A stretch of 64,000 nucleotides of DNA from Verrucomicrobiota bacterium. GTDB lineage: Bacteria; Verrucomicrobiota; Verrucomicrobiia; Limisphaerales; UBA9464. The notes under the pieces were generated by a model. It made no database searches. It saw only the letters and a program-made list of their open reading frames with translations, and had not been told where the DNA came from. Shown here in pieces: positions 1 to 64,000 of this stretch; positions within the stretch are counted from its first letter, which is position 1, and every line of letters starts with the position of its first letter. The stretch covers positions 78,882-142,881 of the forward strand of contig CANGKZ010000002.1 of assembly GCA_947454705.1 (NCBI GenBank). The letters run 5' to 3'. The position numbers and the translations under genes were made by a program.

Positions 1-156
1 ATGCAGCTTGATGCGCAGACCCGGCTGCAGGAAGGAGCGGGGCACCCAGGCGGGGGCCAGACGGAGCAGGCCACCGGTGCGGCCGAGCTCGGCTTCCACC
101 AGCTTGGCGGTGTTCTTTTTGACGGTCTTGAGCTTGTTGACGGTGTTGAGACTCAT
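1..156 (-). CDS. hypothetical protein, N-terminal 52 codons only; the gene runs off the left edge
   Basis: Reverse complement of 1..156 reads MSLNTVNKLKTVKKNTAKLVEAELGRTGGLLRLAPAWVPRSFLQPGLRIKLH with the ATG at 156-154. It is below the ORF-track length cutoff. The plus-strand ORFs at 1..354 look like GC-driven noise (Arg/Gly/Ala rich). Confidence 0.35.
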   Translation of the reverse strand, partial: MSLNTVNKLKTVKKNTAKLVEAELGRTGGLLRLAPAWVPRSFLQPGLRIKLH

Positions 157-447
157 GGCGGGATGGAATTCGGTTCGATGCTGCGTGTACAACTGCGACT
201 GCAACTTCAACTACGACTACGACTGGACCGCGGACGGACGGGACAAAAACAAGGCCGGGACGCCCGGGCACTCCCGGGAAAATCGCGGCGTGGAGGAAGA
301 GTAACGGCACGTCGCGTGCGCCTGCCAACGAAAACTCAGGCGGGAAAAGCCTGAAACCTTTCAGCTCCGGGCCGGGTGCTCCCAGTGGAAACCGGATCGG
401 AGATTCCCAACGGAACGCCGATCCATGCACCGTCCGAACGCACCGAC

Positions 448-807
448 ATGAAGATTCCTACTCCATTCCGTCTGCCCCTCGTCGCCGTCATGGCCCTTGG
501 CCTGGGAGCCGCGGGTTGCATCCACACCGAAGAAACCGTCACCCGCGATGAGCCCCGCGTGAAGGTCGAGTTCGAAACCGAAACCGCCGGCCGCGTCTTC
601 TACGAGGCCCTGAGCCGCTCCAATGGCGGCCACTCCCGACGCGAATCGTCGTCCGAAGTCGAGATCCCGCTCGTGTTCGGACACAAGACCCGCACCGTCC
701 GCGGTCCGAACATGGCCTTCAACGAAGCCGTCCAGCGCGCCGACACCAACAAGGACGGCCGCATCTCCGAGATCGAGGCACGTATCTATTCCGATACGGT
801 CAGGTAG
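448..807 (+). CDS. small lipoprotein with an EF-hand-like Ca-binding loop
   Basis: ORF 376..807 trimmed to ATG 448 (MKIPTPFRLPLVAVMALGLGAAGC, signal peptide plus lipobox Cys). The C-terminal DTNKDGRISEIE matches the DxDxDG EF-hand loop pattern. Confidence 0.6.
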   Translation: MKIPTPFRLPLVAVMALGLGAAGCIHTEETVTRDEPRVKVEFETETAGRVFYEALSRSNGGHSRRESSSEVEIPLVFGHKTRTVRGPNMAFNEAVQRADTNKDGRISEIEARIYSDTVR

Positions 808-1087
808 TGCGGTCCCCGGGATTTTTCCGGGATAATTCTTTTCCAGCGGGCGGGCTGTCGGGATGCGGGTGACCAGGAACGAGAGAACCCCCGCTGACGG
901 CGGCCCGCCCGGAGGCTTCTGTCGGAACGCTGAAGATTCGACCGCGGATGGAGAGGATGACCGATCCTAGATACCAGATGCTGGATGCTGGCGGGTCTGC
1001 CTCCGTTCCTCCTGCTGGGTGAAGTCAGAAGCGAAGCCCAACCTCATGAGGTAAGTCGGCGTTGCCGTGCAGCCGTCGTTGAATTCC

Positions 1088-1120
1088 TCTTCAACGCTTC
1101 AACTTTTCAACCCTTCAACT
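1088..1120. repeat. tandem octamer array (CTTCAACN)x4, reverse orientation of the GTTGAAGN arrays
   Basis: tcttcaacgcttcaacttttcaacccttcaac lies just 3' of the minus-strand sigma gene. The same motif recurs at 22729, 39461, 39677, 44872 and 45375. Confidence 0.6.
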
Positions 1121-1142
1121 TCCATTCCCATGTCCCCCCGAT

Positions 1143-2582
1143 TCAAAGGCCCTGGGTGGGCGGAGTGCCTTTTGTTACCTGGCGGTGTTCTCGTTCCCAG
1201 TTGGAAAAATCCTCGTCAGGGGAATGATGGATTTCGACGTGTCCATCCGCGAATGCGTAGGTGCGATTGAATCCATTACCAGATGGGTCTCTGAACAATT
1301 CCCGCTCTCGCAGCACGATTACTCCTGCCGGATCCTTGACCTCGTCCAAGCGGCCTTTGTAGAGGATCTCGAGGTGTCCTGAACTAAAGCCTGGGCCCTC
1401 TGCTACTTGGAATCCTGCTGCGGTGACCTCCTCGAAGGACGCGGGAAAGATCCCATCGTGTTTCTCTAGATATTCATTAAACGCATACATCCAGGCCTTC
1501 AAGTACTGCATCCGTTCAACCCCTTGGCGGGTGTCATACCCCAACGACTCCGATATGGAGGCTGAGACATTCCGGAGGGTCTGCAGTCGGTTGTTCTCCA
1601 GTCGGAGGGAGGCTAGTTCATTTGAGAGGCCACGCATTCGGGCCACTTCGCCGCGCAGGCGGAGTAACTCCGGATCCACCGTAGGCGTCGGCGATGCGAG
1701 AACAGTTGTCGATGCCGCCGCGGCTGCAGATGCGGCCTCGGCGGATTGGATGAGTTGGTTCCGCTCCACGCGGATCGCCGAAAGTTGAAAGTGTTGCCAC
1801 GCGACCATTCCGAGGAGGGCTGCGGTGAGGGCTCCGGTGACGATGGATTGGGTTGAGGCCATGGTGATCAGGGAAGTTCCAGCAGTGGTGGCGGAGAGGG
1901 AAGTGGCGGTCGAGGCCGCGATGGCGTGAACGGCTGCGGCCGAGAGAGCGGATTGGGCAATGGCCGCCGCCTGAAGCTCGGTGGGTGTCGCCTCGATCAC
2001 GCCGGCGGCAATGGCGGCGGAGAGCGTCCCCGGGGTCACCCACGGGTGGGACCGCACCAGGGTTTCGCGCAATCGATCGAGCGCACGACTGACACGCTTT
2101 TGGGCGGCATCGGCGGTGACTCCGAGCGACCGGCCCACCTCGTCCAGGCTGCGGCCCTCAAAGAAGCGGAGCAGAACGGCGTCGCGGTCTGGATCGGACA
2201 GTTGCTGCATGGCGTCGTCGAGTACCGGGCGGAGCTGCCGCCAGTGATCCTCGACCTCGGCAGGCAGATGGGTGGCGTCGGTCATGGCCATTGAATTCTG
2301 TTCCCTGAATCGGCGGCGTCCCTCGCTGCGGTTGTGTTCCGATGCGAGATGGCAGGTGGTGTGATACAGCCAGCCTGCGAGAACCACGTTTGGGGCGAGG
2401 GACGATGCCTTCTGTGCGAGAAGGGTGAAGACCTGCTGGGCGACGTCCTCCGCGGCATCCGGGACGGTCAATCGACGCCGAGCTGCGGAAAGCACCAGTG
2501 GAAGGTGGCGACGGACCGTCTCCGTGAAGGCCTCGGTGGAAGCCCCGGAGCGAAGCGCGTTGAGCAGCTCGGGATCGGTCAT
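1143..2582 (-). CDS. ECF-type sigma-70 factor fused to a TM segment, a coiled coil and a C-terminal extracytoplasmic domain
   Basis: ORF 1143..2648; the likely start is ATG 2582 (MTDPELLNALR). Region 2 (DVAQQVFTLLAQK...WLYHTTCHLA) and region 4 (DRDAVLLRFFEGRSLDEVGRSLGVTADAAQKRVSRALDRLR) are present. They are followed by an Ala/Ser/Thr-rich hydrophobic stretch (VTGALTAALLGMVAW), a heptad-like LRLRGEVARMRGLSNELASLRLENNRLQ, and a C-terminal YAFADGHVE motif. Confidence 0.8.
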   Translation of the reverse strand: MTDPELLNALRSGASTEAFTETVRRHLPLVLSAARRRLTVPDAAEDVAQQVFTLLAQKASSLAPNVVLAGWLYHTTCHLASEHNRSEGRRRFREQNSMAMTDATHLPAEVEDHWRQLRPVLDDAMQQLSDPDRDAVLLRFFEGRSLDEVGRSLGVTADAAQKRVSRALDRLRETLVRSHPWVTPGTLSAAIAAGVIEATPTELQAAAIAQSALSAAAVHAIAASTATSLSATTAGTSLITMASTQSIVTGALTAALLGMVAWQHFQLSAIRVERNQLIQSAEAASAAAAASTTVLASPTPTVDPELLRLRGEVARMRGLSNELASLRLENNRLQTLRNVSASISESLGYDTRQGVERMQYLKAWMYAFNEYLEKHDGIFPASFEEVTAAGFQVAEGPGFSSGHLEILYKGRLDEVKDPAGVIVLRERELFRDPSGNGFNRTYAFADGHVEIHHSPDEDFSNWEREHRQVTKGTPPTQGL

Positions 2583-2776
2583 CAGGAGGTTTATGGCCGC
2601 AGCCCCAAAAAATCCGACACCAAAAAAATTCGCCACATCACACATCACACATCACAGATCGCAGATCACATCTTGGTGGAGGGCGGGGTTCCACCCACGC
2701 CCCATATTCGTGTGCGAACCCTGTGTGAAGTCGCAGCGGATAGAAGGCGAAGAGGAGAAAGGGTGTCGCCGCGTAG

Positions 2777-2980
2777 TTTTCGAGTGCGGTGCCAGAGCGG
2801 AGCGTCGACACCGCTTTCGAAACCGTTCGAGGCGTCGCACCGACCGGTGACTTCTCATCGTCGTAGAAAACATCCCGGAATCCACTCTCCGTCTCCGCGC
2901 CTCTGCGGTTCATTTGCCCTGCTGCGCGGTTGGCTTTGACCAAAGCGGCGTCGCGCTCTGCTTCCCGTCGCACTCCAAAA
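2777..2980. mobile_element. family-1 MITE/BIME-like element, copy A (about 204 bp, about 40-bp imperfect terminal inverted repeats)
   Basis: The left end is TTTCGAGTGCGGTGCCAGAGCGGAGCGTCGACACCGCTTTCGAAACC and the right end is CAAAGCGGCGTCGCGCTCTGCTTCCCGTCGCACTCCAAAA. The reverse complement of the right end aligns with the left end. It lies in the divergent gap between the sigma gene and polX. Confidence 0.6.
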
Positions 2981-3214
2981 TCGGTCGGGTGAACCGGGTT
3001 GCGGTCGGGCAACCCCAATGCCCGTGCGGATGACCTTCCACGCCCGTCGGATCCGTCTCGTTCCCTCGGCGGCTGCGAAGCGGGTGCGGGCACAGCGAGG
3101 GCGGGATTTCTTGGATCCGGTGTTGCGAGGGGGCGGGGGTATGGGTGGAATTCGCGGCGGTTCCGTTGTTTGCCTCACGTTCGCCGTCGGTTCAGCTCCA
3201 GCCATCGTCGTTTC

Positions 3215-4951
3215 ATGGATAAAGATCAGGTTGCCGCCATCCTTTCCGAAATCGGGGTGCTCCTCGAATTGAAGGGCGAGAATCCCTTCAAGACCCGCGC
3301 CTACACCAATGGCGCCCGCGTGCTCGAGGGGCTCACGGTCCCGCTGGAAACCCTCGTGGCGGAGAACCGCCTCGGGGAGCTCAAGGGCTTCGGCGACGCG
3401 CTTCAGGACAAGGTGGCCACGCTGGTGACCACCGGACAGTTGAAGTACTACGACGATCTCAAGGCGTCCGTGCCTCCCGGGCTCATAGAAATGCTCGGGA
3501 TTCAGGGTGTGGGACCCAAGAAGGTGAAGCGCCTGCACGATGAGCTCGGAATTGATACGATCGAAAAGCTGGAGGCCGCGTGCAAGGCGGGCTCGATCGC
3601 CGCACTCGACGGTTTCGGCGAGAAGTCGCAGGCAAAGATCCTGGAGGCCATTGCCTTCAAGCGGCAGTTCGCATCGAGGCATCGGTTGGTCGATGCGCTG
3701 GAGGTGGCTGAGCCCATCCTGGATTCGCTGCGGTCGCATCCCGACGTGATCCGCTGCAGCACGGCGGGGAGCCTGCGCCGTTGGAAGGAAGTGATCGGAG
3801 ACATCGATTTCCTGGTGTCGTCGAAGGATCCCGCGTCGGTCATTGAGTATTTCGTCGCGCAGCCGGGCGTCCGATCGGTGCTCGCGAAGGGCGAGACCAA
3901 GGCCAGCGTGATTCTGGGCGAGGGGATCCAGGCGGATCTGCGCGTGGTGGCGGATTCCGAGTATCCGTTCGCCCTCGCCTACTTCACCGGGAGCAAGGAG
4001 CACAACATCGTCATGCGCCAGCGCGCGATCGCCCGCGGATTGCGTCTAAACGAATACGGACTCTTCCGCAGCACCGAGGAAACCCGGGATCCGGCGCTCC
4101 GCGTGGCGTGCAATGACGAGGCGGACATCTTCCGCGAACTGGACCTGGCCTATGTCCCGCCTGAGTTGCGCGAGGATCAGGGAGAGTTCGAAGCGGGGGA
4201 AAAGGACGCGTTGCCGAGGTTGGTGGAATGGACGGATCTGAAGGGTTCGCTCCACAATCACTCCGACTGGAGCGACGGACGCAACACGCTGTCGGACATT
4301 GCGGATCGGATGGAAGAGTTGGGGTTGCAGTACTGGGCCATCACCGATCATTCACGCGCCAGCTTTCAGGCCAATGGGCTCGACGAGGCGCGGTTGCTCC
4401 GTCAGTTGACCGAAGTGGCGGCGGTGAACCGGAAGCTGGAGGAGCGCGGTTCGGACTTCCGACTGCTCACGGGGTCGGAGGTGGACATCCTCAAGGACGG
4501 TTTGGATTTCTCCGACGAGTTGTTGGCGAAGCTCGATGTGGTGGTGGCGAGTCTTCACGTGCCCTCGGGCGAGGAGGCGGAGAACACACGCCGGCTCATC
4601 GCCGCGGCGGAGAATCCGTACGTCCACATGCTCGGGCATTTGAGCGGACGTCTGCTGTTGGAGCGCGATGCCTACAAGTTGAACCAGCGTGCGGTGATCG
4701 ATGCCTGCGCCGCGACAGGCACCTGGATCGAGCTCAACGCCTCGCCGTATCGATTCGATCTCGACTGGCGGCTGTGGCATTACGCGAAGTCCAAGGGCGT
4801 CCGGTGCGTGATCAATTGTGATGCGCATCGCCTGGACCACGTGCAGTGGCTCCGGCTGGGAACGGGCATTGCCCGCAAGGGCTGGCTTACCAAGGCCGAC
4901 GTGATCAACACGCTCCCGCTCGACAAGCTCCGCGAAGCCCTGCGCCGGTGA
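3215..4951 (+). CDS. polX: DNA polymerase/3'-5' exonuclease PolX (pol-beta-like N-terminus plus PHP domain)
   Basis: ORF 2999..4951 trimmed to ATG 3215 (MDKDQVAAILSEIGVLLELKGENPFKTRAY, helix-hairpin-helix). It carries GSLRRWKEVIGDIDFLV nucleotidyltransferase and HNHSDWSDG PHP motifs; 578 aa. Confidence 0.9.
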   Translation: MDKDQVAAILSEIGVLLELKGENPFKTRAYTNGARVLEGLTVPLETLVAENRLGELKGFGDALQDKVATLVTTGQLKYYDDLKASVPPGLIEMLGIQGVGPKKVKRLHDELGIDTIEKLEAACKAGSIAALDGFGEKSQAKILEAIAFKRQFASRHRLVDALEVAEPILDSLRSHPDVIRCSTAGSLRRWKEVIGDIDFLVSSKDPASVIEYFVAQPGVRSVLAKGETKASVILGEGIQADLRVVADSEYPFALAYFTGSKEHNIVMRQRAIARGLRLNEYGLFRSTEETRDPALRVACNDEADIFRELDLAYVPPELREDQGEFEAGEKDALPRLVEWTDLKGSLHNHSDWSDGRNTLSDIADRMEELGLQYWAITDHSRASFQANGLDEARLLRQLTEVAAVNRKLEERGSDFRLLTGSEVDILKDGLDFSDELLAKLDVVVASLHVPSGEEAENTRRLIAAAENPYVHMLGHLSGRLLLERDAYKLNQRAVIDACAATGTWIELNASPYRFDLDWRLWHYAKSKGVRCVINCDAHRLDHVQWLRLGTGIARKGWLTKADVINTLPLDKLREALRR

Positions 4952-6246
4952 ACGCGTCTGAACTGAAACCCTGGGAGCTGGCCAAGAAGCAGGCCGCGGC
5001 GCGCCCGTTTCCGATCGTGCTCGGGCTGGACCGCGTGCGGGCGATCCTCGACCGCATGAGCCTCCGTCGTGCCCCCGTGGTGATCACGGTGGCCGGGACA
5101 AACGGGAAGGGGTCCACCTGCGCGATGCTGGACTCGATCCTGCGCGCCGCGGGGTACCGCGTGGGACTCTACACGTCGCCGCACCTGATTTCCTTTCACG
5201 AGCGTATCCGGATCGATGGACGGTGCATCACTGAGTCCGCGCTGGAGGCCGCGTTTGACGGCGTGTTGCGACTTCCCGGTGCGGATCAACTGACCGAATT
5301 CGAGCTCGATACCTTGGCTGCGTTCCGCGCGTTTTCGGAGGCGTCGCTCGATGTGTGGGTGTTGGAAATCGGATTGGGGGGACGGTTGGATGCGGTGAAT
5401 GTTTTGGATTCCGACTGCGGGGTGATCACGTCGATCGGTGTGGACCACGTGGAGTTTCTTGGTCCGACGCGGGAACACATCGGATACGAGAAGGCGCACA
5501 TTTATCGCACGGGCCGGCCCGCGGTTTGCAGCGATCCGAATCCGCCCGAAGCCGTGCTGCGCGTTGCGTCGGAGCTCGGTGCGCACTTGAAGGTTCAGGG
5601 GCGGGAATTTCATGGCGTCGCGCGGGATGGCGGATGGAACTATTCCGGCGAGGCCTGGTGGTTCGAGGGATTGCCCCTGCCGGCAATCGGGGGATCGAAG
5701 CAGGTGCAGAATGCCGCCGGTGTGCTCGCGGTGCTGGAATCCTTGCGCGATCGATGCCGGGTGACCGAGGAGGCGATTCGCACCGGACTTCGTTCGGTCC
5801 GTTTGACCGGGCGATTCCAAAAAATCGGAGACCATCCGGAGACCTACGTGGATGTGGCCCACAATCCCGAGGCGGCCGCGGTGCTGGCGGAATCGATCGG
5901 CGCATTGGAGAAACGCGGGCGGATCCACGCGGTGTTCGGAATCCTGCGCGACAAGGATTGCCGCGGAGTGATCGATGCGCTGAAGCCGGTGGTGGATGTG
6001 TGGCACGTGGCCTCGACCCATGGCCCGCGCGGACTCGATGCCTCGGTGCCCGCGGGGATGCTCGCGACCGGGATTCCGACGGAGGTTCACACCTGCGCGA
6101 CGGTTGCCGAGGCGCATCGTGCGGCTCTGGCCCAGGCCTTGGCTGCGGCGACTCTGGATGCCGGTGCCGGGGACCGGGTGATCGCGTTTGGAAGTTTCTC
6201 GGTGGTGTCGGAAGTGCTTCAACTCGCGGGAGTGAATCCATCATGA
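4948..6246 (+). CDS. folC: bifunctional folylpolyglutamate synthase / dihydrofolate synthase
   Basis: GTG 4948 overlaps the polX stop (GTGA). It has the VAGTNGKGST P-loop and YTSPHLISFHERIRIDG, the Mur-ligase-family layout; 432 aa. Confidence 0.9.
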   Translation: MNASELKPWELAKKQAAARPFPIVLGLDRVRAILDRMSLRRAPVVITVAGTNGKGSTCAMLDSILRAAGYRVGLYTSPHLISFHERIRIDGRCITESALEAAFDGVLRLPGADQLTEFELDTLAAFRAFSEASLDVWVLEIGLGGRLDAVNVLDSDCGVITSIGVDHVEFLGPTREHIGYEKAHIYRTGRPAVCSDPNPPEAVLRVASELGAHLKVQGREFHGVARDGGWNYSGEAWWFEGLPLPAIGGSKQVQNAAGVLAVLESLRDRCRVTEEAIRTGLRSVRLTGRFQKIGDHPETYVDVAHNPEAAAVLAESIGALEKRGRIHAVFGILRDKDCRGVIDALKPVVDVWHVASTHGPRGLDASVPAGMLATGIPTEVHTCATVAEAHRAALAQALAAATLDAGAGDRVIAFGSFSVVSEVLQLAGVNPS

Positions 6247-7313
6247 GCCTTCGCCTGTCGCATCAACCGTTTGATCTGCAGCTCCGGAACCGATGGGCCA
6301 TCTCTGGCGCGTCGGCCGCGGTCGGAGGCAAACGCGTGCATCCGGTGGTGTTGGTGCGACTCGAGGATTCGCGCGGCGGGTTCGGCCTCGGCGAGGCGTC
6401 GCCGTCCACGCAGTACCACGAGACGGTTGCGACGGTGTCGCGGTTCCTGTCCCTGGTCGATGCGTCGAAGCTCTCGTTCGAGGATCTGGCCTCGAGCGCT
6501 GCGTATTTGGATTCGATTCGTCCGATGAGTCCGCCGGCGCGTTGCGCGCTGGATCTGGCGCTGTTGGACGGAGCGGCCCGGGCGGCGGGCGTGCCGGTGC
6601 ACCGGTTTCTCGGGCTCGAATTCACCGAGGGGCGCCACCGGACTTCGTTCAGTCTCGGAATTGATACACCGGAAGTGATGGCGCAAAAGGCGGCCGATGC
6701 GGTGGCGGACGGCATGCGCCTGCTGAAGGTGAAGGTCGGGGTGGCGTCGGATCGTGAGAACCTCGCCGCCGTGCTCGGCGCGGCGCCGGAGGCAACGCTC
6801 CGGGTGGATGCCAATGCGGCGTGGACCTCGCGCGAGGAGGCGCTGGACCACATCCGTCATTTGGCCGCGACCGGTCGCGTGGAGTTCGTGGAGCAGCCCA
6901 TGCCGCCCACGCTTCCCGATGCCGACTGGATCTGGCTCAAGGAGCGCTCGCCGCTGCCGGTCCTCGGCGATGAGCTGTACCAAACCTGGGAGGATGCTGC
7001 CCGGTGCGCCCGGTGCGTGCACGGGGTGAACGTGAAGCTGGTGAAGACCGGCGGCATCACAGGCGCTCGGATCGCGCTGGAGTCGGCGCGGGCCCTCGGG
7101 TTGAAGACGATGCTGGGGTGCATGATTGAATCCTCGCTGCTGATCACCGCGGCGGCGCACCTCGCGGACCTCACCGACTACCTCGATCTCGATGGCAATC
7201 TGTTGATCCGCAACGATCCATTCACCGGGGTGAACTGCACGGCGGGGCTGCTGGGGTTTGACGGGGTCTCGCCGTTGACCGGATTGCGTGTCGCGGAACG
7301 GGCCGATCTGTAA
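6243..7313 (+). CDS. dipeptide (L-Ala-D/L-Glu-type) epimerase, enolase superfamily
   Basis: ATG 6243 overlaps the folC stop (ATGA). Motifs present are LKVKVG, RVDANAAW, VEQP, LGDE, VNVKLVKTGGI, LGCMIES and LDLDGN. The 5' part of track ORF 5355..7313 is an out-of-frame overlap with folC and was discarded. Confidence 0.85.
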   Translation: MSLRLSHQPFDLQLRNRWAISGASAAVGGKRVHPVVLVRLEDSRGGFGLGEASPSTQYHETVATVSRFLSLVDASKLSFEDLASSAAYLDSIRPMSPPARCALDLALLDGAARAAGVPVHRFLGLEFTEGRHRTSFSLGIDTPEVMAQKAADAVADGMRLLKVKVGVASDRENLAAVLGAAPEATLRVDANAAWTSREEALDHIRHLAATGRVEFVEQPMPPTLPDADWIWLKERSPLPVLGDELYQTWEDAARCARCVHGVNVKLVKTGGITGARIALESARALGLKTMLGCMIESSLLITAAAHLADLTDYLDLDGNLLIRNDPFTGVNCTAGLLGFDGVSPLTGLRVAERADL

Positions 7314-7398
7314 CGCCGGGTCCGCCGATTCGGGTCGGTGATTTCCCACCTTTCCCCTTGTCGGTCACCGGGGGTTCCGTGCACAAGATTGGGGAAGC

Positions 7399-8037
7399 GT
7401 GAATTCTTTCCTGTTTTGGTCGGCGCTCGCCTTTGCGGCCGCCGTGGTGTGGTCGTCCTTCTTTGAATGGACGCTCCACCGTTTCGTGATGCACAAGCCG
7501 CTGGGATTTTTTGACTATCCGTTCAAAGCCCACGCGCAGATCCATCATCAGATCTTCAAGGCCGACGAGACCTACCACCTCATCGAGGAGAAGGACAAGT
7601 GGACCATCCCGATGGCCTGGTGGAACGGACCGGTTTTGGTACTCCTGTGCCAGTCGCCCTTCATCCTGGCGGCGGTCCTCAGCGGCAAGTGGGCCATCTG
7701 GGCCGGTGCCGCGGTGGCGACGGTCTGCTACTTCGCCACCTACGAGTACCTGCATTGGTGCATGCACCTTCCCCGCAAGCGTGCGGTCGAACGGTCCGGA
7801 ATCTTCTTCCGGCTGAACGGGCACCACATCCTGCATCACCGCTACATGCACAAGAACTTCAACGTGGTGTTTCCGTTTGCCGATTTCTGCATGGGCACGT
7901 TGATCCTCCGTTCGAAGATCGCCTTCGCGCAGCCGAAGGGAACCGCGGTGCCGAATCTCCAGCCGGTGGAGGAGCTTCCGTCCTTCCCGCGTCGCGTGGT
8001 GCGATTCTTCGTGCTCTGCCTGACCGGCGTTCGTTAA
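7399..8037 (+). CDS. fatty-acid hydroxylase / sterol-desaturase superfamily membrane protein
   Basis: GTG start. His boxes HRFVMH, HHQIF, HWCMH and HHILHH are interspersed with hydrophobic helices. Confidence 0.8.
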   Translation: MNSFLFWSALAFAAAVVWSSFFEWTLHRFVMHKPLGFFDYPFKAHAQIHHQIFKADETYHLIEEKDKWTIPMAWWNGPVLVLLCQSPFILAAVLSGKWAIWAGAAVATVCYFATYEYLHWCMHLPRKRAVERSGIFFRLNGHHILHHRYMHKNFNVVFPFADFCMGTLILRSKIAFAQPKGTAVPNLQPVEELPSFPRRVVRFFVLCLTGVR

Positions 8038-8179
8038 CGCTGAGCGCGCGGTCGCGGAATTACCCCAAGTCAGGGGGTGACGGTTTCCCCGTTCCGCGCC
8101 TAGAGTTCCGGGGTCGCCCCTTCAGGTCTGGTATCGTTCGGTTTTCCGAACCGCCCCCCCCGGAGCGGCGACGTTTGAT

Positions 8180-10915
<2,736 letters not shown>

Positions 10916-10925
10916 GGCGCCGCGC

Positions 10926-12464
10926 ATGAATCCCAACTCCCCTTTTCATCGGTCCAGCGCTGCCTCAAATTCGGTACGCTTCGGCGCTCCGCAGAGTCGG
11001 CGCGAATTCCTGTGGCGGTCCGGCGGCGGGTTGGGAGGGATTGCGCTCGCCAGTCTGTTGGGAACCGAGGGCCTGCTGAATGCCGCGGCGGGCGGGTCCA
11101 AACCCCTCGGACATTCCAAACCGGCGCAGTTCCGTCCCAAGGCCAAGCGCGTGATCCAGATGTTCATGGGCGGCGCGGCGAGCCACCTGGATCTGTTCGA
11201 TTACAAACCGGAGTTGGTAAAGCGGGACGGGCAGAAGAGCGACTTCGGGGAACACGTGGAGGCGTTCCAGGACGGTCTTGGTCCGTGGATGAAACCGGTG
11301 TGGGAATTCCGCCGATACGGCCAATCGGGCCGCATGCTTTCGGAGGTGGTATCCGAATTGGGCAAGGTGGCGGACGAGCTCGCGTTCGTTCACAATCTGG
11401 TCGGAAAAACCGGCGTTCACAGCCAGGCGACCTACCTGCAATCGACCGGCTTTCAGCTTCCTGGGTTTCCCGGGATGGGATCGTGGGTCAGCTACGGGTT
11501 GGGCAGCGTGAACGACAATCTGCCCGCCTTTGTGGTGCTGCCGGATCACCGCGGGTTTGCCTCCAACGGCCCGAAGAATTGGGACTCCGCATTTCTGCCG
11601 GGGCAGCATGCGGGGACGATTCTCTATCCGGGCCGGCCGAATCCGATCACCGATTTGTTCCCCGGTCCTGCGGGCGATTTCGTGACGCCCGAGAGCGAGG
11701 TGGCGGCGCACGAGGTGCTGGCGCGGTTGAATCAATCGCATGCGCAGACTCGCGCGGCGGATTCCCGGCTGGAGGCGCGGATTCAGAGCTATGAACTCGC
11801 GGCCCGCATGCAGCTCGCAGCGCCCGAGGCGATGGACATCACCCGCGAGCCCGACTACCTGCTGGATCTGTACGGGATCCAACGCAACCCACCCACCTGG
11901 CCGAAGGAGATCAACGCCGAGGAGGAGATGGATTACTTCGGACGCAAGTGCCTGGTTGCGCGCCGGCTCATCGAGCGCGGGGTGCGGTTTGTCCAAATTT
12001 GGAGCGGCAACGACAATGGATTCCCGCGTCGGAACTGGGACTCGCACGAGGACATCCGGCGCGACCACGGTCCGCTGGCCATGGGCTTTGCGCGCGGCGC
12101 CTCGGCGTTGATCCAAGACTTAAAGCAGCGCGGGCTACTTGAAGACACGATCATTCTCTGGACCACCGAGTTTGGTCGCATGCCCAGTTCTCAAGGCGGC
12201 AAGGGGCGGGACCACAATCCGTACTGCTTCACCAACTGGCTCTGCGGCGGCGGCATCCGCGGCGGCGTGACGGCGGGGGAGAGTGATCCCTGGGGTTACA
12301 AGCCGCTGAACCGAAGCCAGCCGACCAACGTGCACGACATCCATGCCACGGTCCTGCACCTGCTGGGCATCGACCACACGCGTCTCACCTTCCGAAGCAA
12401 CGGACTCGACCGCCGCCTCACCGACGTGGAAGGCGAATTGATCCGCCCGCTGATCGGAGCGTGA
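10926..12464 (+). CDS. DUF1501 (sulfatase-fold) protein with a Tat leader
   Basis: It has SRREFLWRSGGGLGGIALASLLG, TTEFGRMP and GRDHNP. This is the canonical partner found immediately downstream of DUF1549/1553 genes in PVC genomes. Confidence 0.9.
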   Translation: MNPNSPFHRSSAASNSVRFGAPQSRREFLWRSGGGLGGIALASLLGTEGLLNAAAGGSKPLGHSKPAQFRPKAKRVIQMFMGGAASHLDLFDYKPELVKRDGQKSDFGEHVEAFQDGLGPWMKPVWEFRRYGQSGRMLSEVVSELGKVADELAFVHNLVGKTGVHSQATYLQSTGFQLPGFPGMGSWVSYGLGSVNDNLPAFVVLPDHRGFASNGPKNWDSAFLPGQHAGTILYPGRPNPITDLFPGPAGDFVTPESEVAAHEVLARLNQSHAQTRAADSRLEARIQSYELAARMQLAAPEAMDITREPDYLLDLYGIQRNPPTWPKEINAEEEMDYFGRKCLVARRLIERGVRFVQIWSGNDNGFPRRNWDSHEDIRRDHGPLAMGFARGASALIQDLKQRGLLEDTIILWTTEFGRMPSSQGGKGRDHNPYCFTNWLCGGGIRGGVTAGESDPWGYKPLNRSQPTNVHDIHATVLHLLGIDHTRLTFRSNGLDRRLTDVEGELIRPLIGA

Positions 12465-12508
12465 GATCCAGCCGCGCGCGAACTTCGCGCATGAACGCGA
12501 CGCGCGGC

Positions 12509-13246
12509 CTAGCTGGGCTGCAGCGATTCCAGATCGCAGCGACCGAGGATGGCGATGAGGTGACGGAGCTCCTCGTTCAATTCATCCGCGGTGACGGTGG
12601 CTGAGACTTCCCGGCGGAAGCAGGTGAAAAACTCCTCGCGGAGGGTGAAGACCAACTGCCGCACGTGATTGGGCTTGAGGTTCAATCGTGTGGCCGACGC
12701 CGCGTAGTCGCCGGCTTCCGGGGCTCCGAAGATGTGCGGCCGAAGTTCCGCGAAACGTTCGCCCCAGCCCTTTGCGCACCAATCTTGAGATAGAGCCGTG
12801 AGCGCGCTGACCGCCGCTGCTCGGGCGAAGGGTTCATCCAGGGACTGGGCGTCGCCCGCGATTTCCGGTGAAATGGAATCATCCCACGCGAGGATCTCGG
12901 CTTCGCCGCCGCGTTTGAGTGCATCCTGGCGACGCAGGTGATCCCGGAGGTGATTGCGCAGGCAGGTGCAGAGGAACACCCGGAAACGCGTGGTGGTGCG
13001 TGTGAAGCTCTTGAGCACCTCACCGGCCATCATTCGCTGGAGAAATTGCTGGGTGAGATCCTCGGCGTCGGGACGGGGGATGCGTCGCTGTTCAAGCCAT
13101 TGAAGGATGGCGCTGCGGTAGCGGGCCGCGAGTTCGCCGAGCTGATGCGATGAGTCGGAATCCTCCGCCCCGCCCGCCGATGCGGCGAGGATCAGCGTCC
13201 AGAGGGTTTCCGGAAATGGGTCCTGTTCCGAGGACTCAGGGGACAT
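12509..13246 (-). CDS. ECF-like sigma-70 family factor (Ser/Thr-kinase-linked type)
   Basis: It has a region-2-like DAEDLTQQFLQRMMAGEVLKSF...FRVFLCTCLRNHLRDHLRR and a C-terminal HTH-like LNLKPNHVRQLVFTLREEF. It lies directly downstream of the kinase gene on the same strand. Confidence 0.7.
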   Translation of the reverse strand: MSPESSEQDPFPETLWTLILAASAGGAEDSDSSHQLGELAARYRSAILQWLEQRRIPRPDAEDLTQQFLQRMMAGEVLKSFTRTTTRFRVFLCTCLRNHLRDHLRRQDALKRGGEAEILAWDDSISPEIAGDAQSLDEPFARAAAVSALTALSQDWCAKGWGERFAELRPHIFGAPEAGDYAASATRLNLKPNHVRQLVFTLREEFFTCFRREVSATVTADELNEELRHLIAILGRCDLESLQPS

Positions 13247-13379
13247 TCGTGGAGCTTGATGATTTCGACGGAATCAGGCGATTCCCAAAATGGCACTGTG
13301 CGGGATCAACCGAGAAATGAAGTTTGAGCCGCAGATGGAAGTGGAGGGAGGCAGATGAAGCTGCATCCAGTGTGGTTCA

Positions 13380-13422
13380 ACGGGGCGGCTTCAGAATCGA
13401 CATTTGGATCGCCGCCCCGTTG
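13380..13422 (-). other. 11-bp GC-rich stem-loop between the kinase and sigma genes
   Basis: AACGGGGCGGC-(21 nt)-GCCGCCCCGTT starts 15 nt after the kinase stop codon on the minus-strand transcript. No U-tract follows. Confidence 0.35.
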
Positions 13423-13436
13423 TCGTTCTGAAGGCT

Positions 13437-16400
13437 CTATTTTCGGAGTTGATCGAGATCCAGTGCCCTCCGTTCGAGGGCGCGGGCCTGGGCTTCAAAC
13501 CAGGGCTTGGTTTGTTTCGACTCGATGCGAACGGCCTTTGCCAGGGAACGATACGCGTCCGGATCCTCGAGACCGGCGAGAATCGCGAGGCGGATTCGGT
13601 ATTCGCTGGTGGGTTCCGTCAGGCGGACCAGGACGGTTTCCATCGGCGTCGAGCGATTCAGCGAAATGGTCCGTTGCCTCCGTGCGAGAAGCCAGTGGGC
13701 CCAGCGGATCCAATCGGTTTCCGTCCCCATGGATTGTATGCGGTCGCAGAGATGAAAGAATTCTTCCGGCGAAACGGGTGTTTCGTTGTCCGCGGAGTCG
13801 AGCGCGAATCCGGCGATGCCCTCCGCGAGATCCAAAAACCAACCGGGCGCGGGACCCTCGATCTGAACATTCTCCCAGAGGTCGATGCGATCGCACATAC
13901 CGGCTACGGCGATCGTTTTGCTGCGCGCGCTGTACGAGACGGCACGGGCGGCCTCGGGATAGGGAAAGGGTTCAGTCATCGCCTCCCCGAAAGAGCCGGA
14001 CCAAATTTGGGAGGAGTTGTCGATGGTGGCGACGCAAAGCCGGTCGGTGTCCAGAAACACACCGCCCGAAACCTCCCGGCCGGGCAGGAACCAGGGACCC
14101 GCCGGAGTGCCATCGGTGGAATTCCACACGCGCGCCTGGTGATCAAAGGTGCCGCTGAACCACTGCGGGGCGTGCGGCGATCGGACCGCGGTGTTGATTC
14201 CGTCGGTATGGGCCTGTCGCTGCAGGACCCGGCCATCGAGGGTGGACCAAACCTGGAGCAGCCCGTCCCCGCCGAAGGAGGCGGCGGTCCGACCATCGCT
14301 TCCGAACGCCAAGCCTGTGATAAGAAAATCGTGCCTCGGAAGTTCGTGCTGGAGGGCCTTTTGCTTGAGGTCCCACTGCTGAACGAATCCCTCCTCATCA
14401 CCCATCGCCACCGCCGATTCCGAAGGGTCAATGGCTACGGCGAGAATGTGGGATTTACGAGTGCTCAGGGAACAGATCGCACGACCATCCGAAAGGGAGA
14501 ACACCTCCAAGGATCCGTCGTCGCAGCCGCAGACACCCAACGTGGCGCCGAGATCGAGCGCGGACGATGCAATGCGCAAGCCGTTGTCCGGGTCATATTT
14601 GTTTCCCGATTTCACCGGACGCTCCCAAGCGATCCGGGCGACGTTGGTAGAAGATCTATCGATCGTGATACAGACGATGCGGCGTCCATCCACGATGCCG
14701 ATCAAACTCCGTGAGTCTGTTGTCCAAATGAGGGGGGTGCAGATTCCCCTTAAATTAAGACGAAGTGGGTTGGCTTCGGGTTCGTTGGCGTCCCAGAGAT
14801 GAAGCGTTCCAGACTCCGAGGTTGCGGCGAGATGCCGCCCGTCGGGGGAATAGTGAACGGCGTCCACGATGCCCTCAATGGGGTGGATGAGCGGGAGGTG
14901 ACGCGGTCCGGAGATGTTCCAGAGGCGGGCTTTTCCGTCGGAACACGCGGTGAGGAGTTTGCGCCCATCGGGGCTGAAACGGATCGCCCGGATCCGATTC
15001 GGATGCGCCATCGGCTCGGTGAGCAACGTGCCCTGGGTTGCATCGCGTATTTCAACATTGCCATCGAAGTATCCCAGCGCGACGCGCAGGCCAGAGGGAT
15101 CATACTCGATTCGTGTGATGCGGTGTCGCAGCGGAATGGAGGCGACGCTGGAAAGCCCGGTGGGAACATCCTGGATCTGCATCCGGAAGGCGACCTCGGC
15201 GAGCGTGATCTGACGGCCATCCGGGGAAACCGCGCCCGCGGTGAAGGCGGATCCGATCTGAAACGGGGCCTCGGTCCAAACGTTGGAGGAACCGTCGTAT
15301 CGAAACAGGCTGCGATGCGGTCCCACGCCGGCGACCCAGGATCGGTCGGCGGGTGCCAACAGCGTGCGAACGGGAAGCGCGGGGGTTGAGGTAAGGGGCT
15401 GGATGGAATCGGTGGCGGCGTTCCATCGTTGTAGGATTCCCTCCCGGTTGACGAACAATGCCGATGATCCATCGCGATCCAGCAACGCGGCGACCGCTCC
15501 AGCTTTGCGAATGCGGACGAATTGAAGCGAGGGAAGGGAGACAAGTGCCACCGACCCATCTTCTCCAACGACCAGCAAAGAGTGTTGGTCGTTCGCGGCC
15601 TCAAAGGTGGCGCCATCGAACGGAAGGGTGAGGGACGCCACGGGGTTGGTGTTTCCCGCGCTCCAAAGTCGGATCGTGCGAGTCGAGGCAGAGAGGATCG
15701 AGCGATTCGTTCGATTGTGGTAACGCGTCCAGCGAATGGATTCGCCATGGTGAAGCGTGGGACCGGTTGATTGTCCACCAGCTGCAGACCAGGTTCGCAC
15801 GGTGCCGTCGCGTGAGGCGGTGAGGATTTCCGTTCCATCGGCGGAGAACTCCGCAGCCTCCAGGATTCCGCCGTGCGCCATCGGGAGCGTGGCGGGGAAA
15901 ATCCAGGGGCGCATCTCCATGACTGACACCGCCCGGGACTTTGCAATGGGGTCGGATGGATTCCTCCGCAGCACCTTTGCGAGCCGGGCGAGTCCTGCGG
16001 CGGAGTTGCCGCTGCGGAGGAGTTCATCGGCGAGACGCCGCTCCTTGGTCGCGGTTTCGGCGCGAAGCGTGGAGGCGGCCATTAATGCCTCCTGGCTTCG
16101 CAGCTCCGCTTGTCGCCAGCCCCAAGCAGTGCTTCCGGCGACGGCCACAAGGGCAACGGCGAGGGCCGAGAGTCCGCCCGCACGAATTGGATGACGGTGC
16201 GCCCAGGAGACCAATCGCTCGCCGAAGGGACGTGGACGCGCGATCACTGGTTCGCCCCGGAGGAATCGATCCAGGTCCGCAGCCAGATCGGCCGCGGATG
16301 GGTACCGGGCATCGGAATCTTTTTCGAGGCACTTCAGGCAAATCGCATCGAGATCGGCTGGAATGCCGGATCGTGCCACCGAGGAAGGAGGGGGCGGCGC

Positions 16401-17171
16401 CTCCTCGAGGACGGCGCGAAAGAGGGCCTGCAGGTCCGGCTTGGAAAATGGCAACCGGCCGGTCAACAGATGGTAGAGGGTTGCGCCGAGGCTGTAGATA
16501 TCGGCCGAGGTGGTCGCTTCGATCGCTCCGTGGCGGATGACTTCGGGGGCAAGATATCCCGGGGTGCCGATGAGTTGTCCGTGCGCAGTGAGTTCGGAGG
16601 GATTGCCCTGCAGCCGGGCAACGCCGAAGTCCGACAGGTGCGGCTCGCCCTGTTCGTCGAGCAGGATGTTGGCGGGCTTGATGTCGCGATGAATGAAGCC
16701 GCGCTCGTGGGCGTGTTGAGTCGCGCGTGCGATCTTCAGGAGGTGGCCGGCGATGACTCGCGGATCCGCGGAGCCGTCCTTGATCCGGTCGGCAAGACTG
16801 CCCCCGGGCATGAGCGTCATGGCGAGGAACCACTGTCCGTCGGACTCCCCCACCTCGAGCACGGGGACAATGTTGGGATGGCGGAGTCGCGCCGAGGCCT
16901 CGGCTTCGCGCCGCATCCGTTCTCGAAGCATGGGATCGGACGCAGCTGCCGCGCGGGAAATTTTCACCGCCACGGGACGGTTCAGGGAGGTCTGCCTCGC
17001 CTGGTACACGACGCCCGATGCGCCCTCACCAATCCGGCTCAGGAGCACGTAGTCGCCAAACACTCTCCATCCATCACGCATCGAATGGAGCCCGTCCTTC
17101 GGTCGAACGAACGGATCCCCGGAAGAGAACGCAGCGTCCGCGTCCGAGTTAGAGCTCGAATCAAAATCCAT
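13437..17171 (-). CDS. Ser/Thr protein kinase with one TM segment and a long WD40 beta-propeller region
   Basis: ORF 13437..17294 trimmed to ATG 17171 (MDFDSSSN). Hanks motifs present are GEGASGVVYQA, AVK, HRDIKPANILL, DFG and GTPGYLAPE. A TM helix (GGLSALAVALVAVAGSTAWGW) follows, then many repeats of the form SPDG..LA/T.S.DG..RLW/VW. Confidence 0.9.
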   Translation of the reverse strand: MDFDSSSNSDADAAFSSGDPFVRPKDGLHSMRDGWRVFGDYVLLSRIGEGASGVVYQARQTSLNRPVAVKISRAAAASDPMLRERMRREAEASARLRHPNIVPVLEVGESDGQWFLAMTLMPGGSLADRIKDGSADPRVIAGHLLKIARATQHAHERGFIHRDIKPANILLDEQGEPHLSDFGVARLQGNPSELTAHGQLIGTPGYLAPEVIRHGAIEATTSADIYSLGATLYHLLTGRLPFSKPDLQALFRAVLEEAPPPPSSVARSGIPADLDAICLKCLEKDSDARYPSAADLAADLDRFLRGEPVIARPRPFGERLVSWAHRHPIRAGGLSALAVALVAVAGSTAWGWRQAELRSQEALMAASTLRAETATKERRLADELLRSGNSAAGLARLAKVLRRNPSDPIAKSRAVSVMEMRPWIFPATLPMAHGGILEAAEFSADGTEILTASRDGTVRTWSAAGGQSTGPTLHHGESIRWTRYHNRTNRSILSASTRTIRLWSAGNTNPVASLTLPFDGATFEAANDQHSLLVVGEDGSVALVSLPSLQFVRIRKAGAVAALLDRDGSSALFVNREGILQRWNAATDSIQPLTSTPALPVRTLLAPADRSWVAGVGPHRSLFRYDGSSNVWTEAPFQIGSAFTAGAVSPDGRQITLAEVAFRMQIQDVPTGLSSVASIPLRHRITRIEYDPSGLRVALGYFDGNVEIRDATQGTLLTEPMAHPNRIRAIRFSPDGRKLLTACSDGKARLWNISGPRHLPLIHPIEGIVDAVHYSPDGRHLAATSESGTLHLWDANEPEANPLRLNLRGICTPLIWTTDSRSLIGIVDGRRIVCITIDRSSTNVARIAWERPVKSGNKYDPDNGLRIASSALDLGATLGVCGCDDGSLEVFSLSDGRAICSLSTRKSHILAVAIDPSESAVAMGDEEGFVQQWDLKQKALQHELPRHDFLITGLAFGSDGRTAASFGGDGLLQVWSTLDGRVLQRQAHTDGINTAVRSPHAPQWFSGTFDHQARVWNSTDGTPAGPWFLPGREVSGGVFLDTDRLCVATIDNSSQIWSGSFGEAMTEPFPYPEAARAVSYSARSKTIAVAGMCDRIDLWENVQIEGPAPGWFLDLAEGIAGFALDSADNETPVSPEEFFHLCDRIQSMGTETDWIRWAHWLLARRQRTISLNRSTPMETVLVRLTEPTSEYRIRLAILAGLEDPDAYRSLAKAVRIESKQTKPWFEAQARALERRALDLDQLRK

Positions 17172-17409
17172 GGGGCTGTGCCGTGGGGACGTCTCTCGAA
17201 AGCGCGGAGTTGGAACCTGAAGGCATCGGGATGAGGCCGGGGTGGTTGAGCGGGTTGGTGGCGAAATCCTGTCCCGATTTCCCGGGCTGATCAAGCCACC
17301 CCGCGGCAGCCGTTGGAAAAACTTGAGAGAAAAATTCTAACTGCACCAAAAAAGATGCGTTTGACCCGGTGGGAGCGGCATGTGGCCGCACCAGTCTTTC
17401 AAATCGTCC

Positions 17410-18681
17410 ATGAACCCCATTTCTCGAGTTGTTCTCTCCGCAGTGCTTGGTGCGCTGCTCGCGCAAGGTGCCCGCGCCGCCCTGGTTGTTCCCGGGGCGG
17501 ATGGGACTGACGGGGCCCTCAACATCACCAGCGACACGGTCATTGATCTGTCGCAGGCGGTGACGGCCAGCTGGGACACCGGCAATTCGGCGAACAGCGG
17601 CAGGGGCGTGTATGACGCGCAAAAGTGGGCCGTCGTGTTTAAGTACACCGACGTCAACATCGCCGCCGGCGCCACGGTAAGATTCAAGAATCACGCGAGT
17701 CGCGCCCCGGTGGTTTGGTTGGTTAGTGGGAATGTGACGATTGATGGAAATCTGGTTCTCACGGGGGAAAATTGGCGTCCCGCACCCCAACTGTCTGAGC
17801 CGGGTCCTGGTGGTTTTCGAGGAGGGCGTGCGGCGTCCTTTTATGGCGCAGGACAACAGAGTTCCGGATTTGGTCCGGGCGGTGGTGCTGATTTCACACA
17901 ATATGATGGATACGCTTATGAGGGCAGCGGTTCTTACGCAACCCGTGGGACACGGGGATCGGATCCCTATGGTAATCCCTCCCTTCTACCTTTAATTGGA
18001 GGCTCCGGAGGGGCTGGGCATTGGGGAGGATCCTATGGAGGAGCTGCTGGAGGGGGTGCCATCCTGATCGCGGTGCAAAATCAGCTGACCCTTCGAGGAT
18101 TCATCAACGCCGACGGGGGAACTGGCGCCGGAGGGACGACAGGCGGTCACGGTTCCGGAGGAGGAGTTCGACTGATCGCGGCTCGACTTTCCGGCTCCGG
18201 CAGCGGAATCCGTGCTGCGGCCTTCGGAGACGCTCAATCAAAGGGTGGAGACGGCCGTATCCGGGTGGAACGCGTCGCGAACGACGCCACGTTTTCCGTC
18301 GCACCCGACCCGAGCGTGATTGACCTTCAGGAGAACGCCACGGCCATCCTTTGGCCTCCTACCGGTGCTCCAGAAGTCCGGGTTCTTTCAGTAGGCGGTG
18401 TGAACACACCCGCAGATCCACGTGCCGAATTTGGTACTTTTGGTCCGGATATCGCCCTGCCGCAGGTGTCACAGACTCAGGTGCTGGTGGAGACGCGCTA
18501 CGTGGAGCAGGCCTCGCAGGTGAAGGTGCGCGTGACTCCGCGCTCGAATGGAAACTTCACGGAGGTGGCTGCGACAGTGGATTCCGTGGTCACCACGGAT
18601 CCGTTGGTGATTCGCTGGCGGGCTGATCTGCCGGTGAACATTGGTTACTCCGCAGTGCAGGTGAAGGTTGTCAGGCCTTGA
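17410..18681 (+). CDS. secreted glycine-rich beta-helix-like protein
   Basis: ORF 17380..18681; the likely start is ATG 17410 (MNPISRVVLSAVLGALLAQGARA signal peptide). It has AGATVRFKN...VVWLVSGNVTIDGNLVLTG, then GGSGGAGHWGGSYGGAAGGGAILIAV..LTLRGFINADGGTGAGGTTGGHGSGGGVRLIA..LSGSGSGIRA coils. Confidence 0.75.
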   Translation: MNPISRVVLSAVLGALLAQGARAALVVPGADGTDGALNITSDTVIDLSQAVTASWDTGNSANSGRGVYDAQKWAVVFKYTDVNIAAGATVRFKNHASRAPVVWLVSGNVTIDGNLVLTGENWRPAPQLSEPGPGGFRGGRAASFYGAGQQSSGFGPGGGADFTQYDGYAYEGSGSYATRGTRGSDPYGNPSLLPLIGGSGGAGHWGGSYGGAAGGGAILIAVQNQLTLRGFINADGGTGAGGTTGGHGSGGGVRLIAARLSGSGSGIRAAAFGDAQSKGGDGRIRVERVANDATFSVAPDPSVIDLQENATAILWPPTGAPEVRVLSVGGVNTPADPRAEFGTFGPDIALPQVSQTQVLVETRYVEQASQVKVRVTPRSNGNFTEVAATVDSVVTTDPLVIRWRADLPVNIGYSAVQVKVVRP

Positions 18682-18812
18682 TTTGAGGAAGTCCGCTCCG
18701 GCCTGAAATCGAATCAAAGTCCCGCAGTCCAACGCCGAGCTCCCAATCCTGAATGCTTCGGGAATTGCCCCCTGTTTCCCTGCAGTCGTGCCGTTCCGCG
18801 GATTCACGCCTC

Positions 18813-21038
18813 ATGTCCTTCCGTGCCATCCAATTCGCCCTGGCTCTGCTCCTTTTTGGAGCGGTGGTGCGTGGGGATGTGCTGATCCAGGAGGTCGTGT
18901 CGCGCGAGCTCTCTGTGCACGTGGGCGGCATTCAAACGCCCGAGATTCGGGAGGTGGTGTCGCGGGAGATCTCCTTCTCCGTGGCCAATGGCTCCGAGGA
19001 TTCAATTCACGAATTGATCTCCCGCGAGATCAGTATCGTGAACACCACCCCGGAGCCGCCGCCGATCCTCTCCGGTTTGCGTGCCACGCCGTCCGCGACC
19101 GGAGATCGGATCGCTTTGGATTGGAGCACTTACAATCCCTGGGAGGTTCGCGACGTGGCGCGGTTCGATGTTTACCTGCTGCCGACGAGTGGGGGATCGG
19201 TGACGGGGTTGACTCCGGTGATGAGCGTGGGTGGGGAGACACTCCAGGCAACATTGGACGGATTGGCCCCCAATATTGATCGAACGGTAGCGGTGGTCGC
19301 TGTCGATGGTCTGGGCAACTTCAATGCGGAGGTGCATGCGGTGGGCGTCTACCTGATTTCACGCGAGGTTGTGTCGCGCGAACTGACAGTGTTCGTTGGG
19401 TCGGATGCCAATTCCCCCTACCGCGAAGTGGCTTCGCGCGAAGTGAGTGTTCTGTTTTCCACCCCCGAGCCCCCGCCCGCCGTCACGGGCCTTCGAACCC
19501 GCCGATCTGACACCGGCGAATCCGTGGCGCTCGATTGGAGCACGTACAATCCATGGGAAGTGCGGGATGTGGCCCGGTTTGAAATCTACTACGCCGATCA
19601 TTTGTTCACCTCGGTGGCCGGCATGACGCCGGTGTTGTCGGTCGGGGCGGAATCGCTGACGGCCGTGGTCAACGGACTTCCCAGAACTGGGGATCACTTC
19701 CTGGCGGTGGTGCCAGTGGATGGCGGCGGACAGTTCATTTCCGCGGTTAACGCCGCCGGGGCTTATCAGTTCGTCGGTGAAGTGGTGTCGCGTGAGGTGT
19801 CGATGTTTGTGGGGGATGATTCCGGGCATCCGATGACTTCGCTGGTCTCACGGGAAGTGAGTGTGGTGGTTCCCGACGCCGACACGCCGCCGCCAGTAAC
19901 AGGCATCGGAGGCGGATTCACTGCGGTGACTTCGGTGGTGAGGCCACGGGCGCTGGATCTGAACTGGTCCGCGTATCCGGAGGACGACCAGCGCGATGTG
20001 GTGCGCTACCGAGTCTATATTCGCGATTCGTTCTTCACCACGATTGATCCCGAATGGCCGTACCAGGTCTCGGCCGATGGCAACCGCAGGGCCACGGTGG
20101 ATGGTCTGCAAAGCGCGCGGATCTACTACGTCGCCGTGGTGGCGGAGGATGCGTTGGGGAACTTCAACCCATCGGTCCAGTCGGTGTCCGCCATCACCAC
20201 GTCGGCCCTCGTGCTCTCGGTGCCCACGCTCACGGCGCGGGTGGGCCTGCCGCTGACGTACCAGGTGGGAGTCACGGAGCAGGATCTGACCGCATACGCG
20301 TTGCGATTCGAACTGGTTTCCGGACCCACGGGTCTGACGGTGGGGGCGGACGGAATGTTGCGTTGGACTCCGTCCGCCCTGCAGTCGCATCGGACGCATC
20401 CGGTCACGGTCCGCGTCACGGACAACGGCCGCCCGACGGCCAGTGCGGAGGGTCAGTTGCTGATCGCGGTGGAGGGCGACAATGCGCCGCCAATTGCGAA
20501 CCCGGATTCCTTCACCCGGCCCAATACGGAAACCATCGCCAAGATCCGCCTGAGCGCATTGCTTTCGAATGATTCCGATCCCGATGGAGACGCACTGTCG
20601 GTCCTGTCGGTCGGCAATGCGACGCCTGCTGGTGCCTCGGTCTCGATCGTTGGAGGCTGGGCAGTGTACGTGGCGCCGTCGAAGCAGGCGGGGAATGGCC
20701 AGTTCTCCTACACGCTGTGGGATGGAATCGGAGGGCACGAGGTGACGACCACGGTTGTGGTTCAGGAAATCGGACCCGACACGTCGAACGCCGGGGCGCA
20801 ACCAGTCTTCATCGGAGCCGAGGGAGCCGACTTCCGTCTCAAATTCGTGGGTGTGCCTGGACGGATGTACCGGATTCAGTACGCGACCGAGTCCGCGCCG
20901 CCCTATCTCTGGCGCGAGTTTGTTCCCGCCGCGATTTATCAGGGTTCGCAGGGGATCGATGCCGGATTCTTCGAACACCTCGATGTGAATCCTCCGCAAT
21001 CGCTTCGTCTTTACCGCGCAATTCCCCATGCCAACTAG
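18813..21038 (+). CDS. secreted multidomain protein: 7x VSRExS motif, 3 FN3-like modules, He_PIG/dystroglycan-type Ig, cadherin-like domain and a C-terminal FYR-type beta-sandwich
   Basis: ORF 18753..21038 trimmed to ATG 18813 (MSFRAIQFALALLLFGAVVRG). Modules 1 and 2 share the string DWSTYNPWEVRDVARF. LTYQVGVTE...LVSGPTGLTVGADGMLRWTP looks like a putative-Ig domain. NAPPIANPDSF...NDSDPDGDALSV is cadherin/VCBS-like. Confidence 0.8.
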   Translation: MSFRAIQFALALLLFGAVVRGDVLIQEVVSRELSVHVGGIQTPEIREVVSREISFSVANGSEDSIHELISREISIVNTTPEPPPILSGLRATPSATGDRIALDWSTYNPWEVRDVARFDVYLLPTSGGSVTGLTPVMSVGGETLQATLDGLAPNIDRTVAVVAVDGLGNFNAEVHAVGVYLISREVVSRELTVFVGSDANSPYREVASREVSVLFSTPEPPPAVTGLRTRRSDTGESVALDWSTYNPWEVRDVARFEIYYADHLFTSVAGMTPVLSVGAESLTAVVNGLPRTGDHFLAVVPVDGGGQFISAVNAAGAYQFVGEVVSREVSMFVGDDSGHPMTSLVSREVSVVVPDADTPPPVTGIGGGFTAVTSVVRPRALDLNWSAYPEDDQRDVVRYRVYIRDSFFTTIDPEWPYQVSADGNRRATVDGLQSARIYYVAVVAEDALGNFNPSVQSVSAITTSALVLSVPTLTARVGLPLTYQVGVTEQDLTAYALRFELVSGPTGLTVGADGMLRWTPSALQSHRTHPVTVRVTDNGRPTASAEGQLLIAVEGDNAPPIANPDSFTRPNTETIAKIRLSALLSNDSDPDGDALSVLSVGNATPAGASVSIVGGWAVYVAPSKQAGNGQFSYTLWDGIGGHEVTTTVVVQEIGPDTSNAGAQPVFIGAEGADFRLKFVGVPGRMYRIQYATESAPPYLWREFVPAAIYQGSQGIDAGFFEHLDVNPPQSLRLYRAIPHAN

Positions 21039-21732
21039 TGCCGTGAAGACATCACCCCTTGTGAAATCGCTCCGTCTCGCGCCGTGGATTGCATGGATGG
21101 CTCTCCCTGCGCTGGGCGATGTGATTACCGAACCCACGCGGTTCTATGCGGTGGGATTCGACATTCCGGACCATCAGGATCCGCCCCTGAACTTCGAAGT
21201 AACGATTCTGGATTCGACGATTTTCTCCGTCACGGAGGTGCGGGTGGGATTGAATTTGGTGGGGAGAAATGGAGGCGGGTTTGCGAGCGAGATGTATGTG
21301 GCGCTGAGTCACAACAGCTCGGCAACCAGTGTATTAATCAACAGGGTGGGGGTGACCGATACCGACCCGATTGGTGCCGGATACGATGGTTGGCAGGTGA
21401 CGTTTGCGGACAATGCGCCGGCGGGGAACATCCACACAGCGACCCTGGCGAGTGGGATCCTGACGGGGGAATACGCGCCCGATGCGCGGATCGAGGTCCC
21501 CTCGCTCTCTCTGCCCGCCTCCTTGTCGGTGTTCAGCGGCGGCGCCGGCAATGGAGTCTGGCGCCTGAGTGTCGGAGACCTCGCGCTCGGGGGGGAGATG
21601 CGACTGGAAAGCTGGTCGCTCTCCCTCTCGGGAACGAGCGTGGTCCCCGAGGCGTCATCTTGGTCGGCGGGCGCGCTTCTCGGGGTCCTCTGCGCCGGTA
21701 GCTACTGGCGTCGGAGCCGGCGGCGATCGTGA
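21028..21732 (+). CDS. stand-alone proprotein-convertase P-domain-like protein with a PEP-CTERM anchor
   Basis: VTEVRVGLNLVG...EMYVALSHNSSATSVLINRVG...GEYAPD...LSVFSGGAGNGVWRLSVGDLALGGEMRLESWSLSL matches the P-domain pattern. The C-terminus VPEASSWSAGALLGVLCAGSYWRRSRRRS is PEP-like plus TM plus a basic tail. It overlaps the upstream gene by 11 nt. Confidence 0.7.
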   Translation: MPTSAVKTSPLVKSLRLAPWIAWMALPALGDVITEPTRFYAVGFDIPDHQDPPLNFEVTILDSTIFSVTEVRVGLNLVGRNGGGFASEMYVALSHNSSATSVLINRVGVTDTDPIGAGYDGWQVTFADNAPAGNIHTATLASGILTGEYAPDARIEVPSLSLPASLSVFSGGAGNGVWRLSVGDLALGGEMRLESWSLSLSGTSVVPEASSWSAGALLGVLCAGSYWRRSRRRS

Positions 21733-22715
21733 GCTTCCGGCAGCGCTCGACGCATCGTGGCGTGGACTCGACGAATGGACGGGTGCATCGCATGGTGCCG
21801 GGCATGACGCATTCGATGCGACCGATGATAAAGTGGATGATGGGGGCCCTCGCAGGGCTGATCCTGACGGGACGCCTTTGGGGCGCGGCCCTGGTGTTTC
21901 AAACCGATTTCGGCCTGAAGGACGGCGCCGTCTCGGCCATGAAGGGCGTGGCGTTCGGTGTGGATCCGAACCTTCACCAGTTCGATCTCACCCACGAGAT
22001 CCCCGCCTTCAATGTGTGGGAGGCGGCCTTCCGACTGAAGCAGACCGTGCAGTACTGGCCCGCCGGGACCGTGTTCGTGAACGTGGTGGATCCCGGCGTG
22101 GGAACTGAGCGACGCGCCATCGTCGCGAAAACCCGCGGCGGACATTACATCGTCACTCCCGACAACGGCACGCTGACCTTCCTCGCGGAGACCCCGGGTC
22201 TTGAAGAAGTGCGGGTCATCGACATTGCGCGTCAGCGTCTGAAGGGCAGCGAAGAGAGCTACACCTTCCACGGTCGGGATCTGTTCGCGTACGTGGGCGC
22301 CCGCATCGCCGCTGGGAAACTGGAGTTCCGCGACTGCGGCGTGCGGATGACCAACGACGTGGTGCGGCTTCCGTATGAGCACGCGCGTCGCGACGGAAAC
22401 CGGCTCATCGGCACCATCCCCGTGCTCGACGTTCAGTACGGCAACGTGTGGTCCAACCTTCCCAAGCGCCTCTTCCAGGAATTGAACCCCAAGGTGGGAG
22501 AATCATTTGTGGTACGCATCGGCCGCGGCGGCCGCGTGGTGTGGGAGGGGCGGGTGCCCTACGGCGAAACCTTTGGTGCGGTGCCCCCGGGCAAGCCGGT
22601 GTTGTTCCTCAACAGCCTGCTCGAAGTGGCGGTGGCGTTGAACCAGGACAGCTTTGCCGCGGTGAACCAAGTGGCGAGCGGAGCGGATTGGACGTTTGAA
22701 GTGTCGAGGCCGTGA
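21729..22715 (+). CDS. SAM hydroxide adenosyltransferase / SAM hydrolase family (DUF62) protein with an N-terminal hydrophobic leader
   Basis: LVFQTDFGLKDGAVSAMKGV, VNVVDPGVGTERR and HYIVTPDNGTL are DUF62 signatures. The start is uncertain: GTG 21729 (GTGA overlap with the upstream stop) or an internal ATG at 21792, 21816 or 21825. All of them precede the hydrophobic MMGALAGLILTGRLWGAA. Confidence 0.8.
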   Translation: MSFRQRSTHRGVDSTNGRVHRMVPGMTHSMRPMIKWMMGALAGLILTGRLWGAALVFQTDFGLKDGAVSAMKGVAFGVDPNLHQFDLTHEIPAFNVWEAAFRLKQTVQYWPAGTVFVNVVDPGVGTERRAIVAKTRGGHYIVTPDNGTLTFLAETPGLEEVRVIDIARQRLKGSEESYTFHGRDLFAYVGARIAAGKLEFRDCGVRMTNDVVRLPYEHARRDGNRLIGTIPVLDVQYGNVWSNLPKRLFQELNPKVGESFVVRIGRGGRVVWEGRVPYGETFGAVPPGKPVLFLNSLLEVAVALNQDSFAAVNQVASGADWTFEVSRP

Positions 22716-22728
22716 GGGCGCAGGCGGC

Positions 22729-22762
22729 GGTTGAAGGGTTGAAAAGTTGAAGCGTTGAAGAG
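22729..22762. repeat. GTTGAAGN octamer array (x4)
   Basis: ggttgaagggttgaaaagttgaagcgttgaaga lies 14 nt after the DUF62 stop. Confidence 0.6.
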
Positions 22763-22777
22763 GGGGCGCGGTTCAAT

Positions 22778-22982
22778 TTTGGAGTGCGGTGGCAGAGCGG
22801 AGCGTCGACACCGCTTTCGAAACCGGCTGTGTTGCAACACCGACCGGCGACCCGCCGCATGCGTACCAGAAACAGAATTCTCAACCGCTCTGCGTCTCCG
22901 CGTCTCTGCGGTTCCTTGCTTCAGTTCGTCGGTGGAGGTTGAGCAAAGCGGCGTGGCGCTGCGCTTCCCGCCGCACTCCAAA
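22778..22982. mobile_element. family-1 MITE/BIME-like element, copy B (205 bp)
   Basis: The left end is TTTGGAGTGCGGTGGCAGAGCGGAGCGTCGACACCGCTTTCGAAACCGG...ACCGACCGG. The right end is GCAAAGCGGCGTGGCGCTGCGCTTCCCGCCGCACTCCAAA. It lies between convergent genes. Confidence 0.65.
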
Positions 22983-23026
22983 GGGCCGTACGCGTTGTCT
23001 GATGCAAGGCCGCCGTCTTGCGACAG

Positions 23027-23953
23027 CTACTCGGTGAACTCGAGAGTTCGCATCAGATTCTCCGAGGCGGAACGGCACAGGCCGACGAAGGTTTCCTCGG
23101 CGATGGTCATGCGACGCCCCCGCCAATGCAGGACACCCCAGTCGCGCTTCAGCTGGCGTCGTCCGAGCGGCAATCCCACCAGCGATCCATCGCGCACCTC
23201 CTGCTGGGCAACCCACGGGGCCATGATGCTCACGCCCAGACCCAGCTTCACCATCTCCTTGATCGCCTCCATGCTGCCGAGCTCGATCACCGTGTTGAGC
23301 ACGATGTCCTCCTTGCGGAAGTATTCGTCCACGAGTCGGAAGGTGTGCGACGACTTGCGGTAGATGATGAGGTTCTGTCGCGCGATCTCGCCGCGCGGCA
23401 CCGTCCCGGCACGGGCCCACGGATGAAGCGGTGAGGTGATGAAGACGAGCTGGTCGGAGAACAGGGGCAGGAATTCAAACCGCTCATCGGCCATGGGCTG
23501 CAACGCCACGGCCAGATCCATGCGCTGTCGTTCGAGTCCCTGGACCAGCTCGCTGGTGTCGCCCGGCTCCACCTGGATCAGGCTTTGCGGGAAGCTTTCC
23601 TTGAACTCCCGCAGCACCGGCGGAAGGAGCACCTGGCAGATCGAAGTGGTGGTACCAATCCTGAGACGCCCGCGTCCCCACTTGCCCAGATGCTCAATGC
23701 CGTCGCGCGCTGCAATCATTTCGCGCAGCACGATCTGCGCATGTTTGAGAAGGTGTTCGCCCGCCTGGGTGAGCATCACTTTCTTGCCCACCCTGTCCAA
23801 AAGACGACAACCGATGTCGCTTTCCAACGCCTTCATCGAGTGGCTGACGGCACTCTGGGTGAGGAAGAGTTCACGAGCGGTGTGCGTGAAACTCCCGGTT
23901 CTAGCGAGGATGACAAACGCTTGGAGCTGTCTGCTGTCGAGTGGGCCCTTCAT
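23027..23953 (-). CDS. LysR-family transcriptional regulator
   Basis: ORF 23027..24073 trimmed to ATG 23953 (MKGPLDSRQLQAFVILARTGSFTHTARELFLTQSAVSHSMKALE, winged HTH). A LysR substrate-binding fold region follows. It is divergent from the nitrate operon. Confidence 0.9.
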   Translation of the reverse strand: MKGPLDSRQLQAFVILARTGSFTHTARELFLTQSAVSHSMKALESDIGCRLLDRVGKKVMLTQAGEHLLKHAQIVLREMIAARDGIEHLGKWGRGRLRIGTTTSICQVLLPPVLREFKESFPQSLIQVEPGDTSELVQGLERQRMDLAVALQPMADERFEFLPLFSDQLVFITSPLHPWARAGTVPRGEIARQNLIIYRKSSHTFRLVDEYFRKEDIVLNTVIELGSMEAIKEMVKLGLGVSIMAPWVAQQEVRDGSLVGLPLGRRQLKRDWGVLHWRGRRMTIAEETFVGLCRSASENLMRTLEFTE

Positions 23954-23955
23954 GA

Positions 23956-23970
23956 ATGAACCTGTTTCAT
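23956..23970. promoter_or_regulatory. candidate LysR box (T-N11-A dyad)
   Basis: ATGAAcctgtTTCAT is a perfect 5+5 dyad containing TGAA-N5-TTCA. It lies 3 nt upstream of the LysR start, in the divergent gap to the nitrate operon. Confidence 0.45.
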
Positions 23971-24120
23971 TGAAACCAGTTGGATTTAGAGGAGCACTCA
24001 TTCGGCCAACTTTTGGATTTCGGCATTCCGGCGGCTTGTGGTGCCGGCGTGACGACCGCAATCCATGCACCACAACGCGCCTCCGGGACGGGGACGGTGC
24101 GTTCCAATTCCGGGTCCGGA

Positions 24121-25173
24121 ATGCCGATCCGGCTCGGATTCGTGCCGTTGAACGACTGCGCCCCGGTGATTGTGGCGCGGGAGCGCGGACTCTTTGAGCG
24201 GCATGGATTGCGCGTCCGCCTGAGCCGCGAGCTCGGCTGGGCCACGGTGCGCGACAAGCTCGCGCAGGGAGAGCTCGATGCCGCGCATGCGCCGTGCGGA
24301 CTCCCGCTCGTGCTCGCCGCGGGACTCCAGTGCGTGCCGACGGACACGGTCGCCGGCATGATCCTCAACCTGGAGGGCAATGCGATCACCCTCGGACAAA
24401 ACCTCTGGGACGCCGGCGTGCGCGATGCCGCGACCCTCCGGGCCTACATCCTCCAGAACCGCGGCCGGCGGGTGCTCACGTTTGGTACGGTCTCTTCGAA
24501 CTCCTCCCATTCTCATCTGCTTCGCACCTGGTTGAACTCGGGTGGCGGCGCCGTGGATCACGAGGTGCGGCTGGCGGTGGTGCCGCCGCCGCAGATGCAG
24601 GCCAACCTGGCTGCGGGTCATCTCGATGGATTCTGCGCGGGCGAGCCGTGGAACAGCCACGCGGTGTCGGAGGGCTCCGGCTGGATCGCGGCGACAAGCC
24701 GCACCGTGGCTCCGGGGCATCCGGAAAAGGCGCTGGTGGCTCGCGCGGATTTCGCACGCCGCCGATCGGAGGAGCACGTGGCCCTGATGGCGGCGTTGCT
24801 GGAGGCGTGCAAGTGGTGCGCCGAGCCGGCGAATCATGAAGAGCTTGCATCCATGTTGGCCGACCGCCGGCACGTGGGGGTGGCCGCACCGCTGATCCGG
24901 CACGGGCTCTCGGGTCCGCTGCCGCGCGGATGCGGGCTCCCGCCGATCCCGGGCGGCACCTGTATCTTTTCCGGTCCGTGGGTGCACGAGCCCAGCCAGG
25001 ACCGCGCGGCCTGGATCGCGTCGAACCTGCTCGATCCCTCGCTTCGTTCCGCGTTCCCGGCGGAGCGTCTGGCCCAGATTTTCCAAGGCGACTGCCACCG
25101 CGCAGCGCTCGCACTTTCCGAACAACCCCATCCCGCACTCTCCTCCCGTGAAACCAACACACTCCCTGCCTGA
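24121..25173 (+). CDS. NrtA/NasS-like nitrate-binding-fold protein without a signal peptide (putative cytoplasmic sensor)
   Basis: ORF 23980..25173 trimmed to ATG 24121 (MPIRLGFVPLNDCAPVIVARERGLF). It has PPPQMQANLAAGHLDGFCAGEPWN. No hydrophobic or Tat leader is present. Confidence 0.8.
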   Translation: MPIRLGFVPLNDCAPVIVARERGLFERHGLRVRLSRELGWATVRDKLAQGELDAAHAPCGLPLVLAAGLQCVPTDTVAGMILNLEGNAITLGQNLWDAGVRDAATLRAYILQNRGRRVLTFGTVSSNSSHSHLLRTWLNSGGGAVDHEVRLAVVPPPQMQANLAAGHLDGFCAGEPWNSHAVSEGSGWIAATSRTVAPGHPEKALVARADFARRRSEEHVALMAALLEACKWCAEPANHEELASMLADRRHVGVAAPLIRHGLSGPLPRGCGLPPIPGGTCIFSGPWVHEPSQDRAAWIASNLLDPSLRSAFPAERLAQIFQGDCHRAALALSEQPHPALSSRETNTLPA

Positions 25174-26410
25174 CGCCGGTCGCCGGCAATTCCTCAAACG
25201 CTCCGCCACGGCCGCGCTGCTGGCGGGTCTGCCCACCGGTTGGAGCGGACGCGTGTTCGCCGATGATTCCCCGGAAACCCCGAACTGCCGCTGTGGCATC
25301 ATCGCCCTCACCGACTGCTCCCCGTTCGTCATCGGCGCCGAGAAGGGCTTCTTCAAGAAGTACGGCTTGAACGTGACCATCGCCAAGGGCGCGAACTGGG
25401 CCGCGATCCGCGATTCGCTTTCCAACAACGACAATCAATTTACCCACATGCTGCTCGGCATGCCGTTCGCGTCGTCGATGGGCCTGCTGGGATCGCCGAA
25501 GAAGCCGATGGTGATTCCCTGGATCGTGAGCCGGAATGGACAGGCCATCACGCTCAAGTCCGAGTTCAAAGGCCAGGTGAAGGACGACGCGAAGGCGCTG
25601 CTCCCGATGGTGAAGAAGGCCAAGGGCCTGGGTGAGCCGCTGACATTCGCCATGACCTTCCCGCCGGGCACGCACGCCATGTGGCTCCGCTACTGGCTCG
25701 CCGCGGGCGGCATCCATCCCGACAAGGACGTTTCGCTCATCACCATCCCGCCTCCTCAGATGGTGGCGAACATGAAGGTGGGCAAGATGGACGGCTTCTG
25801 CGTGGGCGAGCCATGGAATGCCCGTGCGGTGGCGGACAACATCGGCTACACCGCCATCACCACCCAGGCGATCTGGAAGGATCATCCCGAGAAGGTCTGC
25901 GCCTTTACCCGCGAATTTGCGGAGAAGAATCCGAAGACCGTGAAGGCCGTGCTGAAGGGGTTGAACGAGGCGAGCGTGTGGCTCGACAAGATGGAGAACC
26001 GCCCTGAGCAGTGCGACATCGTCAGCAAGCCCAACTACATCAACTGCCAGAAGGAGATCATACTCGGGCGTCTGCTGGGCGACTACAACCTCGGGGACGG
26101 CCGGACCTACAAGGATCCGAATCCGATGATCTTCAGTCAGCGCAACTGCAACTACCCGCAGGCCAAGTTCGGCATCTGGTGGCTCACGCAGTTCCGCCGC
26201 TGGGGCATGGTGACCGGCGCGCCAGATTATCAGGGCATCGCATCGCAGGTGTTCCGTGCCGATCTGTACGAGGAGGCGATGAAGGAAATCGGCCACACCC
26301 ACGGCGGTGTGGATGCGAAGCCGGAAACGTTCTTCGACGGCGGCGTGTTCGATCCCGCCCAGCCCGAGGCCTACGCGAAGGCGTTCCCGGTGAACAATCT
26401 CAAGGGCTGA
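25148..26410 (+). CDS. nrtA: nitrate/nitrite ABC transporter substrate-binding protein with a Tat leader
   Basis: GTG start. It has the RRQFLKRSATAALLAGL twin-arginine leader, LTDCSPFVIGAEKGFFKKYGL, PPPQMVANMKVGKMDGFCVGEPWN and WWLTQFRRWGM. Confidence 0.85.
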   Translation: MKPTHSLPDAGRRQFLKRSATAALLAGLPTGWSGRVFADDSPETPNCRCGIIALTDCSPFVIGAEKGFFKKYGLNVTIAKGANWAAIRDSLSNNDNQFTHMLLGMPFASSMGLLGSPKKPMVIPWIVSRNGQAITLKSEFKGQVKDDAKALLPMVKKAKGLGEPLTFAMTFPPGTHAMWLRYWLAAGGIHPDKDVSLITIPPPQMVANMKVGKMDGFCVGEPWNARAVADNIGYTAITTQAIWKDHPEKVCAFTREFAEKNPKTVKAVLKGLNEASVWLDKMENRPEQCDIVSKPNYINCQKEIILGRLLGDYNLGDGRTYKDPNPMIFSQRNCNYPQAKFGIWWLTQFRRWGMVTGAPDYQGIASQVFRADLYEEAMKEIGHTHGGVDAKPETFFDGGVFDPAQPEAYAKAFPVNNLKG

Positions 26411-26448
26411 GCCGGGCCCGAAAACCCAGTCGCTGATTCCGAATTCCG

Positions 26449-27669
26449 ATGACCTTCTCCCACACATCCCTCCCCGCGGACGCTCTGCCTTCCGGCGGGG
26501 GCCGCAGTGGCGCGGGGGCGCCGGAGATCACGGATCTGCGACTGGGATTCCTCCCGCTGACTGATGCCGCACCGCTGCTGGTCGCGGTGGCCCGCGGATT
26601 CTTTGCGGCCGAGGGATTGAATGCCGAGGCGGTGCGCGTCCCCAGTTGGACCGCGTCGCGCGACGCCCTTGAATCCGGCGCGGTTCACGCCGCGCAGATG
26701 CTCTACAGCATGCCGCTGGCCTCGCGCCTCGGCATTCTCGGCCACGAGTCCGCACCCCTGGTGGTTCCCTGGGTTCTCTCGCGCGGCGGACAGGCCATCA
26801 CGCTGGCCAAGCGCCACGCGGGCTCGGTGAAGTCCGACGCCCGCGCGCTGCATCGGCTGGCTTCAGAACGGATCGAAATGGGTCGCCCGCTGGTCTTTGC
26901 CCAGACACTTCCTCCCGGCACGCATGCCCTCTGGCTGCGTTACTGGCTGGCGGCGGGTGGTATTGATCCCGACCGCGACGTCGCCCTGATAACCATTCCG
27001 CCTCCGATGATGGTGCGGAATCTTGCCGGTGGACGCCTCGATGGTTTCTGCGCGGGTGAACCATGGAATGCCGTCGCTCAGCGCGAAGGCAGCGGCTTTA
27101 CCGCCATTACCTCCGACACCTTGTGGGCGAATCATCCGGAGAAAGTCTGCGCCTTCCGCTCCGACTTCGCCGCCCAACATCCACGCACCGTGAAGGCTGT
27201 GCTCCGCGCGCTGCATGCCGCGGGACGCTGGTGCGATGATCCTGCAAACGCTGCGGAACTCTCCTCGCTGCTCGCCGCCCCGCAACATCTCAACTGCGCG
27301 GTGGAAACGGTTCAGTCGCGGTTGAAGCCCGGATTCGAGCTCGGCGACGGACGCCAGGCGGGCGTCGGGGCGGTGCCGGTGTTCTCGGGCGATGCGATGA
27401 ACCGCCCGCGCATCGATGAATGCCTGTGGTTCCTCTCCCAGTACCGCCGATGGGGTTTCATTTTTGGTACGCCCGATTACCGCGCGATCGCCGACTCGGT
27501 GCTCCGGCCGGATTTGTACCGCGACGCGCTCTCCGAACTGGGCATCGCTGTCGCGGATTCGGAGGAGACGCCCGGTCCGCACGCGGCAGCGTTTCAATCG
27601 ATGAACTTCGATCCCGCAAATCCCGAAGCCTGCGCGCTCGCGTTCGAGATCAAATCCCCGCGCTCCTGA
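26449..27669 (+). CDS. second signal-less NrtA-like protein
   Basis: The N-terminus MTFSHTSLPADALPSGGGRSGAGAPEITDLRLGFLPLTDAAPLLVA has no leader. It has PPPMMVRNLAGGRLDGFCAGEPWN and LWFLSQYRRWGF and is paralogous to the 25148 gene. Confidence 0.8.
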   Translation: MTFSHTSLPADALPSGGGRSGAGAPEITDLRLGFLPLTDAAPLLVAVARGFFAAEGLNAEAVRVPSWTASRDALESGAVHAAQMLYSMPLASRLGILGHESAPLVVPWVLSRGGQAITLAKRHAGSVKSDARALHRLASERIEMGRPLVFAQTLPPGTHALWLRYWLAAGGIDPDRDVALITIPPPMMVRNLAGGRLDGFCAGEPWNAVAQREGSGFTAITSDTLWANHPEKVCAFRSDFAAQHPRTVKAVLRALHAAGRWCDDPANAAELSSLLAAPQHLNCAVETVQSRLKPGFELGDGRQAGVGAVPVFSGDAMNRPRIDECLWFLSQYRRWGFIFGTPDYRAIADSVLRPDLYRDALSELGIAVADSEETPGPHAAAFQSMNFDPANPEACALAFEIKSPRS

Positions 27670-27717
27670 CCGTTTTGCCCGCATCTGTTGGTTCCCATTT
27701 CCCTGTTTCCCTGTGTC

Positions 27718-28512
27718 ATGAAAACTCCCTGGAATCGCTTTGATTTCCTCCTCCTGCCGCTGCTGGGCGGGGCCTTCATTCTGCTACTCTGGCACCTGTC
27801 GAGCCACTCATGGTCGGGTGATTTGCCGGACCCGGCGAAGACCTGGCATGAGTCCAAGCCCTACGTGCTCGAACCTTGGGCCAAGCGCGGAGAGCTCGAT
27901 CAGGGCATCCTGCGGTTCACCTTCCTGTCGCTCATCCTGGTGGCCAAGGGCTATGCCATCGCGCTGATTCTCGGTACGCCGATCGGGTTTTTCCTCGGTC
28001 TCTCGCCGACCTTCAACAAGGCCTTCGATCCGATCATCCAGATCCTCCGTCCGGTTTCCCCGCTCGCGTGGCTTCCGCTCGGGATGGTGCTGTTTGCCAA
28101 GATCAAGGGGATCAATGTCACCGAAGTCGCCGCGTTGTTCACCATCGCGCTGTGCTCGATGTGGCCGACCGTTCTCAACACTGCGGTCGGAGTGCGGGCG
28201 ATTCCGACCGATTACCTCAACGTGGCGCGGGTGTTGAAGCTCTCGCGCTGGAAGACGCTCACCAAGGTCATGATCCCGGCGACGTTGCCGTACATGTTCA
28301 CCGGGTTCCGGCTGAGCCTCGGCATTGCGTGGCTGGTGATCGTCGCTGCTGAAATGCTCACCGGCCGTCCCGGCGTCGGCGGCTTCCTGTGGCAGCAGTA
28401 CAACGCGCTGGTGTACGAGCAGATCATCCTCTGCATCCTCACCATTGGCGGCGTGGGCTTCATCCTCGACCGCCTGATGAGCGTGATCGAACGCCGCTTC
28501 AAGACGATCTGA
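27718..28512 (+). CDS. nrtB: nitrate ABC transporter permease
   Basis: ORF 27688..28512; ATG 27718 is preferred over TTG 27688. It is a multi-TM protein with the EAA-like loop VARVLKLSRWKTLTKVMIPATLPYMFTG. Confidence 0.85.
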   Translation: MKTPWNRFDFLLLPLLGGAFILLLWHLSSHSWSGDLPDPAKTWHESKPYVLEPWAKRGELDQGILRFTFLSLILVAKGYAIALILGTPIGFFLGLSPTFNKAFDPIIQILRPVSPLAWLPLGMVLFAKIKGINVTEVAALFTIALCSMWPTVLNTAVGVRAIPTDYLNVARVLKLSRWKTLTKVMIPATLPYMFTGFRLSLGIAWLVIVAAEMLTGRPGVGGFLWQQYNALVYEQIILCILTIGGVGFILDRLMSVIERRFKTI

Positions 28513-28546
28513 TCCGATCCCTTCCCACACCTGCCCAAACCAAGCC

Positions 28547-29467
28547 ATGGCATTTCTCCAACTCCAGGGAGTCTCGATGGGCTACGGCGTGCCCGGGGGC
28601 CGAACCGAGGTGCTTGCCGACATCGATCTCGAGATCGAGCAGGGCGAGTTCGTGGCGATCGTTGGATACTCCGGATCGGGAAAGACCACGCTGATGTCGA
28701 TCCTCGCGGGACTCATCCGCCCCGAAAAGGGACGCGTGATCTTCGACGGGCAGGACACCCCGGGACCGGGTCCGGACCGCGGACTCGTGTTCCAGAATTA
28801 CAGCCTGCTTCCCTGGCTCACGGTTCACGAGAACGTCTCGCTCGCGGTGGACCAAGTCTTCCCGCAGCTGAGCGAATCGGAACGCAAGAGCCACACCGAT
28901 CGGTTTGTGCAGATGGTGAATCTCACCCCGGCACGCGACAAACGTCCGAGCGAACTCTCCGGCGGCATGCGTCAGCGCGTGAGTGTGGCCCGAACCCTGT
29001 CCATGCAGCCCAAGGTGCTGTTGCTCGATGAACCGCTCGGCGCCCTCGATGCGCTGACCCGCGCGACGCTTCAGGATGAAATCTCCCGCATCCGTCTGGC
29101 CGAGAAGCAGACCGTGGTGTTGATCACGAATGATCCGGATGAAGCCATCCTGCTGGCCGACCGCGTGATCCCGCTCACCGCGGGTCCGCGCGCGACGCTC
29201 GGACCGAGCATTCCCGTGACGCTGTCGCAGCCGCGCGATCGCCGCACGCTGCTGGGCAATTACGACTTCAAGCAGATCCGCCACGAGGTGATCCAGTACC
29301 TGCTCAAGGCGCGTCCGCGGCATCGCACCACGCTCTCCCGTTCGCTCGTGCTTCCCGACGTGGAACCCGAGGACATCACGCATCGCCCGCCCCCACTGTT
29401 CGCCAAGCCGGGCAGCGCGCGGAGAAAGAGTGAAATGAAGACCGAATCGGTGGAGGTGACCCTGTGA
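28547..29467 (+). CDS. nitrate ABC transporter ATP-binding protein (NrtC-type core, no C-terminal NrtA-like domain)
   Basis: It has Walker A GYSGSGKTT, the signature LSGGMRQR and Walker B LLLDEP. Confidence 0.85.
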   Translation: MAFLQLQGVSMGYGVPGGRTEVLADIDLEIEQGEFVAIVGYSGSGKTTLMSILAGLIRPEKGRVIFDGQDTPGPGPDRGLVFQNYSLLPWLTVHENVSLAVDQVFPQLSESERKSHTDRFVQMVNLTPARDKRPSELSGGMRQRVSVARTLSMQPKVLLLDEPLGALDALTRATLQDEISRIRLAEKQTVVLITNDPDEAILLADRVIPLTAGPRATLGPSIPVTLSQPRDRRTLLGNYDFKQIRHEVIQYLLKARPRHRTTLSRSLVLPDVEPEDITHRPPPLFAKPGSARRKSEMKTESVEVTL

Positions 29468-30309
29468 GCGCGCACCTCGAACTCTTCAACCTCACCAAGG
29501 TGTATCCCTCGAAAAAGGGGCCGCAGACCATTGTCCGCGATTTCAACCTCCAGATTCCGAAGGGCGAATTCGTCAGCATCATCGGCCACTCCGGCTGCGG
29601 AAAATCCACGGTGCTCATGATGGTGGCCGGTCTCACCACGGTGACCAGCGGCGGCATCATCCTGGCCGGACGCGAACTCAGCGGGCCCGGCCCGGACCGC
29701 GGAATTGTGTTCCAATCACCCTCGCTCCTTCCGTGGATGACCGCGCGCGAGAACGTGATGCTCGGCATCAACCAGGTGTTCTTCACCGCCACCGAACAGG
29801 AGCGCGCGCAGATCGCCGAGTACTACCTCAGCGTGGTGGGGCTCGCGGACTTCATGGACAAGCGTCCCGCGGAGTTGTCCCAGGGCATGCGCCAGCGCGT
29901 GGGCATTGCCCGCGCCTTCGCGCTCAAGCCGAAGATGCTCCTGCTCGACGAGCCGTTCGGCATGCTTGATTCCCTCACGCGCTACGAATTGCAGCAGGTG
30001 CTCATCGACCTGTGGCGACGCAATCAGATCACCACCGTCATGGTGACGCACGATGTGGACGAGGCGCTGTATCTGTCGGACCGCGTGGTCTGCATGACCG
30101 ACGGCCCCGAGGCCGGCATCGGCGAGATCCTCAACGTCCCGCTCCCCCGGCCGCGCGACCGCAAGGCCATCCTTGAGCTCCCCGAGTATCACCGTCTTCG
30201 CGCCACGCTCATCGAGTTCCTCGAAGTCCGTGCCCATCACCGTCCCAACTCCTCCAACTCTCCTTCCGGCGCAGCAACCCCGCCGGCGTCCGTTCCCGTT
30301 TCCGCCTGA
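29464..30309 (+). CDS. nrtD: nitrate ABC transporter ATP-binding protein
   Basis: GTG 29464 overlaps the upstream stop (GTGA). It has Walker A GHSGCGKST, the signature LSQGMRQR and Walker B LLLDEP. Confidence 0.85.
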   Translation: MSAHLELFNLTKVYPSKKGPQTIVRDFNLQIPKGEFVSIIGHSGCGKSTVLMMVAGLTTVTSGGIILAGRELSGPGPDRGIVFQSPSLLPWMTARENVMLGINQVFFTATEQERAQIAEYYLSVVGLADFMDKRPAELSQGMRQRVGIARAFALKPKMLLLDEPFGMLDSLTRYELQQVLIDLWRRNQITTVMVTHDVDEALYLSDRVVCMTDGPEAGIGEILNVPLPRPRDRKAILELPEYHRLRATLIEFLEVRAHHRPNSSNSPSGAATPPASVPVSA

Positions 30310-30337
30310 ACCCGACTGATCTCCCATTCGAATTCCC

Positions 30338-31870
30338 ATGAACACTCCCTCCCCCATCACCTCTCCGGCCCGAACCGCTCTCGCCGCCGCGGCGGTGCTC
30401 GCGGTCGCCTGTTCCATCACGTCGTCCCAAGCCTCGCCGCCGCTCGACCTCGGGATCAACACGCCGCTCCGCCCCAGCACCGGTTATCTCAATGATTACC
30501 TGCGTGCCGATGATCCCTACATGGCCGCATGGAACCTCGGCGTGCAGTATCGTGCGCGGTACGAGATCAAGGAAAACGGCGGCGCGACCGGCGCGGGATC
30601 GGGAACTGACTTTTCCGCCAAACCCGGCGTCGCCAATGACAATGCGTATCTGCTCCAGAAGACGCTGATCCGCGTCGGCTACACCGCCAAGTGGTGGGAG
30701 GCGTTCGTCCAGGGTCGCAACAGCTCGAGCACGAGCGACAAGCGTCCCAGCACTGGTGCACTGCCCGGATCGGGCGCGGGACCAGAGTCCGACGGCCCCA
30801 TCGATCTCCACCAGGCCTACATCAGCGTCGGCAACCACAAGGAATTCCCATTCTCCGTTAAAGTGGGACGCCAGGAGCTGAGCTACGGCGAGGAGCGTCT
30901 GGTGGGTGCGTTCGCCTGGAACAATATCGGACGCGTGTTCGATGCCGCGAAGTTGCGCTGGCAGAACTCGTGGTTCTCGGGCGACTTCTTCACCTCGCGT
31001 ATCGTCCTGCCCGACGACAACAACTTCAACACGCCGAACGACTACGACTACTTCTCCGGCGCGTACCTCACCTCGAAGAAGATTCCGACGATGCAGACGG
31101 AATTCTACTTCCTCGCCCGCAACGCGAGCCCGCAGGCCACCGCCCCTGGACCGCGCAGCCCGTTCACCGTCGGAACGGCGCGCGACATCTACACCGTCGG
31201 TGCCCGTCTGGTCACCGCCACCAACGACTGGGGCAACATCAACTTCTTCGTCGATGGCGCGTACCAATTTGGACACTACAACGATCCGGCCATCGCCGCG
31301 GTCGGCGCGCGCGGTCTCGAACAGAAGGCCTACATGGTGGTGGCCAACGGCAGCTACACGTGGCAGGAGGCGGCCTTCACGCCGAAGCTCGGATTGGAAT
31401 ATTGCTTCGGCTCCGGTGACTCGAACCCCACCGACGGCAAGCACGAGACGTTCGAGAATCTCTTCCCCACCAACCACAAGTTCTACGGCTTCGCGGATTT
31501 CGCCTCGCTGCAGAACCTTCACGACGTCCGCCTCTACAGCAGCGTCAAGCCGCTCTCCCGTTTGACGCTCCTCGCCGAGGCGCATCTGTTCTGGTTGGCC
31601 GACACCCACGACAATTTCTACAACGTCGGCGGCGCGCGCCGCGGCGGCCTCGCGGCCACCCCGGGCACCGGATACGGAATCAATCCCGGATACAGCTCGG
31701 ACCTCGGCACCGAAACCGACCTGATCGCCACCTGGGCCCTGTCCCCGTACGCCAGCATCGAAGTCGGCTACTGCCACTTCTTCCGCGGCAACTACGTGAA
31801 GGACTCGCTCTCCGTGATCGGATCCAAGGATGCCGACTACGTGTACCTCCAGACTCAGCTGAGCTTCTGA
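30338..31870 (+). CDS. outer-membrane beta-barrel porin, alginate-export (AlgE-like) family
   Basis: It has a signal peptide (AAAAVLAVACSITSSQA), IDLHQAYISVGN...VKVGRQELSYGEERLVGAFAWNNIGRVFDAAKLRW, alternating-residue strands and a terminal aromatic F. Confidence 0.75.
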   Translation: MNTPSPITSPARTALAAAAVLAVACSITSSQASPPLDLGINTPLRPSTGYLNDYLRADDPYMAAWNLGVQYRARYEIKENGGATGAGSGTDFSAKPGVANDNAYLLQKTLIRVGYTAKWWEAFVQGRNSSSTSDKRPSTGALPGSGAGPESDGPIDLHQAYISVGNHKEFPFSVKVGRQELSYGEERLVGAFAWNNIGRVFDAAKLRWQNSWFSGDFFTSRIVLPDDNNFNTPNDYDYFSGAYLTSKKIPTMQTEFYFLARNASPQATAPGPRSPFTVGTARDIYTVGARLVTATNDWGNINFFVDGAYQFGHYNDPAIAAVGARGLEQKAYMVVANGSYTWQEAAFTPKLGLEYCFGSGDSNPTDGKHETFENLFPTNHKFYGFADFASLQNLHDVRLYSSVKPLSRLTLLAEAHLFWLADTHDNFYNVGGARRGGLAATPGTGYGINPGYSSDLGTETDLIATWALSPYASIEVGYCHFFRGNYVKDSLSVIGSKDADYVYLQTQLSF

Positions 31871-31918
31871 ACCGGCACGGATCCGATTTCACCGCTGCGT
31901 TTCATACCACTCCCAGTC

Positions 31919-33724
31919 ATGCCCGTGGTCCCGCGAATTCCTGAAAGCGCCCCCTTCACGCCGCAGCAGCGGGCGTGGCTCGATGGATACCTCGCGGGCC
32001 TTCTCTACGACGCTCCGGGCAACGGAGCGTCGGGTGCGACTGCGACGGCGAGTGCATCAATCCCGGTACAGCGCATTCCGCTGCTGGTGGCCTTTGGGTC
32101 GCAGACCGGATCGGCGGGGAACCTGGCCAAGTCGATCTCGCGTGAGGCGGATCGACGCGGCTTTCAATCCACGCTCAAGGAACTGAACACCGTCTCTCCT
32201 GCGGATCTCGCGGCCCAGTCGCTCTGCGTGCTGGTCACCAGCACGTGGGGCGACGGCGATCTGCCCGACAACGGCGTCGAGTTTTGGAATGCCCTTCGCG
32301 GTGACACCGCGCCGCGAATGGAATCGCTTCGCTTCGCGGTGTTGGGATTGGGCGACAAAAACTACGCCGACTTCTGCGGGGCCGCGCGGAAGTTGGATGA
32401 ACGGCTCGCCACCCTCGGTGCACGACGCCTCGTTCCCCGGGGCGAGTGCGATGTCGATTTTCAAGCCGCCGCTGCGGCATGGACGGCGTCGTTGTGGTCC
32501 GCGTTGGAAGCGGAGAAATCGGGAGCCAGTTCCGCTCCCGCAGCGGCACCCGCTTCGGTCGTTCCTGCGAACCCCGCTCTCGAGCACCCGGCTCCCGCCT
32601 ACTCCCGCGCCAAGCCGTTCGGCTCCCGCCTCCTCGTGAATCGGAAGCTCAACCGCGAGGGTTCCGAAAAAGATACGCGCCATCTGGAGCTCTCGCTCGC
32701 GGGAAGTGGATTGACCTATGAGGCGGGCGACGCGCTGGGCGTGGTGCCTTCGAATCCTCCAGCTTTGGTGGATGCAGTCCTCACGCGGCTCGGATGTTCG
32801 GGTGGTGAGTCCATTGCTCTCGCCGATGCCGGAGCGATCCCGCTCGGCGAAGCGCTGTCCCGCCGTCTGCTGTTGTCGGCGATTCCCGATTCCTTCCTTC
32901 AGGAGTCGGCCAAGCGGTCTTCTAACTCCGCGTTGATGGCGCTGTTCCAACCGGATCAGAAGCCGGCGTTGGAAGCGTGGAAGTACGGCCGCGACATCCT
33001 CGACGTTTTGGAGGCGTGTCCGGCGGCTAAGTTTGATCCCGCTGAATTCACCGGCTTCCTGCGCAAGCTCCAGCCGCGGTTGTACTCCATTGCCTCGTCC
33101 CCGAAGGCGCATCCGGGCGAGGTGCATCTCACGGTGTCGGTGGTGCGGTACGAGACCCACGGTCGCAAGCGCACCGGGCTTTGCTCCGGATTCCTGGCCG
33201 ATCATGTGGCCCTGCGCGAAACCGAGGTGCCGGTGTACGTGCAGACCTCGCACGGGTTCCGTCTGCCCACGGATGGTTCGGTGCCGGTGATCCTCATCGG
33301 ACCGGGCACCGGCATCGCGCCGTTCCGCGCCTTTCTGGAAGAGCGGCGCGCCACCGGGGCCAGCGGTTCCAACTGGTTGTTTTTCGGCGACCAGCGTCGT
33401 GCGGTTGATTTCCTGTATGAGGAGGAGCTGGTGCCGATGCATCAGGATGGATTCCTCACGCGGCTCGATCTGGCCTTCAGCCGCGATCAGGCGGCCAAGA
33501 TTTACGTGCAGGACCGCATGCGCGAGCACGGAGCAGAACTCTGGAAGTGGCTCGAGCGCGGTGCGCATCTGTACGTGTGTGGCGACGCCAAGCGCATGGC
33601 CAAGGATGTGGATGCGGCGTTGCGCCAGGTGATCGAGCAGGCCGGCGGCCGCACGACCGATCAAGCCGCCGAGTACGTGGCCGCGCTCAAGACGGCCAAG
33701 CGGTATCAGCGCGACGTGTACTGA
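31919..33724 (+). CDS. CysJ-like diflavin (FMN flavodoxin + FAD/NADPH) reductase
   Basis: The flavodoxin part has LLVAFGSQTGSAGNLAK...TSTWGDGDLPDN. The FNR part has RLYSIASSP, GLCSGFL, IGPGTGIAPFRAF, FFGDQ and YVCGD...MAKDV. The N-terminal roughly 50 aa carry the motif QQRAWLDGYLAGLL. Confidence 0.85.
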   Translation: MPVVPRIPESAPFTPQQRAWLDGYLAGLLYDAPGNGASGATATASASIPVQRIPLLVAFGSQTGSAGNLAKSISREADRRGFQSTLKELNTVSPADLAAQSLCVLVTSTWGDGDLPDNGVEFWNALRGDTAPRMESLRFAVLGLGDKNYADFCGAARKLDERLATLGARRLVPRGECDVDFQAAAAAWTASLWSALEAEKSGASSAPAAAPASVVPANPALEHPAPAYSRAKPFGSRLLVNRKLNREGSEKDTRHLELSLAGSGLTYEAGDALGVVPSNPPALVDAVLTRLGCSGGESIALADAGAIPLGEALSRRLLLSAIPDSFLQESAKRSSNSALMALFQPDQKPALEAWKYGRDILDVLEACPAAKFDPAEFTGFLRKLQPRLYSIASSPKAHPGEVHLTVSVVRYETHGRKRTGLCSGFLADHVALRETEVPVYVQTSHGFRLPTDGSVPVILIGPGTGIAPFRAFLEERRATGASGSNWLFFGDQRRAVDFLYEEELVPMHQDGFLTRLDLAFSRDQAAKIYVQDRMREHGAELWKWLERGAHLYVCGDAKRMAKDVDAALRQVIEQAGGRTTDQAAEYVAALKTAKRYQRDVY

Positions 33725-33743
33725 ATCGAATCCAAGAACTCCC

Positions 33744-35489
33744 ATGACCTGGACCGAGATCGCTGGAGAAAAACTGAACGCGGAGCAGGGGGCCTATCTC
33801 GACGGACTGTTCGCCGGGTTGCGCAATCGCGGATTCTCCTTCGCCGATGCGGCGCCGGGACCTTCGGGCGGGGCGGTCGCAACGCCGCCGCCGTTGGAAG
33901 ACCTCATCCCCGAGGAGCGGATCAAGCGTGAGCTGCATCCGCTCGATGCCTATCCGCTGCTGCTCCAGCACGCCACGGCGAATCAGGGACCCGACCGCGA
34001 GAACACCTTTCGCTTCAAGTGGAATGGCCTCTTCTACGTCGCGCCGAAGCAGGACGGCTACATGGCACGCCTTCGGATTCCGGGCGGACAACTCTTCAGC
34101 TTCCAACTCCGTGAACTCGCGGCGATCGCCGACGAACTCACCTCCGGCTACACGCAGATTACAACCCGGGCGAATCTGCAAATGCGGCTCATCCAGCCCC
34201 GCGACACGATTGAATTCCTGCGCCGCGTCCAGGGCACCGGCCTCCACACCCGCGGCGCGGGCGCGGACAATGTTCGGAATCTCACCTGCGATCCCACCAG
34301 CGGCTTCGCCCCCGAAGAATTGATCGAGACCATGCCCCTGACGCAGGGCCTCGCTCAGTTAATCCTCAACCACCGCGAGTTCTACGACCTTCCCCGCAAG
34401 TTCAACATCGCCTTCTACGGCGGCGGCCCGATCCCCACGGTCGAGGACACCAACGACATTGGCTTCCGCGCCGTCCGTATCGAAGCCTCGAAAGAGGACG
34501 CTCCCGGAATTGAACCCGGCGTGTACTTCCGCGTGGCGCTCGGCGGTGCCACCGGACACAAGGCCTTTGCCCGCGATCTCGGCGTGCTGGTGAAGCCTGA
34601 TCAGGCCGTGCAGGTGGCGGGTGCGCTGCTGCGGGTTTACGTCGCGAATGGAAATCGGACGGATCGAAAGAAGGCGCGGCTCAAGCACCTGCTCGAGACC
34701 TGGACCCTCGAACGCTACCTCGCCGAGACCGAGCGACTTCTCGGCCACACGTTGCTTCGCGCTCCCGCGGAAACCGTCGTGCCCGAACCCCCGAGTACTT
34801 CGCATCCGCAGGTGGGCGTGTTCCCGCAAAAGCAGCGCGGACTGAACTGGATTGGCGTCGCCGTGCCCGTGGGACAGATCACCTCGCGTCAGTTGCGCCG
34901 GCTCGCGGAACTTTCCGAACTTTACGGCAACGGGGAGGTGCGGCTCACCGTGTGGCAGAACCTGATTCTCCCGGGCATTGGCGATGCGTTTGTCGAAACG
35001 GTGAAGAAGGCGCTGGTGCGGATTGGGCTCGATTGGAAGGCGTCCAATGTCGGCACCGGGATCATCGCCTGCACCGGAAACCGCCACTGCAAGTTTGCGA
35101 GCGCCGACACCAAGGGCCACGGGCTCGCGCTGATGAAGCACCTCGAATCGCGCGTGGAGCTCGATCAACCCATCAACATCCACCTCACCGGATGCCCGAA
35201 CTCGTGCGCGCAGCACTACATGGGCGACCTCGGATTGCTCGGGGCGACGGTTAAGGTCGGCGGCGAATCCCGCGAGGGGTATCACATTTTTGTCGGCGGC
35301 GGATTCGGCTCCCGCCAGGCAGTGGGACGCCAGCTCTTCCAGGGCGTCACGCTTCAGGAACTCCACTCCACGGTGGAACGGATCCTTCGCGGCTACCTGC
35401 GTCATCGGAGCGCGGGCGAATCCTTCCAGGCCTTCACGGTTCGACACGAGATCGGCCGGCTGCAGGAACTGTTCGCCGAGCCGGTGTGA
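33744..35489 (+). CDS. nirA: siroheme/[4Fe-4S] nitrite (or sulfite) reductase hemoprotein, NirA-type
   Basis: Cluster and siroheme Cys motifs are IACTGNRHCKFA and TGCPNSCAQHYMGDLGL, with two NIR_SIR repeats. The nitrate context favours nitrite reductase. The N-terminus carries EQGAYLDGLFAGL. Confidence 0.8.
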   Translation: MTWTEIAGEKLNAEQGAYLDGLFAGLRNRGFSFADAAPGPSGGAVATPPPLEDLIPEERIKRELHPLDAYPLLLQHATANQGPDRENTFRFKWNGLFYVAPKQDGYMARLRIPGGQLFSFQLRELAAIADELTSGYTQITTRANLQMRLIQPRDTIEFLRRVQGTGLHTRGAGADNVRNLTCDPTSGFAPEELIETMPLTQGLAQLILNHREFYDLPRKFNIAFYGGGPIPTVEDTNDIGFRAVRIEASKEDAPGIEPGVYFRVALGGATGHKAFARDLGVLVKPDQAVQVAGALLRVYVANGNRTDRKKARLKHLLETWTLERYLAETERLLGHTLLRAPAETVVPEPPSTSHPQVGVFPQKQRGLNWIGVAVPVGQITSRQLRRLAELSELYGNGEVRLTVWQNLILPGIGDAFVETVKKALVRIGLDWKASNVGTGIIACTGNRHCKFASADTKGHGLALMKHLESRVELDQPINIHLTGCPNSCAQHYMGDLGLLGATVKVGGESREGYHIFVGGGFGSRQAVGRQLFQGVTLQELHSTVERILRGYLRHRSAGESFQAFTVRHEIGRLQELFAEPV

Positions 35490-35514
35490 ACCATTTTTGA
35501 TCCGCACTGCCGTC

Positions 35515-37224
35515 ATGACGCGTCCGCATCTTGCCGAGTCCCCCGGGGAAGACGTCGGCACGTTGATCGATGCGTTGATCCGCGAGCAGCAGCAGCTCAG
35601 CGCCGTGGAGGCCTTCTCCGCCCGGCACGATTCCGCGGGCCCCGCGCTTGAGGGGCAGTACCGACACCTCATCCCGCTTACCGCGCCGCGGCCCGGCGAA
35701 CAGTACGGATTCCAGGTGGATCTCGACCGCTGCTCCGGCTGCAAGGGATGCGTCACCGCCTGCCATTCGCTCAATGGATTGGAACCCGGCGAGAGCTGGC
35801 GCGAGGTGGGCCTGTTGGTGGGCGAAGCCATCCTGCCGCGACCCGCGGGAGCCGGTCCGGGCTCGGTTGCGTTGCCCGTGCAGCGGACGGTGACCACGGC
35901 CTGCCATCACTGCATCGAGCCCGCGTGCCTGCTCGGCTGCCCGGTGCTGGCCTACGACAAGGAGCCGGTCACCGGCATTGTGCGTCACCTAGACGACCAA
36001 TGCATCGGATGCAGCTACTGCATCATGACCTGTCCGTACGAGGTCCCCAAGTTCTCCAAAAAGCGCGGAATCGTTCGCAAATGTGATCTTTGCCACGGAC
36101 GCCTCTCCGAAGGCGAGGCGCCGGCGTGTGTGCAGGCGTGTCCGAATCAAGCCATCCAGGTGACGCTGGTTTCGCGGGAGTGGGTGCGATTGGAATTCCG
36201 TCCGCCCGGCGGAGCGAAAGACAACGCGACTGCCTGCGGAAGCACGTGGCTGCCGGACGCGCCGCAACCGGGCATCACGCTTCCCACCACGCGTTATCTC
36301 ACGCGGAATCCCGATGTCTCGCTGGTGGCGGCCGATCACTTTGAATCCAAGCCTCAGCCCGCGCACGTGCCGCTGATTCTGCTGCTGATCGGCACCCAGA
36401 CGGGAATGGGCGGCATGGCGGTTGCCGCGCTGATGCACTGGATCGGAGCCGCGGATCGAAGTGGACCAGGATTGGTTCAGCTGGGATTTGCCGCGATGAC
36501 GTTGTTTGGGGTCGGCATGCTGGGCAGTGTCGCCCACCTGGGCCGGCCGCAGAAGGCGTGGCGCGTGTGGATGGGATGGCGAACCAGTTGGTTGAGCCGC
36601 GAGGCGATGATTCTCCCCGTGTTTGGTGCCGTGGCTGGCGGTGTACTGACCGACTGGATGGCGCGGCTCTGGATTCCGGAGCATTGGATTTCCACGCCGG
36701 TCGCCGCGCCTGTCGTGGCCGCCGTGTGGATCGTCGCGCTGCTTTGCCTGATTGCCCAGACGCAGGTGTACGCCAGCACCGCCCGATGGAGCTGGCGCGT
36801 GGGATCCACGTTTCCGCGATTTGTTGGATCGAGTGTCATTCTTGGATCCGCGCTCGGCCTCGCTGTTCCGGCTGCTGCGGAACAGAGCGCGCCCCTGTTG
36901 CTGTCGCTCGTGATCGCGAGTGTGTGGAAGCTCGTTCTTGAAGTCCGAGCCGTGACCGGACGGGGCATCGATGCGCGATGGAAGGTGGAATCCGACCGTC
37001 AAATCCGGCTGCTCAGCGGACCGTTGCGAATCTTCTGGGGACTCCGCGTATCGATCAGCCTGCTGTCGGGAATCGCGCTGCCGTTGGGACTGCTGGTCGG
37101 ATCCGGGAAGGTGAGTCCGATGGTTGGTGCGAGTTTGTTTTTGGGGGCGCTCTCTGGAGAAGTGCTGGAACGATGGTTGTTTTTCCGCGCTGCGGCGCAG
37201 AACCGGATGCCGGGAATGCCATGA
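35515..37224 (+). CDS. fusion of a DmsB/PsrB-like four-cluster ferredoxin and an approximately 8-TM DmsC-like membrane anchor
   Basis: ORF 35290..37224 trimmed to ATG 35515 ([11 protein letters not shown]). The Cys motifs are [37 protein letters not shown] and CDLCHG...ACVQACP. The C-terminal half has about eight hydrophobic helices. There is no RR leader. Confidence 0.8.
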
Positions 37225-39473
37225 AGCACGATGCGTCAACCGAAGGACCGATTCCGGTACGCCCGCCCAACACGCTCCTGCGCGAGTGGACGGGGCCGAT
37301 GACGTCGGACCTCGTGCGGTCACCGGGCGCGTTCGGACTCGGCCAGGTCCCGTCGCGGCTCAAGCCGGATTCCGTCACCACCGCGGTGTGTGGGTTTTGC
37401 TCCACCGGATGCGGGCTCAAGCTGCACCTGCGCGAGGGTGAGGCGGTGAACGTCACGCCCGATCCGGCGTATCCGGTGAATTTGGGAATGGCGTGTCCCA
37501 AGGGCTGGGAAGTGCTCGCTCCGCTCGAGGCGACCGATCGCGTCACCACGCCGCTCCTGCGCAATCCGGCGAGCGGGAAGCTCGAACCGGTGTCATGGGA
37601 ACAGGCGATGACGGCGTTCGTCACGCGCATGCGCGGCGTGCAGGAGCGGCACGGAGCCCATTCCATCGCGTACCTGAGCACGGGGCAGATCTGCACCGAG
37701 GAAATGGCCTACCTTGGGGCGTTGTTCAAATTTGGGATGGGCGGATTGCACGGCGATTCCAACACCCGCCAGTGCATGGCCACCGCGCACGTGGCGTACA
37801 AGCAGAGTTTCGGATTTGATGCGCCGCCTTACACCTACGCGGATTTCGAGGAGTCGGACGTGCTGGTGTTCGTGGGCGCGAATCCGTGCATCGCGCATCC
37901 CATCCTGTGGCAGCGGGTGCTGAGGAATCCGCATCGGCCCGAGATCATCGTGCTGGACCCGCGCCGCACCGAGACCGCAGTCAACGCCACGCTGCATCTC
38001 CCGCTCGCGCCGAAGTCGGACCTCACCCTGCTGTACGGAATCGCGGCGGCGCTGATCGCCCGCGGTGCGGTGAACCAGGCGTTTGTCGAAGCCCACACCG
38101 AGGGCTACGAGGCGTTCGCCGCGTTCGTCGCGAACTTTACCCCGGAGCAGGCCTGTGCTGCAGCGGAGTTGGAGCGTACCGAGTTTGATCGATGCGTGGA
38201 TCTCATCGCCCGCGGCAAGCGCGTGAGCTTCTGGTGGACCATGGGAGTGAACCAGGGTCACGAGTCCACGCGCACTGCGCAGGCGTTGATCAACATCGCG
38301 TTGATGACCGGCAATATTGGTCGACCGGGCACGGGGGCGAATTCGATCACCGGTCAGTGCAACGCGATGGGCTCGCGGTTGTACGCCAATGCGACTTCGC
38401 TCCTGGGCGGACGTGACTTTGCCCAGCCTGCGCACCGCGCCCGTGTGGCGGCGGACCTCGGGATCGATCCCGCGCGTGTGCCCGACCAGAGTTCGTGGGC
38501 CTACGATCAAATCATCGATGGCATCGACCGGGGCGACATCAAGGGCCTGTGGGTGATCGCCACCAACTCCTCGCATTCGTGGATCGACGGCGGGAGGTTC
38601 GACCGGATTCTCGACAAGCTGGATTTCCTCGTGGTGCAGGACTTGTACGCCACCACGGACACGGCGCGTCGGGCGGACCTGATTCTCCCCGCCGCTGGAT
38701 GGGGGGAGAAGGAAGGCACGCTGATCAACAGCGAGCGGCGGATCGGCCGGGTGAAGAAGGTGCGTCGCGCGCCGGGCGTGGCGTTGAGTGATTTCGCGAT
38801 CTTCCGATTGGTCACTGCGGCGTGGGGATGCGGTTCGATGTTTGCGGAATGGAATTCCCCCGAGGCCGTGTTTCACGTGTTGAAGCGGCTCAGTGCGGGT
38901 CAGCCGTGCGACATGACCGGCATTCGCGACTACGCGCATTTGGATCAATCGGGCGGAATCCAATGGCCGTGGCCCGCCGCCGCGGGCGATGCCCTGGAAC
39001 AGGAGCCGGCCACGGAGCGGCGTTTGTTTTCCGATGGGCGCTTTCCCACGGCGTCGGGACGTGCGCGGTTCCTGTTCGATCCCCCGCGGGCCGTGGCCGA
39101 GCCCACCGATGCGGAGTATCCGTTTGTGCTGATGACCGGTCGCGGATCCTCGGCGCAGTGGCATACCAACACGCGCACGGGGAAGTCGGATATTTTGCGT
39201 CGGCTCTATCCGGCCGAGGCGTACGTGGAGATTCATCCCGCGGATGCTGCGCGGCTGGGGATCCGACCGCATGCGAAGGTGGTGGTGCGGACGCGTCGGG
39301 GCAGTTTGGAAGTGAATGCGTTTGTGACCCCGACCGTTCGGGAAGGGCAGGTGTTCCTGCCGATGCATTACGACGGCGTGAATCGCCTGACGGCACCGGC
39401 CTTTGATCCGCACTCACGTCAGCCGAGCTACAAGCACTGCGCTGCGGTGCTTGAGGCGAGGTTGAACGGTTGA
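37221..39473 (+). CDS. nasA: assimilatory-type molybdopterin nitrate reductase catalytic subunit (NasA/NarB-like), no Tat leader
   Basis: ATG 37221 overlaps the upstream stop (ATGA). It has the N-terminal [4Fe-4S] motif [13 protein letters not shown]...GMACPKG plus bis-MGD domain strings ([37 protein letters not shown]). The 5' part of track ORF 36978..39473 was discarded. Confidence 0.85.
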
Positions 39474-39476
39474 AGA
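39461..39476. repeat. short GTTGAA(C/G)N array overlapping the nasA stop codon
   Basis: gttgaacggttgaaga encodes the last residues ..RLNG* of NasA. It is paired with the inverted array at 39677-39708. Confidence 0.45.
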
Positions 39477-39490
39477 TGGCGCGGTGCGAA

Positions 39491-39654
39491 TTTGGAGTGC
39501 GGTGGCAGAGCGGAGTGTCGACACCGCTTTCGAGTCCGGGGCGAAGAAGAGACCGACCGGTCCCATCGCATGCGCGTGGGGTTCCTCGGTTGGTTTGTGT
39601 GTGACCACCGTTGAGCAAAGCGGCGTGGCGCTTCGCTTCCCGCCGCACTCCAAA
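39491..39654. mobile_element. family-1 MITE/BIME-like element, copy C (164 bp)
   Basis: The ends are TTTGGAGTGCGGTGGCAGAGCGGAGTGTCGACACCGCTTTCGAG ... GCAAAGCGGCGTGGCGCTTCGCTTCCCGCCGCACTCCAAAA. It is flanked by inverted GTTGAA arrays and lies between convergent genes. Confidence 0.65.
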
Positions 39655-39676
39655 AGGCCGCCGCCGCTTCCTCCCT

Positions 39677-39708
39677 CTTCAACCCTTCAGCTCTTCAACG
39701 TTTCAACC
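39677..39708. repeat. CTTCAACN octamer array (inverted partner of 39461-39476)
   Basis: The sequence is ctcttcaacccttcagctcttcaacgtttcaacc. Confidence 0.55.
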
Positions 39709-39721
39709 TCTCCCCGTTCTC

Positions 39722-42700
39722 TCACTTCCTCCGTCCCGCGGCATCGACTTCCACCGGCGAGACAAACACGTACAACCGTTTCTGGTACGTGCTGGTGGAT
39801 TCGGATCGGAACAGGCGGCCCAGCAGCGGGACATCGCCCAGCACCGGCACCTTGTCCTTCATCCGCACCGTTTCGGTCACCAACGGGCCGCGCAACGCCA
39901 GGGTTCCGCCCAGCGGGAACGTGGAGTCCGCAATCGCCATGCGAATGCGCAGGTGCGGAAGGGGAACGATGCCCTTCAACGGCTTCCCGCCCGGTTGTGC
40001 GGCCGCGACGCTTTGACCCTTCGGATCATCGTATCCGAGGAACTCGGTGATCTTCGCCGTCAGATGCATGCGCAGGGAATCTCCTTCGAGAATGGGAAGA
40101 AACTCCACCGAGGGACCGAGATCGACGGATCGGGTTTGATACTGCACCGCGGCCTTGTTGGTGCTGGATCCGGACACCGCCTTGACGTCATCGACCAGGG
40201 TTTTGGTTTCAGTGACCGTCACCTTGGTTTGCCGGCCGGACGAGGTTAGGACCTTTGGCGCTGTCAGCAATTCGGTGCCCGCCTGCGCTTCGAGCCGCGC
40301 GATCAGGGCCTTGAACTGCTCGGGCGTGAGTTCCGCCCGTTCGCCAATGGTTCGCAGCAGGTCCACACGATACCGGTTGTCCTGTGCGATCGATGGCGTG
40401 GCCTCCAACTCCTGCACCGATCCGGGTTCGATCACCGACGCTTTGTTTGTGGAGTTCCCGAAGATCCAATCCAACCCCAACCCGCTGACGTTTGATTCGC
40501 GCACCTCGGCGAATTTGATTTCCACCTCAATCTGGCGTGGGTCGGCGGTCAGGGATTCGGGAGCGGCGACTTTGGCGTGGGTCGGCGCGGATGACGCGGA
40601 TGGAATGAAGGGCTTTGAGGGCGCAGTGGCGCGTTCGAGCTCTGACTCCAGTGCATTCCGGGCCTGCACGGCCTCAACTACTTTTGGGTGTTTCCAGCGG
40701 TACTTGGTTCTCAACTCCTTCAGGTTGTCTTCGGCCTGTTGGAGTCGGTTTCGAAGGTTATGGATGTAATTGACCTCCTTTACCGGGTCAGCCTCGCGCA
40801 GGGCGATGTAAGTGGAGTGCTCGGACGGACCTCGTTGGGCTTCAACCGCTGTGGAACCCGAGGCTGGTTTCGAAACGGGGCGGGTTTCGAGTTCCGATGC
40901 AATGGGGCTGCTCGTCACCAACGAGAGCGCTCGTCCAATGCGATCAAGCTCAGGCATCGAAGCGCGCACAAAAAGCCCTCCCAACTGTTCTTGAAGAAAC
41001 ACGGCTCTTTGATCCTGCGGAGACGCGGTGTTGGTAGATCCGGGCGTGGGTTTGAATTCCGTAAACACCACTCCCTGTTCGGCGCAAAAGGCGCGTACCT
41101 CGGCCTGGACGTCGGGGTAGATGGTGGTGTCGCCCGCCTTCGTGCGTCGGCTTCGGATCAGCGCGAGAAACCTGGGTGGATCGACATGGAACTGCCGGGT
41201 GCGAAGCGGCCACTTTCCGGAGGCAATCGTGCGGAACACGATCTCGTCCCCATTCAGCACCCATTCCACCGGAGTCGTGCAGTTGTCGGCAACCGATTCC
41301 AGCCTGTGAGGCAGAGGGCCGGAGCCCATGTTAAGGGTCTGCCCGATTTTGAGTCCCTTCGTGGCCACCGTGATCCGCCAGCTCCTCTTTTCCGGGTCAG
41401 CGTCGCGAATCATGGACTGAAGTTTTGTAGCAACGTCTTCCAGCGGTCCTTCCGGGATGGAAAGGAACGGCAGGGTAATTGCGTCCAATTTGTTGGTTCC
41501 GCTGCGTGCGGACTCCTTCCGTTGGATCAGCGGTGAAAGGATTTGACCGATGTGATCCAGCGTCGAACGCGGAGCACGAACCGTGAGCGTGTTGATTTTT
41601 GTGTGATAGGAGATCGCTTCCAACCCTGTGGTTAATTCCTGCTTGGGAGCATGAGTGAGCGAAGAAGAAAGGAGGCTCAAATCTTCACCGAGCGTCGACG
41701 GATTCTTAGGTCCACCTTCGGACAGATTGAGGCCTTTCATCTGAATGTAGTGCAATATCTCACGATAGGTGATGTTGGTTTCCCAGGAAGGACGAAACGT
41801 AGTCAGCCCGACCTCCAATCGGACAGGGTCGAGAACATATTGCCGCGCCTCCACCGGCCCGGAAGGGGGCTCGGTAATCAAGGCGCCGCCCACCGGTGTC
41901 CAGATCACAGACGCCGATTCGCATACGGCATCCAAAGTCTGTCGAAGGGTAACTTGTTTCAGCGAAATCGGATGTCGAAGTCGCTTGGATCCCAATGCCG
42001 GGGAATCCGTCCAACTAAACCCGCCACCGCTGCCTGCGGTGGTAGAAAGCTTTCCGACGTGTATCGGGAATCCGGTCTTCTTCGGGTCATGCTTTCGGAC
42101 GAGGTCGAACAGGGCGGTTGCGGCTTCACCCAGCGTGATCGTTCCAAGTTCGAAACTGGGTAGAACGATGGTATCCAGCTTCTCATTGTCACTTCCGACG
42201 AATTCCCCCTTGGTCACGAGAAATGCGGCGCTGCTGAAGTTTTCGTTCACGCGCTTCGCATCGTATCCGACCAACGATCCATCCCCGAGGCGGTTGGTTT
42301 CGATGGATTCCAGCGAGCCGCGGGTGGCGAAGGGGTTTGGCTCTGGGACCGACTGGGTGGTTCTAACAGCGCGCAGATTGGATTTATTTGAACTCGATTC
42401 GGACTTCGCCTCGGTGGCGCCGCCGTTCGCGGTCGCTGGCTTCGGTTCCAGCGATTCGATGGATTCCAACGCCGCGACCAGTACGGGTTGCGCGCCTTCG
42501 CCAGGCCAGGGGGCGATGCCGATGGCGAGGATGGTTCCGAGCGCGCCGGCGAGGGTCACTCGCGTCAGCAGGCGCGAGGCGGCGTGGGCTGGAGCGCTGA
42601 GCAATCGCGTCACACGACCGGCGAGTTCGGACTTCAATCCGCCGACGCCGAATCCTGCGGGCGAGGCCTCGGCAGTGAGTTGATGCCCGAAGGCCACCAG

Positions 42701-43519
42701 CGCCTCGGCGAGGGCAATGCGTCCGCCTGGGATCAGGCTGCTGGCTTCATCGGCCGCCGCCTCACTGGTGGCACGCAGACGCCGACGCGCCCACCACACC
42801 GCCGGATGCCACCACAGAAGTCCGGTGAGGACATCGCTGATCGCCAGCCAGAGCGGGTCGCGCGCGGCCAGGTGCGCGAGCTCGTGCGCGAGGAGGACCT
42901 TGAGTTCGAGGTCTCCGTGTTGATTCGCAAATCCGCGCGGCAGCAGCACCGTGGGCCGCAGAATTCCAAATGCCACCGGGCCTCCAAACCCGGCGGCTTC
43001 GCGGAGTCGCACGCGGCGCGGGGCGAGGCCGAGTCGATCGGCAATCTCCCGGGCTGCCGCCACGTCCACGCGCTCGCTGTGTCGCACGAGTTTCCCCAAC
43101 TGCCAGCGGCTGCGCACGGAGCGAACCAGAATTGATACCGTCCCAAGCAGCCACAGGGCGAACAGAAGCGTGGGCCAGTGCGAGGGGGCGGGAGGTTCGA
43201 CCGGCGCGGGCATTTCGGCCGCGAACTGGGAGGGATCGACTTCCGCGGAGGGAACTGGCGCGGCGACTTCGGTAATGAACCTGCGGGGTTCAGTGCGGCG
43301 CGACTCGGAGCGCAGCCATTGGGCGGCGGCGCGCCGCGCTTCCGTGCGGAGCCCGGTGAGTTCCACCACGGTGAGCAGCGCTAGGATGCTGAGAATGGCG
43401 CACCAAAGGCGGCGCCGGTCACGCACCGACGGTAGAAGTCGTTCGGCCACGATGCCGACCCCGGCCACCAGCAGCACCTCGCTGGCGAGGGTGATCAAAA
43501 GTGATGCGAGAGGGTTCAT
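39722..43519 (-). CDS. BlaR1-type M56 metallopeptidase sensor fused to a long periplasmic region and a C-terminal secretin domain
   Basis: The N-terminal TM helices carry the HEXXH site LLAHELAHLAARDPLW and WWHPAVWWARRRL (M56). The middle has repeated STN/secretin-N-like units (LDAITLPFLSIPEGPLEDVATKLQSMIR) and a Wzz/PCP-like helix (LRTKYRWKHPKVVEAVQARNALESEL). The C-terminus IEVEIKFAEV...LTAPKVLTSSGRQTKV...VPVLGDVPLLGRLFRS...LYVFVSPVEV is a secretin signature. Confidence 0.8.
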   Translation of the reverse strand: MNPLASLLITLASEVLLVAGVGIVAERLLPSVRDRRRLWCAILSILALLTVVELTGLRTEARRAAAQWLRSESRRTEPRRFITEVAAPVPSAEVDPSQFAAEMPAPVEPPAPSHWPTLLFALWLLGTVSILVRSVRSRWQLGKLVRHSERVDVAAAREIADRLGLAPRRVRLREAAGFGGPVAFGILRPTVLLPRGFANQHGDLELKVLLAHELAHLAARDPLWLAISDVLTGLLWWHPAVWWARRRLRATSEAAADEASSLIPGGRIALAEALVAFGHQLTAEASPAGFGVGGLKSELAGRVTRLLSAPAHAASRLLTRVTLAGALGTILAIGIAPWPGEGAQPVLVAALESIESLEPKPATANGGATEAKSESSSNKSNLRAVRTTQSVPEPNPFATRGSLESIETNRLGDGSLVGYDAKRVNENFSSAAFLVTKGEFVGSDNEKLDTIVLPSFELGTITLGEAATALFDLVRKHDPKKTGFPIHVGKLSTTAGSGGGFSWTDSPALGSKRLRHPISLKQVTLRQTLDAVCESASVIWTPVGGALITEPPSGPVEARQYVLDPVRLEVGLTTFRPSWETNITYREILHYIQMKGLNLSEGGPKNPSTLGEDLSLLSSSLTHAPKQELTTGLEAISYHTKINTLTVRAPRSTLDHIGQILSPLIQRKESARSGTNKLDAITLPFLSIPEGPLEDVATKLQSMIRDADPEKRSWRITVATKGLKIGQTLNMGSGPLPHRLESVADNCTTPVEWVLNGDEIVFRTIASGKWPLRTRQFHVDPPRFLALIRSRRTKAGDTTIYPDVQAEVRAFCAEQGVVFTEFKPTPGSTNTASPQDQRAVFLQEQLGGLFVRASMPELDRIGRALSLVTSSPIASELETRPVSKPASGSTAVEAQRGPSEHSTYIALREADPVKEVNYIHNLRNRLQQAEDNLKELRTKYRWKHPKVVEAVQARNALESELERATAPSKPFIPSASSAPTHAKVAAPESLTADPRQIEVEIKFAEVRESNVSGLGLDWIFGNSTNKASVIEPGSVQELEATPSIAQDNRYRVDLLRTIGERAELTPEQFKALIARLEAQAGTELLTAPKVLTSSGRQTKVTVTETKTLVDDVKAVSGSSTNKAAVQYQTRSVDLGPSVEFLPILEGDSLRMHLTAKITEFLGYDDPKGQSVAAAQPGGKPLKGIVPLPHLRIRMAIADSTFPLGGTLALRGPLVTETVRMKDKVPVLGDVPLLGRLFRSESTSTYQKRLYVFVSPVEVDAAGRRK

Positions 43520-43581
43520 GCGGAGGGATTCCCTTCAGTTCACGGCCTGCGTTCGCGGGATTGAGGTGTCTTTTGCGGGGA

Positions 43582-43968
43582 TTATTGGGCGCGGCGCTTG
43601 GCTTCCTTGATCAGCTTTTCCAGCTGGTCGAGTTCGTCGCGGCTGACCTCGCGGCTGGTGAGGAGGTGGCTGACTGCCTCGGTGAGACTGCCGGCGGAGA
43701 GTCGATCCACGAGGTGTTGTCCCACGCTGCGGCTGACTTCCTCGGCCGCCACGAGCGCGCGGTAGAGAAAGCTGCGTCCCTCCTCGCGATGCGTCACCAG
43801 GCCGCGGGTCTCCATCTTTCGCAGCATGGTGGCCACGGTGGTGTAGGCGAGGTCGCGCTCGGGCTTCAATTCGGCGTGCACCTCGGCCACCGAGGAATCC
43901 GGCCGATCCCAGAGCGATTGAAGGATGCGAAGCTGGAGGTCTCCGAGGCGATGCGAGGGGGATTTCAT
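43582..43968 (-). CDS. BlaI/MecI/CopY-family transcriptional repressor
   Basis: It has LGDLQLRILQSLWDRPDSSVAEVHAEL...AYTTVATMLRKMETRGLVTHREEGRSFLYRA (winged helix); 128 aa. It lies immediately upstream of the M56 gene. Confidence 0.9.
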   Translation of the reverse strand: MKSPSHRLGDLQLRILQSLWDRPDSSVAEVHAELKPERDLAYTTVATMLRKMETRGLVTHREEGRSFLYRALVAAEEVSRSVGQHLVDRLSAGSLTEAVSHLLTSREVSRDELDQLEKLIKEAKRRAQ

Positions 43969-43991
43969 GGCGTTGAGAACGACCGTGGCAA

Positions 43992-44007
43992 TACTACCCG
44001 GGTAGTA
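43992..44007. promoter_or_regulatory. perfect 16-bp palindrome, candidate BlaI operator
   Basis: TACTACCCGGGTAGTA lies 24-39 nt upstream of the blaI-like start codon, in the gap shared with divergent fabI. It contains TAC...GTA half-sites reminiscent of BlaI/CopY boxes. Confidence 0.5.
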
Positions 44008-44073
44008 GCTGCGTCAAGAGAGGGCTTAAATGGGCTTGGGCCTTCTCCTGTTTTCCGGTTTGCTGGTGGGGCT

Positions 44074-44844
44074 ATGTCATCGCTTCAAGGTAAGTTCGGA
44101 GTTGTGTTCGGCGTCGCCAACAAACGTTCCATCGCGTGGGCGATCGCCCAGGCGTGGAAACGGGAGGGGGCCACATTGGCGTTCACCTATCAGGGCGAGC
44201 GTCTGAAGGAGAACGTCGAGGAGCTCGCCGGGACCTTCGGGCCGGACACGCTGATCCTGCCGTGCGATGTGACCCGCGATGAGGACATCGATGCGGTGTT
44301 CGCCAAGGTGGGCGAGAAGTTTGGTCGCTTGGATTTGCTGCTCCACTCCGTCGCCTACGCGCCGCGCGAGGCCTTGGAAGGAGATTTTCTCAACACCAGC
44401 CGTGACGCCTTCAAGGTGGCGCACGATGTGAGTGCGTATTCGCTGATCGGCGTGTCGCGCGCCGCGGCTCCGCTGATGACCAACGGCGGCAGCATCATTG
44501 CGATGAGCTACTACGGCGCGGAGAAGGTGATCCCGCACTACAACGTGATGGGTGTGGCGAAGGCCTCGCTCGAAGCCTCCACGCGGTATCTGGCGTACTC
44601 GCTGGGCACCCGGAAGATCCGTGTGAACTGCATCAGCGCGGGCCCGATGAATACCCTGGCCGCGCGCGGCATTGCCGGGTTTGGCGACATGCTGAAGCAC
44701 TACGAAGCCCACGCCCCGCTCAAGCGCAACGTGCTGCCTGATGAACTCGGTGCGACCGGTGCGTTCCTGGCCTCGGATGGCGCGGCTGCGATCACGGGTC
44801 AGGTCCTGTACGTGGACGCGGGATATCAGATCATGGGGATGTGA
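44074..44844 (+). CDS. fabI: enoyl-[acyl-carrier-protein] reductase (NADH), FabI
   Basis: ORF 43501..44844 trimmed to ATG 44074 (MSSLQGKFGVVFGVANKRSIAWAIA). It has YYGAEKVIPHYNVMGVAKASLE (the Tyr/Lys catalytic pair) and ISAGPMNTLAA; 256 aa. Confidence 0.9.
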   Translation: MSSLQGKFGVVFGVANKRSIAWAIAQAWKREGATLAFTYQGERLKENVEELAGTFGPDTLILPCDVTRDEDIDAVFAKVGEKFGRLDLLLHSVAYAPREALEGDFLNTSRDAFKVAHDVSAYSLIGVSRAAAPLMTNGGSIIAMSYYGAEKVIPHYNVMGVAKASLEASTRYLAYSLGTRKIRVNCISAGPMNTLAARGIAGFGDMLKHYEAHAPLKRNVLPDELGATGAFLASDGAAAITGQVLYVDAGYQIMGM

Positions 44845-44871
44845 CGGGGCCGGGGCCCTGGCCCCGGCCGA

Positions 44872-44912
44872 GGTTGAAGGGTTGAAAGGTTGAAGCGTTG
44901 AAGCGTTGAAGA
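44872..44912. repeat. GTTGAAGN octamer array (x5)
   Basis: The sequence is ggttgaagggttgaaaggttgaagcgttgaagcgttgaagag. It is preceded by a GC hairpin ccgggg-ccctgg-ccccgg right after the fabI stop. Confidence 0.6.
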
Positions 44913-44932
44913 GGAAAACCGCCGCGGCGCGA

Positions 44933-45004
44933 TTTTGGAGTGCGGTGGCAGAGCGCAGCGTCGACACCGCTTTCGAAACCGGTCGGGGTGCAAAACCGAC
45001 CGGT
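44933..45004. repeat. family-1 element, solo left half (copy D)
   Basis: TTTTGGAGTGCGGTGGCAGAGCGCAGCGTCGACACCGCTTTCGAAACCGGTCGGGGTGCAAAACCGACCGG is present with no matching right end nearby. Confidence 0.55.
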
Positions 45005-45049
45005 TACCCACGCGACTCCCATCGTTCGCCCATTTAAGCCTTCAACCTG

Positions 45050-45095
45050 AAAACGGCAGTTTGAACCGCAGATGGACGCAGATGAACGCTGATGG
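45050..45095. repeat. family-2 (CAGATG decamer-iteron) element, solo end
   Basis: The sequence is aaaacggcagtttgaaCCGCAGATGGACGCAGATGAACGCTGATGG. A matching outer terminus ttcaactgccgttt lies at 45385-45398. Confidence 0.5.
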
Positions 45096-45155
45096 GCGGA
45101 AGATAAAGCGTTTGATGCGCTTCCTGTTCGCCCACCTGCAGGATGACTCTCAATG

Positions 45156-45177
45156 GCCTCCGGGCTGAGGCTTTTTT
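45156..45177 (+). terminator. candidate intrinsic terminator
   Basis: GCCTC-cgggct-GAGGC is followed by TTTTTT. The stem is short (5 bp). It lies about 310 nt downstream of fabI, inside the repeat nest. Confidence 0.35.
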
Positions 45178-45217
45178 CTCTCTCAACTCCGGATTTCGCC
45201 GACGGGGTCCCTCACAC

Positions 45218-45340
45218 GTTTGGAGTCCCGCGTTTACGCGGCTCTGCGGTTGGACGCGGGGTCATCGACCGGTTGAAAAGCAACCCGCTGCCTCGCTCGA
45301 GACACACCTCCCCGAACCGTCTGAAGACGGGACTCCAAAC
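45218..45340. mobile_element. family-3 small inverted-repeat element (123 bp)
   Basis: The termini are GTTTGGAGTCCCG ... CGGGACTCCAAAC. They share the TTTGGAGT/ACTCCAAA tips of family 1. There is an internal hairpin cccgcgtttacgcgg. Confidence 0.5.
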
Positions 45341-45374
45341 GAATAAGAAACCCCTCGAGGCAGGGTCGGACTCC

Positions 45375-45420
45375 CCTTCAACGCTTCAACTGCCGTTTCT
45401 AGGTTCAACCCTTCAACCTC
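45375..45420. repeat. CTTCAACN arrays (inverted partner of 44872-44912), interrupted by a family-2 terminus
   Basis: The sequence is ccttcaacgcttcaactgccgtttctaggttcaacccttcaacctc. Confidence 0.55.
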
Positions 45421-45427
45421 GGCCTGG

Positions 45428-46237
45428 TCACTTCCCGGAGGTCGACGGAAGCGGCAGTCGCTTGAAGACGATTACGTGCTGGCGGGGGAGAAAATGCAGG
45501 GTCTCCACCCACTCCAGCGGATGCAGGGCCATCTCCTTGCGGACCTGCGCTTCGGTCATTTTGTGGAGGGCCTTGATCGGAACCCAGCGTTCCTCGCCCT
45601 TGTATTCCACAAAGACCAAACGCCCTCCCGGCTTGAGTGATTCGCACAGCTTCTGGATCAATTCATACGGGTGGTCGCACTCGTGGTACACGTCCACGAA
45701 GATCGCCAGATCGATCGCGTTGGCGGGCAGTTTCGGATCGAGCACGGTGCCCTGGATTCCGATCACGTTGGTCACCCCATGCGCGAGCACGTTGGTGCGC
45801 AGGATGGCCAGCATCTCGGGTTGGATGTCGTTGGCATAGACGCGTCCGGTGGGCGCCACCTTGCGGGCCATTCGCCAGCTCAGGTATCCGCTGCCCGCAC
45901 CGATGTCGGCCACGACGTCGCCGGGTTTCAATTTGAGCGATTCAATCAGCCGCGTGGGCTGCTCCTCCTCCTCGCGCTCGGGTCGCTCAAGCCACATCGC
46001 GCCTTGGTGCGACATGAAGTGCGCGATCTCGCGTCCCATGAACCAACGACCGATGCCATCGAACGATCCCGGCCGTTCTTCGTACAACGGATCGGGCCGG
46101 ACGACAGCGGGCTTTTCCGCATCGGCGGCGAAGCCCACCACGGACACGGCGCGCATCAGGGCCAGACATCCCATCAGCAGCATCCACCCGTGAAAGGTCC
46201 GTTCGATCCGGGAGTGGGAGCGGGGGGAAGACTTCAT
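45428..46237 (-). CDS. class I SAM-dependent methyltransferase with an N-terminal signal/anchor sequence
   Basis: It has the motif I string VADIGAGSGYLS, then GRVYANDIQ and LKPGGRLVFVEY. The N-terminus is MKSSPRSHSRIERTFHGWMLLMGCLALMRAVSVVGFAAD. Confidence 0.8.
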   Translation of the reverse strand: MKSSPRSHSRIERTFHGWMLLMGCLALMRAVSVVGFAADAEKPAVVRPDPLYEERPGSFDGIGRWFMGREIAHFMSHQGAMWLERPEREEEEQPTRLIESLKLKPGDVVADIGAGSGYLSWRMARKVAPTGRVYANDIQPEMLAILRTNVLAHGVTNVIGIQGTVLDPKLPANAIDLAIFVDVYHECDHPYELIQKLCESLKPGGRLVFVEYKGEERWVPIKALHKMTEAQVRKEMALHPLEWVETLHFLPRQHVIVFKRLPLPSTSGK

Positions 46238-46276
46238 GGGGCAGGGTGTACCGAAATTGGAACTAATCCGGCCGGG

Positions 46277-47032
46277 CTAACGCGGGCGGGCGCGGCAGGC
46301 ATCGACGAACGCGCTGAACAATCGCGCATGGGCCGGGAGGGTGGGAGCGAGGCGTTCGGGATGGAACTGCACGGAGAGGAACCATCCGTTGGCAGCGGCG
46401 GCGGTGGCGTCCCATTCCATGGCTTCGACAATGCCATCGTCGGCACGGGCCACGGCGCGAAGGCCCGGGGCGGGCTGATTCACGGCCTGGTGATGGGTGG
46501 AGTTCACGCCGAGTTCCGATCCGCCGGCCAGGGTTTCAAGGAGTGAGCCAGGTTCGATCCGCACTGGATGCACGGCTTCGAAGCGTCGGGCCACCTGATT
46601 GTGCTGAACGTTGCCCGGGGCTTCGCTGGGGAGGTCGATGTAGAGCGATCCACCGAGGGCCACGTTGACCAATTGATGTCCGCGGCAGATGGCGAACATC
46701 GGCACGCGACGCCGGAAGGTCTCGCGGATCAGCGCGAGCTCCATGGCATCGCGCATGGGATGATCGAGAAAGCAGGTGGAGCGCAGGGCCTCGCTTACCT
46801 CGGAGCGGTGGAGTGTGGGCTCAATGTCCTCGCCGCCGGTCAGCAGCACGCCATCGGCCTGGGCCACCGCATCGGCAATGGCCTCAAGCTCCGTGACCAG
46901 CGGCAGCGACACCGGGATCCCGCCCGCCTTCAGGATTCCGTCGAGATAAGCGCCGGCGACGCTGATGGACGGATCGGGCATTTCCACGCCGGCCGCCGCG
47001 ATGCTGGGACTGACGAGGATGAGGGGGCGCAT
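46277..47032 (-). CDS. gamma-glutamyl-GABA hydrolase-like class-I glutamine amidotransferase (peptidase C26 family)
   Basis: ORF 46277..47164 trimmed to ATG 47032 (MRPLILVSPS). It has FAICRGHQLVNVALGG (nucleophile Cys), NSTHHQAV and VQFHPE. Confidence 0.85.
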   Translation of the reverse strand: MRPLILVSPSIAAAGVEMPDPSISVAGAYLDGILKAGGIPVSLPLVTELEAIADAVAQADGVLLTGGEDIEPTLHRSEVSEALRSTCFLDHPMRDAMELALIRETFRRRVPMFAICRGHQLVNVALGGSLYIDLPSEAPGNVQHNQVARRFEAVHPVRIEPGSLLETLAGGSELGVNSTHHQAVNQPAPGLRAVARADDGIVEAMEWDATAAAANGWFLSVQFHPERLAPTLPAHARLFSAFVDACRARPR

Positions 47033-47064
47033 GGGATGAACTGAGCTGAGCTGAGCTGGGCAGA

Positions 47065-47346
47065 TCAGAATTTGTGGTCCGGGAATTTCTCGCGGATCAC
47101 GCGGCGGAGGTGCTCGACGAAATCGGGCGGGTGCAGATCGCGCGCGGCGCGGCGTTCCACGCATTCGAGCAGCTCAAGCCAGTCGTTCAGCGGGGGATTC
47201 TTCATCTCGGCCCACTGGATTTCTTTGCCCGCGCGCTTGGGGCGTTCGAAGAACTCCCAGGTTTTGCCGACCCGGTGCGCGAAGACGTGGCGCTTCACGC
47301 CATCCTCGCCGGGGGTCGTCCATCCGATTTCCGCTTTTGATCCCAT
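47065..47346 (-). CDS. small hypothetical protein (93 aa)
   Basis: The ORF sits snugly between ispF and the amidotransferase gene on the same strand, and its amino-acid composition is not GC-noise-like (K, E, W and F rich). No recognisable motif was found. Confidence 0.55.
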   Translation of the reverse strand: MGSKAEIGWTTPGEDGVKRHVFAHRVGKTWEFFERPKRAGKEIQWAEMKNPPLNDWLELLECVERRAARDLHPPDFVEHLRRVIREKFPDHKF

Positions 47347-47389
47347 GTTGATTGGTTGTTCCGAGTCGCTGCTCTTGGCTTGGCTTCGA

Positions 47390-47869
47390 TTACTCCGGCA
47401 GATCCACGCTGGCGACCGCCATGGCGGCGATGCCCTCCTCGCGTCCGAGGAAGCCCATGCGTTCGTTGGTGGTGGCCTTGATGCCGACCTTGTTCACCGG
47501 CAGGCCGAGGGCTGCGGCGACGCGTTCCTTCATCAGGCCGATGTGCGGAAAAATCTTGGGACGCTCCGCGATGAGCGTGGCGTCGATGTTCACGATGCGG
47601 CCGCCGCGGGCTTTCACCTGGCGCGCGGATTCCTCAAGAAACACGCGGCTGGGAGCGCCCTTCCAGCGCGGATCGGTGTTGGGGAAGAAGTGGCCGATGT
47701 CGACTTCGCCAATCGCCCCGAGCACGGCATCCGTGATGGCGTGCGCGAGGGCATCGGCATCCGAGTGCCCATCCAGCCCGCGTTCGTGCGGAATCTCGAC
47801 GCAGCCCAGGACGAGCTTGCGACCTTCCACCAGCGCATGGACATCGTATCCGATGCCGACGTGTATCAT
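47390..47869 (-). CDS. ispF: 2-C-methyl-D-erythritol 2,4-cyclodiphosphate synthase
   Basis: ORF 47390..47899 trimmed to ATG 47869 (MIHVGIGYDVHAL). It has GHSDADALAHAITDAVLGA, ATTNERMGF and FFPNTDPRWKGA. Confidence 0.9.
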   Translation of the reverse strand: MIHVGIGYDVHALVEGRKLVLGCVEIPHERGLDGHSDADALAHAITDAVLGAIGEVDIGHFFPNTDPRWKGAPSRVFLEESARQVKARGGRIVNIDATLIAERPKIFPHIGLMKERVAAALGLPVNKVGIKATTNERMGFLGREEGIAAMAVASVDLPE

Positions 47870-47950
47870 GGGAGCGAGCCTAGGCCGGGACGCGCGCAAA
47901 GTCCATGTCCCCGCCGATCGGATCGCGACTTGAAGCCGCGGCGGGCGGGG

Positions 47951-48868
47951 TCAGGTCCAGCGGAAGCGGTGCCGGCTGGTGTAGTAAATCAGGCCCAGAA
48001 CGCGTGCCTGGACCACGGCGAAGTAGAGGGAGAAGAACCCGTTCAACAGCGCCGACAGGATCCCCAGCCGTGCGTTGGCCACGAGGAGTTGCGCGAGGAG
48101 GTTGAGAACCAGAATCCCGGCAAACAGAAGCAGGGCGCCCGCGTAACGAAACGGGATGGCAGCGATCGACGGGATCACCACCCGCGGGTCCAGACCCACC
48201 AGGGAACTGGTCATGGCCACCGCCAGCAGGGCCATGGGGAGGTAGGCGGCCCCGCCGATGAGCAGCGCAATCGCCAGTCCGGCGCGGGTCGAATCCGGGC
48301 TCCAGGCATTGTAATAAAGAAGAATGGCCCCGGGTCCGAGGCAGACAAAAATGGTCCCCGCCAGATTCAAGCAGGGCCGGAGGAAATCCATCACCCAGGT
48401 GGCAGGGTTGAACGTGGGCCATGCCGGGATCTTGTCCTCCCCCATGGCGCTGGCCTGGACGATTTCCCGCAGCGTGATCAGCAGATAGCCGGAGCAGAAC
48501 AGTCCCACCAGGCCGGTGAACCGGACGAGCACCATGGAGCCCATTCCCAAAAGACTGAAGAACAGCGTGCCGGCAATGAGGATGATAATGCCATCGCCCC
48601 GGAACGGATAGGCCAGCGCACTGATCAGCAGGGGGTCCCGGTCGGTGGTTTCCCCGGAGAATTCGTGGACCGAATTTGGTACGCAGTCCGGGAACAGCTC
48701 CGACAGTGCCCGCCATTCGGGCCAGCCTTCGGTCCAGGCGTGCTGTTCGGGGAGGAAGCGTCCCGATTGCATCCCGGCGATCACTTCGCTCAACGGATAG
48801 GGACCGGTGGGTGCGCCATTCACCAGGATTTGATACACCGGTTCCGCTTCAGGGATGGTCGTGCTCAT
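47951..48868 (-). CDS. GYF_2 (DUF4339)-domain protein with a polytopic membrane C-terminal half
   Basis: ORF 47951..48937 trimmed to ATG 48868 (MSTTIPEAEPVYQILVNGAPTGPYPLSEVIAGMQSGRFLPEQHAWTEGWPEWRAL). About six hydrophobic helices follow. Confidence 0.7.
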   Translation of the reverse strand: MSTTIPEAEPVYQILVNGAPTGPYPLSEVIAGMQSGRFLPEQHAWTEGWPEWRALSELFPDCVPNSVHEFSGETTDRDPLLISALAYPFRGDGIIILIAGTLFFSLLGMGSMVLVRFTGLVGLFCSGYLLITLREIVQASAMGEDKIPAWPTFNPATWVMDFLRPCLNLAGTIFVCLGPGAILLYYNAWSPDSTRAGLAIALLIGGAAYLPMALLAVAMTSSLVGLDPRVVIPSIAAIPFRYAGALLLFAGILVLNLLAQLLVANARLGILSALLNGFFSLYFAVVQARVLGLIYYTSRHRFRWT

Positions 48869-49013
48869 GGGGCTCGGGCGACGGAGCCATCGCACGATGC
48901 ATGGGGTATTCCCGCAAGAACCAAACAGTGTTCCCAATTTTGGTCCAACGACAGATCCGGGTTGATGTCAGTTCTGACTGGGGGAGGATTGGTCCACGCG
49001 GCACGGCCGCGGT

Positions 49014-51314
49014 ATGAGCTCCGTATCCTCCAATTCCCGCGCCAACCCCGAATACGCCCCCTGGCGCTCGCGGCTCGACGCCTGGTTGTCAGCTCCCGTG
49101 AACGGGGCGTCGCTGGCGGTGTTTCGATTCTGCATCGGCGTGATCATGGTGCTTGAGGCCTGGACCTTGTGCGTGCCCTCGGCGAGCACGTTTAACGAGG
49201 TTCCGCTGACCACCTTTTACACCGGGGCGAACCTTCACTTTCGCATCCCGTATCCCTGGTTCGAATGGGTGCCGTTGCTTCCGCCGGTCTGGATCCATGT
49301 GGTGGTGGGGGCGCTGGCCGTCGGGGGCGTTTGCCTGGCCATCGGATTGTTCCACCGCGTGGCGGCGACGCTGGTGTTCCTTTCCTGGGGTTACCTGTAC
49401 GTCGTGGAATCCACGCGGACGTACTGGATGAGCTACTACTATCTGGAGCTGCTGGTGGCGTTCCTGTTGATCTGGATGCCGGCATCGCGGCGGTTCAGCG
49501 TCGATGCGTGGTTGTTCCGGAAGGGCGATTCCCCAACCACAGTTCCGCGTTGGACGCTCGTGCTGCTGCAGGCGCAGTTGGTGGTCACGTATTTCTACGC
49601 CGGTCTGGCCAAGGTGAATTACGACTGGCTGATGGATGGCGAACCGGTTCGTTTCTTCCTCTCGCAGGCGCGGATCGTGTCCGAACTCGGTCCGAAACTC
49701 AGCGCCTCCCAACTGCAGACCCTGCAGGGAATCCTCCACCACCAAGGGCTCGTTTATTTCATCAGCTGGGTCGGAGCGGGCTTTGATCTGGCGATCGGAT
49801 TCCTGCTGCTGGCGCGTCGGACGCGAATCTTCGGGATGATCCTGATCCTGATTTTCCACGGGACGAATCACTTCATTCTGTTCAAGGACATCCACTGGTT
49901 CCCATTCATTGGCATCACCAGTGCGACGATCTTTTTTGATCCCGACTGGCCGGAGCGCGCGTGGCGGTGGCTCCGTTCGCCGCGCGTGGCGAAGCCCGAC
50001 TGGCGATATTTCTTCGCAGGCGGCGTGTTGTTTCCGGGCGTGGGGGCGTCGCTCGGATGGAGCCTCGAACCCACACCTGTGGCTCCAGCCGCTTCTGCTT
50101 CACGCTCAGCGAGCCGATGGATGCTGCCGCTGGTTGCGGGATGGATTGCGTGGCAGTCGATCAATCCGCTGCGGCAATACCTTTCCGGTGCCGACAGCCG
50201 TCTCACTTGGGAGGGGCTGAGCTTTTGCTGGCGTCTGAAGGCCGAGGTGTACCGGTGCATCCCGAGCCAGTATTTCATCGGCGATTCGGGAATCATTTCC
50301 ACCAATGTCGACCGCGGCGTGGACATCCACTGGAACGCCTGGAAGGGCGAGCCGGTGCTGTATCGACGGATGAATCCCACGAAGGTGGACTGGACCGGAT
50401 TGCCGGAGCTGGTGGTGACCTTCGAGCCACAGATCGGCGAACGGATTCTCTTCAATCCCCTGTCCGGATCGATGGTTCCCCACACCGAGCAGGAATCGGT
50501 TCAACGCATTCGACAGCTCTGGCAGGAGCGCTACGGACGCGCGCCGCAATCGATTCGTCGCACCGCAGTCTTGGGCCAGATCACCGACGCCTATGCGGCA
50601 TCGCTTCGGGCCCACGGCGTGGCGGTGGCTTCGCGTGAGGAGGCATTGGAGCGCCTGCAACAAACCATGCGCGAGGGCCGCACTGCGGAGATCCAGCCGC
50701 TGCTGCGCCGGCTTCAACCCTTCGCCCTCGAAGGAGCCACCCCGGTGGCCACGCCCTTGTTCCTGATCGAAGACCCGCTGCTGCTCCCGTTGCAGGCGTC
50801 CACGAATTCTTCCTCCCGATTGCCCCGCGTGAACCGCGCGGCTTGGAAACCCGGAGCGGAAAACCACGGCGGTGGTAGTTCGGGAATTCAGCATTCAGGC
50901 GGGGAACCGATGCTGGTCCTGACCACCGAGACGTTGCTGGAGTCGGGCACGGAAATGCCCGCGGCCTTTTTTCAGGAATCGCAGGATCGACTCGGGGCAG
51001 CGCCGCAGATCCGGTGGAATCCGATGTCCGAACTCACCCAGGAGCTCCGCATGCACGTGAGCCTCCAGCCCTTTTTGTTGCGGCGATATGCGCGTCATGT
51101 GGCGGACCTTTGGGAGAAGGACCACGGGCGACGCCCGGCGGTGTTTGCGATGACCGGAGTGTCGTTGAACGGCCGTCCGGTGCAGCCGGTGGTGGATCCG
51201 AATGCCGATCTCGCGCGGGTCTCGGTGCGTTGGTGGGGGCACAATCCGTGGATCCGCGACCTGGAAACGCCGCGCGTGCCGAAGGGCGGGATTCCGCAGC
51301 TGACCGGGCCTTGA
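49014..51314 (+). CDS. HTTM-domain protein, full-length homologue of vitamin K-dependent gamma-glutamyl carboxylase
   Basis: [24 protein letters not shown] parallels the human GGCX string [38 protein letters not shown] parallels IVYFIAGVKKLDADWV. It has multiple TM helices and a roughly 400-aa C-terminal soluble region; 766 aa. Confidence 0.8.
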   Translation: [766 protein letters not shown]

Positions 51315-51450
51315 AATTGGGGGGCGAGCGTTGCTCGGGCTCGATCCGTTGGAAAACCGGGTTGAAGTCTCCCATTCCTTCCCGATACTCCACGCGACCT
51401 CAACGGGTTGGAATCTTCGGAGCGAATCCCTCGGAACGTCTACGTCTGTC

Positions 51451-52155
51451 ATGCTGGAATGGAACATTCAAAGTCGGGCCCATGCCTGCCACGCCACCGG
51501 TCGCGCCTTTGCCGATGGTGAACCCTGCCACACCGTGCTGGTGTCGGCGGGCCCGTTGTTTGAGCGGTTGGATCTGAGCGAGGAGGGCTGGAAGGCCCAG
51601 AGCGCCGAGATCCTCGCCCGGCCTGATCTCATTTCCCACTGGAAGGGCACCTACCACGCCCCTCCTGCCGCGCCTCCGGAGGCGATTGCCAAGGGCGATG
51701 CCGAGGCCCTGCTGCGCAAGCTGGTGGAGCGTCGCGACGAACGCCACGCCCCGGCCTGCTACATCCTCGCGGTGATGCTCGAACGCAAACGCATCCTCAA
51801 GGTGAAGCAGCAGCTCCGCGAAAACGGCAAGCGCGTGTTCGTGTACGAGCAGTCCCGCACCGGGGACATCTTCGCCATCGTCGATCCCGATCTTCATCTC
51901 GAACAGCTCGAGGCCGTGCAGCGCGATGTGGCCGATCTGCTGGAGAACGGGCTTCCCTCGACCGAGGCTCCCGCCGCCGCAGTTGCAGCGACCGCCACGG
52001 AACCTGCATCCGGATCCGAATCCGAATCTGAACCCGAGTCCGCATTGGCGGAAACGGAAACTGCGGCCGAGGCCGCGGAGGTCGCGGAACTCCCGGTGGT
52101 TGCCGAGGAATCGGCGGCTCCGGCCGGTGAGGTGTCGTCGGTGGCGCAGTCCTGA
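51451..52155 (+). CDS. hypothetical protein with a CxxT..CH N-terminus and a strongly acidic Glu/Ala/Ser tail
   Basis: ORF 51331..52155 trimmed to ATG 51451 (MLEWNIQSRAHACHATGRAFADGEPCHTV). The C-terminal tail is EPASGSESESEPESALAETETAAEAAEVAELPVVAEESAAPAGE. It ends 8 nt before rnc. Confidence 0.6.
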   Translation: MLEWNIQSRAHACHATGRAFADGEPCHTVLVSAGPLFERLDLSEEGWKAQSAEILARPDLISHWKGTYHAPPAAPPEAIAKGDAEALLRKLVERRDERHAPACYILAVMLERKRILKVKQQLRENGKRVFVYEQSRTGDIFAIVDPDLHLEQLEAVQRDVADLLENGLPSTEAPAAAVAATATEPASGSESESEPESALAETETAAEAAEVAELPVVAEESAAPAGEVSSVAQS

Positions 52156-52163
52156 TTCCGTCC

Positions 52164-52913
52164 ATGATTCCCACCGCCGAGCTCGAGACCGCACTGGGTC
52201 ACACCTTTCGTGACCGCCAGTTGCTCATCCTCGCGCTGACCCATCCGTCGCTCGCCCACGAGGCCGGTGTGGGACATCTTCAGCAGCACAATCAACGGCT
52301 CGAATTCCTGGGCGATGCGGTGCTGCAGCTGGTCCTGACCAACGAGCTTTACGCCCGATTTCCCGCGCACGGCGAGGGCCCGCTCACCCAGGCCCGTGCG
52401 CAGCTGGTCAATCGCGCCTCGCTCGCCGAGCAGGGGCGCCGCCTCAATCTTGGGCGCTTCCTGATTCTCAGTCGCGGCGAAGATTCCAGCGGCGGTCGCA
52501 CGCGCAATTCCACGCTGGCCGATGCCTTTGAAGCCGTGGTGGGTGCGGTGTTCCTCGATGCCGGATACGAGGTCGCCCGCGCCCTGGTGCTCAGCCAATT
52601 TCGCAATCTCTTTGGCGAACTCGGGGAACTTCCCAATCTGGAAAACCCCAAGGGCGAACTGCAGGAGCTGCTTCAGGCCAACTCGCCGAATCCGCCCGGA
52701 TACGAGCAAATCTCGGTCGAAGGCCCCGACCACGATCGCCGCTTCGAATGTGCGGTTTATCACGGTGGAGTGGAACTCGCGCGTGGCAACGGTCGAAGCA
52801 AGAAGCTCGCGGAAAGCGCCGCCGCACTCGTGGCGCTGCAAAAGATCAAGGCGGGTGAGATTCGCGTGAGCACCGGGGCCGGCACTGGAGCCAGTACTGC
52901 GGCGAGCGCGTAG
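52164..52913 (+). CDS. rnc: ribonuclease III
   Basis: It has the NQRLEFLGDAVL signature and ADAFEAVVGAVFLD, plus a C-terminal dsRBD (GPDHDRRFECAVY...GRSKKLAESAAA). Confidence 0.9.
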   Translation: MIPTAELETALGHTFRDRQLLILALTHPSLAHEAGVGHLQQHNQRLEFLGDAVLQLVLTNELYARFPAHGEGPLTQARAQLVNRASLAEQGRRLNLGRFLILSRGEDSSGGRTRNSTLADAFEAVVGAVFLDAGYEVARALVLSQFRNLFGELGELPNLENPKGELQELLQANSPNPPGYEQISVEGPDHDRRFECAVYHGGVELARGNGRSKKLAESAAALVALQKIKAGEIRVSTGAGTGASTAASA

Positions 52914-52922
52914 GATTCCTTC

Positions 52923-53801
52923 ATGGGCGACGCGATTTCATCCCCGCGGGGCCCTCATTCTCTTCGGTCGCGCGTGTGGCGTCTGGCGCGTCTGCCGCTC
53001 GTTGCCTACCTGGGCTTCTGCCTCCTCGTGGCGGTGTTCCAGCGCAGTCTGGTGTTTCACCCGCCTTCGGTTTCCACCGCCGACCTGGAGCGATTCGCCG
53101 CTGAGCGTCGGTTCATCGCCTGGACGAATGCCTCGGGTCTTCGGATTGGCTGGCATCGTCCAGCTCCCCGATCGGGTCACCCTTCCAAGCCGGCTACGGT
53201 CCTCATTGTCCATGGCAACGCTGGCACCGCGGTGGGACGCGAATACCTGGCCGATCCCATCCAGGAAGTTTTTCCAGCCGAAGTGTTCCTCCTCGAATAC
53301 CCCGGCTACGCAGACCGCCCCGGGTCACCCTCGCAGTCTTCGTTCCTCGCCGCCGCTGAGGAGGCGTTTGGCCGTTTGCCGACCGGGGTCCCAGTGTACG
53401 TGGTCTCGGAATCCATCGGAACCGGCACCGCCGCGTGGCTGGCGGGTCGGCATCCGGATCGCGTCGCAGGCCGGTGCTGCCTCGTGCCCTACGACCGATT
53501 GGTCCGCGTGGCCCGGGATCGCATGCCGTGGCTTCCGGTGGAGCTGATGCTGCTCGACCGCTTTCCGGCATCCGACTGGTTGTCCGACTACCACGGCCCG
53601 GTCGCGGTCGGCGTGGCCGGGGAGGATGAAACGATTCGTCCCGCCCGCGGAATCAACCTTCACGACCAGTACCACGGCCCGAAGAAACTTTGGGTCTTTC
53701 CCGGACTTAGCCACAACGAAGCCATCCGGCAGCCCGCTGCATGGTGGCGCGAGGTGGTCCAATTTTGGAACAACCCGCCCGCCACCTCCCCCCGTCCATG
53801 A
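52923..53801 (+). CDS. alpha/beta hydrolase with an N-terminal membrane anchor
   Basis: It has VLIVHGNAG, the nucleophile elbow VVSESIGTG and a C-terminal SHNE. A TM helix (LPLVAYLGFCLLVAVF) is present. Confidence 0.75.
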   Translation: MGDAISSPRGPHSLRSRVWRLARLPLVAYLGFCLLVAVFQRSLVFHPPSVSTADLERFAAERRFIAWTNASGLRIGWHRPAPRSGHPSKPATVLIVHGNAGTAVGREYLADPIQEVFPAEVFLLEYPGYADRPGSPSQSSFLAAAEEAFGRLPTGVPVYVVSESIGTGTAAWLAGRHPDRVAGRCCLVPYDRLVRVARDRMPWLPVELMLLDRFPASDWLSDYHGPVAVGVAGEDETIRPARGINLHDQYHGPKKLWVFPGLSHNEAIRQPAAWWREVVQFWNNPPATSPRP

Positions 53802-54709
53802 TTCCCCGCCGCCGGCTCGCGTTCCTGTTACGATTCCTCGTCGGTTGGTGTTTTGCCGCGCTTGTTGCGTCCAGAGTGGTTTCCATCCTGCAGGCCGGGA
53901 CCGGCGTGCAGTTTCGTACACCAGTGGGCGACATCGAGGTCGAGCTTTACGATGCGGAGAAACCCAGGACGGTGCAGAACTTCCTGCAGCATGTGGAATC
54001 CGGGTTGTATCGCGATTCCTTCATCCACTATCTGGTCCCCGGCTTTGTGGCAGCTGGTGGCGAGTACACCGAGATCAACCGGGGGAAATCTGGCGCGGAC
54101 TTTGCGCGCATCGCCCTCCTGCCTGGAATCACCAACGAGGTGAAGAGCGGCACGGTGATCTCGAATCTCTTCGGCACCCTGGCCATGGGCAACATTGCCG
54201 ACGGACCCGGACGTCCCATTTCCGGGGCGTGGTTCTTCAACCTCGGAACCAACAGTCCCACGCTTGAAACCATCAATGGCGGCTACCCGGTGTTTGGCCG
54301 CGTGGTCTCCGGGATTCCGGTGCTGCAGACTTTGAATGGTTTCGTCTCCAGCTCGGAGCGCGACACCAACGCGCTCGTGATCCTCTTTGATCCCAACCTG
54401 CCATTCGCGCAGGGACCGCGTCCGGTCGTGCCCCTGACCCTGGTGGATCACACCTCGATCGCGGGCCTGTACCGCAATGTGCTGTGGGTCGACGTCACGC
54501 TCTTGAAGGTGCACATCACCCCGACCAACGGAACCCAGCGCATCACGTGGAACGCGGTGCCCGGGCGCACCAACCGCGTCGAATACACCGAATCATTGCC
54601 CCCGGATTGGAAAACGCTGAGTGCGGCCCTTCCCGCGTCCACCAATGGACTGTCGATCGATTCGACGGGATTACGCCGGTTTTACCGCGTTCGCGTGGAG
54701 GCTCCGTGA
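53798..54709 (+). CDS. cyclophilin-type peptidyl-prolyl isomerase with a C-terminal FYR-type beta-sandwich domain
   Basis: ATG 53798 overlaps the upstream stop (ATGA). It has a signal/anchor sequence, then GDIEVELYDAEKPRTVQNFLQHV...FGTLAMGN...GYPVFGRVVSG. The C-terminal part has AVPGRTNRVEYTESLPPDWKTL...RRFYRVRVEAP. Confidence 0.8.
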   Translation: MIPRRRLAFLLRFLVGWCFAALVASRVVSILQAGTGVQFRTPVGDIEVELYDAEKPRTVQNFLQHVESGLYRDSFIHYLVPGFVAAGGEYTEINRGKSGADFARIALLPGITNEVKSGTVISNLFGTLAMGNIADGPGRPISGAWFFNLGTNSPTLETINGGYPVFGRVVSGIPVLQTLNGFVSSSERDTNALVILFDPNLPFAQGPRPVVPLTLVDHTSIAGLYRNVLWVDVTLLKVHITPTNGTQRITWNAVPGRTNRVEYTESLPPDWKTLSAALPASTNGLSIDSTGLRRFYRVRVEAP

Positions 54710-54711
54710 GG

Positions 54712-55575
54712 ATGATTTCGGTAGGCAATCCGCGCTGCGATTGTCGCCCGAAGACTGCCATCGGAGCGGGTCCGAAGGATCCGGTAATCAACGGAGCCAA
54801 CATCGCGGTGCCGCGGGCCCTCGCCGTGGCTCTGGGGTTGCGGTTGCCGGTCGCAAACGATGGGACGGTGACCTTCAACAAGGACACCCTTGCGTCCAAC
54901 CCGGCGGGATTCCTTTGAGTGATCCAGCACAAGCTCTACGAAGTGCTCGGCACCCCGAGCAGCCTCCCCAACGGAGGCGGCGCGGTCCCCGCCACGATCG
55001 CGCCTGCGGATCTTTTCCGGTATACCGCCGCCGGCGCGCGGAGCTTTGAGTCTAAAAACGGCAGTTAAAGAAGAGTCCAACCACAGATGGACACGGATGA
55101 ACACAGATGGAACTGCGCGGAGCGGAAGGATTCCTAGATCACCCAAAAGGCCAAATGGTTCGAGTCCAGTCGAGCAATCCATCCCCTTCTCTATCTGTGT
55201 GGATCTGTGTTCATCTGTGGTTTCAACTGCCACTTCTAAGTTGATCCCAATGTGGCCAACGACCCCACCAAGAAGGCCTACTTCCGCATCAGCCCGTTCG
55301 GTCCCGACATCCAGGAATGGAATAACCTTCCGAATGGGGACGACCATGGCGACCGGGCGACGGGGACCTTCCCCGCCGCTCCCCAGGACTACACCGGTAA
55401 TCCCGCGGTATTCACCAGCATGTCCAACAGCGCTGCGGAATTGGTCCTGTTGGATGCCATCGGATCTGGCCTGGCTCCCGTGCCCGAACCCGCCGGCGTG
55501 GCGATGGCGGTGGGTGTCTCGCTGATGGGCTTTGCCGGATGGCGCCGCGTGCGCAGCCGGTCGATTCAGGGCTGA
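54712..55575 (+). pseudogene. decayed PEP-CTERM protein gene (metalloprotease-like remnant) with an in-frame TGA and a MITE insertion
   Basis: The first segment reads ...VPRALAVALGLRLPVANDGTVTFNKD...GFL*VIQHKLYEVLGTPSS...PADLFRYTAAGARSF, with the TGA at 54916-54918. It is interrupted by the family-2 element at 55056-55234. It resumes VANDPTKKAYFRI...LLDAIGSGLAPVPEPAGVAMAVGVSLMGFAGWRRVRSR (PEP-CTERM tail). No signal peptide is left at the N-terminus. Confidence 0.55.
55056..55234. mobile_element. family-2 MITE (179 bp) with decamer-iteron terminal inverted repeats and a possible TCTAA target duplication
   Basis: The left end is aaaacggcagttaaagaagagtccaaCCACAGATGGACACGGATGAACACAGATGG. The right end is CTATCTGTGTGGATCTGTGTTCATCTGTGGtttcaactgccact. 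TCTAA occurs at 55051-55055 and at 55235-55239. Confidence 0.65.
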
Positions 55576-55698
55576 ACCCAAGTTTTTCAACACCCGCGGC
55601 CTGCCGGCTCGACCGGTGGCCGCGGGTTTTTTGTGCCCGGAGGGCGCAGTCGTTTCCGCACTTTCACTTCTTCCCGCCTTCCCCATAGGCTCTCCCCA

Positions 55699-56613
55699 AT
55701 GAAAACGCCGTACTGGCAGGGTGTCTTCCCCGCCATCACCACCCAGCTTCACAAGGATGGTTCGCTCGATCTCGACGCCACCGCAGCCCATGCCGATGCC
55801 CTGATCCAATCCGGAATCAAGGGCCTCGTGTTCCTCGGCTCGCTGGGTGAAAACCAGACGCTCACCGCCGACGAAAAACGCACCGTCATCCGCGAGATGG
55901 TGAAGACCGTCTTCGGCCGCGTGCCCGTGCTCAGCGGCGTGGCCGAGAGCAGCGTGTCGGAAGCGGTCCGCTACGTGCGCGACCTCGAAACCCTCGGGGC
56001 CGACGGCTACATGCTGATGCCGCCGATGATCTACAAGTCCCCGGATGCCCGGGAGTCGGTGTATCATTTCCGGACCGTTGCCAAGTCCTCGGGACTCCCG
56101 GTGATGATCTACAACAACCCGATCAGCTACGGACACGACATTACCCCCGAGCTGTTCGCGGAGCTCGCATCGGAGAAGAACTTCGTCGCCCTGAAGGAAA
56201 GCTCCGGCAACCCGCGTCGCATCACCGATCTGCACCGCGTGGTGGGCGACCGCTATGCGTTGTTCACCGGTGTCGATGACCTCGCGCTGGAAAGCGCGAT
56301 CCTTGGTATCGACGGTTGGGTGGCCGGCACGGGCATCGCATTCCCGAAGGAAAACCAGTATTTCTGGGAACTCACCCGCGCCGGCGAATGGGAAAAGGCC
56401 CGCGAGATCTACCGCTGGTTCACCCCGCTGCTGCACCTCGACGTGCACCCGAAGTTCGTCCAGTACATCAAGCTGGCCGTGCAGGAAACCGGTCTCGGCA
56501 AGGAATGGGTCCGCGCCCCGCGTCTCACCCTCACCGGTGCCGAGCGCAAGTCGGTGCTGAAGATCATTCACGACGGCATCGCCGCCCGCCCCAAGCTTCC
56601 CAAGCGGAAGTGA
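55699..56613 (+). CDS. dihydrodipicolinate synthase / N-acetylneuraminate lyase family (class I aldolase) protein
   Basis: ORF 55633..56613 trimmed to ATG 55699 (MKTPYWQGVFPAITT). It has GLVFLGSLGENQTL, MIYNNP and FVALKESSG (Schiff-base Lys). The exact substrate is not assignable from sequence alone. Confidence 0.8.
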   Translation: MKTPYWQGVFPAITTQLHKDGSLDLDATAAHADALIQSGIKGLVFLGSLGENQTLTADEKRTVIREMVKTVFGRVPVLSGVAESSVSEAVRYVRDLETLGADGYMLMPPMIYKSPDARESVYHFRTVAKSSGLPVMIYNNPISYGHDITPELFAELASEKNFVALKESSGNPRRITDLHRVVGDRYALFTGVDDLALESAILGIDGWVAGTGIAFPKENQYFWELTRAGEWEKAREIYRWFTPLLHLDVHPKFVQYIKLAVQETGLGKEWVRAPRLTLTGAERKSVLKIIHDGIAARPKLPKRK

Positions 56614-56636
56614 GGCGTTTTGTTGCCCTCCCTCTA

Positions 56637-56685
56637 AATGCAGCGGTTTGAACCGCAGATCGACGCAGATAAACGCAGATGCGGA
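56637..56685. repeat. family-2 element, solo end
   Basis: The sequence is aaatgcagcggtttgaaCCGCAGATCGACGCAGATAAACGCAGATGCGG, starting 24 nt after the DapA-family stop. Confidence 0.5.
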
Positions 56686-56732
56686 GGATGATTCGCGGGA
56701 AGATGCTGGATGCCGAAAAATATCGGCTCCGC

Positions 56733-56762
56733 TCTTCCTGCTTTCCTGCTTTCCAAATTCAT
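56733..56762. repeat. family-4 (TCCTGCTT iteron) element, solo end
   Basis: cttcctgctttcctgctttccaaattcatc is identical in core to the right end of the element at 59978-60105. Confidence 0.5.
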
Positions 56763-56871
56763 CCCACTCCGCGGCCCGCGCGGGGGCACTCGCAGGAATG
56801 TTGAAAAAGATTCCCGGTGAATCCGCCTTTGCCTCTTGGCTGAGGCGGATTTCCTGAACAGGCTTTGTCCC

Positions 56872-58323
56872 GTGAATCATCCCCGGGGATTGCGGACGCT
56901 GTTCTTCACCGAGATGTGGGAACGGTTCAGTTACTACGGCATGCGGGCCCTGCTCGTGTTGTTCATGACCGCCGAGATTCAGCGCGGCGGTCTGGGCCTG
57001 AACGACAAGGTGGCCACCGCGATTTACGGCCTCTACGTCGCCGGTGTGTACCTCTCGGCCCTGCCCGGCGGATGGATTGCGGATCGCCTCCTCGGCGCGC
57101 AACAGGCGCTCATCGCAGGTGGCGTGTTGATCGCCCTCGGCCACTTCTCGCTCGCCCTGCCTTCGATCAAGTTCTTCTACCTCGGCCTCGTCCTGGTGGT
57201 CCTCGGCACCGGGCTGCTCAAGCCGAATATCAGTGCGCTCGTCGGACAGCTCTATCCCGAAGGCGGCGCGCGGCGCGACGCGGGGTTCACGATCTTCTAC
57301 ATGGGGATCAATTTGGGTGCAGCCCTCGGACCCCTGGCCTGCGGCTCGCTCGGGGAGCGGGTGAACTGGCACTACGGCTTCGGCGCGGCGGGACTCGGGA
57401 TGGTGCTGGGATTGATCCAATTTCAGTTCACCCGCAAACACCTCGGTCCGATCGGTCTGGTCCCGGCGCACCGTGGGTCTGCCACGCAACAGGATTGGAA
57501 ATCGCTGTTCGTGGCCGTGGGGGCCATTGCGGTCGTTCTCGCCCTGACCTTCTCGGGCGTGCTGCCGGTCAATCCTCTCCAACTCGCGCGGTGGACCACG
57601 GTGCTGATCGTCGGAGTCGCGGTGTTGTATTTCCTCTGGGCCTTCTTCCTGGCCGGACTCGAACTCGCCGAGAAAAAGCGCATGGGCGTCATCGCCATTT
57701 TGTTCGTCGCCGCTGCGTTGTTCTGGAGCGGATACGAACAGGCGGGCTCCTCCCTCAACTTGTTTGCCGAGCGCTACACGCAGCGGACGTTCGGGGCCAT
57801 GGCCTCGCCGGTGCCGGCGAGCTGGTTCCAATCCCTGCCGGCGATCTTTGTCATCGTCTTTGCGCCGGTGGTTGCGGCGGTGTGGATCCGGATGGCCAAG
57901 CACGGACGCAATCCCTCGCTCGGAACCAAGATGGGTTGGGGACTGATGTTCCTCGCCATCGGATTTTTGGTGGTGGCGTTTGCCTCGAAGCGTGCCCTCG
58001 CAACGGGTCCGGTTTGGCCCAGCTGGCTGGTGTTCACTTATCTGCTGCACGTATTGGGTGAACTGCTGATCAGCCCGGTCGGACTCAGCTCCGTGACCAA
58101 GCTCGCCCCGCAACGGCTGGTGGGGCAGATGATGGGCATCTGGTTCCTCGGGGCCTCGTTGGGCAATTTGATTGCGGGTCTGTTCGCCGGCGAAGTCAGC
58201 GGCGACAACGCCGCGGCCATGCCTGCGCGATTCTTCCAGGTGGTGCTGTTCGCGGGCGGAGTGGGATTGATCCTCCTGCTCTGCAGCAAACGCATCCGCC
58301 GCCTCATGCCGGGAGTGGAGTAG
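56872..58323 (+). CDS. proton-dependent oligopeptide transporter (POT/PTR2 family)
   Basis: It has the FFTEMWERFSYYGMRALLVLFM signature plus GGWIADRLLG and 12 or more TM helices. The start is either GTG 56872 (VNHPRGLRTLFF) or TTG 56836. Confidence 0.85.
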   Translation: MNHPRGLRTLFFTEMWERFSYYGMRALLVLFMTAEIQRGGLGLNDKVATAIYGLYVAGVYLSALPGGWIADRLLGAQQALIAGGVLIALGHFSLALPSIKFFYLGLVLVVLGTGLLKPNISALVGQLYPEGGARRDAGFTIFYMGINLGAALGPLACGSLGERVNWHYGFGAAGLGMVLGLIQFQFTRKHLGPIGLVPAHRGSATQQDWKSLFVAVGAIAVVLALTFSGVLPVNPLQLARWTTVLIVGVAVLYFLWAFFLAGLELAEKKRMGVIAILFVAAALFWSGYEQAGSSLNLFAERYTQRTFGAMASPVPASWFQSLPAIFVIVFAPVVAAVWIRMAKHGRNPSLGTKMGWGLMFLAIGFLVVAFASKRALATGPVWPSWLVFTYLLHVLGELLISPVGLSSVTKLAPQRLVGQMMGIWFLGASLGNLIAGLFAGEVSGDNAAAMPARFFQVVLFAGGVGLILLLCSKRIRRLMPGVE

Positions 58324-58344
58324 GCGGCCGAGGCAGGAAGCAGA

Positions 58345-58500
58345 ACTGCGGTAACCACAGATGGACACAGATGAACACGGATAAAAAGGCGCGGAACGAA
58401 CGGATTTCGAGTTCATCCCGCAGTCGAAACACTGCTCTCTGTCTAGGGTCTACTCTTCCTACCTCCCATCTGTGTGAATCTGTGTCCATCTGTGGTAAAG
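58345..58500. mobile_element. family-2 MITE (about 155 bp)
   Basis: The left TIR is AACCACAGATGGACACAGATGAACACGGAT (58353-58382). The right TIR is CCATCTGTGTGAATCTGTGTCCATCTGTGGT (58466-58496). The outer limits are approximate. Confidence 0.6.
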
Positions 58501-58519
58501 GTTCCCTAGAGAATTTGTC

Positions 58520-59935
58520 ATGACTCCACTCCTTCGAGTTCTGGGTTGGTGCCGCGTGGTGGGTTGCCTTCTGGCCTGCGCCGCGGCGATGGGGGCCGGC
58601 GCGCGCGTTCATGCCGCGGAGCCGGTCCCGGTGGTCCGGCCGATTCCCGAGCCGTTGCGACGCGAGTTCTCCCTCGCCCCGTTTTATCAAAGGCACGTGG
58701 TGGTGGAGCGATTGCCCATCGTGGGCTCCTCTAAAATCTCCGACAACGCGCTGCGGGAGGCCGCCTGGATTCTTCAACACATGCTGCCCAAACGGGCCGA
58801 CGTGCTGCACGCCATGGCCTCGAACCACGTTCGATTGGCCGTGATGGCGTGGAACGAATTCACGACCGACATTCCGGAGCATTCGAATCTCACGCCCAAG
58901 ATTTTCTGGGACCGACGCGCCCGCGGATTGGGCGCATCGCCCGAGGCTCCGGCGGTGAGCTGTGCCGAGGAGAATCTGCTCTGCTACCGGAACGATCCGT
59001 ATTCCACCGAGAACATCCTCATCCACGAATTCGCCCACGCGATTCACCTCACCGGGATGAACGCGCTCGATCCCACCTTTGATGAACGCCTGGCGAAGTC
59101 CTTTCACAGCGCGACCAATCGCGGGTTGTGGAAGAGCACCTACGCGGCTTCGAACCGGGAGGAGTACTGGGCCGAGGCGACCCAATCCTGGTTCGACAAC
59201 AACCGGGCCAACGACGCGCTTCACAACGACATCGACACCCGCGACAAGCTCAAGCGCTACGACCCCGGAGTCGCGGCGCTGTGCCTGGAGGTCTATGGCG
59301 ATCTGGAATGGCGTTACCACAAGCCCGCGCAGCGATCGCCGGAAGGCCGGGCGCATCTCACGCCGATGGATCCGGCGAAGACGCCCATTTTTGAGTGGCC
59401 GGACGAACCCGTGGGAAAAGCGCCGGTGGTGTCGATTCAAACCGCGCTGGGCGACATTGAAGTCGAGCTCGACGCCACCAAGGCTCCGGTCACCGCGCGG
59501 AATTTTCTACGCTACGTTCGGAAGGGATTTTACAGCGACGGCCGGTTCCATCGGGCTGTGACCCCGCAGAACCAGCCGACCAATCAGATCCGGATCGAAG
59601 TCATCCAGGCCGATTCGAATCCGGCGCGGGTGGAAGAGACCGATCCGCCGATCGCCCTCGAGCGCACGCGCGACACGGGGTTGAAGCATCTGGACGGAAC
59701 AATCTCGATGGCGCGCGACGGTGTTGATTCCGCGACGTCGGACATTTTCATCTGCATTGGCGACCAGCCTGAGCTCGATTTCGGCGGCCGTCGCAACCCC
59801 GACGGTCAGGGCTTCGCTGCGTTCGGCCGAGTGATCAAGGGCATGGACGTCGTGCGCCTGATCCAGAGCCAGCCTGCCGACGGCCAGACCCTCACGCCCC
59901 CGGTGCGAATCCAACGCGCCCTGCGGTTGAAGTGA
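58520..59935 (+). CDS. secreted fusion of an HEXXH putative metallopeptidase-like domain and a cyclophilin PPIase domain
   Basis: It has a signal peptide (VVGCLLACAAAMGAGARVHA). The N-terminal domain has ILIHEFAHAIHLTG...EEYWAEATQSWF. The C-terminal domain has GDIEVELDATKAPVTARNFLRYV...ISMARDG...FAAFGRVIKGMDVV. Confidence 0.8.
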   Translation: MTPLLRVLGWCRVVGCLLACAAAMGAGARVHAAEPVPVVRPIPEPLRREFSLAPFYQRHVVVERLPIVGSSKISDNALREAAWILQHMLPKRADVLHAMASNHVRLAVMAWNEFTTDIPEHSNLTPKIFWDRRARGLGASPEAPAVSCAEENLLCYRNDPYSTENILIHEFAHAIHLTGMNALDPTFDERLAKSFHSATNRGLWKSTYAASNREEYWAEATQSWFDNNRANDALHNDIDTRDKLKRYDPGVAALCLEVYGDLEWRYHKPAQRSPEGRAHLTPMDPAKTPIFEWPDEPVGKAPVVSIQTALGDIEVELDATKAPVTARNFLRYVRKGFYSDGRFHRAVTPQNQPTNQIRIEVIQADSNPARVEETDPPIALERTRDTGLKHLDGTISMARDGVDSATSDIFICIGDQPELDFGGRRNPDGQGFAAFGRVIKGMDVVRLIQSQPADGQTLTPPVRIQRALRLK

Positions 59936-59977
59936 AGCTTCCGGTTTTCCTCAACTCTGCTGAGCCGGGGAGGGGGT

Positions 59978-60105
59978 GAATTTGGAAAGCATGAAAGCAG
60001 GAGGAACAGCCTGGGAAAATCCGAGCTCATTTTTTCCTAACTTCCAGCTCCTAGCTGCCAACTCTTCTGCATTTCCCCGTCCTGCTTTCCTGCTTTCCAA
60101 ATTAT
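59978..60105. mobile_element. family-4 small inverted-repeat element (128 bp)
   Basis: The left end is GAATTTGGAAAGCATGAAAGCAGGAGGA. The right end is GTCCTGCTTTCCTGCTTTCCAAATTAT. The ends are made of two tandem octamers each. Confidence 0.55.
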
Positions 60106-60144
60106 CCCCCTTCCGCTTCGGGCTTGGGCTCTTTCCTGTCTGGC

Positions 60145-60214
60145 GCCGGTCGGTTTTAGACTTCGGCCGGTTTCGAAAGCGGTGTCGGCGCTGCGCTCTG
60201 CCACCGCACTCCAT
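60145..60214. repeat. family-1 element, solo half in reverse orientation (copy E)
   Basis: The sequence is gccggtcggttttagacttcggCCGGTTTCGAAAGCGGTGTCGGCGCTGCGCTCTGCCACCGCACTCCA. It is the reverse complement of the left-end consensus, including the ACCGACCGG box. Confidence 0.55.
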
Positions 60215-60246
60215 AGGGCCGGTCCGCATCGGGACGTGGGGCTCAA

Positions 60247-61419
60247 TTACCGACCGCTGCGGAGGCGTTGGAGGAGTTCGGGGAGGATCGAGAGAACACG
60301 ATCGACTTCTTCCGATGTCGATCCCCGACCGAGCGAAAATCGAACCAACGCATTGGCTTCGTTCGTCGGGACGCCCATCGCCGCCAATACGTGACTGGGC
60401 TCCAACGATCCCGCGGAACACGCGGATCCACTCGAGGCACAGATGCCTTCCAGATCGAGCGTGGCCATCAACGCAATCCCATCGGTGCCCTGAACCGAGA
60501 ACGCGATGGTGTTCGACAGCCGATCCGATGCCGGGCTCCGCAGCGTCACTCCGGGAAGCGCCGCCGCTCCGGTTGCGAGCCGTTGGGTGAGCGAAAGGAG
60601 CTGCGCGGGATCAAACACCGGCGTGACCACAAAACGTTCGAAGGCGGTTACCAGCCCGACGATCGCGGCGAGATTCTCCGTGCCGGCGCGACGCTCGTTC
60701 TCGTGTCCTCCACCCCATTGCGTGGGCAACGGTTGAAGCGGGGACTTGATGAACAGGGCCCCGGATCCCTTGGGTCCGTGAAATTTGTGGGCGCAGACCG
60801 AAACGAGGTCGGCCTCGAATTGATGGATGTCGCGAAAGGGCAGTTTTCCAAATGCCTGCACGGCGTCGGTGTGGAACTTCACGCCGCGCGCGCGACACAG
60901 GGCGCCAATCTCCGCGACGGGTTGAATGGTTCCGACTTCGTTGTTCGCCGTCATCACCGACACCAGCGTGGTGTCCGGACGCTGGCTCAGGAGGGATTCC
61001 AAATCTGATACCGAGACGCGTCCTTCGGCATCGACCGGCAGCAGGCTGAGTTCGAAGCCTTCGTGCTGTTGCAGAGAGCGGAAGGCGTGGAGGGCTGCGG
61101 GGTGTTCAACGGCGGAGCAGATGAGGTGGCGTCCGCGAGGCTTCAGCAGTCGCGCAGTGCCGAGGATGGCGAGGTTGTTGGACTCGGTTCCGCCTCCGGT
61201 GAAGACCACTTCCGAGGGCTTGCAACGCCAGAGGCTGGCGAGTCGGTAGCGCGCCGTGTCGAGCGCGGCGCGGGCGGTCTGGCCGATGGCGTGAACGCTG
61301 GAGGGGTTGCCCCAGGTTTTGCCGAGTAAGGGGAGCATCGCCTGGAGCACCGCAGGATCGAGCGGTGTCGTGGCGTTGTAGTCGAAATAGACCGGGGCTG
61401 GAACCGGAGCGGACGGCAC
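60247..61419 (-). CDS. cysteine desulfurase (NifS/IscS class, PLP-dependent)
   Basis: It has YFDYNATTP, FTGGGTESNN, HTDAVQA, SVCAHKFHGPKGSGALF (PLP Lys) and SSGSACSAGS (the catalytic Cys loop). Confidence 0.9.
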   Translation of the reverse strand: MPSAPVPAPVYFDYNATTPLDPAVLQAMLPLLGKTWGNPSSVHAIGQTARAALDTARYRLASLWRCKPSEVVFTGGGTESNNLAILGTARLLKPRGRHLICSAVEHPAALHAFRSLQQHEGFELSLLPVDAEGRVSVSDLESLLSQRPDTTLVSVMTANNEVGTIQPVAEIGALCRARGVKFHTDAVQAFGKLPFRDIHQFEADLVSVCAHKFHGPKGSGALFIKSPLQPLPTQWGGGHENERRAGTENLAAIVGLVTAFERFVVTPVFDPAQLLSLTQRLATGAAALPGVTLRSPASDRLSNTIAFSVQGTDGIALMATLDLEGICASSGSACSAGSLEPSHVLAAMGVPTNEANALVRFSLGRGSTSEEVDRVLSILPELLQRLRSGR

Positions 61420-61456
61420 GGGCCAAGAATCGCCGGAAGCGCGCGGTTGTCCACGC

Positions 61457-62797
61457 TCACTTCCGCGGCGCGGGCTTCTGCGGATCGAAGGCGTCGACGA
61501 ACTTCACCAGCGCGCGGACGTCGTGGTAGTTGGCCTTCCAGTTGTGGGCGAGTCCCGGGGCCTTGGGCGCGCCTTCGGAGGTGACCGAGTCGACCCAGAT
61601 GCCGGTGCGGGAATCGGTCATGTGGGTGTTTACAAACTGGAACGTCTGCGTGAGGGCGGTGCGATACGCCGCGTTCGAGGGCTGGTTTCCCAGACCGTCG
61701 GTGAGGGCGGCAATCATCTCGGCCTGCACCCACCAGACCTTGGTGGTGTCGGTGGCGGGTCCGTTGCCGGCACCGCGGTTGTACACGCCGCCGAGTTTGG
61801 AATCGGTGCCGTGCGCGAGCGCGTGCTGGACGTGCGCATGGAAATGCGGCCAGGAGCGGGGCGTCCGCAGCACTTCCTCGGCGCGAATCATCAGCCAGGC
61901 GAATTCGACGTTGTGGCCGTAGCTGAGTCCGGCTGAGGACGGATCGGTGGAGGGCGACCAGTCGGGATGAAAATGAAACGCGGACTTGGCGGGATCCGCC
62001 GGATAGAAGCGGCGGCGGTTGATCTCCAGGGCTTCGGTAAGTGACTTGCGGACTTCGGCGTCGTGGGTGGCGTCGTAGAGCTCGGCGAGGGCCTCCATCC
62101 AGTGCAGATGCGTGTTCGCGCTCTTGTGTCCGGCGAGTTCCACGATGGCGTTGCGGTCGCCGACGGGGAGCGGGGTCCAGTCGCGCTCGAAGTGCTCCAT
62201 CCATCCCGGATGCGCGGTGTCGTGGGTCCGCTTCTGCAGCACGTGATACAGGTCGAGGGCTTCGCGCAGGGCTGCGGCGTCGCCCGAGGCGCGGTGGTAT
62301 TCCACCAGGGCGTACACCACGAAGGATTCGCCGTAGAGGCGCTTGCGTCCATCGCGCAGGGCACCGTCGGGAGCAACCGACCAGAAGTGTCCGCCGTGTT
62401 CGCGATCCTTCATCGCGGATTGGAGGAACTCGACGCCGTGGCGCGCGGCCTTGAGGTAGTCGCGCTGCGCGGTGCTGTACCCTTTTCGATGCGCGAGGGA
62501 GAAGGTCCAGACCATCCGCGCCTGGGTCACGATCTGCTTTTCGTCCGGCGTACCGCGTCCGCGGACGGCATCATCGGCCAGCACGTAGCCGCCGCGTTTC
62601 CAGTCGATCGCGGTGTCGTACCAATACGGCAGGATGCGTTCGGAGAGGTTTTTTCTCCAAGCCACGGCCTCCGCGTGCAGGGCCGCATCGGTGGGGACCT
62701 GCACCGCAGGCAATGCGGCCGCGCCGGGAAGCGAACTCAACGCCAGCGCGAGAATCAGTGCCTGTGGGATGCGGGCCACGGATCGAGGATGCGGCAT
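61457..62797 (-). CDS. secreted N-acylglucosamine 2-epimerase (AGE) superfamily protein
   Basis: It has a signal peptide (ALILALALSSLPGAAA), then the (alpha/alpha)6-type strings ILPYWYD, MVWTFSLAH, YGESFVVYALVEY, ANTHLHWMEAL and YGHNVEFAWL. Confidence 0.75.
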   Translation of the reverse strand: MPHPRSVARIPQALILALALSSLPGAAALPAVQVPTDAALHAEAVAWRKNLSERILPYWYDTAIDWKRGGYVLADDAVRGRGTPDEKQIVTQARMVWTFSLAHRKGYSTAQRDYLKAARHGVEFLQSAMKDREHGGHFWSVAPDGALRDGRKRLYGESFVVYALVEYHRASGDAAALREALDLYHVLQKRTHDTAHPGWMEHFERDWTPLPVGDRNAIVELAGHKSANTHLHWMEALAELYDATHDAEVRKSLTEALEINRRRFYPADPAKSAFHFHPDWSPSTDPSSAGLSYGHNVEFAWLMIRAEEVLRTPRSWPHFHAHVQHALAHGTDSKLGGVYNRGAGNGPATDTTKVWWVQAEMIAALTDGLGNQPSNAAYRTALTQTFQFVNTHMTDSRTGIWVDSVTSEGAPKAPGLAHNWKANYHDVRALVKFVDAFDPQKPAPRK

Positions 62798-62846
62798 GAT
62801 GATGCGTTTTGCGTTGCGGCTCGCTTGCTACCACCCGTTCAGCCGG

Positions 62847-64000
62847 TCACTTGCTCAGGAATCCCTTGGGATGCTGTGCGGGTGCGGGCGGGAACGGGAG
62901 GACATCGGGAATGACCTTCACGTTGGTGGTCAGCTTGAGCGGGGTGGAGGCGCCGACGTCGTAGGTCATCTCGAGGAAGTAGCCGGTCCAGCCTTTCTCA
63001 GGCTTGGTGATGGATGCGGTGTAGTTGCCTGCAGCGTCGGGAGAGACGGGGGTGGATTTCCAGATCGGGCCGGAGGTCTCGAGGCGGAAGTCGCGGACGG
63101 TGTCTACGTGGGCCTGCCAGAGCAGCACCTGACGCGGGGCGTCCTTCGGTGTGACGGTCACGGTGCCTTCGTCGGCATGCTTCCAGGTGAATTCGGGCAG
63201 GTGACCCTTGGTGGCCGCGAGATGCTGCCAGGCGAGCAATGATTCATACGCATCGCTGTTGCGCATGGAGTGATCGGTGTTCGGGACGTAGCGGAGGTAC
63301 TTCGGTCCGGTGAGCTGGTCGAAGTAGAACTGCGAGGAGTCCGGGAGGAAGAACTGGTCGCCCGCCGCGTTCATGAGGAGCTTCGGCATGGTGAGGCGGT
63401 CGCGGTAGGAGAAGGGATCTTCGATTTCGTACAGCTTCTTGATCTCACGGGTGCCGTTCCAGTCCATGATGTGGTGCTGGGTGTAATTGCCCACCGCCGG
63501 GGCATAGAACCCGTAGGCCTGGTAGTGGTGCTGCATGGATTTCTCCACGTTGAGGACGTCGATCACGATCGGGCAGATGGCCACGACGCGCGGGTCGACG
63601 GCTGCGGTGGTCCAGGTGGTCCAGCCGCGCTTGGATCCGCCGGAGACGACGAACTTGTCGACCTTCACATTGCCGCCCTCGGGGGAACCGAGGAAGGCGG
63701 TGACGGTGTCCATGGCGCGAACCGCGGACTTGGTCATGGGCAGCCGGGCCGGCCAGCGTTCATCGCCGGTGCGGAGGTACTTGTCCCAGGTGTAGGCGAT
63801 GAGGTCGTCTTCGGTGCGTTCCACGCCGTCGTTGCCGAAGATCAGGGGCTGATTCGGCACCATTTTGAGCTCGGCCACTACGGAATGGGTTTCCTTGGCG
63901 ATGCGGATGAGCTCCCGGGTCGGCATCGGGGGGCGATCGCCGCGATTGGCGCCGCCGGAGATGAACAGCAGGGCGGTGGAGTTGTTGAGATTGTCGGGTT
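62847..64000 (-). CDS. PhoPQ-activated pathogenicity-related (PqaA-type) hydrolase-fold protein, 5' end beyond the window
   Basis: It has FVVSGGSKRGWTTWTTAAVDPRVVAICPIVIDVLN and LLMNAAGDQFFLPDSSQFY. The reading frame stays open upstream of ATG 63926 to the window edge (..NSTALLFISGGANRGDRPP). Confidence 0.75.
   Translation of the reverse strand, partial: PDNLNNSTALLFISGGANRGDRPPMPTRELIRIAKETHSVVAELKMVPNQPLIFGNDGVERTEDDLIAYTWDKYLRTGDERWPARLPMTKSAVRAMDTVTAFLGSPEGGNVKVDKFVVSGGSKRGWTTWTTAAVDPRVVAICPIVIDVLNVEKSMQHHYQAYGFYAPAVGNYTQHHIMDWNGTREIKKLYEIEDPFSYRDRLTMPKLLMNAAGDQFFLPDSSQFYFDQLTGPKYLRYVPNTDHSMRNSDAYESLLAWQHLAATKGHLPEFTWKHADEGTVTVTPKDAPRQVLLWQAHVDTVRDFRLETSGPIWKSTPVSPDAAGNYTASITKPEKGWTGYFLEMTYDVGASTPLKLTTNVKVIPDVLPFPPAPAQHPKGFLSK

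What the first reader, a model, noticed from the sequence alone, without database searches (positions are those of the whole stretch)
49014..52155. Full-length bacterial homologue of vitamin K-dependent gamma-glutamyl carboxylase, followed by a protein with a Glu-rich tail
Seen in sequence: the 766-aa product has nearly the length of human GGCX. It shares its N-terminal HTTM hallmark (ASLAVFRF...MVL) and the segment around the catalytic-base lysine ([13 protein letters not shown] versus YFIAGVKKLDADW, from my memory of the human sequence). It also has a large C-terminal soluble region. Established: HTTM/VKGC homologues exist in some bacteria (a Leptospira orthologue was shown to have epoxidase activity), but their physiological substrates are unknown. 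The next gene (51451-52155) encodes a protein ending in a long Glu/Ser/Ala acidic tail (SESESEPESALAETETAAEAAEVAELPVVAEESAAP). Speculation: this tail could be a substrate, although the protein shows no export signal, which argues against it.
Basis: partly seen in the sequence, partly recalled or inferred. Interest (0 to 1): 0.55.

Follow-up and report, generated by a model that had tools for sequence, protein, structure and literature searches.

The report
Bacterial GGCX-like enzyme, unrelated neighbour gene
The 766-aa gene is a real bacterial relative of the human vitamin K-dependent carboxylase, keeping the quinol-activating core but with a remodelled Glu-holding site, while the neighbouring "Glu-tail" gene is a partner of the RNase III gene, not a substrate.

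Summary
Window 49014-51314(+) encodes a 766-aa protein with Pfam HTTM (1e-52) and VKGC lumenal domain (2.8e-13). Its AlphaFold model matches only human GGCX in the PDB. The quinol-deprotonation and CO2-trap residues are invariant or nearly so in 120 family members: K218, W223, D263, F286, H287, N290, F299.

- The Glu-holding and coupling residues are not kept (N158→M, N159→S, H160→Y, K217→A, Y395 not Tyr). More distant bacterial HTTM proteins do keep N-H, so this is a clade-specific remodelling.
- The matching length is coincidental. The family has a ~235-aa lumenal insertion and no sequence counterpart of human ~512-758.
- The downstream gene is not a partner. It is absent from 0/80 HTTM loci and replaced by other genes already at 71% identity. 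It sits directly upstream of rnc in 76/80 of its own loci. Its tail is disordered and unconserved, and it has no export signal.

The family is common (437 cluster representatives at E≤1e-30), already annotated, and already placed in a published 2025 phylogeny. It is a new member of a known, biochemically uncharacterised kind. The most likely function is a periplasm-facing, menaquinol/O2-driven enzyme acting on an unknown acceptor other than metazoan-style Glu.

The parts
49014..51314 (+). Gene for a 766-aa GGCX-like (HTTM + VKGC lumenal domain) integral membrane protein
   Evidence: ORF; Pfam PF05090 1e-52 and PF22777 2.8e-13; human GGCX is the only PDB sequence and fold match; same gene call in a public assembly
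49095..49949 (+). HTTM transmembrane domain (aa 28-312), containing the quinol pocket
   Evidence: Pfam envelope; aligned to human residues 45-319; model pLDDT mostly 80-97
49425..49442 (+). Acceptor-site motif W138-M-S-Y-Y-Y143, aligned to human W157-N158-N159-H160-S161-Y162; remodelled in this clade
   Evidence: family: N158→M69/Q49, N159→S 120/120, H160→Y75/H45; 29 more distant HTTM loci keep N-H, 51 loci of this clade do not
49611..49613 (+). Codon of K200, the equivalent of the human catalytic base K218 (preceded by A199 in place of the coupling residue K217)
   Evidence: K in 120/120 family members and A in 114/120
50121..50249 (+). Last TM helix and TMD-lumenal linker (aa 370-412), containing the invariant W406-R407-L408-K409 (human W399-D400-M401-M402)
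   Evidence: hhalign and family HMM; invariance. The model has low confidence at aa 393-408
50289..51065 (+). Family-specific lumenal segment (query aa ~426-684, read across from family-HMM positions 426-684) where the human protein has only residues 418-442
   Evidence: Family HMM against human: domain 1 ends at HMM 425/human 417 and domain 2 starts at HMM 685/human 443; no Pfam hit in this stretch; the model shows beta strands and helices at pLDDT ~80-94
51018..51266 (+). C-terminal part of the VKGC lumenal domain (aa 669-751), aligned to human ~443-511 and including W746 = human W501
   Evidence: Pfam PF22777 profile positions 68-150; phmmer domain 2; family HMM domain 2, E 3.9e-9; W746 invariant
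51451..52155 (+). NOT part of the carboxylase system: a 234-aa cytoplasmic protein with a conserved ~168-aa domain of unknown function plus a disordered acidic tail; conserved upstream partner of rnc
   Evidence: No Pfam/NCBIfam/PDB match; >2500 homologues, mostly Verrucomicrobiota; rnc directly downstream in 76/80 loci and HTTM in 0/38; tail variable; model folded at aa 10-170, tail pLDDT <50
52164..52913 (+). rnc (ribonuclease III), starting 8 nt after the stop of the preceding gene
   Evidence: TIGR02191 1e-66 and Pfam Ribonucleas_3_3/dsrm

Best explanation
Window 49014-51314 encodes a stand-alone inner-membrane enzyme of the HTTM/VKGC (GGCX-like) family, from a Verrucomicrobiota-type genome. 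Shown: it has the GGCX transmembrane fold and part of the lumenal domain. It keeps every residue that in human GGCX binds the naphthoquinol ring and deprotonates it (K218 base, W223, D263, F286, H287, N290, G259, A214) and the CO2-stacking F299. It has replaced the residues that hold the Glu gamma-carboxylate and couple Glu binding to epoxidation (N158, N159, H160, K217, Y395), and it has no sequence counterpart of human ~512-758 (clamp B and CTD). Inferred mechanism: the enzyme binds menaquinol in the outer leaflet of the cytoplasmic membrane. K200 deprotonates it, and reaction with O2 gives the strongly basic oxygenated quinone intermediate and finally the epoxide. That base abstracts a proton from an acceptor bound by the conserved periplasmic domain, and CO2 is probably added, since the CO2 trap is kept. 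The acceptor is unlikely to be a Glu held in the metazoan dipeptide-anchored way, and because K217 is absent epoxidation may be uncoupled, as reported for the Leptospira enzyme. The downstream acidic-tail protein is neither partner nor substrate. It belongs to a separate, conserved two-gene unit with rnc, and its adjacency here is incidental.
For: Family membership:
- Pfam HTTM 1e-52 and VKGC_lumenal_dom 2.8e-13.
- phmmer against PDB GGCX, 4.5e-25; hhalign 99.9% over human 45-418; family HMM against human, 9e-53 and 3.9e-9.
- AF2 model pLDDT 81.9, pTM 0.76, with human GGCX as the only Foldseek PDB match (E 2e-15, probability 1.00).

Residue conservation in 120 family members:
- Kept: K218→K 120/120, W223→W 120/120, D263→D 120/120, F286→F 120/120, H287→H 120/120, N290→N 120/120, G259→G 120/120, F299→F 113/120.
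- Replaced: N159→S 120/120, H160→Y75/H45, N158→M/Q, K217→A 114/120, Y395→L.
- The roles of these residues are taken from bioRxiv 10.1101/2025.02.09.637231 and PMC12647623.
- The change is clade-specific: 51 loci are S[YH]-type and 29 are NH-type.
- Many invariant polar residues in the lumenal half argue that this domain is functional.

Stand-alone gene: the best shared neighbour occurs in only 9/59 full-length loci.

Downstream gene unrelated:
- Present in 0/80 HTTM loci, 49 of which have at least 1.5 kb of downstream room.
- Relatives at 71% and 59-60% identity have a GntR or PA14/PA-domain gene downstream instead.
- In the gene's own loci, rnc is adjacent in 76/80 and HTTM is present in 0/38.
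- The tail is not conserved and is disordered. There is no export signal.
Against: No biochemical data exist for this clade. Ser and Tyr at the N159/H160 positions could still hydrogen-bond a carboxylate, so Glu or Asp carboxylation is not excluded. The linker around Y395 is modelled with low confidence (pLDDT <50 at aa 393-408) and its alignment is ambiguous by one residue. R436 could not be mapped reliably. Foldseek TM-scores are only 0.47/0.54 with rmsd ~9 A, so the correspondence of the lumenal domains is loose. The absence of a counterpart to clamp B and the CTD rests on sequence only. Periplasmic orientation is inferred from homology, not tested. Menaquinone synthesis and any epoxide-recycling enzyme could not be checked beyond this 64-kb window, which contains none. 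No terminator was found between the two genes, so co-transcription in this particular genome cannot be ruled out.
Confidence: 0.6

Rival explanations
1. It is a true gamma-glutamyl (or aspartyl) protein carboxylase that makes Gla-type residues on periplasmic or secreted proteins encoded elsewhere in the genome. The S140/Y141 pair replaces N159/H160 as the carboxylate holder.
For: The quinol-activation site and the CO2-stacking Phe are kept. The lumenal domain has many invariant polar residues, including W746 = human W501 of the propeptide-binding segment. PMC12647623 argues that the CO2-fixation residues are conserved in bacterial GGCX-like proteins and notes that MloH carboxylates an aspartyl residue. 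Ser and Tyr can hydrogen-bond a carboxylate (inference).
Against: N159A, H160A and Y395A each severely impair human carboxylation, and all three positions differ here. K217 and the C99-C450 disulfide are absent. Human 512-758, which forms half of the propeptide clamp, has no sequence counterpart. No conserved neighbouring substrate gene exists. From memory, not retrieved here: Gla has not been reported in bacteria, and the Leptospira enzyme lacked detectable carboxylase activity (Rishavy et al. 2005, J Biol Chem).
Confidence: 0.2
2. It is an epoxidase-only or 'strong base generator' enzyme. It oxygenates menaquinol without carboxylating anything, either driving a different proton-abstraction reaction or simply consuming quinol and O2, as proposed for the Leptospira orthologue.
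For: K217, described as the key residue for coupling epoxidation to Glu binding and not conserved in the Leptospira homologues, which lack substrate activation, is Ala in 114/120 family members. H160, also described as essential for coupling, is Tyr in the query. The Glu pocket is remodelled.
Against: The CO2-stacking F299 is retained in 113/120 members, which is hard to explain without carboxylation. The large, strongly conserved lumenal domain implies a specific macromolecular or ligand partner. Futile destruction of menaquinol would be costly without a recycling enzyme.
Confidence: 0.17
3. One reading: the Glu-rich tail of the product of 51451-52155 is the carboxylation substrate, and the two genes form an enzyme-substrate pair.
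For: The genes are adjacent on the same strand with a 136-nt gap and no detected terminator. The tail has 14 Glu in 66 residues.
Against: The gene is absent from 0/80 HTTM loci, 49 of which have at least 1.5 kb of downstream room. Relatives at 71% and 59-60% identity carry different downstream genes. In its own loci rnc is adjacent in 76/80 and HTTM is present in 0/38. The gene family (>2500 hits) is found in loci that lack any HTTM gene. Tail length ranges from 15 to 74 aa and Glu count from 1 to 14, with medians of 35 and 5. There is no signal peptide or TM segment, whereas the GGCX active site is on the lumenal (periplasm-equivalent) side.
Confidence: 0.02
4. The protein is a catalytically dead membrane scaffold that merely retains the HTTM fold.
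For: Several residues required for human carboxylase activity are replaced.
Against: The catalytic base and the whole quinol pocket are invariant across 120 sequences that share only 41-72% identity with the query. That pattern indicates purifying selection on catalysis.
Confidence: 0.01

Closest known systems
[quoted passage not shown]
   Same: Same HTTM transmembrane fold, and the only PDB match. Identical catalytic base and quinol pocket (K218, W223, D263, F286, H287, N290, G259, A214). CO2-stacking F299. W399 in the linker. Part of the lumenal domain, including W501.
   Different: N158/N159/H160→M/S/Y, K217→A, Y395 not Tyr, and no C99-C450 disulfide. A ~235-aa insertion sits where the human protein has residues 418-442, and there is no sequence counterpart of human ~512-758 (clamp B jelly roll, CTD). 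TM-score is only ~0.5. No propeptide-bearing substrates are known.
Leptospira VKD-carboxylase orthologue (Rishavy et al. 2005, J Biol Chem; recalled from memory, paper not held)
   Same: A bacterial GGCX homologue. K217 is not conserved and epoxidation is not substrate-activated. From memory: it is divergent in the Glu-interaction region and has epoxidase but no detectable carboxylase activity, a profile that fits the residue pattern seen here.
   Different: From memory: the Leptospira gene is thought to be a recent horizontal acquisition from animals and is much closer to metazoan GGCX. The present protein belongs to a broad, old PVC-group family. I could not obtain the Leptospira sequence to compare residues directly.
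MloH, the vitamin K-dependent carboxylase of malonomycin biosynthesis (Streptomyces; Law et al. 2018, cited in PMC12647623 and bioRxiv 10.64898/2026.08.19.745780)
   Same: A bacterial HTTM-family enzyme shown to carboxylate a non-Glu acceptor (an aspartyl residue of a PKS-NRPS intermediate). It is a precedent for new acceptors on the same quinol chemistry.
   Different: MloH lies in a biosynthetic gene cluster. The present gene has no biosynthetic neighbours and no conserved neighbours at all.
NH-type full-length PVC homologues (e.g. Rhodopirellula baltica, locus L051, 762 aa) and short HTTM-only proteins of Bacteroidota/Myxococcota
   Same: The same family. R. baltica has a similar length and ~30% identity over residues 2-760, with AK-DW at the catalytic base and an SWRM(K/M) linker.
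   Different: They keep the human-type N159-H160 (Y-[NL]-N-H-[YF]-Y), whereas the query clade reads W-[MQ]-S-[YH]-x-Y.

Membership tests
HTTM/VKGC (GGCX-like) protein family (Pfam PF05090 + PF22777) | HTTM domain scoring above the Pfam gathering threshold | tested here: met
   179.7 bits against a cut-off of 27.7, E 1e-52, aa 28-312 covering profile positions 3-259 of 259
HTTM/VKGC (GGCX-like) protein family (Pfam PF05090 + PF22777) | VKGC lumenal domain scoring above the gathering threshold | tested here: met
   50.5 bits against 27.7, E 2.8e-13, but only profile positions 68-150 of 152 are matched (aa 669-751). The precomputed hits show both domains in all but one of the 120 listed homologues.
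HTTM/VKGC (GGCX-like) protein family (Pfam PF05090 + PF22777) | GGCX-type three-dimensional fold | tested here: met
   The AF2 model (pLDDT 81.9) matches 16 human GGCX entries at E 2e-15 to 5e-7 with probability 1.00. The next hit has E 0.2. TM-score is 0.47/0.54, so the match is dominated by the membrane domain.
Functional gamma-glutamyl carboxylase (metazoan GGCX type) | Catalytic base Lys218 with its supporting residues W223 and D263 | tested here: met
   K200, W205 and D258, each 120/120 in the family
Functional gamma-glutamyl carboxylase (metazoan GGCX type) | Naphthoquinone pocket (F286, M401, H287, N290, G259, A214) and CO2-stacking F299 | tested here: met
   F281, L408, H282, N285, G254 (all 120/120), A196 (103/120) and F296 (113/120). 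The H160 contribution to the pocket is replaced by Tyr.
Functional gamma-glutamyl carboxylase (metazoan GGCX type) | Glu gamma-carboxylate binding residues N159, H160 and Y395 (plus N158 and R436 for the backbone) | tested here: not met
   S140, Y141, L402 (or S403) and M139. R436 could not be aligned reliably. Mutating N159, H160 or Y395 to Ala impairs the human enzyme.
Functional gamma-glutamyl carboxylase (metazoan GGCX type) | Coupling residue K217 (substrate-activated epoxidation) | tested here: not met
   A199; Ala in 114/120 family members. Role of K217 as described.
Functional gamma-glutamyl carboxylase (metazoan GGCX type) | Bipartite propeptide clamp and CTD (human ~405-730) | tested here: inconclusive
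   Human 443-511 has a counterpart that includes W501. Human 512-758 has none by sequence, and a ~235-aa family-specific insertion is present.
Functional gamma-glutamyl carboxylase (metazoan GGCX type) | Gla formation in a substrate; vitamin K epoxidase activity | not testable with these tools
   Needs enzymology and mass spectrometry
MloH-type natural-product carboxylase | Location inside a PKS/NRPS or RiPP biosynthetic gene cluster | tested here: not met
   The neighbours are a GYF-domain membrane protein, ispF, a C26 peptidase, a methyltransferase, rnc, a hydrolase and a PPIase. No biosynthetic genes appear among the surveyed ORFs of the 64-kb window, and no neighbour is conserved across 59 loci.
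Enzyme-substrate gene pair (carboxylase plus downstream acidic-tail protein) | Co-conservation of the two genes across genomes | tested here: not met
   Downstream gene present in 0/80 HTTM loci. HTTM present in 0/38 loci of the downstream gene. Adjacency already lost at 71% identity.
Enzyme-substrate gene pair (carboxylase plus downstream acidic-tail protein) | Conserved Glu-rich substrate region exposed on the same side of the membrane as the active site | tested here: not met
   Tail length 15-74 aa and 1-14 Glu across 109 homologues. No signal peptide or TM segment. Tail disordered.

The most novel reading that the evidence does not exclude
The Verrucomicrobiota/Pirellulales S[YH]-type clade is a menaquinol/O2-dependent enzyme that has kept the vitamin-K 'base-amplification' chemistry and CO2 trap but evolved a new acceptor pocket and a new ~235-aa periplasmic module. 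On this reading it catalyses carboxylation (or another C-H deprotonation) of a non-Glu periplasmic substrate, a new reaction class for the GGCX superfamily in free-living bacteria.
Probability: 0.3. Interest if true: 0.65.

Novelty: new member of a known kind. Interest (0 to 1): 0.3.

Why it matters
What bacterial GGCX/HTTM homologues do is still an open question. Only MloH and the Leptospira enzyme have been studied. This analysis removes a tempting but false lead, the neighbouring acidic-tail protein.

It also shows that the gene is stand-alone, so substrates must be sought genome-wide or biochemically. And it identifies a clean natural contrast within the PVC bacteria: an NH-type that keeps the human-like acceptor residues (cultured carriers *Rhodopirellula baltica* and *Roseiconus nitratireducens*) against an S[YH]-type that has lost them. 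That contrast could guide the choice of enzymes for testing how acceptor specificity and epoxidation-carboxylation coupling are encoded.

The finding itself is not surprising to a specialist. Such proteins are abundant in metagenomes, already labelled 'vitamin K-dependent gamma-carboxylase' by annotation pipelines, and included in a published 2025 phylogeny.

Tried and rejected
- **Operon partner.** De novo clustering of all ORFs within 6 kb of 59 full-length homologues gave no cluster in more than 9 loci (an FG-GAP/ASPIC-like secreted protein). The rest were small lineage-specific groups or spurious high-GC ORFs, so no partner is proposed.
- **MAFFT alignment of the lumenal half to human.** It misplaced residues such as W501 and C450 into gaps. 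I rejected it in favour of the HMMER and Pfam local alignments.
- **Promoter and terminator scan.** No sigma-70-like promoter and no terminator between the genes. This is uninformative for a PVC bacterium.
- **Structure search for the downstream protein.** No PDB hit at E ≤ 1e-3. The weak dsRBD-like matches (E ≥ 0.2, probability ≤ 0.2) are not used as evidence.
- **Literature.** The Rishavy 2005 Leptospira paper is not held. A three-term search gave 0 papers, and 'HTTM domain' gave only 3 papers. Statements about Leptospira activity therefore rest and on my memory.
- **Comparison sequences.** The Leptospira and MloH sequences could not be obtained, so there was no direct residue comparison.
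- **Quinone genes.** A search for VKOR/Men/Mqn genes was possible only within the window, which has none among the surveyed ORFs.
- **Unused search.** The third homologous-protein search was left unused. A human-GGCX query would have been swamped by metazoan sequences.


Full report
**1. The observation**

The ORF at 49014-51314(+) exists, starts with ATG and encodes 766 aa. An independent gene caller found the identical protein in a public assembly (Logan SRR9199085). It placed the next gene's start at the position equivalent to window 51451.

Pfam gives HTTM (PF05090, E 1e-52, aa 28-312, whole profile) and VKGC_lumenal_dom (PF22777, E 2.8e-13, aa 669-751, profile positions 68-150). NCBIfam has no model for it. 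Against all PDB sequences the only real matches are human GGCX chains (E 4.5e-25). `[16 protein letters not shown]` aligns with `[16 protein letters not shown]`, and `[13 protein letters not shown]` aligns with `YFIAGVKKLDADW`. I confirmed that the human sequence I used as reference is 100% identical to PDB 13ib_A.

**2. Family and organism**

More than 260 proteins match at E ≤ 1e-5 in the word-indexed search. The best 120 are 41-95% identical, nearly all 700-850 aa, and all but one carry both Pfam domains. Several are already named "vitamin K-dependent gamma-carboxylase" or "HTTM domain-containing protein" and come from Verrucomicrobiota or Planctomycetales MAGs.

An exhaustive HMMER search of 1.84 billion cluster representatives finds 2,860 relatives at E ≤ 1e-3 and 437 at E ≤ 1e-30. 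A genome scan returned 80 loci, mostly from Verrucomicrobiota (Limisphaerales and others) and Pirellulales. More distant relatives occur in *Rhodopirellula baltica*, *Roseiconus*, Bacteroidota, Myxococcota and Anaerolineales.

The window itself has PVC hallmarks (PSCyt2/PSD1/DUF1501) and ordinary housekeeping genes. A 2025 paper already presents a phylogeny of GGCX-like proteins from 131 eukaryotic and bacterial species, including a Planctomycetia bacterium, and cites the bacterial carboxylase MloH (PMC12647623).

**3. Structure**

The AlphaFold2 model (28-sequence alignment) has mean pLDDT 81.9 and pTM 0.76. Foldseek against the PDB returns 16 human GGCX entries (E 2e-15 to 5e-7, probability 1.00) and nothing else below E 0.2. 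TM-scores are only 0.47/0.54 with rmsd ~9 A. The membrane domain therefore matches well and the lumenal half only loosely.

**4. Catalytic residues**

Residue roles were taken from two cryo-EM papers (bioRxiv 10.1101/2025.02.09.637231; PMC12647623). I mapped them using hhalign (99.9% probability over human 45-418) and a 121-sequence alignment.

| Role in human GGCX | Human residue → query | Family count (of 120) |
|---|---|---|
| Catalytic base | K218 → K200 | 120 |
| Supports the base | W223 → W205 | 120 |
| Supports the base | D263 → D258 | 120 |
| Quinone pocket | F286 → F281 | 120 |
| Quinone pocket | H287 → H282 | 120 |
| Quinone pocket | N290 → N285 | 120 |
| Quinone pocket | G259 → G254 | 120 |
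| Quinone pocket | M401 → L408 | 120 |
| Linker | W399 → W406 | 120 |
| Quinone pocket | A214 → A196 | 103 |
| CO2 stacking | F299 → F296 | 113 |
| TMD | W157 → W138 | 117 |
| Glu backbone | N158 → M139 | M 69, Q 49 |
| Glu carboxylate | N159 → S140 | S 120 |
| Glu carboxylate, coupling | H160 → Y141 | Y 75, H 45 |
| Coupling | K217 → A199 | A 114 |
| Glu carboxylate | Y395 → L402 (or S403 with a one-residue shift) | L 97 |
| Disulfide | C99 → F76 | F 107 |

In the human enzyme N159A, H160A and Y395A severely impair carboxylation. K217 and H160 are described as the residues that couple Glu binding to epoxidation, and K217 is not conserved in the Leptospira homologues, which lack substrate activation.

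**5. The acceptor-site change is clade-specific**

In the 80 genome loci, 51 (the query's clade) read W-[MQ]-S-[YH]-x-Y. The other 29, more distant HTTM proteins, read Y-[NL]-N-H-[YF]-Y and so keep human N159 and H160. The 29 include the full-length *R. baltica* (762 aa, `…TNYNNHYYL…`, `…FSWRMML…`) and *Roseiconus* proteins.

Within the clade, Verrucomicrobiota read WMSYYY and Pirellulales read WQSH[FY]Y. The N-H pair is therefore the general state of the superfamily, and this clade has remodelled it. I could not explain why (notebook, 'unexplained').

**6. Architecture**

A family HMM aligns to human in two blocks: HMM 16-425 with human 45-417 (E 9e-53), and HMM 685-753 with human 443-511 (E 3.9e-9, including W746 = W501).

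The family thus has about 260 residues where the human protein has 25, a ~235-aa insertion that is well folded in the model. It ends where human ~512-758 (clamp B jelly roll and CTD) would begin. The near-identical total length (766 against 758 aa) is a coincidence.

Many polar residues in the lumenal half are invariant: D394, R396, E400, R407, K409, D424, E465, R477, N481, D587, H681, N719 and H743. This argues for a specific ligand.

**7. The downstream gene**

The 234-aa product of 51451-52155 has no Pfam, NCBIfam or PDB sequence match but more than 2,500 homologues, named only "hypothetical protein", chiefly from Verrucomicrobiota/Pedosphaera. The alignment shows a strongly conserved ~168-aa domain (`WNIQSR…ILAVMLERKR…DPDL…LLEHGLP`) followed by a tail that does not align.

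Across 109 homologues the tail is 15-74 aa (median 35) with 1-14 Glu (median 5). The query, at 66 aa and 14 Glu, is at the extreme. 53 tails instead carry an EEPFNxPS motif. The protein has no hydrophobic segment. The model is confident for aa ~10-170 and disordered for 172-219.

*Synteny:*
- None of 80 HTTM loci contains this gene or rnc. 49 of the 59 full-length loci have at least 1.5 kb of downstream room.
- At 71% identity the downstream gene is a GntR regulator. At 59-60% identity it is a 1,130-1,141-aa protein with PA14/PA domains.
- In 80 loci found with the downstream protein, rnc follows directly on the same strand in 76. The other four contigs end too soon. It follows in 54 of the 56 loci with at least 1 kb of room.
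- No HTTM gene is present in any of the 38 loci with at least 2.5 kb upstream.
- In the window, rnc starts 8 nt after this gene's stop, whereas the HTTM gene ends 136 nt before its start.

The gene is therefore a partner of rnc, and its position next to the HTTM gene is incidental.

**8. Context of the HTTM gene**

No neighbour is conserved: the best cluster appears in 9/59 loci. Only one close relative (L043, 72% identity) shares the upstream genes, namely the GYF-domain membrane protein, ispF, a 93-aa ORF, the C26 peptidase and the methyltransferase. There is no biosynthetic cluster and no VKOR, Men or Mqn gene among the surveyed ORFs of the window. Some MAGs carry two paralogues.

**9. Interpretation**

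*Shown:* the protein is a member of the GGCX-like family. Its quinol-activation centre and CO2 trap are intact. The acceptor and coupling residues are remodelled. The lumenal architecture differs from human. The gene is stand-alone, and its neighbour is unrelated.

*Inferred:*
- The cofactor is menaquinol. From memory, menaquinones are the respiratory quinones reported for described Verrucomicrobiota and Planctomycetota.
- The active site faces the periplasm, by homology with the ER-lumenal site.
- K200 starts oxygenation, producing a strong base that deprotonates an unknown acceptor held by the periplasmic domain, with CO2 then added.
- Coupling may be loose, as in Leptospira.

I put about 0.6 on this composite statement. 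By component that is about 0.9 for family membership with a working quinol site, about 0.95 for the neighbour being unrelated, and about 0.4 for a non-Glu carboxylation. The main rivals are genuine Glu/Asp protein carboxylation (0.2) and epoxidase-only or other base-driven chemistry (0.17).

**10. Novelty and score**

The kind is known: a Pfam family, pipeline annotations and a published phylogeny, with biochemical precedents in MloH and Leptospira. This is a new member of that kind. The clade-specific loss of the N-N-H motif and the lumenal insertion are modest new details that I did not find described in the papers I could read.

Interest is 0.3. The gene touches a real open question, but the feature that made it look directly testable, a neighbouring candidate substrate, is refuted.

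Noticed in passing
window 51451-52913 (+); loci L081-L160: A conserved two-gene unit. A ~168-aa domain of unknown function (WNIQSR…ILAVMLERKR…DPDL…LLEHGLP, with no Pfam, NCBIfam or PDB match) lies directly upstream of rnc in 76/80 metagenomic loci. It has >2500 homologues, chiefly Verrucomicrobiota. The AF2 model is confident (pLDDT >90) with two alpha/beta lobes. The only structural hints are non-significant dsRBD-like matches (E ≥ 0.2). It may be an uncharacterised RNase III partner.
   Followed up: partly
C-terminal tails of P0126-P0240 (homologues of window 51451-52155): About half of the homologues (53/109) end in a short conserved motif, EEPFN(A/P)PS-x-x-TLAP, after a disordered linker. 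It is reminiscent of an acidic-tip docking peptide. The window's own protein lacks it and has a longer Glu/Ala/Ser tail instead.
   Followed up: no
loci L046-L080 against L001-L045 (genome contigs): The GGCX-like family splits into an NH-type, which keeps human N159-H160 (Rhodopirellula baltica, Roseiconus, Bacteroidota, Myxococcota, Anaerolineales), and an S[YH]-type (Verrucomicrobiota WMSYYY, Pirellulales WQSH[FY]Y). The reason for the switch is unexplained.
   Followed up: partly
L016 + L023 (MAG bin245); L033 + L062 (MAG KT_bin-2079): Some Verrucomicrobiota MAGs carry two paralogues of the full-length GGCX-like gene, both of the WMSYYY type.
   Followed up: no
L162 7541-10939; P0004 contigs: In the 59-60% identical relatives, the gene directly downstream on the same strand encodes a 1,130-1,141-aa protein with PA14/PA domains. 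In 9/59 other loci an FG-GAP/ASPIC-like ~890-aa secreted protein is adjacent. Large secreted proteins recur next to the gene but are not conserved. Whether any is a substrate is unknown.
   Followed up: no
window 47951-48937 (-): Divergently transcribed from the HTTM gene across a 76-nt intergenic region is a 328-aa protein with an N-terminal GYF_2 domain followed by a multi-pass hydrophobic region. It is shared with the 72%-identical relative L043 but with no other locus.
   Followed up: partly
window 47065-47346 (-): A 93-aa ORF between ispF and the C26 peptidase gene has no Pfam match. It is conserved at 80% identity in L043 and is called as a gene in the public assembly (L161).
   Followed up: no
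window 26449-39473 (+): An apparent nitrate/nitrite assimilation cluster on the + strand: NMT1_2 binding protein, a permease with two adjacent ATP-binding-type ORFs (not scanned against Pfam), an alginate-export-type porin, a flavodoxin/FAD reductase, a NIR_SIR reductase and a molybdopterin oxidoreductase. A LysR regulator lies upstream at 23027-24073(-).
   Followed up: no
window 8180-12464 (+): A PSCyt2/PSD1 (DUF1549/DUF1553) protein with an F5/8 type C domain is followed by a DUF1501 protein. This is the gene pair typical of Planctomycetes/Verrucomicrobia.
   Followed up: no
window 54682-58416 (-) and 47072-49156 (+): Very long ORFs (1244 and 694 aa) overlap well-supported genes on the opposite strand or in another frame. 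These are high-GC artefacts, not genes.
   Followed up: partly
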